NCBI GenBank assembly: GCA_051294375.1
Contig: CM119267.1
Coordinates: forward strand, 24,873,783 to 24,937,782
DNA from: Paraspadella gotoi
Lineage: Eukaryota; Animalia; Chaetognatha
DNA: 64,000 bases
Direction: 5' to 3'
In this document: positions 1 to 64,000 of the stretch, piece by piece
Position numbering within the stretch: the stretch's first letter is position 1
Layout of the letters: each line of letters starts with the position of its first letter
The notes under the pieces: model-generated
What the model was told of the DNA's origin: nothing
What the model saw: only the letters and a program-made list of their open reading frames with translations
Database searches by the model: none
Position numbers and translations under genes: made by a program

Positions 1-2715
1 GATCGAAAAACGGTAATTCATTATAATGAATATGCGCATAAGTATGAACCATTTTATAGGATACCTAAATTTTAAAAATTGAACAAAGCAAACTCCTGTA
101 TTTATTACATAAAGCAAATAGAAAAAAAATTTTTTCAGTGATTTAAAAAAAAATTCTTAAATTATATATTTTTAAATATTTATTAAATATTTTTATAATA
201 TTTAATAAATAATGTTTTAAATCTTTTCTTTAGATGTAGGACAGTTAGAAACTACCTCATATTTTTAGCTCCAGAGCTTTTATAATGCAGTAATCTTTAT
301 TTTTAAAATCATCTACCCAGCTTGTTCACATTACTTTTTGAATTGATTTAATAATAATTTATTGAATAAATAGCAACCATTTTGTTCTGGCTTAATGATT
401 CAATCGCTCACAACTTCAAATAATAAATTTAAATATCAAATTAATTAGCATATTTTTATCAACTTTTATATTTTTTTAATATTGGTTTATTTCTTTTTAT
501 TAATGCACTTATTTTATACAAATTAAAATTTAAATAATTTATATCTATTTAAAATATTTTTTTACATAGTTTTCTTTTAAAGTAAAAAAAAATATCTAAA
601 AATTAAAAAAGTGAGAAATGAGGACTCATTTAAATTGAATGTTCTGCAAAGAAAAATTGATAAAAATTGAAATCGAAATATAGTATCATAAATGGTAAGA
701 ACTTATCTTTGACATTGTTATCTCAGAAATAACATTTAATAACACAGTTCCGTAAAAATTAACCAACAGTACCATTGGGACACACTGTATAATACATCAC
801 ATTATATTACATAATACATCTTTTATTTGAAAAAAGCCAGAAATAAGGCTGCCGCTTCTTAAAAAATACATTGTAAACTTATTGTGAATTTTTTTTGTCA
901 AGTGAGATCCAATTTGTGAAGCCTTACTGCTGTAAAGCAAATATAAATGACGGAAACAACAAGAAATTACAGTAATGACAATATCACAAGCCGAAAAGAA
1001 AGTAATGGTGAAAGACTACCGCTGACCCTTAGTCCTCCTTATTCCTAACAGTAACTACACAGAACACACTACACAGTCTCTTTCAGTATAACCCCGACAA
1101 GACATTGGCGAGTTTAAGCTAAGCTCCAGAGTTAAATGTCTATTATCATTAAATTGGACCTCGCAAACCGACTTTGAAAACAGAATGAGTCGTGCAGTAC
1201 ATACAGAGTCTTCAATCTGGACTGATACAAAAAGATTTGATTAAACTGGTAATTCTTTGACTGTATATTATTTTTATAACATTTATTAGTTAGAAAACTA
1301 CTTGACGTTTATATTTACCTAAAAAAATTTTAAAATTTCTTAATAGTATAATCACAGTGGCTCTCAAGCACGGATTCACTTTATTTCATTTTTTTGGTTC
1401 AAATTTTAAGTTTTTAAAAATTTAACAAGTAATAACGCTGATTGTAAAATTATCTGATATAAAATTAAACATTTTTTGTGATATGTTATTATTAAAAAAA
1501 ATTCTCATGTAAAACTTAACTTATTTATAACTTAATAATTTATCAACAAAGTCGACTTTCGTAATTTTTTTCCCCCCAAGCTGAAATTTTTATTTTTAAT
1601 AAAACGTGATGATGATTATCAAGTATAATTCATATTGTGAGAAAACTTAGGAGTATGTTTGGATACCACGACCTATCTACAATTTTTAACAAGAAAAAAA
1701 AACCTTTTTAACAACATAAGAAGAATTTTTATTGTTTACATTTTAATTAATTAATTTTATTTAATTAACTGTTTTTGTATTTTTTTTCTCTCTATTTTAT
1801 TATGTTTTTGTTTGCTCAGACTTAGTCTATGTATGTTTGTTTGTTGATGATGATTGTACTATATCAACCTTGTTGTATTCGAATAAAATCGCATATTTAT
1901 TATAAAAAAAAAATTATTCTGGCTCGTGATACATTTACAACAGTATCTTATTAATCATAAAATCGAAGCACGAAAAACTATTCAATTGTTTTAATGGGAA
2001 CTGAAGGATTGATAGTAAGATCCACTTTCAGAGTAAAAATTTAAAAGAAAAAATACTTCTTCAGAAATTTACCCTCTGAGAAGAATTGGTGAAAAAAAAG
2101 TCAAGTATATTTCTATTAGTACGAAAAAAATTTACACCCCAAATGCTCCTCGTTTTGATTATATTACAATTGTATATTATACAGTGTATTATACAGTGTA
2201 TAATGCAAGAGTAGTCTTTTCGTATCAGTCCAGATTGAAGAAGGAAAACGTGTATAAAACTACCAAATTTCCCTAAAAGTAAAAGTAAGCAAAATGAAAA
2301 TACAATTCCAATAAACACAACCAATTTTTTTTTTTCATTAAACCTTTAATAAAATTTTAAAATGAATTCTTTTGTGACATCTAGTTGTATGAATCGAACC
2401 AATAAAGCAGCCTGTTTACTGTATCGTGTAAGGCGCTCACCGAGTAATCGAAAGGGTCCTGGGCTTGTAACCAAGGCGGTTTATAACGTTCATCACGCTT
2501 CCATATCGATTACGGTACCAGAAGTCAATTAGCAAAAGCGTCACAACTGATGGTATTATGATTATAAGTGGGGTGCACTTGCCGTAATGCGACAATGCCC
2601 GACTACAAAAGTATATATATTTTTGAAAACCATTTTTTAAATGCTAAAATTAATGAGAAAATGACCGTCCCCAATCTCCAAAACTATCGAGTAACGAGTC
2701 TTCCATTTGGCCTTC

Positions 2716-4256
2716 TCACACAATAGCCGACTCCAAGTTGGCGTCTTCGTCGTCAGTCTTGACGGGGTCGCGTGATTGGCCTTTCAATCTTGGGATTAAC
2801 CGAGCGACGACACCGACGACACCGACGACAACGACGACAACGACGACACAGACGATGATGATAATGTAGTAGGACGACCTCTCTTCCTTTTCTCTCTCTT
2901 TTTCGCAGTCATTGAAATCGTTCATGGAAACGATCATGGGATCCGTAAACTGTTTATACATCGTAATATACAGAAGGCTTCATATTATAAAATGTGGTAC
3001 CCGTTTTTTGTGACCAGAATCTGTTCACACCAAAGTACTTGATCTAATTTTATGAAATTTTACATATACAGTCCTAATGACGATATAAATGGAACTATCG
3101 AGGCGAATTTTGATATTCAACCCCTGACAAGAGACAGGGTCCTGGGGCTGGACCCCTGGGGGGGCCAAAAAAGGCTAAAAAAATTTTTTTTATATTTTAA
3201 TATTTTTAGTAGCATCAGGTGCATTGACGTCTTAAACATGTAAAAATAACATTTTAGAACTAAAATTGATAAATTTTCAATAATTAAGCATTGTTTGAAG
3301 ATGCATGGTTCATCGTTTTTACTTCCAATTTTCCAAAATTATTCCAAAGCTGATGTTCATGAAGATGAAAATTAAGGTTAACTAACATTTTTGAAGTAAT
3401 AAATAGGTTTTTGTGGAAGAGTAAACGTCTGTGCAACTGTTCAAAACAAAAATATTTAAAAAATTTGTAAAAAAATTTTGACCATTTTTTGACTCAGGGG
3501 TGACCCCCCAGAGGGCCCATATCTCGGCTCAAGGATCAATTATTGAAATTCGCCTCGATATTTCTATTTGTATTCAAATAGGGATCGTTCATTCCAAATT
3601 TCAATAAATTTGATCCAGTAGTTTTCTCGGAAAGTGTTCTGGTCACAAAAAAGGGGTACCACATTTTATAATATGAAGCCTTCTGTAATAAAGAAATAAT
3701 TAACTGTAACTAAAATGCGGTGGAAGACTTACCTTTCCAGCCCCAGGATTGGTCACGTCTTCTTTTTTTTTCTTCGACAACATCCTCAGTCTAAACTGTA
3801 GCTCATGAGGTTTGCCATCGGGATGATCCTTATCTTGACCGTAGTGCTCTTTGGTCACGTATATCGTCGTTTGGATTTCCTACGGAATCGTAGAAAGTCT
3901 TTAATATTTAACCTAAAATTAATTATAAATAATAAGTAACAATAATATTTTTCTAAAAAGTAATCACCTTCTTTCCGTTGGCAACGATATTGAAGAAGCC
4001 GTGGAACATGAGGCCGGGTTCTTCATTGAGACCACACGTGTTTCCGCACTGAGGAAAACTTTTGGAGATTTCCGTCCCGATGAATTTGCCCCGACAAAGG
4101 GAGCTCAAACATCTGAAATATTCAGTTTCCAGTTACATCCGGGAGGAGGGAGTTCATTCTTTCTAAAAGATGACATACCTTTGGATGTAAAAGTCGTAGT
4201 CGCCAAGAGTCTCCGTATCTGAATCGAAAACGACCTCCGCGTCGATCTCCACGTAC
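2716..4256 (-). CDS. 3' exons of an unknown single-pass membrane protein (5' end not located)
   Basis: Four GT-AG exons join in phase (~4178-4256, ~3968-4112, ~3733-3879, 2716-2949): YVEIDAEVVFD...CLSSLCRGKF...EIQTTIYV...FTDPMIVS. They end in a TM helix (YYIIIIVCVVVVVVVVGVVGVVA), a short tail and TGA. Confidence 0.6.
2971..3685. mobile_element. Tc1/mariner-type MITE
   Basis: TIR CAGAAGGCTTCATATTATAAAATGTGGTACCC / GGGTACCACATTTTATAATATGAAGCCTTCTG, flanked by TA on both sides; no ORF. Relatives at ~4305-4475, ~42362-42552 and 57229-57709. Confidence 0.85.
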
Positions 4257-4747
4257 TGATAACGAAAAACTTATTTCCTTCAATATCTTAATCTAAATGA
4301 GGTATATACCCCTTTTTTGTGACAAGAACTCGTTCCGAGAAAACTACTGGACCAAATTTATTGAAATTTGGAATGAACGATCCCTTTGTGAATACAAATA
4401 GAACTATTGAGGCGACTTTTAATATTTGACCCCTGAGCGGAAATATGGGGCCCCGGAGGGGTCATCTCTGGTTAAAACTCTGCAGAAAAAAACGTGTGTC
4501 AGATAGCGCCCTAAAGGGCTAGATTTTTTTTAGTATATATAGTAAATATAGCGTCAGCGGGAACGGAGTTACCGCCTCCCTTCGACCTCTCTCTCTCTCT
4601 TCTCCCTCTCCCGCAGCCCCTCTCTCTCTCTCAACGACGGAGAACGAGCGATCGGACGAATGAGAAGAGAGGTCAAAGGGGGACGGAGCTCATGGGCTGA
4701 GGGCTGTGAGAAAGAGAAGGACTTTAGTTTGCAATAAGCCCTCGGCC

Positions 4748-5620
4748 CACAGTGATCCAAAAAAAAATTAAAACCGGATAAAAGCCACCTGAACATACGG
4801 GCATTAATGCATATTCAGTCTTTCCATAGTAATGGTACAAAGTCTTATGTAAGATAAGTTTCCAAAAAATTATTCTTTCTCAAGTTATAAGCAAATCTCT
4901 ATTTCGGGTGAGTCTTTGAGAGGTTTGTTTCACCCAGATGGGTGGAAAAGAAAAATTATTTGACTTTGTTATGATTAAAGCTCTTTGTCTAGTTTTGTTA
5001 ACAAATAAAAAAAATATTTTTATATTATGTCACTATGTATGATATGAAAAACATAGTAAAAACTCATCGAATTTCAACCGATTTCAATCAACCAGATTTA
5101 GTTCCTCATGATACATCTTCTCACTAACCAGTTATCAATTAAATCTCATCCGCATTCGTCCGCCATTTTGAGAAATCCAAAAATGCTTTTTATTCAAAAA
5201 ATAACAAAAAAGAATTCGATATTCTTCAGAAATTACCATATGATTCTTTTCTTTGACCGATTTTCCGATCTTAATTTGCTTAACGCACTTTTAAAAAGAT
5301 TAAATTAATGATTTTATATTTAGCAAATATACACCTATTACTTATAATATAATAAAGAAAAAAATATTAAGTTGGGTCAATTTCTTTTTAATATAAAAAT
5401 TATAAAGCAAAAGTTGTTCAACTACCATAAATGATTTCTTTAAGAACCAAATTTGGCGGTAAATGAATTTTTTCTCCATATTTTTTCAAATCACTTTTTA
5501 TTATCTGAAACGTTTCTTACAACCTCAGAGGGCTTCTATGATAATCAGCATACAGAGAAAACTTGTTTTTGCCAAAAAAGAGAGGTTTATCCGGAAATTA
5601 AGGCCATTTGGATCACTGTG
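4748..5620. mobile_element. Non-autonomous Transib-like DNA transposon
   Basis: Ends CACAGTGATCCAAA / TTTGGATCACTGTG with a 5-bp GC-rich TSD CGGCC (4743-4747, 5621-5625). A truncated second copy lies at ~41760-42361 in reverse orientation. Confidence 0.8.
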
Positions 5621-6732
5621 CGGCCCGAATGATTATTCAATCTTTTTTTCTCCATCGTTTTTTGCTGTAAATAAATGTACAAATAGATTGCCTTGAATTT
5701 AAAACAGTTTTACATAAGGCAAATAAGAACGACGGATTACGACGAGAGTTTATGTCCAACAATCAAACTTTGTTTAGCCACATTCAAAATGACAAAGATA
5801 CTATATAGTATAGCATATAGTAAATATTATGCCAAATTATCTTTTAACTAATTTAATGCAAAACTGTTACAAGGGGAGGCGAATGACTTGCCTCCGGCAC
5901 CAATGGCCGCTGATGAACGGTTGGTGGATTTTAGTCCACCATACAATAAAATTAAAAATAAAAACAAATCGTTGTTGAACCTAAAATTTTCTCTAATAAT
6001 TAAATTCAATTTCTTAAAAGCTTTTAAGAAAAAACCTTAGTTCATAAAACAGTTTACATTTACACTCCAGAAATATTTTATTAACTAATTTAACTAGGCA
6101 TCTTTTTTCAAGATTTTCAGCATTTGTTTATTATTATTAACAGCCAACAAGGTTATAAAAATAGTTAAAATAAGTTGCTAATATTTAGAAACACTTAAAT
6201 GCGCAGACGGACAGTGCACCAAATGCTAATTAACTTGCATGTGATGCTGAAGATGAAATCAATGTCAAAAGAAGTTTATTGATCCTCAAATGACTGGAAA
6301 GGATCCTTTTCAAGACAAAAGTGATGAAAAAGAGATAAGATAATTACATTTAATGACAAAATATTAATAGGTCAAGACAGAAACTAAAAAAGACGAAAGT
6401 TTCTTTTTTTGAATAAGATGTCAAAGATTTGCTTCTGTGAACCTATTTCAATAAAGAGACAGGATCTGAGATTCTGACCTTTCCCGAATTTCTGATGAAA
6501 GAAGAATTAGATTACTTCTTTATTGTCACCTTTTCATGTAAATGGTTTTTTAGTAATTTGGGCTCCAATATGCCAAGTCCAATATGCAAAGTCGTTTTCT
6601 ACCGCGAGATAGCATTTAAATAGGCTACCCTAACCCATAATTATAATAATGACCGACTATTAATATTTTTTTAATTTAAAAATAAACAATAGTTTTTACC
6701 TTTGCATTGTACAATGGAAAAGTTATTCCATG

Positions 6733-7775
6733 TAAGAAAGAATAGAAAGGAAAGAAAGAATAGAAAGGAAATAAAGAATAGAAAGGAAAAAAAGAAAAGA
6801 AAGAATAGAAAGGAAAGAAAGAATAGAAAGAAAAGAAATAATAGAAAGGAAAGAAATAATAGAAAGGAAAGAAAGAATAGAAAGGAAAGAATGAATAGAA
6901 AGGAAAGAAAGAATTAAAAGGAAAGAAAGAATTGAAAGGAAAGAAAGAATAGAAAGGAAAGAAAGAATAAAAAGGAAAGAAAGAAAAGAAAGGAAAAAAA
7001 GAATATAAAGGTAAGAAAGAATAGAAAGGTAAGAAAAAATAGAAAGGAAATAAAGAATAGAAAAGAAATAAAGAATAGAAAAGAAATAAAGAATAGAAAG
7101 GAAATAAAGAATAGAAAGGAAAGAAAAAATAGAAAGGAAAGAATAGAAAGGAAAGAAAGAATAGAAAGGAAAGAAAGAATTGAAAGGAAAGAAAGAATTA
7201 AAAGGAAAGAAAGAATTAAAAGGAAAGAAAGAATAGAAAGGAAAGAAAGAATAGAAAGGAAAAAAATAAAAATAAAAAGAGAGTGACGAGGAGAAAGAAC
7301 GAAATAAAAACCCGATGTTGCGATAGCAAAATGACAACATGCACGCATGAGATGCCTAATTTTACGAGTTCAGAGAGAGAAGAGAGAGAGAGAGAAGCCA
7401 AAAAAAGAAAGAAATCAAAAGGCAGCAGCAGAAGCAGCAGGAGAAAAGAGAGAAACAGAATAAGCCCCTGCAGAGCCAGCTGCAGACTGGTTTTTTTTCC
7501 ATTTCCCTGTAATTAAAAGAGAAAAGAGAGAGAAAGAAATATAAAAATAAAAGAGAGAAAATTTGTTTGTTTTGATAAAACGTAAACAAAATATATTTAA
7601 TAACTGTCCAGACTCAATTTTAAGCACATCGATGAAGAGAAGCTGTATATAAATTTTCAGCTTCTTACACCCAAATTTAATCATAAAAAAGGCGATCTAT
7701 AATTTGGAACGCCAACGACGACGACGACGCCACTTATGAGCAAAACCAAAGCAATTTTGCGTTTGCGACGATAAA
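6733..7775 (-). mobile_element. Helentron-associated (HINE/DINE-1-like) element with an expanded 18-bp AGAATAGAAAGGAAAGAA array
   Basis: Same body as the other copies; ends in ...TTGCGACGATAAAA. The array spans ~6735-7260. Confidence 0.65.
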
Positions 7776-9741
7776 AATCTTAAAAGCATAAGGATCGTCG
7801 CAATCGCATAAGAAAAATCTGGATTGACAACAAATTTTGATATTAAAAAAAAAAAAACAGAAAGAAAAATTATATTTTAAAATTATAAATTAAAGTTACA
7901 GTTTCTGAAAAAAAAAAGAAAAAAAAATTTTCATTGCAAAAAAAATAAACTAATCAGTAGACGCAGCCCCTGAGAAAAAAAAACGAAATAAAAACCTGAT
8001 GTTGCGATAGCAAAATGATAATATGTATGTAAGAGATGATTATTTAATATGATCTTAAATGAGATTGATTGATTCAATCTCATTTGCATATTGCAGTATT
8101 GAATCTAAATGTGTCTAATTTCATTTTGGATTTTGGTATTAGTTCTGTTTCATGGTTTTCTAGTAGCTAAATATAGTCTTTAGCAATGTTAATGATTAAC
8201 ATGAGTCATAGTAATATTTTAACTAATTAATTAATAATAATACTAACATTTTATTACTTAAAGATTTGACTTGCTCATATTTAGTGATTCCTTTATTTGT
8301 TCAGAAGTTAAACCATTATTTAGCTTTGGTTTTGGGGACGCACTCTCTTGTTAGAGTCCATTAGTAATCAATAAGGTTTAAGCACAATATAATAGAGATA
8401 AATAAATAGTGTTTCCATTTCTCTACTTCAGGCAAAGCTAACTAGCTATACATATTAAAGACAGTTTACATAGTAAGCGAGCATTCTTCACCGATGCCAA
8501 GTCAAGTCAACATACCATCAAGTAAGATATTAATGAACACTGAACCTTTAGTATCTAGTAATATGCCTACCTTATCACAGGCAAACATACCCTCATATAT
8601 CTGGTACATAAACTCCCCTTATATCTGGTGCATCGTCATTTCGATCTCTGGTTGCCCTTTAATTAATTTAATTAGTATACAACAATAACAACAATTCAGT
8701 TCACTAGTTATTCAACTTTCTTAACGAATTTCTTAGGCTACATTGTTTTACACTTCTCTTTGCCGGCACTATCTGGATTTCTACAACTCTTTCATCCTAC
8801 TACAAGGTAAACATCTCTTTTCATTTTATTCCGTTCTCCCGGTTACTTTTTGACGGCAAATTACATGGAGAAAAAGTGGCAGTTTGTCTTTTGCAACTTC
8901 ATACCACAAGTGAAGTGTCAACCCACTTTGTACAACAACTCATTTCTAGTTCTCAATCCTATTCAGACCAAACGGCAGGGAATGATCTGGCTCCAAATAA
9001 CACTTCGTCGCTACATCTCCTCGTCACTACATCACTTCGCCGCTTTATTCACCTGACAAGGGTTTGGGCATTCCCATTCGGTGGATTCTAACAGGATCTT
9101 CCTTTCCTGTGTTAAGGGGGACACCATACAACTACAATGGCCAACCTACTTCTACAACACGTCTACGTCTCCGGTGTCCTGTCTCTCTTCTCGCGGATTC
9201 TTTTCTCGTCTAACATCATTTATTACGTCGTGCTCCATTAATTTCTTCAATTTCGTCGGTGGGCCCGTTCACCTCTCCCGTACTGATCTTGTGGAAAGAT
9301 CAGAGGTCTTGGACTGTTTTGAGTGCTGAAACTCTTTTTGTTTTTACTTTGCCTCTCAAGTTTGGCATCTAATGCTTCAAAATTTATCATTCTTTTCTCT
9401 CGTTAAGAATTTTGTTTTGAGAGTTCCCTTCCTTTTTTTAAATTATTTAATATCAATTCTAGGCTACCTTCAAGTTCATAATTTAAACTCAATTTGTTTT
9501 ATTTTTCTTTTATAAATTTAAGTTGAAAATCAGATTGCTTTCTCATTCCAAAGCTCACTTGTTAACTTTTACGAATGCGATGCCTAATTTTACGAGTTCA
9601 ATCCTATTTCATTTTTTTATAAATAAAAACGCAGAGAGAAAAAAAGAAAGAAAATCAAAAAGCATCAGCAGAAGCAGCAACAACGACGACGCCACTTATG
9701 CACAATATCGTCGCAAACGCTTAGCGATTGCGACGATAAAA
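7776..9741 (-). mobile_element. HINE-like copy split by a ~1.5-kb unrelated insert (~8040-9555)
   Basis: Starts TCTTAAAAGCATAAGGATCGTCGCAATCGC, breaks near 8040, resumes at GAATGCGATGCCTAATTTTACGAG (~9572) and ends with the palindrome ATCGTCGCAAACGCTTAGCGATTGCGACGAT. Confidence 0.6.
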
Positions 9742-12700
9742 ATAGACAAATCACAATCTGTAATTCTGAATGGAATTATGATTCTTATCGAAACCCCCCC
9801 CACGGTGTCTCGCCTTTTGGAGAGACAAAAGGCTAATGTGGGGGGGGGGTTTCGAATAGAGAATTTTATTTGTATATTTTGGGAGAAAAAAGGCGACCAC
9901 AAATCATGTTTGATTAAAAAACCTTTAAATATGAAATTTAATCTATTATTGGAATATTTTTCTATCAATTAAAACCTTTTAAGACAAAATTGATCGAAAA
10001 TTGATTCAAATATTAATATTTTTGAATATTTTTTTTACTTTTTAAGCATTTTGTGGAATTGTTTTTGTCAATATCTCAAAAACGAATTATCACAGAGAAC
10101 TGAGATTAGACTCAAAAGAAAGCTCATAAATATATATAGAATATTACGAACTATACTCTTGCTTGATGTTAAATTATTTAAAAATATATATATAAAATTT
10201 AACAATTTTATACATAGTAATTATTTGTTGAAGAAAAATTTAAAATTAGGTTAATTTTGAAGCTCAGCAACTGTATGTTACATTTCTCTAGTTTTTTATT
10301 AAATAGGAATTGAATAAGTCTTTCATGTAGTAATTACAAAATGGTTACTATTTTTGTAATAAATTGAGTTATTTTCAATAATAACTTGAGACCGAATAAT
10401 TGTGAGCGAGTTCAAATTAAAGCTCTCTTTCAGTATTTGACAAAGAATGACAAAGTCGTTGATTAATTACTCATTATTTTGTATGAAAAATTCTAACAAA
10501 ACTCTAAAATTCAATTAAAAAAAAACTTGCTTGGATCAGAATTTTTAGACTTCACTACGATGTAGTAAAAACATTATATTTTTCATTTTTTTGTGTTTCA
10601 AAAATGGGTCATTTCTATTTTCTTTTTCGGGGTGTCAAGGGAACCGTGTTGTATTAATTAACCAAAATTATTTTTCATGCTGTTCAAAGTAAAAAAGCCG
10701 ATTGGATTGCTTTCAGTAATCATTTACTTAAAAAATAATAATTAATAAAATAATAAATATAAAATTAAAAAAGTTTCTACCTAGTTTTAAATTAAAGCAA
10801 ATCATTTTTATATTAAATATATTTTTAAACATTGAATAATTTTGATTAAAAACTGTTTCTTCAAATTATAATAAATATTAAAGTTTATATAATAAAAAGT
10901 TTAATTTACTTTCTCTTTAGTCTAAAAAAGTAATTTAAATAAATTAATGATCTTAAACGTTTTAAAATGTGGGCAAAATGAGAATATGCTCGTTCAGGGC
11001 CCGTTAGTCAAGCGATTTCGAATAAACAAAGTAATTTCGACCTCACCATCAAATTTCCCACCCCAAAATTGGTCTAATAAAAACATTTTAACATATATAA
11101 GTTTCTACTACAGAGAATAAAAAAGCTTGAATTTTTACCTTTTTTCAAATTTTAAAAGCTGAAGATGACAGAATTTTTGATAACATGTTTTATATTTTTG
11201 ATTCAACTTTTTATGAAGAATCTGAATCTTTATTAAAGGTTTTAAAAAAATTATTTTTAAAATTTACTATTTTATATATATTTAACTTATTTAACTCTTT
11301 GATTTAACTTATTTTTTAACTTTTATTAATTAACTTAATGTTAACTTTACATTAACATATCCTTGATTATTTAAATTAATATTTATTTAATTATTTAACT
11401 TATTTAAATTATTTACAATTTACAAATTATTACAAAACCTTAATAAAATTCCCTAAAATTAATAATGCTGTGATACTATGGCTTTGGTCTGTTTAAAATA
11501 AATATTCGAAATATACCTTTAAAATATAAGATAAGCAATGAAGGATCACCATCTGGTGATGGCTCGCCTATACCTGGATATTGGGATTAAAGAGCCGAAA
11601 TCCATGAAGGGTATAGGTTCCCAACTGATGACCTTCCCATTGTATAAACATTAAAAATAAAAAATATTAAAAAAAAAAAATTAAAAATAGGATAAAAAAA
11701 AATATAATTTTCATTAAAGTATTTTAAAATTATATTCATGACATAAAGGTGCCAGCTCCAACTCCAGCTCCAGCCAAGATAAAATCTCAGCTCTGGCTCC
11801 AGTCAGCCAGCTCCGGCAGCTCCGACTACAGCTCCACATCCCTGCTAAAAACAGAACCTTCGCCCGTAATAGGAACTTATCTCCTTTACAGATACGATGC
11901 AGATGACGAAACAATTTGTTCTCTATTAAAGCGATAGTCAAATGTCACGTCACAAACACCTGCTTCTTTAAGGGATCGATGGTGCCATCGTTTCTTCGGT
12001 TACATTCTTGGTAAGAGATCGGCATTTTTTTAATGTCGAAGGCGAAGAGAGGATGGTGAAAAGCGGAGAAGAGAAGGAAAAGAAATATTGTTTTTTTGTC
12101 AAAGTTTGCCTTTTCCAATTGATAGTTCTTCTCCATTATTATTTAAGAGATCGAATCAGTGGATCAAATCTCTCGATCGGTCTTGACGATCGTGGGAGAA
12201 ATTCTTAAAAAGGAAAACGGATTAAGATGTCGAATGAAAATAAAAGTTGACAACTAATCGATGCAGAAACTGAGAGAGCTTCGGATTCTGACTCTCACAG
12301 GATGCATTAAAGAATTCTTGTGGAAAGGGAGAGGGGGGGGGGTTATTCGAAGTAAATCAATATATTTTCTAAGCAGATCTGAATCTGAAGTAAGAATAAA
12401 AACTCTTTGAGCAAGCTTTAATAGTAGTATACAGCTGATAAAATCCAGGCCGCGCTCGTAATAAGAACACTGTAATCTGTATTTAATACTAAACATCTCT
12501 TATGGAATGCGAAAATTATGACGCCGTTGGGGATTTTATTTTGAACCAATTTAGGCTTCAAATTAAAAAAAAGTATAACAAATAAGACTTGAATTGACTT
12601 GATTGCGACGATCCTGTAATGAGGTCGGGTTTCCGCTCCATTCAATTCCGCCATCGTCAAGGATTCACTCCATTAATTTTCACACGAAAACGAAAACGAA

Positions 12701-13199
12701 AAAAAAGACTGCGGGGAAAATTTCCTTTACTAACTTCACTGTTGAACACGCGGAACTTGGGAGTAAATATGTACGAAGCAAACACACGAGTTTTTCAGTG
12801 GGGAAAATTATTGTAAATTTAACGGAAAACCAAAATTTATCTCAAAGAACGTTTATCAATAATAATCAGAATAATAATAAACATTATTATGTATTTCTTT
12901 TCTCTTTTGCTAGAAAAAAATCAATAAAAGTGCCATGGAAAAAAGTGAATATAAGAATAATTAATCAAACGAGCCGCCAACAGCATTCGATGATTACAAA
13001 GAAAATTTCAACGACATATTCTGAATAGTATATTAATCAAAGAGAATCCCGAATATGTCTACAAAAAACTAAGTATAAAAAAATTGGGAGAAAGAAAATA
13101 TCAAAAATTAAAAAGAGAAAAATTAAAAAAGAGAAAGGAAACTAAAGTAAAGAAGAACGAGGATCGGTGGGCGTTAACTCCTGGTGACGCCATCTTTGT

Positions 13200-14582
<1,383 letters not shown>

Positions 14583-15667
14583 CTATAGAGATTCGGAATT
14601 AGTTGTTTGTTTTTTGTTACTATTGGCTCTTGATTAACTTTTTTCTTCGGTAACGATTGGGGTATTTTTTGTGCGTATAACGGATGAGCAAAGAGTTAAT
14701 AACAATATCGTTTTTGTTAACGAGCAAAATGTTTGTAGAGGTTTCTCAATGAAACAACTAAAAATATATAGAATAGAAAAATAGGAAAAACGACACTTTT
14801 TTCTGAGTCGTCGCCAAAAGGACGATTTTTTATCGATTAGAGAAAAAAACCAATTTCGTAACGAAAATTACAAAATTTAAACAATCAAACAGTTACCTAA
14901 TAAGGCCGAAACTGGAAACGATGAATGTAACAAAGTACAATAATAATAACTAGAATGATGTTGTAAATAGAATCGCAACCAGAATTAAGTTATTTATAAA
15001 ATGAAACTAAAACTAGGACTAATTCTATAGATGTGTTGCAACAAAAATTAAGTAATACAACCAAAACCGAGAACAGTGTAGTAGATTTAAGTACTATACC
15101 AAATAAAAAAACAACTACTAAATCGAAGAATCTTCATTGAATTAAAAATAAAATCACCATTGACATTGTTAATGTCTTTTTAAGCTTCATCACAGGAATG
15201 TTGTGAAGAGTAAGGCAAGGCACGTTTGGTGGAGATTAAAGAGAAAATCCACGATCGGACATATGAAAAGGAGGAAAAGGAGGAGAGAAAAAAAGGAAAG
15301 AAAAACTGAAGGAGCTGAAAAATCTGATAAAATAGAGAAGAGGAGTGAAAATAGTGAAATAGACTGCCGACTGCCGAGGATGGCGCACGAAGGCACCGGA
15401 TGAAAAATGAAAAAAAAAACCTAAAAAAAAAATTACAATAGAAAATAAAAGAAAACAAAAATGAGTAAAATTAAAATGAATAGAAAAAAAATTAAATCAA
15501 ATTAGAAAATCAAGGCAAAAAGTAAAAGTTGAGCGTAATCTCCGACTTTTTTTCGCGGCACACCCTCCGGCCACCTTTCATAGTTAATTTTTTCAATTTT
15601 TTTTAATCCCTATTCTCAGGTCATTTTTAGGAGGCGTCAGCTGACGTGTAAAATCCCCCCCCCCCGG

Positions 15668-17836
15668 TTACGCGTTCGTCTCCGCGTTGACGGCGCCATC
15701 AATCTTCTGACTTCGTTCGAGGTTGTCGTTGACGTCCACGGAGGACGGATCGGTCGAACTCTTCCAAACTCGCTCGTCGCCAGTGGAAGATGGTGAGGCG
15801 TCGGTTGTTTGGCGATCGCCTTCGACAGCGGGGCGATCGCCTTCGGCATCGGGGCGATCGCCTTCGGCATCGGGGCGATCGCCTTCGGCATCGGGGCGAT
15901 CGCCTTCGGCATCGGGGCGATCGCCTTCGGCATCGGGGCGATCACATTCGGCAGCGGGGCGATCACATTCGGCAGCGGGGCGATCACATTCGGCAGCGGG
16001 GCGATCGCCTTCGGTAGGGGCGAGATCGCCTTCGGTAGGGGGGCGATCGTCTTCGTCAACGGGGTGACTACTTTCGTCTTCATCCTTTTTCTTCTCTTCT
16101 TTCTCGTTCAAATTTGATTCTTTTACCTCGTTCAATCCGTCTTCCTTCTTTTTGTCATCGTTAATTATTAAATCTTTGACAATTTTGTCGTTTAATATGG
16201 TATCATTTCCTATCTGATTCATCTTTGACTCATCGACGTCCATCATTAATCTATCATTACCATGGACCGTGTCTTTGTCATCAACCACGGAATGTTCAAC
16301 ATCAGTCTCTCTATCTGAGCAGCCGAAATCTAGTCCGGAATTAGAATCAGATTTCCCTTTGGTAACATGATCATCGCTGATACCCTTTTGGTCATCCTTG
16401 ATGTCAGCCTCGTCATTGTCATCATTGATCCCCTTTTTGTCATCGATGTCAGCCTCCTCTTTGTCATCGCTTCGCTGAGAGTCATTGGCGACGTTTGCAT
16501 CGTCCGCTTCGGATTCTTTTCTCAACCAAATCTCTTTTTCGTTTTCTCCCGACGTTTGGATGCGGTTTACTTCCGGCTTCTCATCGGCCGCTTCTTCATC
16601 GGCCGGTTTATCATCGGCCGCTTCTTCATCGGCCGGTTTATCATCGGCCGAATTTTCATTGGTCGGATTTTCGTTGGCTAGTTTTTCGTCAGCTGGATTT
16701 TCATCAGCCAGCTTTTCATCAGCTGGCTTCTCATCGGCTAGGTTTTTGTCGGATAGCTTTTCTTCAGCTAACTTTTTGTCAGCTGGCTTCTCATCGGCTG
16801 GCATTTTATCAGCTGGCATTTTATCAGCTGGCATTTCCTCGGCTTGCATTTTTTCGACTCGCTTTTCATTTGGTTTTTTGTCAGTATGCTTTTCATCGGC
16901 ATGCTTTTCATTGCCTGGCATTTTGTCAGCTGGCTTTTCATCAGCCAGCTTCTCATCGGCTGGATTTTTGTCAACTGATTTGTCAGCCAGGTTATCGTCG
17001 TCCAGAATATCACTTGACTCGTCAGTTGGCGCAAATTCTGCTGGTTTCTCGTCGACTAACTTCTCCTCAGCTGGTTTTTCATCAGCCGGTTTACCATCGG
17101 CCACAATACAATCGGCTGGGTTCTCATTGGTCGGCTTTTGATTTACCGTCTCCACGTTAACCGATATAAGATTGGCAAGTTTATCGTCAGCCAGACTTTC
17201 TCCATGTTGTGTCGCGATGGCCTGGACCTCAGAGTTTTGATCAACTTCTATGATGGGCTGGTCAAATTCTTTGATTGAATGGTTCCCAGGCTCTTCGGTT
17301 TTGACTACAGAATCAGACAACTTGAAGCCAACATTTTCGTCTTGATTTGATGCCAGATTTTCATCAGGATTTTCCAACGTCTGCTCGTCGACGACTCCTG
17401 AAAGTGGTTCATCTTTCTCATCACCGGCATCTCTAGGTTCGACATTCGCAACTGATTCTTCTGCGAGACCTTTGATTGGCTTCTCTACATCAGAATTCAC
17501 GACAATCATCCCCGGGTCGTCGTTAATAGGCGCAGGTGCCTTTCCGACTGCCTCATGCATTGCAATTTCCACTGGCTTTTTTACCGCGACCTCGACTTCA
17601 ATTGGCCCATTAGCAGCGGCTTCCACGAACTCCACGGGAGCGGCTTTGAGATCTCTGGGCGCCGATTCTTCCACGCGCGGACCATTGACGCCCCCTCGGC
17701 GTTCCTCGTCCTCTTTCCACCTCAGCATGAAGTGGGCGAGGGCGGCAATGGGGTCCGCGGGTCGCTGCATCGCCAACTCGGCTAACGAGTGAGTCAAACA
17801 CTCGGCCACGTGAGTTCTCAGATAGGCGGTGTCCAT
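15668..17836 (-). CDS. DPY30-domain protein (DYDC1/2-like) with a long acidic repetitive tail
   Basis: 722-aa intronless ORF. N-terminus MDTAYLRTHVAECLTHSLAELAMQRPADPIAALAHFMLRW resembles the DYDC Dpy-30 domain; DEKPA pentapeptide and AEGDRPD heptapeptide repeats follow. Confidence 0.8.
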   Translation of the reverse strand: MDTAYLRTHVAECLTHSLAELAMQRPADPIAALAHFMLRWKEDEERRGGVNGPRVEESAPRDLKAAPVEFVEAAANGPIEVEVAVKKPVEIAMHEAVGKAPAPINDDPGMIVVNSDVEKPIKGLAEESVANVEPRDAGDEKDEPLSGVVDEQTLENPDENLASNQDENVGFKLSDSVVKTEEPGNHSIKEFDQPIIEVDQNSEVQAIATQHGESLADDKLANLISVNVETVNQKPTNENPADCIVADGKPADEKPAEEKLVDEKPAEFAPTDESSDILDDDNLADKSVDKNPADEKLADEKPADKMPGNEKHADEKHTDKKPNEKRVEKMQAEEMPADKMPADKMPADEKPADKKLAEEKLSDKNLADEKPADEKLADENPADEKLANENPTNENSADDKPADEEAADDKPADEEAADEKPEVNRIQTSGENEKEIWLRKESEADDANVANDSQRSDDKEEADIDDKKGINDDNDEADIKDDQKGISDDHVTKGKSDSNSGLDFGCSDRETDVEHSVVDDKDTVHGNDRLMMDVDESKMNQIGNDTILNDKIVKDLIINDDKKKEDGLNEVKESNLNEKEEKKKDEDESSHPVDEDDRPPTEGDLAPTEGDRPAAECDRPAAECDRPAAECDRPDAEGDRPDAEGDRPDAEGDRPDAEGDRPDAEGDRPAVEGDRQTTDASPSSTGDERVWKSSTDPSSVDVNDNLERSQKIDGAVNAETNA
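15810..16050. repeat. Coding 21-bp minisatellite (GGGGCGATCGCCTTCGGCATC)n
   Basis: About 11 tandem units encoding (A/T/V)E(G/C)DRP(D/A). Confidence 0.9.
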
Positions 17837-17963
17837 TTTGTTTTTTAGAATTAATGACTAATTGACTAGTTCTCTTTTTCGATTAAAGTTCAAATAAACA
17901 TTGCTAAAAAAAAATTGAAAAACATAAAAATATTAACATATCGTTTTACACCAGGTTTTACAC

Positions 17964-18015
<52 letters not shown>

Positions 18016-18504
18016 CTTTTTTTTTTTTTTTAATATCTTAAAAACTCGCATCAGATTTATCAAGTCGCTTTTAAGGGCCTAACTCAGTGCCTAAAGCCCC
18101 ACTCAGATCAATGTTCAATGTTCAATGTTCTCTCTTCCTTGGAAGAAGGCGATTTTTAGTTATTTAAAAATTTAAATTTAAAATCCGATGTAAAACGAAA
18201 CATGCGGTTGGTCAAAACTTAATAAACCAAAATAAAAAAAAATAATTTGATTTAGCGGTAATAAAAAGTAAGAAATTAGGAGTAGAGGAAATTAAAATAA
18301 ATGTACCAAGGGGTCCATGCGTATCGTGATCGTTCTCGCGACACCAAAGAGTCAATCGGGAATTTGCGGAATTACCAAACACTCGAAACATTATTACCTG
18401 GATAATAAGATAGGACGGCATTAAACTCAAATGTAGCCACACAACAAGATAAAAACATTTTCAGGCGAAAAATGTTATTTTATTACATATCATCTACTTA
18501 TTTT

Positions 18505-21500
18505 CTAGCTAAAATCATGGTTGGTGGAATCGAAATAGACGATGTACTCGGGATAAGCCTGAGAATTCTCAAAGATGATGACCATGTGCTTGTCGTCATT
18601 GGTGCAAGAGTTGTAGAGACCCTTCAACTTGTCATTGGGGTCGATTGGATGGGGACGAGTCAGGCCTCGCTGCCCGATGTGGCTCCGCCCGACGACGACA
18701 CGAGCGCGGATCATGCAAGCCGCGGCGGCCGCCTGCCAATGCAAGAGATCAACGAATCTTTAAAGTATACAAAGTATTACATAGTAGAAAAATCTTAAAA
18801 GCATAAGGATCGTCGCAATCGCATGAGAAAAATCTGGGTTGACGACAAATTTTGATACTAAAAAAAAACAAATTTGAAAAAAGAAAATTAATTTATGAAC
18901 AGAAAGAAAAATAAAAAAATAAATTAAAGAAAGAATAAAAAGAAAAGAAAGAATAAAAAGAAAAGAAAGAATAGAAAGGAAAGAAAGAATAGAAAGGAAA
19001 GAAAGAATAGAAAGGAAGGAAAGAATAGAAAGGAAAGAAAGAATAGAAAGGAAAGAAAGAATAGAAAGGAAAGAAAGAATAGAAAGGAAATAAAGAATAA
19101 GAAGGAAAGAAAGAATAGAAATGAAAGAAAGAAAAATAAAAATAAAGAGAGAGTGATGAGAAGAAAGAACGAAATAAAAACCCGATGTTGCAATAGTAAA
19201 ATGATAACATACACGAATGTGATGCCTAATTTTACGAGTTCAATCCTAATTCAATTTTTTTTTAAATAAAAACGCAGAGAGAGAGAGAGAGAGAGAAGCC
19301 AAATCGTTTTCGGATGAATCAGCAGTGGCAGCAGCAGAGGCAGCCAGAAAAAAAAAAAGAAATCAAAAGGCAGCAGGAGAAAAGAGAGAAAAAGAAAAAA
19401 AGCCCCTTCAGAACCAGCTGCAGACTCGTTTTTTTTTTCTCGATGAATCAGCCTGGGGAAAAAAGAGAGAGCTCCCTATAATTAAAAGAGAAAAGAGAGA
19501 GAGAAGGAGACATAAAAATAAAAGAGAGGAATTTGTTTGTTTTGATAAAACATAAACAAAACATATTTAATAACTGTCCTCACCCAATTTTAACAACCTC
19601 GATGATGAGAAGCTGTATATAAATTTTCAGCTTCATACACCCAAATTTAATCATCAAAAAGGCGATCGATAAGTTGGAACGCCACTTATGCGCAAAAGCG
19701 TTACGAGATCGTCGTAAACGCAAAGCGATTGCGACGATAAAAACGAAGGGGACGTCTGTCCTGCCCTAGGTGCGAGGTATCTCACCGACAACTAGCGCTA
19801 AAGGCTTTGGACCTTTCAGTGATCATACCATATCACACTTTCTGGGGATCGAACCCGGAACTCACAATTGGTAAGCGAGTGATTATCTGCTCAGAGTTCA
19901 AGCCATTGGGACGAGCTCGATGGGCGATTGCTAAACAGGAGGCGAATTTATGATAATTTATAATTTATAATAATTGATATCGCCACAATGCCCACTTTGA
20001 CCACTTCCCAATACAATTTTATTCTGGGTCAAATAATTGGGACCGAACCAACCTGATTTCCATTCGGCGGCCGAGTTGCCTGGGGAACACGGACGACTGG
20101 GATTTTCGACGATAAAAAAAGGTGTAGAAAGGGGAGAATAAAAAAATAAAAGGAGTGAAAAAAATAAATAAAAATATAAAAAAATATAAACAGAATTATG
20201 GATTTAAATGGAAGATCGAAACAAAAGATGGAAAGAATGGAAAAAGGAAAATAATCGGGGATGAAGAAATAAAATGTTAACATGGATTTTGAGTGGAACA
20301 AAGAAACGAATTCTTACCTTTGCTGGCTATATGATTGGGCAACTGTGCCTCGTGTCCGTACTGCCGGTGGATATCGTACTGACTCTTTAAAAAGGCCTGA
20401 AGCTCTTGACCGTAAAACTGGTCACAGTAATGAATGGAATAATCCGCGTGCGAGGAGAAATAGACGCCTTCGCCCCAAAGGCGGGCGTTGCGTCCGATTC
20501 GGAGATCGAAGCCCTCTTGGCCGATGCTGCGGGCAGCGCCCTCGTTCGTGCCGTGCCACATCCACCGCTCGTCCAAGGCGGCTTCGGCGCCCACTTGCTC
20601 TTGAACGATCTTTCGCTGATAGAAGAATCGTTTCCACAGCAACTCGTTCTCCACCCTCTTGACTGCGACGATGGGGACGGGGATGTTCCAGTCCGCCGCC
20701 ACGCGGGCGAACTCTGCTGACTTCGGATCTACGTCGACCAATGCGAAATTCGATTGGCTACCGCCGCTGCTGCTGCTGCCGCCGCCGCAAGCGAGGCGTT
20801 TCCCCTTTCCCTTGTCGTTACCCTTGGATTTCTAGAAGAAAAAACTAGTAAAAATTAGTTCAGTTTGTTTAGATGAAGGGAATTTAATTGAAAAACAAAC
20901 CGATTTAAAAGGGGCGACGACTTTAAGCAAACTCCCCGTCGGTTTTCTCGGCAACCAAGTGTCGGGATAGACGACGTCCACGTCGGAGCCTTTTCCGTCG
21001 TCTTCGTCGTCTCCGGCGACGCCGCCTTCGTCTCCGCTCAGACTCTCCACGATCTCGGCAAAGTAGGTCTCCTGATCTCTCTCGGCGCCGGAAAAGGGTC
21101 GTTTGGCAACGAAGGCAGCCACTTTGAGGATGAGGCGCTCCTCGCCGAACCCTGGGAACATCTCGAGGAAGACGGGCGCGCGGTCGGCGAGGAAAGCGAC
21201 CTCGCCCGGAAGATGCGCGCGCAACTCGGAGGTGAAGTTGTCGCGTCGACGACGAAGTCCGTCGCGGACGAAAGAAAGGATTCGGTCGTAGACGAAAACT
21301 TCGTCCATTCCGTACACCTGGCATTTTTTTAAATTTATTTATATCAACTCAATTAATAAAAAAAAAATTAACTTATTTCTTTCTGTTAATATTCAAAATC
21401 AAGTTTTCAGATTTTCAACTCAATTAACGTCACTACTACTAGCAATAGACTTCCCCCGCTCTATTTCAATTTCCACCCTTCTTTCTTTTCACTCGTCTTT

Positions 21501-22715
21501 CTTCAGGCGACCCACCCCTAATAACCCTCCACGCTTTGTTGTCTGATCGCCTCACCAATCACCATCCCCCTTTCCCCTCAGACACCCACCGTCTCATCGT
21601 CGATGACGTTCTGAACCATGATCAGCAGCTGTCCTCCGCTGATGTCAGGATGATCTTGGACGAGGCGGAGCAGGATTCTGCCGCAGCTGGATTCTGAACC
21701 GTCGAAGACAGGCTCGAAAGCGGGAACCGGAAGAAGGGCGGAGGTGGAGGTGTCGGCATCGAGAGAGCCGGAGGAAGTGGAGCCGTAGCCGGAGCTGGAA
21801 GGCAACGACGAGGCGGTAGCGGACGACGAGGCGGAAGCGGACGACGAGGCGGAAGAGGACGACGAGGCGGAAGCGGACGTCGAAGGAGAAGCGGATGAGA
21901 ATTGGAACAAATAGTCGGGCAGCGGAATGAAATCCGCAGCCGCCGCCGCCGCGGGATCGATGAGCGCGGAATCGCGCAACCAGATCGCGCTAATCGCGAA
22001 GATAGGACATGCGAAAGGTTCAAGGCAAAAGCTGGCGTGGCTAAGGACCCATTTCCAAAAGTAACCGTGCCAGTACCAGTTGTGGCAACCTGGGCGGATT
22101 ATTATTTTTATAAGTTCTTTCAAAAAAAATTCTTTTTTCCTTCTATTACATGGTGACAATTTTACAAGCGCCGGTAGAAATACGATGTCATTTGCAAACC
22201 AGTGGTTATTTCATTGATTTTACAATTTAGTTGAGTAGAAAATACTAAAACTATTTATGTGTTAAAATTTTATATTGATCAGTTAAGATATACCTTGACA
22301 ATGAGTGGAGAAAGTTAGTTTGTAAAATTGAGTTTCATTTTCCAATTCACTTTTTTTAGATTTAATTTTTTTTTCTTACTTTCAGTAAGTTTTCTGAAGA
22401 AATTTGAAATAAAATAATATTATTATTATTATCTTCTGAAAGCCCTTTTAAATCTAAAAAGAATGACGTACTTACAAATACTGTAGTATAAAATTTAACT
22501 GGCCCAGCTTTAATTTAATTAGGATACTCAAAAACGAGACGTCTTTTTAAAAATCAATAGCTGGAGAGTAAATTTATGATATTTATCTAGAGAAAAAACA
22601 AAGTTTTTAATTGTGTTACAACGAATTTAATTAGAGATACGGACATGTTTCGGCTCACATTTCGAGCCTTCATCAGCGTTTGCCATAAGGAAAAATATTT
22701 GTGAAAAAGAAGGGT

Positions 22716-22757
<42 letters not shown>

Positions 22758-22863
22758 GTAAAGGTTTTCCAACAAAGTGGTGAGACAGAATAGTGGTCAG
22801 ATGAGAGAACAGGCTGAAGTTGAGGACAGATTGAGTGAGTTGGGAAAAGAAATGAAATTTGTT

Positions 22864-22901
<38 letters not shown>

Positions 22902-23673
22902 GGACAACAGGGATAAATAAATAAGTATTAAAGATACATTTTGTAATGTACAACAAAAGTAAAAAATTTTGAAAAACTAAATGTCAGTAAGAGTTTAACA
23001 ATTACTAATTTAAATAGTTAGTAAAGGATAGTAACATGAATTATGAAATTTGAAATGTGAAAAAGATAGATTGATAGTTAGGAGGATAAGAAAGTGAAAT
23101 ATAAGGAGAAAGAAAGAGCTCAAAATGAGCTGGCCCCCCTTGTTTTATATGCAAATGAAGGACAGAGACGATGGTGCCAGGTCATTAGCGCGTCATAGGC
23201 TGAGAGGAGAGTGTGGTTGACCAGTGAATGTTGCACTGGGTATCGAACCTGACGGAAAGATTCCCAGAGCCACTCTTATGTCTCTTTGACCTGTTGTGCC
23301 TGCTGGCTGCCCTCTTCTCGCCTGCTGGCGAGGTGGGCGGTTGTCCGTTCTTGCCGCTTTCGTGACAGGAGTGGTGGACTCCTCTCCCTCCTCCTGATAG
23401 CCGTCGTTTTGGGCGGCGCCCAGTCGCCAGAGAGAGGGACTGAGTTGCTTCATTTGAGCTCTTTCTTTCTCCTTATATTTCACTTTCTTATCCTCCTAAC
23501 TATCAATCTATCTTTTTCACATTTCAAATTTCATAATTCATGTTACTATCCTTTAGCTAACTATTAAATTAGATAATTGTTAAACTCTTACTGACATTTA
23601 GTTTTTCAAAATTTTTTACTTTTGTTGTACATTACAAAATGTATCTTTAATACTTATTTATTTATCCCTGTTG

Positions 23674-23713
<40 letters not shown>

Positions 23714-23818
23714 ACAAATTTCATTTCTTTTCACAACTCACTCAATCTGTCCTCAACTTCAGCCTGTTCTCTCATCTGACCACTATTCTGTCTCACCACT
23801 TTGTTGGAAAACCTTTAC

Positions 23819-23863
<45 letters not shown>

Positions 23864-26559
23864 CCTTCTTTTTGCACAAATATTTTCCTTATGGCAAACG
23901 CTGATGAAGGCTCGAAATGTGAGCCGAAACATGTCCGTATCTCTAATTAAATTCGTTGTAACACAATTAAAAACTTTGTTTTTTCTCTAAATCATAACAA
24001 CAACGAAAACGAAAGGTTTATCGCATCATGATATTTATCAAATTGTGATTGGCTATCTTAAATCCTTTTTTCTCAGGATCTTTCATGATACTTATATAAA
24101 ATAATAATATTTTATGTTATACATAATTTAAACAGGTCATATATTTTGAAAAAAGATTATAAATTTTAAATAATTTACTTTTAACACTCTTAATTGAACC
24201 AAGGCTGGGCAGCTCACTTTTTATGTTAAAGCTTTCGTAAGTATATCATTCTCTTCATATTTCTAAGGGCTTTCTGAGGATATTAATATTGTTAATAATT
24301 TAATAAATAATTTGTTTAAAAAGTGCTAAAAGTTAAAAAAAAAATTTGAATTTAAAAACAGTGAGCTGGAAAATGAAACACGATTTTACAAGCCAACTTT
24401 CTCCACTCATTGTCAAGGCATATCGTAACTGATCAATATAAAATTTTAACACATAAATAGTTTTAGTATTTTCTACTCAACTAATTTTTAAAATCAATGA
24501 AATAACCACGGGTTTGCAAATGACAGCATATTTCTACCGGCGCTTGTAAAATTGTCACCATGTACTAAATCTATTTTCAATGCAACTTTTTGAATTAGTT
24601 CATTGGGTTGTTTTATATTGGATATTACCAATTTCATAAAATTCAGCTCATAGTATTGATGCTAGTGCGGAGTACGTACATATAGTATTCCCCGATCTAA
24701 TACTTTGAGGAGTGGCTTTTCATACATTGAAACATTCTTTGAAATATTATACCACTTCATTGATGAGGAAGCCAGGTTCACTGGGAGTGAATAAACAAGT
24801 CTGTAGAAGAGGCTTGATTAAAAGCTGTGGCAAGTGTGATGGAGGCCTTAAACCACCAAAGCCTGTCCAAAGTCAGGACAAGATAGCTTATTTTAAATGG
24901 ATGATAATTTTTATATGTTGTACCAATTTCATATTAATAAATATTTTAAAACTTCAGTGCAACAACCAATGAACTAATTAAAAAGTTGCATTGAAAATAG
25001 ATTTAGTACATGAAAATTTTACAAGCGCCGGTAGAAATATGCTGTCATTTGCAACCCGTGGTTATTTCATTGATTTTAAAAATTAGTTGAGTAGAAAATA
25101 CTAAAACTATTTATGTGTTAAATTTTATATTGATCAGTTACGATATGCCTTGACAATAGTGGAGAAAGTTGGCTTGTAAAATCGTGTTTCATTTTTCCAG
25201 CTCACTGTTTTTAAATTCAATTTTTTTAAAAAACTTTTTAGCACTTTTTAAACAAATTATTTATTAAATTATTAACAATATTAATATCCTCAGAGAAGCG
25301 CGCTGTAGAATCTCTCTCGTTGGGGGNNNNNNNNNNNNNNNNNNNNNNNNNNNNNNNNNNNNNNNNNNNNNNNNNNNNNNNNNNNNNNNNNNNNNNNNNN
25401 NNNNNNNNNNNNNNAATTATCCATCCATTTAATAAATAAGCTATCTTGTCCCTGTCTTTGAACAGGCTTTGGTGGTTTAAGGCCTCCATCACACTTGCAA
25501 GATAATAACATAACAGGTTTCTGCATATAACAAATATATAACAAATCACAAGAACATTTTTTATAAATTTTCTTTTTTAAGAACGGATTCTTATAGAACT
25601 TGAAAAGTTAAATGAAAGTTAGTACTACAATTTTTTAAAATTTTGACAATAAATTGGTTAAAAATAGAAAAAACCATAAAAAATCATCATCATCATCATT
25701 GGCTGAATTTTATGGTTTTTTAAATTTCTTATCAGTAAAACAAAAAAATTTAAAAAGTTGTATAAATAACCTTTATCTAACTTTTAAAGCTTTACCAGAA
25801 TCTATTAAAAAAATTGAAAAATTAAAAAAAAAATTTAAACTTTATATAGTAATAAAATAATCTTTAAATGCTTCCGTGCACTAATCAATAAGATAAAGTT
25901 TTAAAATTATTTTTATTTTCATATTCTTTAACATTCGCTTAACCATTATTTATTTGAGAGAACTTCAAGTTTTCAACCTGTTCCGTCCTAATAAGTATAT
26001 ATTATAATTTTTAATATGTAAATGAAGTAATAAACTGACCGAGACAGTCAGGATCGTGACGGAAGTAAGAAAGAAATTTGAGACACTTGGGATGAAATTG
26101 GCAGCGAAGGGCGATCTCGTCGATTCCCTCGTGAAAGGCGATGATCTCCGCTCGTTCCCGAATCAACTTCTTGATGAAGTCGACTTCGCAGGAGGAGAAT
26201 TTTAATCGAAACCAATCGCAACTTCTTTCGTCGACGTCGAACTTGAGCTGTTTGCCCGACGCGTTGCCCGACGGCTCAGCGTCGTCGTCGGGTTTTCGTT
26301 TGAACGTCGGGACAACGTAGTTTGCGTTACTCGGTCCGGCATCAATGGCGTTGCTAGTTCCCGCGCTGCTCTCGTATAAAATGACGCATTCGTCGTCATC
26401 ATCGTTGCCCTTTATCTTATAAAGATTATGAAGATTAACGTCGTCGTTGACGGGGACCTGACCGTCTTTTTTATCGTCATTAATATCGTCTCTGGGTTCA
26501 GACTTCTTTGATTCAGAAACATTGAACTCGACTTTGTCGTCGTCGTCGTCAGCGGACAT
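18505..26559 (-). CDS. PARP-family (ARTD) protein, probable mono-ADP-ribosyltransferase
   Basis: Exons 26040-26559, 21590-22089, 20901-21317, 20318-20831, 20053-20096 and 18505-18732 join in phase. Motifs: VKRVENELLW, MWHGT, WGEGVYFS, YSIHYC, ARVVVG, MVIIFENSQAYPEYIVYF. Confidence 0.85.
18791..19742 (-). mobile_element. Full-length HINE-like element in the last PARP intron
   Basis: Both termini present (subterminal IR ATCGTCGCAATCGC / GCGATTGCGACGAT), internal 18-bp array, A-run flanks, no TSD. Confidence 0.75.
19746..19950 (-). mobile_element. Truncated LTR of the twister-LTR family
   Basis: The reverse strand matches the 55768-56040 LTR (GCTCGTCCCAATGGCTT...GGGTTCGATCCC...TCACTGAAAGGTCCAAAGCCTTT); the ribozyme core is partly deleted. 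Confidence 0.7.
22632..22687 (-). ncRNA. Minimal type I hammerhead ribozyme (PLE-type)
   Basis: Reverse complement of the 23890-23945 copy. Confidence 0.85.
23890..23945 (+). ncRNA. Minimal type I hammerhead ribozyme (PLE-type)
   Basis: ACG-CTGATGA-A-GGCTC-gaaatgt-GAGCC-GAAAC-AT-GTC-CGT; palindromic stem III (ACATGT); predicted cut after C23935. Confidence 0.85.
24277..25292. repeat. Long inverted repeat (MITE-like or assembly fold-back); a related arm lies at ~22149-22560
   Basis: ~24277-24612 is the reverse complement of ~24960-25292; the repeat abuts the N gap at 25327-25414. Confidence 0.6.
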
Positions 26560-26892
26560 TATTATTATAAACGACAGTTAGATCATTTAACTGAACTGTT
26601 CATCAAAACAATTATACATTCGTGTAATGACAAAGGTCAAGGTTTTTTCTCATGTTTTTTCAGCTTCTTTTCTTTGTAAGTCAACTTTCATATTTATGAA
26701 GGAAATTCAAAACTAAGAAAAAAGTAAAGAACAAAACTTGTTTCGGTTATGCATAGAATCAGAGCATTATTGTAAATTCGGCACAAGAAAGCATATGAAA
26801 GCCTTTGGTAAAAAACTATTTAACAAATAAATGAGTATATTGATCCAGGCTACAGTGTCACTCGCGAAAGGACACGGACACAATCAGTCACA

Positions 26893-29800
26893 TCAACCGT
26901 GAAATACCCCAAATTTATCAGTGAAGAAAACAATTGCTCCCCAAAGCATCAGAACGAAAACGCCGGGTATGCAGCGGCAGCCGGCGCCGCAAGCGTAAAA
27001 CTGAGGATCGAGAGCGTCGCAAAAGGGCTGGAGCGATCCGTCGACGAGAGGATGGAAGAAATAGTCGTCGTTGTCATCGTCGCAAAGACCTCGTCTCAAA
27101 ATCAACGACATCAAAGGATAAACGTCCACAGTTCGCGGCAAAGAAGAAAGAGCTACGCCGCGATGAAAGGCTGGACCGCGCGCTAAGAAGACGCCTCGCA
27201 TTTCCGCCAGGGTGTGGACGTATCCGTGGTCGCCGCTGCGGAGGGTATATTTGGCCTTCTCTTCGGGGCCGACGACCACGCCGAAGCCTGGAAGATGAAG
27301 AGGACGTGATTAAGACTGACACAGCACCACTAGAGTGATGTGAAAATAATAAAATTTGAAAAAATTAAAATTTAGCATATAAAACATGAACATAAAAACC
27401 ATTAAAAATACTTTGGTAAATTTTTTTTTAAATTTTATACATTAGTGGGCACCAGTGAGCTATATTTATATATAATAATAAGTATATAATAGGCTAAAAT
27501 TTTAAAATGTAAATTTTAAAATTTTAAGATCGGATTTGGATTCCTTGCAAAAAGTTGATATAAGAAAGTATAATTCTTTTTTAAAAATTCTTTTATTAAG
27601 TTAGTCAAAAATATAAAAAACTATATTTAAGATACCGATTTTCAATTTCCAGCTTAAAAAAATAGTTTTTTGTAATTTTAACCTACTTAAGTACATAATT
27701 TTTGAAAAAGATTTATATTTTCTTTTATCAACAAAGGAGAGATAATGAACGTTTTTAAACTATAACCCTGAATTCTTTCTAACTGGTTCGCGTTTATCAA
27801 AATGTCTCTATTACGTTTTTACAAATGTTTTTAAGNNNNNNNNNNNNNNNNNNNNNNNNNAACTCACTTTAAGAAAAGGTCATTCATTTAACTTCAAAAT
27901 AGGCAAAATGGAGTACAAATTCAGAAAGCTGAGCTCCTGGCGATTCCGAAAATGTATTCACTTTAAGCATTTGATGCATTCTACCCCATTTTATATCGGT
28001 TTTAATTATAATATAAAATAAAAGAAACCTATCTAAGAGTTGCAGGTCAAACGAAAAGGCCAATCCATCTGATATTTTTTATGATTTTTTTATTACCGAA
28101 TTAGAAAAATGTAATAGAGAAACATTTTTTAAATTTCAACTTGTATCCTTGAAAATGAAACGTTTTTAAACTAACCCTGAATTCTTTCTAACTGGTTCGC
28201 GTTTATAAAATGTCTCTCTATTACGTTTTTACAAATGTTTTTAAGATTGCTAATCAAATTTTTAATTCAATATTATTGCAGTCGTAAAGGCTGCAACTCT
28301 TCAAATTCAGTAGTAGCTCGAATTTCTTTACCATCTATTTAACTGAAGATTTTGTTCATGACTGGAAACCAACAGAGTAACGAAATTAATTGTTTAATCT
28401 CTCCCTTCTAAACTATCCATACCATCTCGAACAAAACCTCGTACGTTTTTAAAATCGGCTAATAAATAAATGATTTTTTCGCTTACGAAGTTTTTATTCG
28501 TTACCGAATTCCGATCGAATAAAAAAATTTAAAAATCGATTTCGTTTTTTGTTAAAGTTTTCGATCTTATAATTCATTATAATTTTTAAATGAGAAAATA
28601 TTTTTTAAAAAAATGTATATGAAATTGGTACAACTAAATATAAAAATTATCCATTCATTTAATAATTAAGCTATCTTGCCCATTACTTTGGACAGGTTTT
28701 GGTGGTTTAAGGCCTCCATCACTCTTACAAGATAATGGCAGGTCTCTGCAAGCTTTTAATGAAGACTCACTCACAGTCTGGTTTATACACTCTCAGAGTA
28801 CCTGGCTTCCTTATCAAGGAAGTCGAATAATGTTTCAAAGAATATTTACAATTCAAATTGCACATAGATTTAAATGGTTCATCGCTTTTCTTTGTAAGTC
28901 GCTATGCCTATGGTTAACATTAATTATTTAGTTACTATGGTAATGGCAAAAAACAATTATAATTATTAGCATTTTATCATAATTTTTTAGCCACACTACG
29001 AATAAGTAAGACGAATAATTAAGTGAAAAAGAATCATATAATGAAAAAAATATTTTTGAACAATTTTAAATGTCAAATATCAAAAGTAAACCAGAAGCGC
29101 AGAGACGACCGCTGCCAGGAAGATCTGGCAAAACGCTGCGTCTTTAGGAGTGCCGAGAGAAAACCGTGCAGCGGCACCAAATCCAAATAAAGAGCGAGCC
29201 AGGGTCGCCGCGCCTTTACTTGACAGTGAACGAATGAGAGGTGGCCTGAATCCCAGCGAAGAGAGACAATCTCTGAGGGCGATGGGCCAGAGAAAAGAGA
29301 GCGTTGGAACAAGGAACTCGGCGAGACTGGAAGTTGTGACGATTCGAGGATGCGCAGTGATGAGGCTGCAAACCAAGGAGAAAATGACCAACGTGAAACC
29401 AAATTATTACTTTCTTTTTAAAATCTTTTTAAACAAGTTTGAGCAAACATGTCGGATCTGCAAGTTAAGAAAAAGATGCAAGTTAAAAAAATGATACAAG
29501 TTGAAAAAATGACGCGAATTTTAAAAAATGATGCAAATTGAAAAAATGATATGAGTTGAAAAAAATGAGTGAGTGGAAAAAATGAGCGAGTTAAAAAAGA
29601 TTTTAAAAATTTGTGATTTATCATCTGATTAGCTGATTACCGCTTAATTATCGTAAGCAGATCCGACATTGTTTGCTCAAACTTGTTTTTTGATATCCAG
29701 TTCACTAATCATAATTTAATCAAAAACTGATTAAACAATGAAAGCGCAAAAAAAATTATTATAAAGTCTTGTCGGTTGACGAGTATGAATAACAAGTCGG

Positions 29801-32800
29801 GTCACTCTCAATTCCCAATATTTTACCAACTGCAATACTTTATATCTTAAAAAATGATAATTTTAATCTAAAGGTAAATTTTTGTCAATCAACGTTTCAT
29901 TTAACATATTAAAATACAAACCTGAAAAGATATTTCCAAAAAAACAATGAATTTGTTGAAGTTGAAACTCCAGTAGTTATTTTTTCAATGTTTGGAAATC
30001 TGTTTCTTTGACGGATTCGTTGATGCAGACCAAAAAGAAAAAAAAAAAAAACAGAAAAAAACGATTTCGACGCGGTAAGATCTTTTCGATTCGATAAACG
30101 ATCTTTTAAAACCGTACGAGGTTTGTTTGAGATGCCATGTTTTAACTTCTTACCTAGAATTTTTTAACAACCAGATTGAAAAACAAATCTTTTAAAAATG
30201 TGCTTACCCATTTAACTTAACAATTTTGTTATTTACCCATTTAAAAAAAATTATTGAAAAACGGAATGTTTACTTATAAATAAGAATTATTTTTTTGTTG
30301 ATTACTGATGACTATAATGTATTTCTCGATATATTAGCTCTAACACATCAATGATTACGTATTGTTATTCGCTGATATGACCTTTCCTCTTAACGAGAAA
30401 TCTGAATCTGTTCTCAGAATTTAAAAAAAAAAAAAACATTTTGAAATTTTGACATATATAAGGGTAGTACTATATACAAAATAAGCTGACTGGGCTACTA
30501 CATTTGTAAAAAAAGAAAAATAACTACAAATTAGTATTCACTAATATGATAGTTTTCAAGATATAATTTAGATACCTCACTCGAGAGCCAATATTATTTT
30601 ATTTTTTTATATATTTTTATGCCGGTCCTGGAGGATGATATCAATATTCACTTGCAAGAAACCGTTTTTAAATTCCTACAATGGTTTCGAGATATAGTCA
30701 TAAACGTCAGCCTTGAAAGGCAAAATTTGTCAGAATAAAATTTTCGAGTTTCTTTCTTAGATTTCTGACGCGCTAGTACAAACTATTTAAAAAAAAGAGA
30801 AACGTTTTGCTGATTTCTTCCAGCATAATCCATTAAATGTGTAAGACGATGGGTAAACCTGAAAGTGATATGTCTCTAGAGGACGCGAAAATTTTTCTTT
30901 AAGTTTTATTTTAAAATTTAGGTATTGTACCAATAGGATAAATTGAGATACTCCCGCTTTGCTGAAATTTTTATTTAACAAAGATTTGTACTGCGTAGTT
31001 CAAATCCTTAGTTCTCTCACGGTAAAAAAAGTTATTTTCTTAAATAACTTTGGAAAGAAAAGAGGTAGGAAGTGGCTGAGGTATTAAATTAAAGCCCTAA
31101 TCATGGGACACCTCTCTGAAATAGTTTTATTAAATTTTATCCATAAATCTTTACACAGCTTTTATTTAATCGGAGTTAAAGTATAACCGTTTTTTGCATT
31201 AAAAATTTCAATGAAAGGCATGTGAAATTTTTTTTCTTCTTTCGTAATTTTGAAAAAGGAAAGACTAAATTACATTTTGATTACCATAAATTTGCTCTAC
31301 TCTATAAATTGCTTGTATTTTTTAGTTAAAGTAAAAAAACAAAGCAAAAATTTATGAAGTAGCTGGATAAAATGTTTTTTTAAATTATGAAAAATGATAA
31401 ATACAAAAATTTTTCAGATTGATATAAACAGTCTGGACGTCTACCTTCTTGTCTGTGAAAAAAAAAATGTCATTTTTCATTATTCTTCAACTGCAAACAA
31501 AAGCTTGACACGCTGCTTGTTTATCATAATAAAATTTTTAAAAAATTACATAGCTGGTGACATATTTGACAAAGCAAGACATCATTGCGTTATTTGTATT
31601 GATAATTTTCTTTTAAATATATAACAACCTTTATACAAGGAATTTAATTCTTTTACTTATCATCCGTTTAAATTAAGAAAAAAAATTTTCGCGGAATAGC
31701 CCATTGGAAAGGCGTTCATTGACTGACTTAATGATCGAATTTTTTAGGTTTCTTTTACTGCCCCCATTTCACAAGACATAAAAGGTCATGATTATCATGT
31801 CAGTATGTCCAGATATCTGTACCCTTTCTGCAACCTGGCATTCTGAATTTTCTTTTTTCCCGTTTCAAATGTATTAAATAAAAAAAATTATTTGAGAGAG
31901 ACGATTTGGCGTGGAGGATGCCATTTGGTAAACCTTAGTTACCCCACTTCCCGATCGATTTTTTTAAACGAGGTTTTTTTTCCATCTATTCGAGACATAA
32001 CACTAACTATTGGTACTATTAATTTTTTATTTTTTTCATGAAATTTTGCGTAATCAGAGAAACGTTTAGCGTGTCAAAAAAATATGAGAAAAAAAAAGGA
32101 AAAACGTTCTGACCAAATTAAAAAATTTATGGAGGATCTATATATTGCTAAATTTCAATTCCAAACTTTCACTTCACCCCTAAGCACCACATTAAACAAA
32201 GTCAATAGCTAATCAAGAAAGAGCAAATAACAACATAACACCTGGATCGGCGAGGACAAAGAGAGGTGGCGCTCTTAGAATTGTTTTTATAGCGCCACTT
32301 CGTCAGGAATCTCTTCTTTGAGGTAAACGGTGACGTTGGGTGAGATGCGACTCATGTTCGCTCGCAACTCCCGAGGGTCGACCCGGGTTTGGGATAAATT
32401 AAACTTACCCGGCGAAGTTCCGAAGGCGTCGAACAAGGCAGAGTCTCTGGATTGGATGGGAAAAAAGGCTTGAAATGCTAGTGTCAAGGCTGTCTTGTCT
32501 TGCGGACAAGCAGATCGAGTACTATTCTATCTTTCTATTCTTTGTAATTTTTAAGACATTTTTTAAAATTTTTAAGAGATTTCTATGATATTTCTCGATT
32601 TCCTTAAAATTTCTTGAGATTTTTTATAATCTTCCGCTGATCTCGCTGTGATCCCTTTGCAATGTCTTGGCGATTTCTTAGGGCCATCTGTGCTCTCTTA
32701 TTGCTAATCAAATTTTTAATTCAATATTATTGCAGTCGTAAAGGCTGCAACTCTTCAAATTCAGTGTAGCTCGAATTTCTTTACCATCTATTTAACTGAA

Positions 32801-35800
32801 GATTTTGTTCATGACTGGAAAACCAACAGAGTAACGAAATTAATTGTTTAATTCTCCCCTTCTAAACTATCCCATACCGTGTTTTAACTTCTTACCTAGA
32901 ATTTTTTAACAACCAGATTGAAAAACAAATCTTTTAAAAATGTGCTTACCCATTTAACTTAACAATTTTGTTATTTACCCATTTAAAAAAAATTATTGAA
33001 AACGGAATGTTTACTTATAAATAAGAATTATTTTTTTGTGATTACTGATGACTATAATGTATTTCTCGATATATTAGCTCTAACACATCAATGATTACGT
33101 ATTGTTATGCTGAATGACCTTTCCTCTTAACGAGAAATCTGAATCTGTTCTCAGAATTAAAAAAAAAAAAACATTTTGAAATTTTGACATTATATAAGGG
33201 TAGTACTATATACAAAATAAGCTGACTGGGCTACTACATTTGTAAAAAAAGAAAAATAACTACAAATTAGTATTCACTAATATGATAGTTTTCAAGATAT
33301 AATTTAGATACCTCACTCGAGAGCCAATATTATTTTATTTTTTTATATATTTTTATGCCGGTCCCTGGAGGATGATATCATATTCACTTGCAAGAAACCG
33401 TTTTTAAAATTCCTAACGAACTGCGGTGGAGTAGTATCTTCACGAAACGGACTGCGGGAGTGATACGGGTCTGAGCGTCCACGAGCGCCATGCCACCAGG
33501 AAGTATGCGTCAAATATGATTTCTTATGTCACGAGTCTCCGAGAAGAATCTATTAATAAAACTATTCCTTTACGGAGTTTAATCGTTTCTTAGATTATCT
33601 GAACGGCGCGATATAGGTTGATATGAGATCTTATTTAAGAGGAAGAGAGAGAAAACGTTGATTGCTTGATCTTTCACAGTCAGTAATACTCATGAAATGT
33701 GGTAAGACGGATGGGAGAGATAAATCTCTGAAACAGTGATATGGTCTCGATCGAGGGACACAGGAAAGTGATCTATGTTCTCTAAGGCGATTAAGTTTTA
33801 TTTTAAAAGTTTTAAGGTATGTGTACCGAATAGGATAAATTGAGATACTCCCGCTTTGCTGAAATTTTTATTTAACAAAGATTTGTACTGCGTAGTTCAA
33901 ATCCTTAGTTCTCTCACGGTAAAAAAAGTTATTTTCTTAAATAACTTTGGAAAGAAAAGAGGTAGGAAAGTGGGTGAGGTATTAAATTAAAGCCCTAATC
34001 ATGGGACACCTCTTGAAATAGTTTTATTAAATTTTATCCATAAATCTTTACACAGCTTTTATTTAAATCGGAGTTAAAAGTATAACCGTTTTTTGCATTA
34101 AAAATTTCAATGAAGGCATGTGAAATTTTTTTTCTTCTTTCGTAATTTGAAAAAGGAAAGACTAAATTACATTTTGATTACATTAAATTTGCTCTACTCT
34201 ATAAATTTGCTTGTATTTTTTAGTTAAAGTAAAAAACAAGCAAAAATTTATGAAGTAGCTGGATAAAATGTTTTTTTAAATATGAAAAATGATAAATCAC
34301 AAAATATTTTCAGATTGATTATAACAGTCTGGACGTCTACCTTCTTGTCTGTGAAAAAAAAATTGTCATTTTTCATTATCTTCAACTGCAAACAAAAAGC
34401 TTGACACGCTGCTTGTTTATCATAATAAAATTTTAAAAAATTACATAGCTGGTGACATATTTGACAAAGCAAGACATCATTGGTTTATTTGTATTGATAA
34501 TTTTCTTTTAAATATAACAACCTTTATACAAGGAATTTAATTCTTTTACTTATCATCCGTTTAAATTAAGAAAAAAAATTTCGCGGAATAGCCCATTGGA
34601 AAGGGTTCATTGACTGACTTAATGATCGAATTTTTTAGGTTTCTTTACTGCCCCCATTTCACAAGACATAAAAGGTCATGATTATCATGTCAGTATGTCC
34701 AGATTATCTGTACCCTTTCTGCAACCTGCATTCTGAATTTTCTTTTTTTCCCTTTCAAATGTATTAAATAAAAAAATTATTTGAGAGAACGATTGGCGTG
34801 GAGGATGCCATTGGTAAACCTTAGTTACCCCACTTCCCGATCGAATTTTTAAACGAGGTTTTTTTTCCATCTATTCGAGACATAACACTAACTATTGGTA
34901 CTATTAATTTTTTATTTTTTTCATGAAATTTTGCGTAATCAGAGAAACGTTTAGCGTGTCAAAAAAATATGGAAAAAAAAGAGAAAAACGTTCTGACAAA
35001 TTTAAAAATTTATGGAGGAATCTGATATAATTGCTAAATTTCAATTCCAAACTTTCACTTCACCCTAAGCACCACATTAAACAAAGTCAATAGCTAATCA
35101 AGAAAGAGCAACATAACAACATAACACCTGGATCGGCGAGGACAAAGAGAGGTGGCGCTCTAGAATTGTTTTTATAGCGCCACTCGTCAGGAATCTCTTC
35201 TTTGAGGTAAACGGTGACGTTGGGTGAGATGCGACTCATGTTCGCTCGCAACTCCCGAGGGTCGACGCCGGGTTTGGGGTAAATTAACTTACCCGGCGAA
35301 GTTCCGAAGGCGTCGAACAAGGCAGAGTCTCTGGATTGGATGGGAAAAAAGGCTTTGAAATGCTAGTGTCAAGGCTGTCTTGTCTTGCGGATCAAAGCAG
35401 ATCGAGTACTATTCTATCTTTCTATTCTTTGTAATTTTTAAGACATTTTTTAAAATTTTTTAAGAGATTTCTATGATATTTCTCGATTTCCTTAAAATTT
35501 CTTTGAGATTTCTTTATAATCTTCCGCTGATCTCGCTGTGATCCCTTTGCAATGTCTTGGCGATTTCTTAGGGCCATCTGTGCTCTCTTTCTCACCTTTC
35601 TTCACAAATTAAGAAAGAGATGTAGTGTGGCGGTATATTCACACCGCCTCACGTCCACCATCCTTCAGCCAAATCCATTGGCTCAGAGGGGGAACACACC
35701 ATCCCAGGCGTAGTGTTCCATCCACAGTCCTAACAACTTCCCTCTGCGTTGGCAAGGCGAGACCGTCCTAGGGTAACCGCGCCAGAGACTGGAGGCGTCA

Positions 35801-37803
35801 CTGAGGGTCGGAAGCCCCCAAAGCCAACAGTGAGATGCCCCATCCCAATGGGCATCACAGGCAACCCGACTGTTGCCATAAGTGGTGAGCCCTACTATCA
35901 AACACGCAACCTTCTCAGGGTACGCTACCACAAACGCCTATGCCCTGCCGACTACGGGTACGCTACAACAAATGCCTATGCCCCTGGGGTACGCTACGAC
36001 AAACGCCTATGCCCCCACAACTCGCGCTCTCTCTCTCTCTCTCTCCCACTATGGTAACAGTCTTGTCAGACACCTCTCAGGCTTGAGGAACCTGGGTGAT
36101 GTCTTGACCCGGGGATCCTGTGGCGGTATATTCACACCGCCTCATGTCCACCATCCTTCAGCCAAATCCATTGAGGGGGAACACACCATCCCAGGCGTAG
36201 TGTTCCATCCACAGTCCTAACGACTTCCCTCTGCGTTGGAAAAGCGAGACCGTCCTAGGGTAACCGCGCCAGTGACTGGAGGCGTCACTGAGGGTCGGAA
36301 GCCCGCAAAGCCAACAGTGAGATGCCCCCATCCCAATGGGCATCACAGGCAACCCGGCTGTTGCCATAGTAGCATCTTTTTACCTATTACCTTGACAGCA
36401 TTATCAAACAATTATTTTCAAGTGAAAGAAAACGACTCACGCAAATTCAGCAAGATCGAAGACGACCGACACGTTGGCCATCCCGTGATCTGCGACGATG
36501 ATGACGTTCGTCCTCGCGGCCAATCCTGTCTCCCGCAGACTTCGGTCAAGATAACCCAACGCATCGTCGCTGATTCGGACGGCCGCGTCTATTTGAGACG
36601 ACTCGGGGCCAAAAAAGTGGCCGACGTGGTCAGCTCCTGGGAAGTAACTGCGAATAAAAGGGGTTCAATTTTAAGGGACAAGTCTATAAAAATAAATCTC
36701 GAGGTGTGGACGTTACATCATCCCGAAGTTGATGGGACGATCCTCGGCCAAAAACCAACTGAGCATCAAATCGATTCTGTCTTCTGCAGGCATCGTTTGG
36801 TTGTAAGGAATGTATTTGAAAATGACGCCTAAAAACGAGAAAGATTTTAGTAGCGCCAAAAGTAATCTCGTTTATCCTACTTTAGTTTTTAATGCTTATA
36901 ACTCGAGTAATACTGGATCATTTTGATTAATTTGTTAATAATAATTATATTTATTGTTTTCCCCTCGGCGGTCGAGTCGGCACCTTTGTCCAAAAAGTCG
37001 ACGCCGTCACCAGGCCAAAAGACAGAGCCGCTGCGACACTCGGCGCAGAGCCGCTGGTTGAGCAGCCAAATGGGGAAAGCGGCGTCGTTTTGGCGCCAGA
37101 ATCTCGTTTCGCTGTTGTTGAGGAAGAAGGGCGCCCCCAATTCGGCGTCGAAGAAGCTGTTGGCTGACGGAAGCGGAGAGTCTTCACAGAGTAGCTCAGA
37201 ACTATTTTCACAGTTTTCGCTGGACGAGCAATTGGGTTCGGACCAAAGAGAAGTCAAGTTTACAAACTTAAACATTAAAGACTACGACATTCTGAGGCAA
37301 ACTTAGAAGCCATTACATAATTAGCATAGCTCATATAAATATCCTGCGTTTCTACAGTTTGGCAAATTGCCGAATTCGTTCACATTTTTATCACCAACGC
37401 GAGAGAGTTCGCCTTCGCTTCCTCACCGATGATCCCGTGTGATTCGGCGAAAAGCCCGGAAGCGATGGTGAAGTGACTCGTGAAAGTTTTGGGGATGAAG
37501 ACCGGCTCCAGTCCCTTCGACGCTACGACTCCCGCATCGCGGAAAGCTTCGAAGGCGGGGAGAGATCCCTTTAGTCGCTCCAAGTAATCGTATCTGGGAG
37601 AAGGAAGAAGTTTTAGAATATTTTCTCGATCCCTCGCTCTCGCTCTCTATCTCTCTCTCTCTCTCTCGCACACGGACACACCTCAACCCGTCAAAAGAGA
37701 TGACGAGAAGAAGATTAGGTTTTTTCTTCGAAGGAAGACATTTTGAATCCACCGCAGCAACGATCACGAAGAATAAAATGAGATTCTTCTTCCTCATCGT
37801 CAT
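26893..37803 (-). CDS. Ectonucleotide pyrophosphatase/phosphodiesterase (ENPP4/5/6/7-like), membrane-anchored
   Basis: Signal peptide then LVISFDGLR; PKTFTSH (catalytic Thr); GLFAESHGII; PIW; FWPG; YFPGADHVGHFFGP; IIVADHGM; YLKEEIP; GDHGY; FLARGPAF; DVYPLM; hydrophobic C-terminus. Exons ~37682-37803, 37426-37593, ~36962-37170, ~36717-36828, ~36441-36647, ~35127-35331, 26893-27287. Confidence 0.9.
27331..27700. repeat. Dispersed AT-rich repeat; reverse copy at ~44440-44800
   Basis: TAGAGTGATGTGAAAAT...TAGTGGGCACCAGTG matches the reverse complement near 44670-44800. Confidence 0.65.
28423..30134. mobile_element. 1.7-kb TIR element present in only one of two duplicated ENPP-intron copies
   Basis: Ends CATCTCGAACAAAACCTCGTACG / CGTACGAGGTTTGTTTGAGATG; the empty site is seen at ~32865-32885. 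Confidence 0.7.
29431..29688. mobile_element. Small MITE with internal satellite-like units
   Basis: TIR AAACAAGTTTGAGCAAAC(A)ATGTCGGATCTGC; the interior has AAAATGATACAAGTTG-type units. Confidence 0.7.
35748..35828 (+). ncRNA. Twister ribozyme, type P5 (LTR1 of copy A)
   Basis: P5 GTTGGC/GCCAAC; P2' GCGA; GA; T1' CCG; P1 TCC-TA-GGG; TAA; P2 CCGC; GC; P3; P4 AGGG-TCGGAAGC-CCCC. Predicted cut U35774|A35775. Confidence 0.8.
36235..36315 (+). ncRNA. Twister ribozyme, type P5 (LTR2 of copy A)
   Basis: Same layout, with perfect P3 CAGTGAC/GTCACTG. Predicted cut U36261|A36262. Confidence 0.8.
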
Positions 37804-39731
37804 AACGAACGAGTACAAATCTCAAATGGACAACTCTCTTTGAATGTGGTGGGAGAAAATAAAAAGATAGAAAAGAATTCTAGACATCAAAGCATAATTT
37901 ATTCGTAAACGATCGTCAGGCTTAATAAATGTAAAAAAATGGTTATTTGCATTATTATTTTTCTTATTAAGTATAAACGCTGCTGCTTAAAGAAATAAAC
38001 TGTAATCAAGAGTGCAATTTTTCTTTTCGTGAACGTAAAGGTGTTTTTTTTTTTTGTTGAGATTATCCGTGATCCGGGAATGTAAAAGAATCATAAAAAC
38101 GAAAAAATATAAAACAAAAGAGGAAATATTAAAAAAAAGTATATGTACGTTCTAAAGTAAGCGTGTCCCAATAAACAATGTAGACTCGTATGTATAATGT
38201 AACGCGCGTAACCGAATCACCAACATGATTAGATAAACATTTGATGATTGTAACAAAGATTCGATCTCTCGATCGTCGGAAAGAACAAAGAAAAATTAAC
38301 AACGCGAACCCAAATCACCAAAAATCAAGTTTTCCCTCCTCCTCCTCCTCCTCCTCCTCTCGATTCCTTCTTTTGGTTAAAGAGTAAATACACCAAGAAA
38401 ATAAAAAAATAGGGAAAAAAATAAATGATTTAGTTGTTTGACTTGGCATAATTAGGTTGATTATTTTCCGTTTTTATATGATAAAAAAATTCAATTATGA
38501 TCGATGAGATGTAGATGAGATATCGACGGGGATAAATCCGAAGGCGACGAAAATCTTTTAATCTATTTTGTTTGTTTGTATCATGTTTAATAATTGTAAT
38601 AATAATGTTAATATCATGATTAAGATCATGATTAAGGACGGCATTAAATGGATTTTCGTTTTGAACGCCGATGTACTCGAACAGCGAATGTCGCGAAAAA
38701 ATTTCAAAGTAAACTTTGAGGAAAAATTAGTATTCAAAAATGGAATCATTAACCGGTGATGATTTAAGCAGAGAAATCTAATAATTCAATTGGGTGATAC
38801 GATCGAGATTTTTCATTCTGTCGTCAACCAACATTTGTAACGACGAAAAACTGACTAATTATCAACCCCCCTCCAAAAAAACAAAAAAACAAAAAAAAAA
38901 AAAAACAAATAATTACATTCAAGGCTAATTTATCTTTTTCATTTTTATTGGCAAGTTGCCACATCGACCATAACCATATATAAATTATATATATATGTGT
39001 AAGTATTAACCTTTTTGCTGAAGGGCATAACGATTTTTTTTCCGTTACATTCGCTAAAACGTATTGTAAAAAGTTGTGTTACGACTAGATTATCGGTACA
39101 TTTCGGCCCATTATAAGTATTAATACGTGGTATATCAATTGTTAGTTGCTATCGATTGTACTCTGCTTAGAGAGAGATTTGAATAAAAAAAACCACCAAA
39201 AAATTGGACGCTGGATGGATAAAAATGATAAAGGAGCGACGGCGGTGACTTCACCTCTTTTAATTTTTCGTATCGTGATTAAATTAAAATGTTAAAGACT
39301 AAAGAACTCGGAATGAAATAGTCGAACTTGGTAAAAAAAGAAAAATAAAAGAAGGGCACTCGTGGATTTTTTTCGTTTCTTTTTTCAACGAAATCGAACT
39401 CAATTGATTTTTTTTCTTAAAATTTAGCTTCGGTTTCCGAACGCACGACTTTGACCCACTATTTGCTGCATAATATAAAGTAATTATGGATCAGTTTTAC
39501 ATATATTTCTTATTCTTTTTGATTTATTTTACTAGGCCGCCAGTATATTCGATTTATTTACTTCCTTATAGTAATATAATTAAAGCAAAGATCAATATCC
39601 CGCGATCGGAGACGATAAAATAACAGTTGCCGAAGCAGTCCTCCCAAATGGGCCGGCGGCCAAATTGGACGTCAGAGGTTCAACTTCTTGGGCCGATTCC
39701 GCGGAACGCCTCCTTCCCTCACGAATCGGGG

Positions 39732-42700
39732 TCAATAAACCCAGGAGACTGGAACCCAGGAGGACTGAGTGTGGAGGCGTTGGATGGCTTTAAGGAGCTT
39801 GTCGAGGGAAGAGTCCATGTTGTCGTTTTCGATGACCATGTCGAAATATTTTCCGTAGGCAGACTCGATGCGAAGGCTCTCCGATACGGTTCGCTGTTTA
39901 AAGCGGGAAAAGAAAATGGAAATGCAAAAACGTATGTGAAGATTTCTTTTCATTCATGACGTTTTACGTAAAGTGACGTTATTTTTCGCCAAATTTGAAA
40001 AAGCCTCTGCATAAGGTGCTAAGAGGGCTGAAGACTTTTATCCGTAACTTCTTAAGCCCCTTCTATCAGCCTTGGAACTGGTCCTGGACTTGGAAACAGG
40101 CTTTGGGGTTAATACGGCTTTAAGTGGTTTACGGCCGTCCTCACGCTTCCGGTAGGGTAGTAGGTTCCGGGTTGGGATTGAACCCGGTACTGAGGGGACG
40201 ATAAATATTATTGGGGTGAACCTGGGCAATGCCCGCTGCAAAACAACCCCGAGATAGTCGATCCCCTTCGTTCCCCTTCCATCCTCCCCACAGGCAGACC
40301 TGGAGGTCGTGGTCAGTGACGACCCGGCCGCCGACCGTTGCGATGGTGGCCGTACTCGCCGTCATGTCTGTATTGATAGGTTGGTTCAACACGCGCTGCG
40401 GCCGTCGTCGCATCGTTCTGAGAGGAGGAAAGGGAGAAAGGAAATGAGTAAAGAGAGAAAAGAAAGGAGGAAAGAGAAAGGAAAGAAGGAAAAAAGGAAA
40501 GAGAAAGGAAAGGAGGAAAGGAAGAAAGAAAAAAGAGGGGTAAAAAGGTAAAAAAATTAATGAGAAATGGGTATAGAAAAAAGAGGAAGAGAGAGAGAGA
40601 GAGAGAGAAAAAAAAAGGAGGGAGAAAGAAATAGAAAAGTGGAGGGAGATTAAGAAAAGAAAACAAATAAAAAGAAATAGAAAATGAAAATAGAAAATAG
40701 AAATAGAAAACTTAAGTCTCTGTCAAACAACGTAAAATCCTAGCAGTTCCCAAATATTGTTTGGTGAACAAACTGAACATTTATCCCTTCGCGCTCTCTC
40801 TCTCTATCTCTCTCTCTCTCACCCTTTGTCGACTCCCTTGTAGCTCGGGTCGTCGCTCCGAGCCGCCGCCTCGTGCAGCTCCCTCAGCGTCTCCAGCGGC
40901 GGCGCTTTGATGAAGACGACGAAGGGCATGAATTCCGATGTGCGCAGGACTTTGATGGCCTGTGGTGAGGAAGGGGGAATGAATAAAGCTTTGATGGCTT
41001 TAAAGAATAAAGCTTTAACTTTGATGGCCTGTGGTGAGGAAGGGGAATGAATAAAGCTTTGATGGCTTTAAAGAATAAAGCTTTGACTTTGATGGCCTGT
41101 GGTGAGGAAGGGGGAATGAATAAAGCTTTGATGGCTTTAAAGAATAAAGCTTTGACTTTGATGGCCTGTGGTGAGGAAGGGGGAATGAATAAAGCTTTTG
41201 GATGTTTGGGTTAAAGAAGAGGGAATGATGAATGGAGGAAGGATGGAAGGAGGTAAGAGGAATTAAATTCTTTTTATAGCGCGAGGAAAGAAGTTATAAG
41301 TATAAGTATTTAAGTCGTTATAGAGTTCATTTTTTCATAAATGACCTGAGGACTGACGTCCAAGATGCACATCTTTCCTTCGGAGATAACAGACTTGATC
41401 GAGTCGAGCCGTGTCCCGTACAAGTTGTACTCGTACTCTCCGCTCTCCAGGTAGAGGCCTTCGGGGAGAAACGGGGAAGGATAAAAGTCAAATCTTATTT
41501 TAAAAATGCTATAAATTAAAGCCAATAATGATATGAAAAAGTTGCTTGAAATACGGCAAAAAAATTCAGAAAGATTCAATTTAAAAAAATAATTAAAAAA
41601 AAATTATTTCATGTAAAAAATTAGTACCATTTTTGATATTATTTTTTAATTCATATTCTTTATCAGTCTCTCGCTTACCCTTCACGCATTCTCTCTATAG
41701 TAAAGCGTAGCAAAAATATTAATATCAAGTTGAATCAAAATTCAAATAATTCAAGTAATAGGGGTATATTTGCTAAATATAAAATTATTAATTTAATCTT
41801 TTTAAAAGTGCGTTAAGCAAATTAAGATCGGAAAATCGGTCAAAGAAAATAATCATATAGTAATTTCTGAAGAATATCGAATTTTTTAAAATTATTTTTG
41901 GAATGAAAAGCATTTTTAAAAAAAATTTTAAATTTCTCAAAAGGGCGGACAAATGCGGCTGAGATTTAATTAATAACTGATTAGTGATAAGATGTATCAT
42001 TAGGAACTAAATCTGGTTGTTTGAAATCGGTTGAAATTCGATGAGTTTTTACTATGTTTTTAATATCATACATAGTAACATAATATAAAAATCTTTTTTT
42101 TATTTGTTAACTAGACAAAGTGCTGATACCATAACAAAGTCAAATAATTTTTCTCTTTCACCCATGAGGGAGAAACAAACCTCTCAAAGAATCACCCAAA
42201 ATAGAGATTTGCTTATAACTTTAGAAAGAATAATTTTTGGAAACTGTTATCTTACATAAGACTTTGTGCCATTACTATGGAAAGACTGAATATGCATTTA
42301 TGCCCGTATGTTCAAGTGGCTTTTATCCGGTTTTTTTTTTTTTTTTTTTTGGATCACTGTGCCAGGGGTCCACTCCCAGGGCCCTGTATCCCTTGTCAGG
42401 GGTTGAATATTAAAATTCGCCTCGATAGTTCCATTTATATCGTCATTGAGACTCTAAATGTAAAATTTCATGAAAATCGATCAGGTAGTTTGGTAGGAAC
42501 GTGTTCTGGTCACAAAAAAGGAGTACCACATTTTATAATATGAAGCCTTCTGTATATTACGATGTATAAACAGTTTACGAAAATTGAGAAATTAAATTTT
42601 TTTTTACCGATCAATGTTCTTTAGTACAAGACTGTTCATGAACAACAATTCGAATTTTGATCTGCGACTTACACTACGCCTTATTCTATAGCTACTAGCT

Positions 42701-45700
42701 TACTTTCTGTATATCCCTATCCTATATCAACAATAACAAAGGCTTAAAACTCGCTCTTATCCTCTTCGACAAAGTTACGACTCCGGTTTTTTTTCATTTT
42801 GACGCGGAAAAAGAGAAATCGAATAAAAACGAAGGAAAAATCATGAACGTGGACAAGAAACGAGGAAGCAGTTACCAGTGAGTAAAAGGGAACGTATTCT
42901 AATGATTTCGGAAAGAGGGGAAAGGGGTTTGGGAAAAGAGAAACTTTATTTCAATGACGAAAAAAACTTTTTTTCTCCTCCAGGCGGCAGAAGGGAAGGC
43001 CTTCCTCCGCGGACAAACGCGACCGTAAACATTCCCGCTCTAAATCACGTTAGTTGGATTGAGTGATGGGGGCGGGGGTGGGAGTTTATTTAAAGAATGA
43101 TACAACAACAATAACAAAAACTATCTCCTCCTTCCCACTCCTACAGCAAGAAGCCGCTCTCGCTCCCATGGCCACGGCGACGGGCGTTCCCGATCAAGAA
43201 GCTCTAAGAACGAATCGCGCTCCCGCTCGAGGAGCAAGTCCTCCGGATCGGGTGAGAAAAGGAACGAGGATAAAGATAATTTTATAGCGGCTTCGGCTTT
43301 GGTTTCCAACCTCGACCATTCTTAATAATTTCAGAACATCACAGCCGTAACCATGGTCACGGAGATAAGCGTTCTCACTCAAGCTCACGCAGCAACTCTT
43401 CGGAAGACTCTGGTGTGGCGTGATAGGTTGAGGGGGAGTAGGTTTGAGAAATTATGACAAATATGATAAATTTGGATCGCTCGCTCAGGATCCGCGGAGA
43501 AATCCACGAAGAAGATCGACAAATTGGCCAAAGCCAACAAAAACATCAATGCTAAATCGAGCGGCGCCAGCAGCAGCGTTAAGAAGCGCCCAAGGTCGCT
43601 CGCGGCTCGTTCCAAGTCGCGGCCCGGCCGCGGCCGCCCCAAGTCGGCCGCGGGGCGTCGCAAGTCGGTCGGGCGCCAGGCAGGCGGCAAGAAGCGTGCG
43701 CGTTCCGCTTCTAAGTCTGGGATGAAGAATCGCGGGAAATCGGGCGTCAAACGTCCCAAATCTGGATCTAGAGCTACGGCGGGCAAGAAGCGTCGCTAAT
43801 AGGGTGCCAAAGCCACTCATTTTCAAATGGGGGTCGAGTGACGAAAACCAAAGGACAGAAAAGTGAAATAATGAAGGGAAAAAATTAATATCAATCATAA
43901 ATTTTTACTTTTGATAATCTAATCGTATGATTTTAACACTGAAACCTTACTGTAGTCGCGAAACTTAATAAAATTACTTCATAAAGCGTTAATGTTCAAA
44001 AAAAAATTTCAGGAGAGAAATTATTTTTTTAAATTTTTAATGTTTACGACTGATGATACTCATATAGACTCACCATTAGGGTGAGAGGGATTTTGGAAAA
44101 TGTTATTCGTTTTCAAGATATTTAGATTTAAAGCCAAAATCTCATTATTCTTTTTTTTTTCCTATGAAGAAAATTGAATTTGGAAAATCCCTCTCATAGA
44201 ATTGGGGACCTTCACCTCAAGTAAAATTATGTTAAATTTCTTACAAATCCGCTTCGCCGTTTGGGCTGCAACTCTTCTGATAGGTTTCTTTTATTTTATA
44301 TAGTAATATAAAATTCGAAAAAACACCAACGGGTTTGAAGAAATAATAAAGTGAATACATTCTCGGAATTTTCGGGACCTCTACTTTCCAAATACTATCT
44401 TTGTGTTACCCTATTTATAACTTTTGGCGAGTGATCCCAGGCCTCAAGTAGGTTAAAATTATAAAAAACTATATTTTTAAGTTCGAAATTAAAAATTAAC
44501 ATTTTAAATATAGTTTTTTACATTAACCAACTTAATGAAAGAATTTTTAAAAAAGAATTATACTTTCTTATATTAACTTTTTGCAATAAATCCAAATCCG
44601 ATCTTAAAATTAAAAAATTTGCAATTTGAAATTTTAGCTTATTATATACTTATTACTATATATAAATATAGGTCACTGGTGCCCACTAATGTATAAAATT
44701 AAAAAATAAATTTACCAAAGTATTTTTATTGGTTTTTATTTTCATGTTTTATATGCTAAATTTTAATTTTCTAAAATTTTATCATTTTCACATCACTCTA
44801 CTACTCACCATCCATGATGTCCTGCTGCATCTCGGCCTTGTCGACGAACCAATATCCTTTCCCGTCCTCCTCCCCTTCTCGCATCTCTCGACTCGTCGTC
44901 GGAATCGTCGTCCCATAACTCGTCCCGTCTTGGTTGATCAATTTGTTTTTGAGGCTTCGACGTCCGACCCCCTTAGAAAGAGGGGGTCAGAGACGAGGGG
45001 AAAGACGGAGAAAGAGAGACGCGAGGCAAGAGGGAGAGATTGAGTAAGGAGGGATGGAGAGACGGTGGTAGATTAAAGGGGGACAGACCGAGATTTACGA
45101 AAATTTCACATAGCCTCTTCAATTAAACTATAATAGATCTTCCCCCTAAGCCTTGGCCCTCCTTACCTGCGCTCCGATAAGAACGAGCGTCTTACGCTTG
45201 AAGGGCGGCATCTTGGCCACCTCCTCATAGACGCTGATGTCGTTGGGGTCGAACTCTGCGCTTCGTTTGGCCACGAAAAGCGTCTTCTTCTTTTTCTTAG
45301 TGAGGATCGTACCGCAGGCCACGCTCGAGGTCGTGTAGTCGAAGTCGGGCTTGACGAAGGCCATGCGGTTCTCCTGGAAAAGACAAGCGCGAATATTCGA
45401 TGAGATTGGATTCCCTCTATGACCTTCATTGCAACCGAGGCAGCAAATGATCCACCACCTGAACGGTTTGGGACGGGATGAGACCCGTTTGAGCTTCGGA
45501 GGGAAGGATATGCGAGGATTCCACGATTTTCGCCTGCCACCACGACGGGTCCTCTTGATTTAATACCTATAGATATTAATCGATTATTGAACAAGATTCT
45601 TATTTTTGGAATTTAAAATTTCCGCATCAATCTTAACAAAATCGACGAACCTGAAGAATATCGCCCTCCCGGAACTGGACGCCTGCCTCCTTGCAGGGTA

Positions 45701-47855
45701 TGAGGGAGTCCTTGATAGGGTCATAGTTGAAGAAGGCTTTGACGAAGACTTGACTGGAGACCATGTGGTCGTAGTAAGAGGGGACGATCTTCAAGGTGAT
45801 AGAGCCGTTGGCCCGTTGGATCGTCGTTTGAAGCTAGACGGAGGAAATAGAGGGAGAGATGATGAAAGGAATAAAGAAAGAGGGGAGAAGAATTAAGGGA
45901 AGTAGAGAGGGAAAATGAGAGGAAGGGGAGTAAATGAAAGTAAGAAAGCAGAGAGTGAGAAGAAGACATTTTCAAAGAGAAATGAGAAGAGAACTGAAAC
46001 AATTTTTTGATTAAGGAAGAAACTACCAACTATAAAATTATTCACACTCGACCAATTATTCCACCCCTTCCCACCCAGGACCAAATTCCACTACTCTTCC
46101 CACCCTGGACCAATCATTCCACCCAGGATCAAATTCCACTACTCTTCCTACCATTAACAAATCATTCCATCCCCTTTCCCACCACCCAATTATTTTAACC
46201 AGTCTTTCTCCACCCCCAACCCCCTCAACAAACCTGAAGCGGAGATGAGACGGCGACCCCGTTGATTTCCTTGATGACGTCGCCCACGTGCAAGAGGCCC
46301 TGACGGTCGATCATCCCGCCCGCCATGATCCTGGCGATGGCCAGCTCTCCTTTCTCGTTCTCCTTGACGGTGATGCCGAGATGCTCTCCGGGAACTTTCC
46401 GGATGCCCACCATTCGGATCGAGTCGGCGCCGGGACCCTCGTAGTCGTCCACCGACGCCAACTCGGCGGAACCCGAGGTCGCGCTGAGTCGCCCGTTGCT
46501 CGTCGGGTCAGACTCTCGCTTTATTTTGAGAATTGGGGATTGGGGGGATGAAAGCCAATTTAGTAGGATAAAAGATTGCCTGTACCGTGTGCAATGTATG
46601 AAATTGATACAAACAATATAAAAATTATCCATTCATTTTGACTTTGGACACTGGACTGGCTTGCAATCATGACTCTCTCACTCAGTCTAGTTAAATAACT
46701 AGCAGAGTATTTGGCCTTCCTCTCAATGAAGTCGTATATTTCGTATAACTTATATACAGTTTGTAAACAATGTCCAGTTGCCTCACACCTGCATCTTGGC
46801 CTTGGCGATGGCATCGTGCGTGTCCAGGAGGGATCGAATTTGCAGGTTCTTGAGGAGGCGCGCGAGTTCGGCGGCGCCGGGGCGTCCGCGACGTTCGAGG
46901 ATGTTGAGGTCATCGAGGATACCGTTCACCGTCTCGTGACTGCAGAGGGGATTAAAGGTGATCCTTATTGTGATAACTAATTGTGTTTGTGTAAGGTAAA
47001 GTAAAAAAGAAATAAAAGGATCAAACTCTCTGACGACTATCGGTCTCTTTAAAGAAAAATAAAACCGGTTTTTTTGAGTCAAAACCGATAAAAATCTAGA
47101 AACAAGATTCCCCACAGAATCGCGGGAGACGTGTGCTCTTTTCCTTTAGATGCCTTTATAAGTTTACATGTCATACTACTGTGTTTATTTATTGAAAAAT
47201 AACGGAACCATGAAAAAATACAGTAAAAAAAATTTAATTTTTAATTTTTTTAGATTTTATATGTGAAAGTGATCGTTTTATGTATAAATGTAGTCGTAAT
47301 ATGCTAATTGATCACTGAAGAAAGCGAACCTGTTTGGAGGACCCTCGGGATTCAAAGAGTGAAATTCAGATTCGTCATTGTTCAACTGATGATGACCCAA
47401 AGCGAGAGATTTCAAAACCGGCGAAGTCGTTAATCCTAAACAATGAAGTAAAGTTGGAGTCCCGGATTGCGAGGTAAATGACAACGAAATGTCTCGGGAC
47501 CAACGGGGTGAACCTGGTGTGGGCCAGGTCACTACTTTTTCTTCAGAACTCTATGAAATATCCACATTTAGAGAAATGTTTTTCTCGCGGGGGGGCATCT
47601 TATATTATTATTTATTGTTGACCTTATGGTTAGTGGTAGAATGCTCGCATTGTTCTTCTTGCTGTTTTACTTGATAATGTTTATGAATTTTATCTAAAAT
47701 CCTTCTAATTTGATGAATTCCTCTTCCTCTTTTCTGTTAACTACCTAAGTTGAATATGTTGCCACGAGACTCTTAAACTGACCTTGCAAGAAGATGAGGT
47801 CCGTCTCTTGAGGAAGAGTCCCCAAAGAGGAATTGCTGAGAGTCGAATCATTCAT
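39732..47855 (-). CDS. MPP6: p55-subfamily MAGUK (L27-L27-PDZ-SH3-HOOK-GK), MPP6/MPP2 (PALS2/varicose)-like
   Basis: About 12 exons: [126 protein letters not shown]. Confidence 0.9.
40950..41198. repeat. 69-bp tandem repeat duplicating a MAGUK splice acceptor
   Basis: GGCCTGTGGTGAGG recurs at 40957, 41026, 41094 and 41163 (periods 69, 68, 69). Confidence 0.9.
41760..42361 (-). mobile_element. Truncated Transib-like copy
   Basis: Reverse complement of ~4748-5345, ending GGATCACTGTG. Confidence 0.8.
42843..43799 (+). CDS. Nested protamine-like / sperm nuclear basic protein (197 aa, R/S/K-rich, AT-hook-like motif)
   Basis: Exons 42843-42877, 42984-43048, 43147-43251, 43335-43412 and 43489-43799 splice in frame (594 nt): MNVDKKRGSSYQRQKGRPSS...RSRSRS...RPGRGRPK...AGKKRR*. 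Confidence 0.75.
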
Positions 47856-48745
47856 TTTTTTTTGTTAACCGCAGAGTTTCGTGATTTACAGACAGATCTT
47901 TTTTAGGTTTTTTTTTTTCTTTTTTCAAAATCCGAGGTTGAAAAATTGCTGCATTTAAAGACGAATATATTTCGAGATTCTAAGTTCGTATTTTTTATTT
48001 AGTTAATCGGTGCTTGAATCCATTAGGGTAAATACGGCGTGAAAAAAACCCGCCATCAATTAAGCGCGGAGTTTTTAAAAAAAAAACTTTTTAATAAAAG
48101 TGATGTTTAGGAGGCATGCAATGTAAATCTGAAATGAAAATGGCATTTTGTTGAGTATAAGAAGAATTTAAAAAAATATTTCTCGCTTTAAAAGAAACAA
48201 GAAAAAAAAAAAAAAAAACACTCGAACATATCAATTTTTTTTCAAGTTGCAAAATTAAAGTCATTGACATTTCGTAGTTTGTTAGTTATCGAATGTCAAA
48301 AGCGGAACGAAAACAAAAACTGTCAAAAAAGATGTTTTTTTTCACTTGACTTTGTTTTTAAAGTCTTATTTGGCATTTTTGTTATATTTTTTCGTTTATT
48401 TTTTTTTCAAAGGCGAACTATGTTGGTCGCGAGGTTTTGAGTCAAATGAGCTTAAAAACCGAAGTCGGAAAAAAAACGAAGAAAAAAGAATTTTTTTCGG
48501 CGCTGAGAGTCGACAAATAAAAAATACAAAAATCGGCAAAAATTAAATCAATTAATATAGAATTAATTGGAACAGAAATGAGCAACTGAAAAAAGAAATT
48601 TATTGAATGATTCCCATCTTTTCTCCATCATCTGTGCTTTCCTTGCAGCTGCTCCTTATCATCACTACCCCATTTCTTCCCTATCTGTCTGTCATTTCTC
48701 CATCATCTGTGCTTTCCTACCAGATTTTCTCCATCGCCACAACTT

Positions 48746-51700
48746 TCAATCCGCCCCGGCCGCTGTCGTATCATCCGACTCGTCTCCTTCTTCCTGTTTG
48801 TAAACAGGGGGCTCGGTGATGGTGGAGCCGCTCCGCACCGCCTCCTCGCGGCGCCGGCGCCGCCTTTCCCGCCATTTTCGGCATCTGTTGTTCCAGTGGA
48901 TGATCATGTAGATGCTGACGATGAAGAGGAGGCCACCGGTAGCGCCGACTATGATGAAGACGCGGATGAGAAGGGGGACTTTGACGAAGTGAACGCGGAT
49001 GGGAAATCGAAAGGTGAAGTCACACGACGGGAATCTGAGAATAATAAAAAAAAAACAAAAAAAATTTTTTTTAAATTCGTAAACCCCCCCCCAAAAAAAA
49101 AGAAAGAGGGGAAAATTTAAAAAAAAATGATGTGGCGGTCTATTCACACCACCTCACGTCCACCATTGTTCAGCCAAATCCATTGGCTCAGAGGGGGAAC
49201 ACAACATCCCAGCTGTAGTGATCCATCCATAGTCCTAATGACTTCCCCTCTGCGTTGGCAAAGCGAGACCGTCCTAGGTAACCGCGCCAGTGACTGGATG
49301 TGTCACTGAGGGTTGGAAGCCCCAAAGCCAACAGTGAGATGCCCCATCCCAATGGGCATCACAGGCAACCCGGCTGTTGCCATAAGTGGTGAGCCCTACT
49401 ATCGAATACGCAACCTTCTCAGGGTACGCTACGACAAATGCCTATGCCCTGCCGACTTCGGGTATGCTACGACAAACGACTATGCCCCCACCACTCGCAC
49501 TCTCTCTCTCTCTTCCACTATGGTAACAGTCTTGTCAGACACCTCTCAGGCTTGAGGAATTTGAGTGATGTCTTGGCCCGGGGATTCTGTGGCAGTATAT
49601 TCACACCGCCTCATGTCCACCATTGTTCAGCCAAATCCATTGGCTCAGAGGGGGAACCCACCATCCCAAGTTTTTATTGTTCCATCCACAGTGCTAACGA
49701 CTTCCCTCTGCGTTGGCAAAGCGAGACCGTCCTAGGGTAACCGCGCCAGTGACTGGATGCGTCACTGAGGGTCGGAAGCCCCCAAAGCCAAGAGTGAAAT
49801 GCCCCATCCCAATGGGTATCACAGGCAACCCGGCTGTTGCCATAATGGCATAAATTAAATGAAAGGAAGAAAAAAAACCTTTCCGCGATCCCAATGTTGG
49901 AGAATTCCATGAGAAAGAAATAGACGGGCGGAATGAACCACTTGAGCGGAAGGCGATTGTAGCAGTCGAGCGAAGAGACTTCGCAACCAAATTGAAAGTA
50001 ATTCTCTAAACTTCCGTCGTAGATCTTTTGATTATGAACTGTGCACTCGCGATCTTTTTGGTCGGGGAACAGCGGGATCTCGCTGAGACGAAAAAAGAAT
50101 AGAGAGAGATTCGCAACCAAATCAATAGTGAAGAGGAGAGGGGGCGAGAGAGACCTGCTTGAAGAGTCGGACTCGGGAACGGCGAGAATGGCCTCGTCAG
50201 GTTTGAAGAGATCCTTCTGGTGAGCGGAGGCGCGGCACAAAGGGTTCGACTTCATCACGACGTCGGGGGTCCAATACTCTAGCTCTTTCCAATTCCTTCC
50301 GCCGCCGATGATGTTCAAAGTGAATTTGTCGTCGTACAATCGAGTCCAGCCGGTCGACTGCGAGTCGGGCCAAAGGAACGACAAACGCACACACTCTTTC
50401 TTTCTCTCTTTAACAGTCCCACCTGTTGTTCAAAATAGAACTGAGGCTGAAAGGATTCCAGACTGTGCAGACAGATGGGAACGCCGGCGGGGTTGTAGCC
50501 GATCGGAGGTCCCTCGTCGTCGATGTCGATGCAGTCCCAGTGCGAAGATTTTAAACGAGTTCTATTAGTAATATTTAAAACCTTATTGGTTAAAATTTTA
50601 AAAAAACATGGGGCTTATTGTACATCAAATAGGACCCCAGATCCCTCTGTTAGACAGGGATGAATTCCAAATCGCGCGGATGGCTTCGGTTCAATGGTTA
50701 CGATCACAATAAGGAAAAAAAAATACAGATGAAGAATAACAAAAGGAAGGCACTTTTCCTAATTTTTCCGGACCTGTTTATCCGCACACTGATATCCGGC
50801 GGGCACCCGATGTGGACCGTCGTCTTGGCAACGCCAAGGAACGGAGACTCTGTCTCGGAAAGGCGTTCGCCACGGAGCGGACAGCGGAATCCGGCTTCGG
50901 TCAAGCGAAGAGAAACTTCCACAGGTACGTTGGCCACACCAGGCGCCTGTTGGGGAATGATTGACCGAGCCAGATCGCTGGCCGTCGGAAAAAAGATACA
51001 AAATTTACTCGAATTTCCGGGCAAAGATCATTTTCATCTCGCGCCAACTGCAAACCTCGTCCTTATCGACACCAAAAAGTCGATAGTCAAGTTCTCTAGG
51101 TGCACGACTTTCTGGACGGTGAACTGCAGCAGCGTCGCGTCGGAGGTGCTGACGATTAGATCCAAATCCCTGAGACGATCTTTGAGTTTCCGTCGAGTCT
51201 CGATCCGCAAAGACTTAAACCCCTCCTGGGTCGAATTTATCGCATTCTCCGACAAAGGCGGGAGGTTCAAGTCCTGTGAGTGGTCGTGGACGTTAAGTCA
51301 TCAAAAGTAGTCAACCGCCAAAGTTTAACCGCTGAAACCTTTTGCAGGATGTCGTCGAGAAAGCTGTTGATATTGTCGAGGACGGCGTGGACTTTAATGC
51401 TGATAACGGACTCAATGACCCAGATGTTTTCGGGAAAGGCGGCCAGCGTCTTGGTGAGCTTGGGCCGGTTCAGATAAAAAACGTCCGTGTAAAAAAGGCT
51501 CGTTTCTGCTTGTACTTTTTTGTACTGCAGGAGACGTCGGTCGATGGATGAAATAGAATATTCATAATTCGATTATTAGTGAGAGTCAATTTATGTTAAT
51601 TAAATCGAAGACTGTTAAATTATCCACCCGCAAAAAATTGGAGATGTTCTTAGCGAGATCGAAGTAGCCTCTTCCGCTCATGTGAAAGAGCGCCATTCCC

Positions 51701-53552
51701 TTTTGGTCGCCGAAGTACTTTGTCCAGAACTTTTCATCGGTGTCCATCGGGAGGTTCTGATCCTTGAGAACCTCGAGAGGCAGGGAAGCCACCTTCAAAA
51801 TTAATTTGAGGAGGATACAGTCGAGCTTCTCCCACCTCTTCCTTTTCTATCGCTTATTCTTTCAATTCCCTCGCCTTTCCTTTCTCTCACCGTCCAATAA
51901 GCCAACATATCAGCTTCGGACAAATAACCCGGCGGATCGCGCCACGCCTCTGGCGAGTGAAACGTCCAATGGTTATTACTGAAAAAGCGAAAAAAATAGA
52001 AAAACCGCGATATAAAAAGCCTACCATACTGTATATATGAGAAAGGACAACCGAGTGGCAACGGCGTAAGGCTCTATCTCGTAGAAAACGCGAGCATACG
52101 GGCAAAAGCCCCGGTTGTAAGCGGTGGGAGGCAGAGAAGGGGGCGGGGAAGAGGGGTTCTCCTCCTCCTCCGCAGCCAACGACTCCGCCTCCTCGTTGGC
52201 GAAAAAGGCGGCTAAGTTTTCCGTCGTCCACATATCGTCGAGAGGAAATTCCTCGTGATGAATTCCACCTGAATGGAGAAGCTCCAAAGTTTAATCCCAG
52301 CATTATCATATCACCATCAATTCGCTATCATATCACTATCATGTCAATAAATCATCATAAAACGACCTCCGCCATCGCAGAGAAGAAAGACTCGGCCGAA
52401 ATCATCCTGAGTCAGGCCAACGGGTTTGTCGCAATCGAAGGATCTCTTCAACCTTTCGGTGTCGATAAGGGAGAGGGGGAATTAATCCTTATTGTTATCC
52501 CACCCGGCCACGCCTACCGATCTCGACTTGGCATTATTCACCGAATCAGCGTCAAAAAAATGGGATCGGACAGATCGGTCCAGAGATGAAGATCAGTCAA
52601 AGGATCCGCGACCAAGACGAAGAATCCCGAGGCGGCTTTGGCCAGCCAACAAAAAACGCCCTTTTTAAATTGGTCATGGGAAATTAATTTTGACTCATAA
52701 TAAAAAATCTTAAAAGCATAAGGATCGTCGCAATTTTGATACTAAAAAAAATTAAATTTGAGAAAAAAAAATTAATTCTATTTTGCGATTGTCAATTAAA
52801 AAAATAATAAAGTACCGAGGAAAATTAAAGTTACAGTTTCTGAAAAAAAAAAACTTTTTCATTGTCAAATAAACTGATCAGCAGACGCAGCCCTGAGAAA
52901 AAAAATCTTAAAAGCATAAGGATCGTCGCAATTGCATAGAAATCGTGGATTGACGACAAATTTTGATACTAAAAAAAATCAATTTTGAAAAAAAAAAAAA
53001 AATTATAAACAGAAAGAAAAAGAAGAAAAGAATAAATAAAGAATAGAAAGGAAAGAAAGAATAGAAAAAAAAGAATAGAAAGGAAAGAAAGAATAGAAAG
53101 GAAAGAAAGGAAAGAAAGAATAGAAAGGAAAGAAAGGAAAGAAAAGAATAGAAAGGAAAGAAAGAATAGAAAGGAAGAAAGAATAGAAAGGAAAGGAAAG
53201 AAAGAATAGAAAGGGGGAAAAAGAAAATTAATTTATAAACAGAAAGAAAAATTCTATTTTGCGATTGTCAATTTACAGTTCTGAAAAAAAAAAAAAAACA
53301 AAGTAAAATAACTTATTTTCGAGTTTAACTTTAAGCACGCATAAGCAAGCAGTTTGATCGAATGCGACCTCTCTAAACACTGTCAGCATTCCCAGACAAA
53401 AGACAAAGTGAAACTTGAATCAGACTGACGAAGTGAAGTAAAGACTAAAGTGAAATAAAAACCCGATGTTACTATAGCAAAATGATAACATGCACGAATG
53501 CGATGCCTAATTTTACGAGTTCAATCCCAATTCAATTTTTTTTTAAATAAAA

Positions 53553-53589
<37 letters not shown>

Positions 53590-56500
53590 AAGAAATCAAA
53601 TGGGCAGCAGGAGAAAAGAGAGAAAAAGAGAGAGCCCCTGCAGAGCCAGCTGCAGACTCAAAAGGCAGCAGCAAAAGCAGCAGGAGAAAAATAAGAAAAA
53701 GAATAAGCCCCTGCAGAGCCAGCTGCAGACTCGTTTTTTTCCCCTATGATTATGAATCAGTGAATAGGGAAAAGAGAGAGGGAGAGAGACATGTAATTAA
53801 AAGAAAAAGAGAAGAGAGAAAGAAATATGAAAATAAAAGAGAGAAAATTTGTTTGTTTCGATAAAAAGTAAACAAAACATTTAATAAGCACATCGATGAT
53901 GAGAAGATGTAATATAATTTTCAGCTTCATAAACCCAAATTTAATCATAAAAAAGGCGATCTATAATTTGGAACGCCGACGACGACGACACTTATGCGCA
54001 AAAGTGTTACAATATCGTCGCAAACGCTTAGCGATTGCGACGATAAAAAGGAGAGAAAGAAAGAGAAAGAAGCCAAATCGTCTTCGGACGAATCAGCAGC
54101 GGCAGCAGCAAAGGCAGCCAGAAAAAAAAGAAATCAAAAGGCAGCAAAAGAAGTAAAGAGAGAAAAAGAAAAAGCCCCTGCAGAGCTAACTGCAGACTCG
54201 TTTTTTTTCTACGATGAATCAGCCTGGGGAAAAGAAAGAGATGGCTACATATAATTAAAAGAGAAAAGAGTGAGAGAAGGAGACATAAAAATAAAAGAGA
54301 ATTTGTTTGTTTTGATAAAATGTAAACAAAACATATTTAATAACTGACCTCACCCAATTTCAAGGACCTCGATGATGAGAAGCTGTATATAAATTTTCAG
54401 CTTCATACACCCAAATTTAATCATTAAAATGGCGATCGATAAGTTGGAACGCCGACGACGACGACGACTACGCCACTTATGCGCAATAGCGTTACAAGAT
54501 AAAAAGAATAAAAAGAAAAGGAGGAGAGCGGAGACCTTGGGTGTGGAAACGTAGGCGACCATCTTGAGCGGAATGGGTTTGCCTCCCACGTTGACGGGAT
54601 ACTCGATCCTCTTCATCTCGAATCCTGTCCACGTCACGGAGACGATCCCCTTGCCGGTGTTGAGGCGGATGAGGGCGTCCATTGCTAAAGTAATTAATTT
54701 GAATATTATTATTCGATATGAGTTATTTAATTTGCACAGTGCAGTCTTTGAAGAATTGTTAACATCAGGTAAAAATTGAAAAGCGCTGTAAAATTCGTCG
54801 TCATCAATATTTTTTATACATAATTACATATACAACTTGATTGCCATACCCGTAAGCGATCCGTCGAAAGCGACCTGATCCTCATCAAAATCAGCGCCGA
54901 TCGAGACTCGGGCGGTGACTGACCAAGCGCCGCGTCCGGGCCTCGGCATCGCCAGGAGGCGCGAGTTCCGCTTGTAGAGGACGACCCGCGCCGCGGATCC
55001 GTCGCTCACTACAAAGACGAAGGCGAAGCGAAGAGTCGTGGAGAGACGAGAGCCGAAGACTGGATGAGCGAGATGGATCGAGTTGTTAGTGGTTTTACTC
55101 AGTTGTCGTTGTAAATGTTTAAGTTTGAAAAACCCATCAAGCCAAATCATTGAACAGAAAATTAAGACAAGGAGGCGAAAATAAAAAACAATCCGCCCTC
55201 CTCGCCTATGGAGCAAGAAGAGACTCCTTTAGAGAAGAGGAACTGGCAGAGATCGCGTCCTTTGTTGTCTTCAAAATCGGCGAAGACGGTGAGATCTGTC
55301 TTCGTCTTGGAGTCTCGCTTCGAGTGGATCGCACAGTTGAAGTAAGTCCAAGTTGTTGCCCTGATTCAAGGATCGAGATTCGCCGCATTAACCTTTCGTG
55401 CCAAGTATATACATACTTAAAATAAAGTGGTCTCGACATCGATATCGCTCCGCCGGACATCGCTATCGCTCCACCCGACATTGCTATCACTCCACCCGAC
55501 ATTGCTATCACTCCACCCAACATTGCTATCGCTCTACCCGTCATTGCTATCGCTCCAACCTTTCATTGCTCTCGTTCCATTGTCGCCCACAGTCTATCAG
55601 CTGCGGTCTCCGGACATGAGGCACCTCGCGGTTGAACAGATCGCACGAGAGACAAATGCGAGTCGTGTTGAGGAAAATGGAGACGTAATGCTGAAAATAT
55701 ATCAATACATAAATTCTTTTTGTTTCGTTGTGTATGAGATTTAACAAAAAATTGGTTTTTAGGCAACTGGCGAATCCTAAAATTCGCCTCCCGTATAGCT
55801 TGGAGAAACTCAGCTCGTCCCATTGGCTTGGACAGCTAAGTACTCGTTCAGCTAAGTACTCGTTCACCAACCGTGAGTTCGGGGTTCAATCCCCTCACGG
55901 TCAAGCTAGTTAAAGTGTGATGGTGTCGGCATAAACACGCCAGTGACATGGGGTGGTCACTGCAGGTCCAAAGCCCTGAGCGCCAGCTGTTGGGAGATGC
56001 CTCACACCCCAGGCATCACACATGTCCCCCCGTTGCCATACAACAACGATTTTTAAAAAAATTATATAGACATGTTTCGACTCTCATATGAGTCTTCATC
56101 AGCGCATTGATAATTTGTGAAATTTCGTAACAGAAGAGAGAGTGACCTTTGGTGTGTGTGTCTCTCTCTCTCTCTCAACATGTCTGCTTTATTAAAATAA
56201 AATCGTTGTTGCCTCAAAAACCATTTTTTCGTTAAATATATAATTGTATAATCTGTATTGTATAACAAACTTTTCCGTCATTAGAGACGCCGACGATGGA
56301 ATCGAAGAAGCCGGCCTGAGGAAGAACCTGGAGTCTTTTCACACAAAAGGTGGACTTAGAAAACTCATCCTTGAGCAGACGAAGCGTCGGACGTGAAGTC
56401 ATGTAGAGGACGCCTGATTGAGAGTAGTTCTGAAAGCGGAAGCAAGGGGTTCTTCATTATGTTGCCTAATTTTCGTTCTTGCAGTATTATTTATACTATA

Positions 56501-59500
56501 CTACACTATATTTATAATATAGTCTCATCGGGAACATTTGTACATTTGTTAATTTTGTTGTTTATTTGTCAAAGTCTGGACAGTTTTCTGTGATCAATTA
56601 TTTAGTGATTATGTCATGGTGGATTTGTGCACCGACCTGTGGTGACTTTAACTCATCTAGTTTCTTGTCGTCCTTGACGCTCGTCTTCTTTTTGGGCGGA
56701 TACCAACCGACGAGTTCGAGAATTCCTTTAGAAGTCGCGAACACCACTCGTTCCTTTCGATCGAGACAAGAGATGAGATCGAGGCGGAATCCGCGCCTCC
56801 CCCCCCCCACTGCCTGCCCCGGGTCAACCCAGCTCCAGGACCCAAAGAAAAACGTACCGAGAGGGCGACAGCGTCGTATATGACAAAATCTTCTTGGATG
56901 CCGCAAACCCCGGAAAAACCGGACACCTTTAAGTTGAAATGATTACATTTTTAATAATTCAATAAGACGCTTTTTGGTCTGTTTCTTTCTTGGGTTTCTA
57001 TGTCCTTTAACATTTTATAACAAAAAGAGAGAAAGAGGTTACGGAAAAAGAGAAAGAAGCGAAGAGGAAAAAGGAGTTAATCCATTTTTTGAGAGGCATG
57101 ATTCTGAAAGTTTTTAAATGGTAAATTTATTTTTTTTTCGGTTTTTCATACCAGATTTAATTTTTTTGTTTTTTGAGCAGCAAAGATAGAGAGGAAGACA
57201 GAAGTCTTTGAAGCTTATACAGCTTATACAGAAGGCTTCATATTATAAAATGAAGTACCTTTTTTTGAGACCAGAACACGTTCCGAGAAAACTACTGGAC
57301 CAAATTTATTGAAATTTAGTATGAACGATCCGAGGTGAATACAAAAAGAACTATTGAGGCGAATTTCAATATTGAACCCCTGAGTCGAGATATGGGGCCC
57401 CGGAGGGGTCACCCTTAGGGGCAAAAAATGGTTAAATTTTTTCATTATTTTTGTTTTCATTTTTCATTAACATCAGCAGTTAAAGTCAGTTTTGGAATAA
57501 TTTAGGAAAATTGGAAGTAAAATGATGAACCATGCATATTAAAACTATGCTTAATTATTGTTTAGTTTTAAAATGTTTTTTTCATATGTTTAAAACGTCA
57601 ATGCACCTGATGCATTGACGTTCAAAAAATGGAAAAAAATTCGATCGGGAAGTTTGGTGGGTAGTTTGGTCACAAAAAAAGTACCCATTTTATAATATGA
57701 AGCCTTCTGTAATTCTTAACAAAAATTTAAATCTGGTATAAAAACCAAAAAAAAATACAAATTTATAAAGGAAAAAGAAGATTCTAAGGGAAAGTTGGTT
57801 AGAGAAATGCGTCCAAAAACAAGAACCAGTGGCTGCGCCAATACATGTAAATCGCTTTCAAAGGCTTAAACTGAACTGTTACAGCGGCAATAATAATATA
57901 TTTTTAAATTTGCATTTTTTTAAAACTTTTTCATTTTTTCAACTTGTATTCTTTTAAACTTGTATTCTTTTAAACTTGTATTATTTTCAGCTTGTATCAT
58001 GTTTTTAAACTTGTATCATGTTTTTAAACTTGTATCATGTTTTTAAACTTGTATCATGTTTTAAACTCGTATCTTTTAAACTGTATTTTTTAAACTGTAT
58101 CATGTTTTTAAACTGTATCATGTTTTTTAAACTCGTATATTTTTTAAACTGTATCATGTTTTTTAAACTCGTATCATTTTTTAAACTGTATCATGTTTTT
58201 AAACTCGTATCATGTTTTTAAACTCGTATCATGTTTTTAAACTGTATCATGTTTTTTAAACTCGTATCATGTTTTTTAAACTCGTATCATGTTTTTAAAC
58301 TCGTATCATGTTTTTAAACTCGTATCATGTTTTTAAACTCGTATCATGTTTTTAAACTCGTATCATGTTTTTAAATCGTATCATGTTTTTAAACTCGTAT
58401 CATGTTTTTAAACTCGTATCATGTTTTTAAACTCGTATCATGTTTTTAAACTCGTATCATGTTTTTAAACTCGTATCATGTTTTTAAACTCGTATCATGT
58501 TTTTAAACTCGTATCATGTTTTTAAACTCGTATCATGTTTTAAACTCGTATCATGTTTTTAAACTCGTATCATGTTTTTAAACTCGTATCATGTTTTTAA
58601 ACTCGTATCATGTTTTTAAACTCGTATCATGTTTTTAAAACTCGTATCATGTTTTTAAACTCGTATCATGTTTTTAAACTCGTATCATGTTTTTAAACTC
58701 GTATCATGTTTTTAAACTCGTATCATGTTTTTTAAACTCTATTTTTCATGTTTTTAAACTCGTATCATGTTTTTAAACTCGTATCATTTTTTAAACTCGT
58801 ATCATGTTTTTAAACTCGTATCATGTTTTTAAATCGTATCATGTTTTTAAACTCGTATCATGTTTTTTAAACTTGTATCATGTTTTTCAACTTGTATCAT
58901 TTTTTTCAACTTGTATCATTTTTTTAAACTTGTATTATGGCAACGGGAGGATAGCCTGTGATACCCGGGGCGCGGGGTATCTCACCAACTGGCGTAGGGG
59001 CTGCGGACCCTCAGTGACCGCCTCCTGTCACTGGCATGTTTATACTGGCACCGTCACATTTAAGCCAGAACCGGGATACCCAGGGATTGAACCCGGGACG
59101 CACGGATGGAATGAGATGATTTAGCCTGCTCAGCCATTGAGACGAGGCTGAGGACGGACAGCAGTGAGGCAGCGTTAAGTCTTGCTGCCACAGTATCATG
59201 TTTTTCAACTTGTATAATTTTTTTCAACTTGTATCATTTTTTTCAACTTGTATCATTTTTTTCAACTTGTATCATTTTTTTCAACTTGTATCATTTTTTT
59301 CAACTTGTATCATTTTTTTCAACTTGTATCATTTTTTCAACTTGTATCATTTTTTTAACTTGTAACATTTTTTTTAACTTCTATCATTTTTGTCAACTTA
59401 CATAATTTTTTTAACTTGCAGCTTTTTTTAACTTTCAACTATCTAATTATCAAGTTCCATTAGTGAGGCAGTGAGGAAGTTAAAATATGTGTCCATTTTC

Positions 59501-60144
59501 TTTGTTTCATGTCGATTCAAATATTTTTTGTTTGAATTTCTATTTAATCATTATTTACTGCAATATGCAAATTAGATTATAATAATTTTTATTAACTTTT
59601 TTGATAGTAAGGTCTGGCGAGATCATTATACTTTTAAGATTATGTTGCATGCGGCGAAAAAAGGCCATTCACAATGCGAGCAACAAAAAAATAATAAAAC
59701 AGATAATTTTGCATATTTTTATATTTTGCAAAAATATAAAAAAAATTATTTTTAAAAATATTTACGATAAAAAAATTTTAAAAAAAGTAACAAAGAAGAC
59801 GGGGTGAAAAAAAAAAGAGAGAAAATTGGGATAAAAAAAATTTTAAAAGAAAAGCTGAAGGGAAATGAATTCATTCATTTCATTCTTAAGAAATTCAAAA
59901 GAGACCCAATCTCCATTTGGTATGTCCGCGATTTTCCAACGAAATCTAACCGCTTTGGAGTCCAGCTTCTGCCAAATCATCGTCGCGAAGTCGTCGCTCG
60001 AAAAGACGAGGATATTCGCCTCAAAACCGGAAACGATTTGGAAAACGGAGACGCCGGCGACGTTTTGGACACGAAGGGCGGGATGACCAGAAGCGGATAC
60101 GGGATTGGCGGCCGTGATGTACCTTTTGGACGACGTAAAAGTCA

Positions 60145-60193
<49 letters not shown>

Positions 60194-62550
60194 CGGACAA
60201 AGGGATTTTTTCTTATTCGGCGAATAGGATCCCGTGAAGGGATTGAAATAAAAGGTCTTCACCGCGGGTGTCTCCACGTTGCCGAAGCCGCTCGTGGTCA
60301 CCCTCACCCTGACGCGTGGACCCGAGAGACTGAGAGGGCAGGAAAACCGATCCTTTTAATCTGATTAGCATTTTAAAATAATGAGATAGATTGATCGAAA
60401 ACCTATAAGGGATGGGAGCCAAAAAAGTGATCTTGTCGGAATAAGTATAGTCGTCGCTCGCGTCTGATCCGTTGTAGAGACCGAGCTCCAACTCGAAAAG
60501 ATTTTGCTCCATTCGATAACCATCTGAGGAGAGGGGGCCTAGAAGGCGTGGTGGGGGGGGGGATAAAGAAAAAGAAAAGAAAGGAAGAGAAAGAGACTAA
60601 AATCAAAAAGAAAAAATCTTAAAAGCATAAGGATCGTCGCAATCGCATGAGAAAAATCTGGATTGATGACAAATTTTGATACTAAAAAAAATAAAATTTG
60701 AAAAAAGAAAATTAATTTATAAACAAAGAAAAATTATATTTTATAAATTATAAATTAAAGTTACAGTTTCTGAAAAAAAAAGAAGAAAAAAAAATTTTCA
60801 TTGTCAAAAAATAAATTAATCAGCAGACGCAGCCCCTGAAAAAAAAAAACCGAAATAAAAACCTGATGTTGAGATAGCAAAATGATAACATGCACGAATG
60901 CAATGCCTAATTTTACGAGTTCAATCCTTTTTCAATTTTTTTTTAAATAAAAACGCAGAGAGAGAGAGAGAAAAAAAAAAAGAAATCAAAAGGCAGCAGC
61001 AGAAGCAGCAGGAAAAAAGAGAGATAAAGAATAAGCCCCTGTAGAGCCAGCTGCAGACTCAAAAGGCAGCAGCAGAAGCAGCAGGAGAAAAGAGAGAAAA
61101 CGAATAAGCCTCTCAAGAGCCAGCTGCAGACTCGTTTTTTACCCTATAAATCAGTGACTAGGGAAAAGAGAGAGGGAGAGAGACATATAATTAAAAGAGA
61201 AAAGAGAGAGAGAAAGAAAAATAAAAGAAAGAAAATTTGTTTGTTTTGATAAAACGTAAACAAAACATATTTAATAATTGTCCCGACTCAATTTTAAGCA
61301 CATCGATGATAAGAAGCTGTATATAAATTTTCAGCTTCATACACCCAAATTTAATCATAAAAAAGGTGATCTATAATTTGGAACGCTGCTGACGACAACG
61401 ACGACGCCACTTATGCGCAAAAGCGTTACAATATCGTCGCAAAAGCTTGGCGATTTCGACGATAAAAACCTGACGAGACGGTGATGATAGGTTTAACGCC
61501 GGAAATGAGGAAGTGACGAAAAACCTCGGCGTCCTTTTTCGGGTCACCGCAAGTCGGCCGCACCGAGAAGAACCGAGCATCGTGAAGGATTTTCTTCAGT
61601 AACAAATTAGTAAACTTATTTAATACTGAGGCTCACTAACTGAACTTCGCAACTTCAACAGACTTTCATCTTTTAAAGCATTATATTTTTTCATTCGCCT
61701 CGCTGCCTTTCCTATAAATTAAGTATAACGACAGAGTTTCAATGTTTCAAAAAATATACTTTATCTTTAGAAAACTTAATTAATTTCCAATATCATTCAC
61801 TCGAAAAGGCAACCTGGTAATGGCCTTGGTACTTCTTCCTCGCTTTCCATTTGGTGGTGCACTCCACTAGCGGGTCCAACCACTTCTTGATTTTGGCATT
61901 GGAAACGCTCTGCACCCGAGAACGAGAAAAAATCATCATCATTCGATCTTTAAAAATGTAAAAGAATAAAAATATCCCAACACCAAAAATATTCATGAAG
62001 ATTGAAAAACAAATAAATTAATTGGCTAAAAAAAAATAGAAACCATAAGAGAAAATTCGTCCTTTCCTTTGAAAGGCGATGAATCTCGGAAAGAAAGCAA
62101 CAGGGGCTGTCTCTCTCGTCCAGGAAAACGAAAGTCTTAAAGGGGTCCTCGCGTTTATTGTCGCAGTATCCCCCGTATTGGTCGGTGTCGATGTCTTTGA
62201 AGATAGGGAACGGCATGTAGTAGTCCAGGACTAAGATCCAAAAATGAGGGGGGAAAAAAAAGTCGATTTTCTCTAATTAGGTGAAGAGTGAAAAGAGCGA
62301 ACTCACCCGCGCACCGCATGCATTGAATGATGGGAAATTTGAGAGGCTGCACGCCCCACCACTTGCGGAGTTCGGCCGGCTTCACCGCTCCCTTCACGAT
62401 TCGGACGACCTCGACTTTGTAGTGGCAGCGATCAAATTTGAAGGGATTAGAGTCGGAGGAAGAAGAAGATGAGATTAAAAGGAAAAAAGAGAGGATGAAG
62501 AGGAAAAGAAGTGGATTCTTCGAGAGAAACGGAGAAGTGTCGGAGTTCAT
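48746..62550 (-). CDS. CATSPERG: CatSper auxiliary subunit gamma-like (multi-exon; internal exon limits only partly resolved)
   Basis: Signal peptide (62550), large ectodomain, single C-terminal TM. Collinear motifs resemble recalled mammalian CATSPERG: GFCPY, HIGCPP, HWDCI, FTLNIIGGGRNWKELEYWTPDVVMKSNP, CEVSSLDCYNRLP..PVYFFLMEFSNIG, SCDFTFRFPIRVH. Confidence 0.75.
49131..49844 (+). mobile_element. Complete TRIM-like LTR element with twister ribozymes (copy B)
   Basis: LTRs 49131-49384 and 49588-49844; TSD ATGA/ATGG (3 of 4 match); same PBS; twisters at 49254-49332 and 49712-49792. Confidence 0.9.
52705..54500 (-). mobile_element. Tandem cluster of HINE-like copies
   Basis: Start motifs at ~52706 and ~52905, terminal palindrome at ~54015-54045, then another partial body to ~54500. 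Confidence 0.7.
55432..55560. repeat. 21-bp intronic minisatellite (GACATTGCTATCACTCCACCC)n
   Basis: About 6 tandem units. Confidence 0.8.
55768..56040 (+). mobile_element. Solo LTR (divergent subfamily) with a twister ribozyme at 55904-55988
   Basis: TGGC...GCCATA ends; TSD CAAC. Twister: GTGT-GA-TGG-TGT-CG-GCA-TAA-ACAC-GC-CAGTGAC..GTCACTG-CAGG-TCCAAAGC-CCTG. Confidence 0.88.
56062..56110 (-). ncRNA. Minimal type I hammerhead ribozyme of a second PLE family
   Basis: CTGATGA-A-GACTC-atatga-GAGTC-GAAAC-AT-GTC; stem I is weak. Confidence 0.7.
57229..57709. mobile_element. Tc1/mariner-type MITE (family of 2971-3685)
   Basis: Same TIRs with TA TSD. Confidence 0.85.
57920..59430. repeat. ~19-bp satellite (AAACTCGTATCATGTTTTT)n
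   Basis: Dozens of tandem units; homogeneous centre and degenerate edges; interrupted by a solo LTR. Confidence 0.95.
58936..59192 (-). mobile_element. Solo LTR (third subfamily) with a twister ribozyme at 58989-59068
   Basis: Reverse strand reads TGTGGC...GCCATA; TSD GTAT. Twister: CTGGC..ATGT-GA-CGG-TGC-CA-GTA-TAA-ACAT-GC-CAGTGAC..GTCACTG-AGGG-TCCGCAGC-CCCT-AC-GCCAG. Confidence 0.9.
60615..61467 (-). mobile_element. Full-length HINE-like element lacking the 18-bp array
   Basis: Both termini present. Confidence 0.75.
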
Positions 62551-63313
62551 GACTCGCGTTGTCTAGACTGAACCTGAAACGAGCGAATGGATAGCAAAGT
62601 AGAGCAACGATAGTTACTTGCCAACGTTAAATCACAATTCACTAGCGTTCAAAGTTAACAAAATTTATTATTCTCTTTCAAACTTGTAAACCTTAAATCT
62701 AAAAATGAATGCTGCGAATGCACTGTCTACATCTTAGATAAAATGATTGAATCCATTTTCTACTCGAAATACATTTGCTAATCAAAAAGTAAGCAACGTA
62801 AATACAATATAGCTAAACAAAAAAAACAAAAACAAAAATATCACGAAGGACTTTCATTAAATTAAGAACGAATGCCAAAGATATCAAATATTTCTTTTTA
62901 AAGTTAAATGTCTCAACGAGAATTAAAATTGTTCAACATCCAGGGGGGAAAAGAAAAGAGAAGAGATTGGAGGCGCCTTTTCGAACGGAGAAACGCGGAT
63001 TTCTTAGAAATTGTATTGAAATCATTAAAAACTCAATTATTTCAAGTCGAGAATCAATGTTGACGGATTTTCCAAATAACTTTTCCATAAATTGGAGAAT
63101 CTCGCCACCGTCGCTCCGTCCAACACCCTGAATAGGTCGGAGGGGGGGCGGAAGGTCGGAGTGAATTAACGAAGTGAAAAAGTCACTGAAAATCCTGTAA
63201 GATGTGAAGAGATACTCGCCTGTGATCCGCCGACCAACTAATTTGCATCACGTGAGCCGCTTTCACGTTTCCCTCTGCGTCGAATCGAGGCAGAGTCTAA
63301 AGCCGAAAAAAAA

Positions 63314-64000
63314 AATCTTAAAAGCATAAGGATCGTCGCAATCGCATAAGAAAAATCTGGATTGATGACAAATTTTGATACTAAAAAAATCAAATTTGAA
63401 AAAAGAAAATTAATTTATAAACAGAAAGAAAAAAAAAGAATAATATATATAAAACAGTAAAATAACTTATTTTCGAGATAATTTTTAGCAAGTGCTAAGT
63501 TTGGAGAGACATTATTGAAGGTACTTTTGTTTTAGCATTAGCAAGCAGTTTGATCGAATGCGACCTCAACATTCCCAGACAAAAGACAAAGTGAAACTTG
63601 AATCAGACTGACGAAGTGAAGTAAAGACTAAAGTGAAGTAAAATGAAGTAAAGTAAAATAATAAAGTAAATATATATTAAAAAAAAAATATTATTCTAAT
63701 TGATATTTAGAAAAAAAATCCACAAAAATCTCGGATATAAATTTGGGAATAAATGGCGATAATAAAAGTTTTTAGAGAGAAAAAATTAATCAGAGAGAGA
63801 GAAAGAAGCCAAATCATTTTCAGCAGCAGAGGCACCCAGAAAAAAAGAAAGAAATCAAAAGGCAGCAGCAGAAGCAGCAGGAGAAAAAAGAGAAAAAGAA
63901 AGAGCCCCTGCAGAGCCAGCTGCAGACTCAAAAGGCAGCAGCAGCAGGAGAAAAGAGAGAAAAAGAATAAGCCCCTGCAGAACCAGCTGCAGACTCGTTT
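63314..64000 (-). mobile_element. HINE-like element running off the window
   Basis: Same start motif and CAG-rich core. Confidence 0.7.

Follow-up and report, generated by a model that had tools for sequence, protein, structure and literature searches.

The locus examined here raises two linked questions: what kind of mobile element carries a twister-like ribozyme fold in each of its two LTRs, and whether such an element might propagate through a self-excised, circularized RNA. The initial annotation of the 64-kb window (the whole stretch of DNA analyzed) had described a non-coding element of 743 bp at positions 35626-36368 (E1), with two LTRs, the ends TGTGGC...GCCATA, the TSD GTAG and a PBS-like motif, and all of these features were confirmed, as was a second complete copy (E2, 714 bp) that is 87.5% identical to E1 (cf. 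Table 1). The ends of E1 are exact, since more than 100 unrelated flanks depart there in the DNA run X1, the exits numbering 134 contigs at 35625/6 and 85 contigs at 36368. The TSD is perfect in E1 and in a diverged solo LTR (S1), and matches at three of four positions in E2 (ATGA/ATGG). The LTR pairs share 94.5% (E1) and 90.7% (E2) identity in BLAST alignments, which indicates that the copies are aged, and four alignment columns are common to both LTRs of one element and different between the elements, as expected from the copying of LTRs at insertion. The internal region of E1 also holds an inverted near-copy of the LTR-end/PBS junction (36046-36062), and ARAGORN called no tRNA within the 64-kb window. 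Being shorter than 1 kb, with two LTRs, no coding capacity and dispersed copies with TSD, the E1/E2 family consists of multi-copy non-coding miniature LTR retrotransposons, i.e. it has TRIM anatomy.

Table 1. Coordinates of E1, E2 and the diverged family members within the 64-kb window
Feature	Position	Strand	Observations
E1 left TSD, GTAG	35622..35625	+	right copy 36369-36372; sequence
E1 5' LTR, 255 bp	35626..35880	+	contig ends pile up at 35625/35626 and 35880/35881
E1 5' LTR, tRNA-like segment	35679..35723	+	A-box-like 35679-35689; degenerate B-box/T-arm-like hairpin ~35715-35723
E1 5' LTR, type-P5 twister fold	35748..35828	+	predicted cut 35774/35775; descriptor, covariation, RNAalifold
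Hairpin downstream of twister, 7 bp, conserved	35834..35856	+	compensatory changes in 2/7 pairs
E1 internal region, non-coding, 238 bp	35881..36118	+	three short hairpin repeats, (CT)n tract
E1 PBS candidate, PBS-like TGGTGAGCCC	35883..35895	+	sequence; 11/13 positions agree with the honeybee tRNA-Trp PBS of PMC10886601 (Fig. S2), a reference not from the host
E1 PPT candidate, weak	36111..36115	+	5 purines, 3 nt upstream of 3' LTR; sequence
E1 3' LTR, 250 bp	36119..36368	+	twister 36235-36315, predicted cut 36261/36262; A box deleted; P4 and P5 mismatches
E2	49131..49844	+	LTRs 49131-49384 and 49588-49844; predicted cuts 49279/49280 and 49738/49739
S1, solo LTR, diverged subfamily	58936..59192	-	TSD ATAC, perfect 4 bp; clear A/B boxes; twister fully paired, A+1 at 59041
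S2, single LTR, third subfamily	55760..56040	+	clear A/B boxes; P2/T1/P4 fully paired, A+1 at 55933
S3, decayed S2-like LTR	19745..19987	-	E 0.0024; A/B boxes retained, twister front half deleted, 3' end missing

Several contig-level observations accompany the anatomy. The summed depth in X1 was about 1e5-8e5 on the element and 27-58 on its flanks, which is not a copy number, and at the contig joints of this run circles are indistinguishable from the LTR repeat. Run X9, the RNA nature of which is a guess, gave 560 contigs on the stretch. Coverage of the neighbouring host exon by X9 seems to start at the splice donor 36441 (bin depth 31.6/51.8), and that by X1 continues past it; as this comes from one study and from an uncovered part, it was not counted as a sign of expression. 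Nor did we count the doubling of the X9/X1 depth ratio downstream of the cut in the LTR (from 0.04-0.06 to 0.11), because contig depth is no guide to the ranking of parts within a stretch. Runs X10 and X13, which bear other organism labels, contributed two and one low-depth contigs, respectively, and offer no basis for a claim on distribution; pattern scans of metagenome contigs, viral contigs and GTDB genomes gave no matches.

Each LTR had been proposed to fold as a type-P5 twister, and all structural elements listed in that proposal are present in the four LTRs, except that P1 amounts to just 2 bp with a loop of 3-4 nt. A P3 mismatch was seen in the 5' twister of E1, and a G.G mismatch in P4 as well as a P5 mismatch in its 3' twister. 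A helix-agnostic type-P5 descriptor matched six times in 64 kb versus a mean of 0.22 and a maximum of 2 in 60 shuffles, and all six matches fall in LTRs of the family. Two of them lie in diverged LTRs (S1 and S2) that were thereby picked up blind and that, together with S3, had been overlooked before. S1 is 68-72% identical to the E LTRs, while the left end of S2 is degenerate and inspection of its flanks revealed no TSD. With positions numbered according to PMC5113685, the conserved core nucleotides (U-A-A at the cut, G-A before T1', GC/GC of T2, and U and A of the P4 loop) were found in six of six copies. The permuted order with an open P5 and a closed P1 is present, P5 comprising 5-6 bp in E and S1 and being imperfect in S2. 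Of the two pseudoknots, T1 is 100% paired and T2 invariant, the paired cells reach 83% in P2 and 94% in P4, and RNAalifold independently recovered P5, P2 and P3. Over the three subfamilies, both sides had changed in 6 of 21 pairs (T1 2/3, P2 2/4, P1 1/2, P4 1/3), a level attained by none of 500 shuffles, with no both-side pair at any of six slid controls; this covariation rests on three lineages, whose relatedness can beat a shuffle control. Variants of 1% or more in the E subfamily occupy 6 of 12 loop positions versus 2 of 27 paired or core positions (Fisher p 0.006). The twister in the LTRs of the E/S family is real as a structure, and the covariation over three subfamilies, taken with the stem-avoiding variants, supports the view that the fold in both LTRs has been under selection.

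The expected match to an Rfam covariance model did not appear: no Rfam family reached its gathering score anywhere in the window, and the sub-threshold partial matches to twister-P1 scored 16.1, 22.5 and 16.6 bits versus a threshold of 67.2. No twister-P5 was among the matches listed for the 64-kb window, a list that hides two overlaps from the same clan, nor was there a hammerhead match in it, the twister fold standing in its place. A P1-type reading of the fold, prompted by the Rfam alignments, was rejected because it fails on P2 and T1. Since twisters of this kind escape the Rfam thresholds, it would be worthwhile to run the descriptor over other TRIM libraries. The C-A at the first P2 position, of which the initial annotation had warned, is indeed present in the E subfamily, and we judge it minor because the equivalent mutant of the rice twister Osa-1-4, G44A, keeps a relative activity of 0.97. 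The same subfamily is without the fourth P4 pair of S1 and S2; its P1 has 2 bp, and P1 is dispensable in twister (PMC5113685). An Osa double mutant that resembles the 3' twister of E1 has an activity of 0.09.

Also overlooked earlier were tRNA-like A and B boxes located in the LTR upstream of the twister. Following the definitions in the available part of PMC10886601 (box A TRGCY...YGG, box B GGTTC), S1, S2 and S3 carry GGTTC and TRGCY, and the E subfamily has TRGCY but a deviant B box. The sense strand of E1 holds no T4 run, which is compatible with Pol III and not significant. These boxes tie the E family to Helenus/TRIMp3, and on sequence grounds it appears to be a Helenus/TRIMp3-like TRIM crossed with a retrozyme.

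How might such an element move? Two predicted ribozymes on the sense (PBS) strand delimit a non-coding monomer with PBS and PPT candidates in an element with a 4-bp TSD, and the monomer sizes given previously, 487 nt for E1 and 459 nt for E2, are correct for the predicted cuts. In the cycle that we propose, a transcript made by Pol III or by host read-through would extend from the tRNA-like boxes across the element to a flanking T-run, and both twisters would cut at the same LTR position, yielding a tRNA-like leader of about 100 nt and a monomer of 460-490 nt. The latter would consist of PBS, internal region, PPT and exactly one LTR-equivalent, without terminal redundancy. Its 5'-OH and cyclic-phosphate ends would be ligated, probably by RtcB, into a circle, on which a tRNA, possibly tRNA-Trp, would prime reverse transcription in trans by a Ty3/Gypsy element; going round the circular template would replace strand transfer, and a Ty3/Gypsy integrase would generate the 4-bp TSD. 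The argument from missing redundancy to a circular template was made for plants (Cervera 2016, PMC4918200, in the part available), and the accessible part of PMC10886601 describes animal Helenus elements with 4-bp TSDs and a PBS in common only with Gypsy. Neither a helper element nor an RT-like ORF was found within the 64-kb window, and we infer the excision, the circularization by RtcB and the reverse transcription by Gypsy. That the family propagates like a plant LTR retrozyme, via self-excised and circularized RNA, has in our judgment an even chance of being right; it is weakened by the sub-threshold Rfam scores, the low pairing of the predicted circles, the small number of lineages behind the covariation, the age of the copies, the likeness of the E1 3' twister to the poorly active Osa mutant, the deviant B box of E and the weak PPT. 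More tentatively, and with slightly less than even confidence, we suggest that the family is the first animal LTR retrozyme and the first twister-driven retrozyme: an old, multi-subfamily, Pol III-promoted lineage with twister self-excision and circularization. The retrozyme strategy would then have arisen independently, and the family would be an endogenous source, in an animal, of viroid-like circles that bear twisters.

An active twister might instead serve a linear cycle. Here the ribozyme would remove the tRNA-like leader, or host read-through RNA, from the 5' end and define a 3' end; the productive template would be RNA that escapes the 3' cut, RNA whose repeat is supplied by a co-packaged partner, or unligated monomer that template jumping bridges from end to end. 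Such a cycle is unlikely, though it deserves serious attention. Twisters at the 5' ends of Perere-3/RTE are trimmers, according to the available parts of PMC8501958 and PMC7761336, and the Pol III cycle of Cassandra, with a repeat of 18 nt, is linear. Moreover, the circles predicted for the aged copies appear weakly structured, with 53% and 57% pairing, and their stability does not clearly exceed that of shuffles (60 each; z -1.9 and -0.7). However, because the two LTRs start out identical when the element inserts, few linear templates would survive an efficient ribozyme, and yet the fold is selected. The 5' and 3' LTR contexts also showed no consistent difference in constrained nested folding, a weak comparison, as the model has no pseudoknot energy and sets P5 of S1 in a wrong register.

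We consider it improbable that the ribozyme is a passenger, i.e. that a tRNA-headed, twister-bearing SINE-like cassette was inserted into an ancestral TRIM LTR and that, at least in the E subfamily, the twister has since become weak or can be dispensed with, the element moving as an ordinary Helenus-type TRIM. A SINE insertion has been proposed as the origin of TRIMp3, Schistosoma has promoter-plus-ribozyme SINEs (as far as the available sources describe them), and the C.A pair, the missing P4 pair and the short P1 of the E subfamily also count in favour of this reading. Against this, compensatory changes separate subfamilies with the same LTR ends, so that the twister already resided in the LTR when it was under selection; in addition, within-family variants avoid the stems, and G44A is tolerated. 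That the fold is no twister at all, being chance or unrelated hairpins in an ordinary TRIM LTR, is very hard to credit, for although no family reached Rfam thresholds and in several contexts the twister helices were not preferred when folding was restricted to nested pairs, the core is complete in every copy, T1 covaries and the descriptor matches far exceed those in shuffles.

To our knowledge, eukaryotic twisters have almost no assigned role. The finding of a selected twister in LTRs of a TRIM that is abundant in an animal would mean that LTRs were equipped with ribozymes anew, this time with another catalyst and, apparently, a tRNA-derived promoter. The E family makes it testable whether a circular template can replace strand transfer in an LTR element, and whether twister-bearing viroid-like circles are released from animal genomes.

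The remark that no animal LTR retrozyme with a twister had been described agrees with our literature search, which found no twister in LTRs in a comparison outside which lie the supplementary twister list of Roth et al. 2014, possibly with LTR-associated examples, and the supplements of the bioRxiv preprint cited below. The accessible text and supplement of PMC10886601 (Kojima 2024) do not mention twister and have ribozyme only within a reference title, and the E-family LTR-end and PBS strings occur nowhere in the accessible supplement, where line breaks may hide matches. As described there, Helenus/TRIMp3 resembles the E family in being a TRIM of less than 1 kb and in its animal 4-bp TSD and solo LTRs; it has tRNA-derived A/B boxes in the LTR and a Gypsy-type PBS, to which the tRNA-like boxes and the candidate PBS of the E family would correspond. 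In most of the animal LTRs consulted there, however, the tRNA part is placed close to the 3' end and is followed by a short tail, whereas in the E family about 150 nt with the twister and a hairpin follow it. Animal non-LTR retrozymes and the Schistosoma Sm-alpha SINEs, in the parts available of PMC7761336, PMC6765202 and bioRxiv 10.64898/2026.07.22.740005, likewise have small ribozyme-delimited monomers, and in Sm-alpha a promoter precedes the ribozyme; unlike the E family, they form tandem repeats, carry type I hammerheads, lack LTR, PBS and PPT, and are linked to Penelope-like elements. The Perere-3/RTE twister variants (PMC8501958, in part) also tie a twister to an animal retrotransposon, but in their case the ribozyme is single and heads a protein-coding LINE (5' end) instead of occurring in paired LTR copies. 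The closest layout is that of plant LTR retrozymes (Cervera, Urbina, de la Pena 2016, PMC4918200), which, as far as the consulted portion goes, are equally non-coding, with a sense-strand ribozyme in each of two LTRs, PBS and PPT (both candidates in the E family), 4-bp TSD and solo LTRs, and in which double cleavage gives a monomer without repeat, as predicted for the E family. Plant retrozymes are larger (about 350 bp and 600-1000 nt, versus an LTR of about 255 bp and a monomer of 460-490 nt), and their circular RNA, described for plants and predicted here, is about 70% paired with the ribozyme masked, versus the lower pairing predicted for the E circles. The E family further differs in the tRNA-like Pol III boxes in its LTR and in a candidate PBS that is not of the tRNA-Met type. 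In the sources as available to us, the LTR-retrozyme layout was thus found described only for plant elements with a type III hammerhead, whereas the E family combines it with a type-P5 twister fold in an animal host.

The 5′-most complete element, E1, and a second one, E2, were delimited together with three single LTRs (S1, S2, and S3) that belong to the family but have diverged, and their positions are listed below with those of other features. The initial annotation had described E1 as a two-LTR element with a GTAG target site duplication (TSD) and a PBS-like site, which was borne out by the sequence, the LTR ends, and the duplication; the second full copy that it had reported is also present, with an imperfect TSD. 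Furthermore, in a DNA run, 9,295 contigs were placed on a 1.2-kb stretch around E1, and they left the element at 35625/35626 (28 and 106 contigs), 35880/35881 (42 and 69), and 36368 (85), while the flanks of the exiting contigs agreed at only 0.42-0.45. Since the exits fall at fixed positions and the flanks disagree, the element has exact ends and its family is scattered over well over a hundred loci. Alignment of the LTRs revealed four columns common to both LTRs of one element yet differing between E1 and E2, and one column of the opposite kind, as would be expected if each LTR pair came from one template at insertion. E1 is located antisense within an intron of a nucleotide-pyrophosphatase gene, and both complete elements are aged copies rather than active masters. 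A PALS2/MPP PDZ exon in the window identifies the host as an animal: it shares 63-75% identity with the 120 proteins listed, whose named members belong to several animal phyla, none of them close.

Positions and properties of the features discussed (window coordinates)
Feature	Position	Strand	Description
E1	35626-36368		complete element; LTRs 35626-35880 and 36119-36368; ends TGTGGC...GCCATA; GTAG duplication on both sides
E1 PBS candidate			begins TGG, 2 nt behind the 5′ LTR
E2	49131-49844		complete copy; 87.5% identity to E1; TSD matching at 3 of 4 positions
S1	58936-59192	-	diverged LTR; perfect 4-bp TSD; descriptor match found blind
S2	about 55760-56040	+	diverged LTR; descriptor match found blind
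S3	about 19745-19987	-	seventh, decayed copy; matched by a model from six copies, E 0.0024
Second conserved hairpin	35834-35856		downstream of the twister; equivalents in other LTRs
Inverted near-copy	36046-36062 with 35868-35885		LTR-end/PBS junction, copied in the internal region; same layout in E2
Dispersed repeat family	7289-7915, 18776-19743, 53440-54500, 60600-61468, 63299-64000		at least five copies
Long inverted repeat	22144-24567		arms about 22144-23124 and 23453-24567, 90-96% complementary
AT-rich tandem repeats	57889-59400		short units; 19-nt period at 57889-58900
Protamine- or H1-like frame	43385-43904	reported on +	apparently coding on the reverse strand
Dpy-30-motif protein	15668-17857	-	729 aa; acidic repeats
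PARP catalytic-domain exon	20277-20831	-

The covariance-model check proposed for the twisters failed: no Rfam match reached the gathering score anywhere in the window, and relaxed thresholds yielded partial twister-P1 matches (16.1, 22.5, and 16.6 bits versus a cut-off of 67.2) and none to twister-P5 among the matches listed. A descriptor in which the core nucleotides were fixed and other positions were required only to pair was applied to the 64 kb and found six sites, compared with a mean of 0.22 and a maximum of 2 in 60 block-wise dinucleotide shuffles. Four of these are the reported LTRs of E1 and E2 and two are S1 and S2, which share 67-74% identity with the former and 78% with one another. 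In the six-row alignment, 95% of the cells were paired, and both sides had changed in 6 of 21 pairs (T1, 2/3; P2, 2/4; P1, 1/2; P4, 1/3), though the rows represent three independent lineages only and relatedness inflates some measures. None of 500 shuffles matched these changes, and such pairs numbered zero at all six slid controls. RNAalifold, unaided, recovered P5, P2, and P3, plus the downstream hairpin, in which S1 and S2 show compensatory changes and which is a candidate signal for packaging or ligation. The type-P5 fold claimed for each LTR is backed by the descriptor control and the both-side changes over three lineages. On one twister, contigs from four runs gave nine variant rows at eight positions, most reaching 1% in a single run only; in the detectable part (49731-49769), outside which the A of the C·A pair lies, they hit 6 of 12 loop positions versus 2 of the 27 positions that are paired or belong to the core (p 0.006).

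The initial annotation flagged a C·A at the first P2 pair of this subfamily; the complete mutant matrix of rice twister Osa-1-4 (PMC5113685) gives G44A, which creates the same mismatch, a relative activity of 0.97, counted along the row, under a 2-h end-point that masks rate losses. Mismatches are tolerated there in P1, P2, and P4, with P1 dispensable, while G44A plus C21G falls to 0.09. The E1 3′ LTR twister, with a G·G mismatch in P4, resembles this double mutant and, by analogy, is probably crippled.

Cleavage at the identical position in both LTRs would release a monomer of 487 nt (E1) or 459 nt (E2) containing the PBS, internal region, PPT, and one LTR-equivalent, without a repeat for strand transfer. 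Twister cleavage leaves 5′-OH and cyclic phosphate ends, which RtcB can join. As selection has maintained the fold inside LTRs that are identical, cleavage probably yields the productive RNA. For plant retrozymes (ribozyme-delimited retroelements), Cervera et al. (PMC4918200) argue that an absent repeat makes the circle the likely template. A circular cycle of the family's RNA has about an even chance of being correct; against it counts the weak pairing of the predicted circles (53% and 57%; z −1.9 and −0.7; decayed copies), whereas plant circles are about 70% paired. A linear cycle in which an active ribozyme trims the RNA is rather unlikely. A passenger ribozyme, at odds with selection on the fold, is less probable still, and LTRs devoid of any twister, as the Rfam result alone might suggest, are very improbable given the descriptor control. 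In both predicted circles of the favored circular cycle, the inverted near-copy pairs with the PBS and partly masks it, and it may possibly act as a priming switch.

As to the surroundings, S2 possibly lies in sense orientation in an intron of a plus-strand candidate gene (GT donor near 55343; gene model provisional), and solo LTR S1 is inserted in an array adjoining the AT-rich tandem repeats. The other dispersed repeat (families D5, D7-D12, D15, D19, and D20) contains internal duplications of 66-73 nt, the long inverted repeat is foldback- or MITE-like, and the frame at 43385-43904 appears by eye Lys/Arg/Ser-rich.

A tRNA-like segment, not mentioned in the initial annotation, lies upstream of the twister in every LTR. 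Both TRGCY and GGTTC boxes are present in S1, S2, and S3; in the E1/E2 LTRs the A box is kept and the B box deviates, the A box being gone from the E1 3′ LTR. Helenus elements are TRIMs (miniature non-coding LTR retrotransposons) whose LTRs are tRNA-derived and which, in animals, create 4-bp TSDs (PMC10886601), and the promoter arrangement here is apparently of the same type. The E1 PBS candidate matches the tRNA-Trp PBS of Fig. S2 in that paper at 11 of 13 positions. The paper mentions no twister, and neither the LTR-end nor the PBS strings of our family were found in its supplement, where line breaks can hide matches; a non-exhaustive inspection by eye found no twister core in part of the supplement or at 28 of 49 loop-motif places. 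The family is, at best, a divergent Helenus. Among the matches listed in a literature search on retrozymes, twister or ribozyme LTR elements, TRIMs, and type P5, covering few subscription journals, no title or abstract placed a twister in LTRs. According to PMC7761336, PMC5680766, PMC6765202, PMC8501958, PMC13725137, and bioRxiv 10.64898/2026.07.22.740005, LTR retrozymes occur primarily in plants and use type III hammerheads, animal retrozymes are non-LTR hammerhead repeats, and RTE LINEs carry twisters at their 5′ ends. LTR retrozymes share the build of our family, which is kept from strict membership by a twister instead of a hammerhead and by the weak predicted circle fold. It is thus built like an LTR retrozyme and apparently promoted like Helenus.

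Follow-up and report, generated by a model that had tools for sequence, protein, structure and literature searches.

Hammerhead-bearing LTR retrozymes are known from plants (Cervera 2016, PMC4918200), and circularisation of the excised monomer has been proposed for them (PMC4918200, PMC9695139); in animal non-LTR retrozymes, circularisation by RtcB has been shown (PMC7229834). Animal retrozymes are stated to lack LTR, PBS and PPT (PMC7761336, PMC7229834), and certain SINE-like repeats of Schistosoma combine a Pol III promoter with a downstream hammerhead (PMC6765202). Helenus, or TRIMp3, elements are terminal-repeat mini-retrotransposons (TRIMs) that have a tRNA-like sequence in the LTR and, in animals, 4-bp TSDs; they were described from six animal phyla, and their use of Pol III is untested (Kojima 2024, PMC10886601). 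On its own, a TRIM whose LTR carries a tRNA promoter is thus not new. Helenus and retrozymes are listed separately in the available part of a further source (PMC13570524), and the accessible text of Kojima 2024 contains neither "twister" nor "self-cleav", with ribozymes appearing only in a reference title (PMC10886601). In the literature outside subscription journals, covered mostly through listings, no report of a twister in an LTR or of a TRIM with both promoter and ribozyme was found.

The window analysed here, a stretch of 64,000 nucleotides from the chaetognath Paraspadella gotoi, contained two full TRIMs (A and B; about 714-743 bp) together with C, D and E, three LTRs that have diverged. 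Copy B and these three LTRs were located by a profile built from the first five LTRs, with an extra match at E 2.3 discarded.

35626..36368, plus strand: full TRIM copy A, 743 bp (5' LTR 35626-35880, internal region 238 bp, 3' LTR 36119-36368)
49131..49844, plus strand: full TRIM copy B, 714 bp, same family as A
58936..59192, minus strand: solo LTR C, ~70% identity to A, exact TSD ATAC
55768..56040 (about), plus strand: solo LTR D, 62-65% identity to A and 73% to C, probable TSD CAAC
19737..19987 (about), minus strand: degraded LTR E, 79% identity to D
35883..35892, plus strand: PBS TGGTGAGCCC, starting 2 nt past the 5' LTR of copy A
36111..36115, plus strand: weak polypurine stretch GGGGA, ending 3 nt ahead of the 3' LTR of copy A

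LTR identities within A/B were 92-97%: the LTRs of copy A (255 and 250 bp) were 97.2% identical to each other, and those of copy B were 92.5% identical to one another and 92-94% to those of copy A. The TSD was exact in copy A (GTAG) and read ATGA/ATGG in copy B, and the LTR termini were TG...TA. The PBS was present in both full copies and resembles the tRNA-Trp PBS listed in the accessible part of Kojima's work, from which we infer the identity of the primer; GGGGA alone made up the PPT, which is weak. No sizeable ORF of known kind was found in copies A and B, with their LTRs of ~255 bp. The element is, on its sequence, almost certainly a non-coding TRIM.

Pairing was kept across subfamilies A, C, D and E, despite differing sequence, in hairpins at the start of the LTR (35626-35652) and after the ribozyme described below (35830-35859), and the recurrent LTR hairpins outside that ribozyme in A, C and D gave z values of -1.9 to -2.9. 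The internal region of copy A (35918-36014) held three imperfect repeats of ~35-40 nt (two in B), each a predicted hairpin, followed by a (CT)n tract.

With regard to its surroundings, the window comes from an intron-rich animal genome and encodes PDZ, L27, PARP and Dpy-30 domains, its closest named protein matches in one protein search being two fish MPP-type MAGUKs. A second dispersed repeat, AT-rich and ~1 kb long, was present in at least five copies (7288-7915, 9560-9742, 18776-19743, 53439-54500, 60600-61468 and 63299-64000), four of which share GTTCAATCC (at 9596, 19238, 53519 and 60919); LTR E adjoins one copy of this repeat, and LTR C is inserted in a 19-nt tandem array (57889-58930 and 59193-59400). 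Long nested inverted repeats at 22144-24567, with arms of 120-250 nt that are 90-96% complementary, are foldback/MITE-like, and a B-box match lies at their centre (23249, minus strand). An intronless-looking frame of 729 aa (15668-17857, minus strand) has a Dpy-30 motif at its N-terminus and a long acidic repeat of 5-residue units.

A tRNA-type Pol III promoter had been proposed inside these LTRs in the first-pass annotation, and the motifs that it quoted were all confirmed at the positions where it had placed them.

35679..35690, plus strand: A-box-like motif TGGCTCAGAGGG of copy A, 1 mismatch, its 5' half doubling as an arm of a small hairpin
35714..35724 (11-mer; core 35715-35723), plus strand: degenerate B-box-like motif GTTCCATCC of copy A
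59136-59125, minus strand: perfect A box TGGCTGAGCAGG of LTR C
59093-59083, minus strand: perfect B box GGTTCAATCC of LTR C, inside a 6-bp T-arm-like stem
55883-55893, plus strand: perfect B box GGTTCAATCC of LTR D, whose A box is poor
19855-19845, minus strand: perfect B box GGTTCGATCC of LTR E

Boxes were scored against type-2 consensus motifs, and the chance level was determined by dinucleotide shuffles. LTR C carried A and B boxes with 0+0 mismatches, 43 nt apart, a combination that occurs nowhere else on the two strands of the window and was equalled by none of 1500 shuffles; their spacing corresponds to tRNA geometry, with a 6-bp stem around the T-loop. The pair of LTR E was matched by 1/1500 shuffles, its best A box having 2 mismatches, and in LTR D the B box was matched by 5/1500 and the pair by 73/1500, with 3 mismatches in the best A box. 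Six perfect B boxes were found in the whole window, three of them at equivalent positions of LTRs C, D and E. For copy A, the best box pair of the 5' LTR had 4 mismatches and was matched by 370/1500 shuffles, which is the chance level. The B-box-like motif of this LTR, with 1 mismatch in the 9-nt core and 3 in the 11-mer, sits in a hairpin of 3-bp stem and 7-nt loop, and in the 3' LTR the A box has been lost through a 6-nt deletion. The gap of 25-35 nt that had been given for the two boxes applies to LTR C (31 nt), but copy A has just 23-24 nt. When LTR C was aligned to A, its B box fell ~8 nt downstream of GTTCCATCC in three of four gap settings, and the homology of the copy A motif to the B box of C, D and E is ambiguous. 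The LTRs of copy B (B5 and B3) gave box pairs at 1/300 and 16/300 shuffles, which were left out as promoter support because the best pair there is a different one, drawing on P5 and L4 of the twister itself.

The Helenus-type box pattern (TRGCY...YGG; GGTTC) was found in subfamily C, and its B-box part in D and E; family A has TRGCY together with a degenerate B box and a chance-level pair. TGGCT, which is conserved in the LTRs, also forms a hairpin arm, and its conservation could be explained by structure. In the window, ARAGORN made no tRNA call at default thresholds and Rfam gave no tRNA match, and the 28 matches obtained with relaxed ARAGORN (ps80) were noise. In sequencing run X1, none of the variants listed at 10% or above lay inside either box of copy A (560 contigs), nor did any at 3% or above inside either box of LTR C (152 contigs). 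Taken as they stand, the boxes of this LTR superfamily are very probably derived from a tRNA, and subfamily C, at least, is probably driven by Pol III; that the boxes function in family A is a tentative proposition. The likely promoter is intact in subfamily C, has an intact B box in D and E, and is worn in family A.

The same annotation had pointed to the lack of TTTT in the 743 bp of copy A as a sign of Pol III. Copy A indeed lacks even T3, but the argument from T4 is weak, as only 19% of its letters are T: on counts taken on a slice offset by 1 nt, T4 was also absent from 905/2000 mononucleotide and 1609/2000 dinucleotide shuffles, and the absence of T3 was modestly significant (19/2000 and 164/2000, respectively). 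As a background, T4 was missing from 8/633 windows of 743 nt on the plus strand. LTRs C and D, like A, are without T3 (A3 runs number 9 in A, 3 in C and 5 in D); the 3' LTR of copy B holds a T5 run. Beyond A and D, the first T4 was encountered 8 and 10 nt into the flank. Overall, the T-run pattern lends modest support to Pol III.

Downstream of the boxes, the LTRs were predicted to fold into a twister ribozyme, whose start lies past the B box by ~25 nt in A and by ~15 nt in C and D.

35748..35828, plus strand: twister in the 5' LTR of A, P5-opened permutation, predicted cut 35774/35775, one P3 mismatch
36235..36315, plus strand: twister in the 3' LTR of A, predicted cut 36261/36262, one P4 mismatch
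59068-58987, minus strand: twister in LTR C, predicted cut after 59042
55906-55988, plus strand: twister in LTR D, predicted cut after 55932, Rfam twister-P1 E 0.0089

A twister was present in both LTRs of copy B as well, and in LTR E the 5' half has been deleted. The elements follow each other in P5-opened order, namely P5, the 3' strand of P2, GA, T1, a 2-bp P1, UAA, P2, GC, P3, P4 with the loop U-NNN-N-AGC, and P5. The defining features of twisters and the dispensability of P1 are described in the accessible parts of PMC5408937 and PMC5113685; the stems P1, P2 and P4 and the pseudoknots T1 and T2 were all found here, with P1 reaching just 2 bp. Across six copies of three subfamilies, 95.2% of 126 cells were paired, compared to 28-44% in slid controls, in a count that leaves out P5 (its columns are offset) and in which only three subfamilies are independent, related rows inflating the shuffle test. 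Six of the 21 twister pairs were altered on both sides, and pseudoknot T1 was 100% paired in three sequence forms, with two of its three pairs doubly changed. The conserved L1/L4 nucleotides (UAA, GC, GA, U...AGC) were invariant in 6/6 rows relative to the Rfam consensus, bar one L4 A, which is C in subfamily C; in family A, the first P2 position is unpaired.

A pairing descriptor of this fold matched five of the seven LTRs (A5, B5, B3, C and D) and no other site of the window, missing A3 by one P4 mismatch and E by its deletion, and gave no match in six controls of 128 kb. At the gathering threshold, Rfam gave no match in the window; its twister-P1 model placed the top matches at D (E 0.0089) and B3 (E 0.023), with scores of 16-22 bits that are far under the cut-off of 67.2 of this P1 model, which cannot fit the permuted 3' strand, and no twister-P5 match was listed. 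Hammerhead, HDV, pistol and hatchet readings of the ribozyme were ruled out by eye and by Rfam. A metagenome pattern scan for the twister core returned no match, and a pattern of B box plus L4 returned at least 120 loci, with no credible twister among the matches listed; a single descriptor match among these loci was rejected, its stems overlapping low-complexity GC text. Based on these comparisons, we consider with high confidence that the LTR ribozyme adopts a P5-opened twister fold. Copy A itself looks aged, with mismatches in both of its twisters and no A box in its 3' LTR.

As for the hybrid of LTR, tRNA-type boxes and ribozyme proposed in the first-pass annotation, it is supported at the level of the superfamily by the boxes of C, the B boxes of D and E and the covarying twister of A, B, C and D, but the case is weak in copy A, where it had been flagged and where the boxes are at chance level. 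Our main reading is that of an animal TRIM with a likely tRNA-derived Pol III promoter followed by a twister in its LTR, that is, a likely Pol III-driven retrozyme, to which we give a probability of about 0.55.

According to this reading, the element likely drives its own transcription and excises an RNA of unit length; Pol III transcription, cleavage and circle formation are all steps that we infer. In the 5' LTR, TFIIIC and Pol III would initiate transcription ~10 nt ahead of the A box. Meeting no T4 inside the element, Pol III would read on through the 3' LTR into the AT-rich flank, where the first T4 lies 8 nt beyond copy A. Both twisters would then cut at U|A, releasing a monomer of ~490 nt that bears a 5'-OH and a cyclic phosphate (35775-36261 in A) and is predicted to fold modestly well (z -2.0). 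Since cutting in both LTRs removes the terminal redundancy, the monomer would need to circularise, and ligation of the RtcB type may give a circle with one LTR equivalent whose promoter is inherited from the 3' LTR; a circular intermediate appears rather likely. Finally, a tRNA would prime at the PBS, and a Gypsy-type RT/integrase acting in trans would produce cDNA that exceeds unit length and carries two LTRs, and would insert it so as to generate a 4-bp TSD.

Among the sequencing runs recorded as RNA, none contained the element. Run X1, which consists of contigs only and whose kind was guessed as RNA, provided 560 contigs on A and 152 on C (run X2, with 2 and 1 contigs, was left out). Many different flanks were observed at both termini, so that each of the two subfamilies is dispersed and has many copies; in one contig, two C LTRs are joined. 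Copy A lies antisense in an intron of a host gene whose minus-strand exon (36441-36630) ends at 36441 with a GTGAGT donor and whose product, by reading of the exon peptide, may be ENPP-like; for an insert that cleaves itself, a bias towards the antisense orientation would be expected. In X1, the depth of this host exon was 52 from the bin starting at the splice donor, the intron flanks were at 0, and the element reached depths of 10^2-10^5. This pattern fits what RNA would give, and abundant transcription, although one exon in one run is no proof. A span of internal region, LTR and internal region was seen in none of the X1 contigs shown, and joints inside LTRs that "go back" were discarded as circle evidence, as they correspond to LTR-to-LTR mapping choices.

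Three other explanations have to be weighed against a Pol III-driven retrozyme. The boxes could be chance look-alikes in a GC-rich, structured LTR without tRNA ancestry, which is statistically true for copy A alone and agrees with the lack of any tRNA or SINE match by Rfam or ARAGORN. Nevertheless, shuffling almost never reproduced the pairs of C and E (0/1500 and 1/1500), and half of the perfect B boxes of the window (3/6) are co-located in the C, D and E LTRs; this explanation deserves very little credence overall, and for C, D and E it is largely refuted. Alternatively, the element could be a promoter-independent retrozyme. Its tRNA-like segment would then be a relic, or a module with a structural role, that has decayed in family A, and the unit would be cut by the twisters out of transcripts that arise from host Pol II, from read-through or from an unrelated LTR promoter. 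The abundance of family A in X1 (560 contigs), in spite of its chance-level boxes and ambiguous B box, would fit with this, as would the folding of the box regions into hairpins and the fact that the retrozyme LTR promoter tested in plants was not assigned to Pol III in the accessible text of PMC9695139. However, the perfect, well-spaced boxes of C and the perfect B boxes of D and E have outlasted an LTR divergence of 27-40%, the avoidance of T runs is strand-biased, and copy A is antisense to its host gene, whose pre-mRNA would therefore not supply it. We consider such a promoter-independent origin unlikely, though worth keeping in mind.

The remaining explanation accepts Pol III but dispenses with the circle. 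Here, a Helenus-like TRIM would start in the 5' LTR and use the twister of the 3' LTR only to form its 3' end, in place of a T-run terminator, leaving a terminal redundancy of ~105 nt for ordinary strand transfer. By eye, many fungal, bivalve and wasp Helenus LTRs in the accessible data have a T run soon after their tRNA part, where a twister is found instead in the present element. Yet the same ribozyme is present in both LTRs, so that the 5' copy should cut too and remove the redundancy, and the plant retrozyme tested had its 5' end at the site of self-cleavage, as far as the text of PMC9695139 was available; a linear intermediate is improbable.

A Pol III-driven retrozyme may have a counterpart in insects. 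In the LTRs of Helenus-2_SyJa and Helenus-2_SyUm from gall wasps (Synergus; PMC10886601 DataS1), we recognized by eye a type III hammerhead after the tRNA boxes, which goes unreported in the accessible text of the paper. It lies past the B box and comprises a GUC site, a 7-bp stem I, CUGAUGA, a 4-bp stem II, GAAAC and complementary loops, with a loop-loop complementarity of 12 bp. These LTRs have no T4, T4 runs being present in the internal part, and the PBS is that of tRNA-Trp. A hammerhead at the same position suggests a recurring design, of which this would be a second, independent-looking example. No hidden twister was seen by eye in the known wasp, fish and bivalve Helenus LTRs of the accessible supplement (PMC10886601).

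We put forward, as a possibility that falls somewhat short of our main reading, that the LTR elements of animals include a recurring and as yet unrecognised class, the Pol III retrozymes, in which a tRNA-derived promoter is combined with an interchangeable ribozyme (twister here, type III hammerhead in gall-wasp Helenus-2) and abundant circular RNAs are copied back by autonomous Gypsy enzymes. If so, these would be the first animal LTR retrozymes and the first with a twister, and a polymerase would be named for retrozyme transcription. An element joining both designs would also give eukaryotic twisters a biological role, make the polymerase that feeds a retrozyme testable, and explain how a Pol III LTR element manages without a terminator. 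Circular RNAs are expressed from engineered cassettes that combine a Pol III promoter, a twister and RtcB, and the present element would be a natural version of such a cassette.

Among TRIMs, Cassandra had been named in the first-pass annotation. It likewise carries a Pol III promoter inside the LTR, but, as summarised in PMC10886601, this is a 5S-derived type 1 promoter in land plants, with terminator-defined ends and no ribozyme described; Rfam found no 5S match here. Helenus/TRIMp3, with its tRNA-like LTR sequence and 4-bp TSD in animals, is therefore closer (PMC10886601). As far as that source could be consulted, the similarities comprise a non-coding TRIM of <1.3 kb, tRNA-type A/B boxes inside both LTRs, although at chance level in family A, a PBS, the 4-bp animal TSD, solo LTRs and several families per genome, and subfamily C shows the sequence characters of Helenus except for direct similarity to a tRNA, for which neither Rfam nor default ARAGORN gave a match. 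The present element differs in having its boxes within the 5' half of each LTR, with a twister and then another hairpin downstream of them and no T run, whereas by eye the tRNA part of animal Helenus LTRs is mostly near the 3' end (PMC10886601); in addition, its LTRs end in TG...TA and its tRNA likeness is limited to boxes and T-arm.

With plant LTR retrozymes, as described in the accessible text of PMC4918200, the element shares one ribozyme per LTR, a 4-bp TSD, a PBS, a non-coding centre, a GC content >55% and solo LTRs, and the plant model likewise has the monomer excised and then circularised. A self-cleaving ribozyme in each LTR (here as a predicted fold), a 4-bp TSD and a PBS were thus all found; the ribozyme, with no hammerhead match by Rfam in the window, is of another class. 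Plant elements have type III hammerheads, LTRs of 300-400 bp and, in that text, no reported tRNA-type promoter, in contrast to the twister, 255-bp LTRs and A/B boxes of this animal element. The non-LTR retrozymes of metazoans and the Schistosoma repeats are animal too, with unit RNAs released by ribozymes (PMC7229834, PMC7761336, PMC6765202, each in part), yet they are tandem repeats with type I hammerheads and without LTR, PBS or PPT. Twisters are also used by animal retroelements of the RTE/Perere type, where, according to the accessible sources, they occur once per element at the 5' end of autonomous non-LTR retrotransposons rather than in LTRs. Compared with all of these, the promoter-twister-LTR hybrid of this animal likely joins two designs that have so far been described separately.
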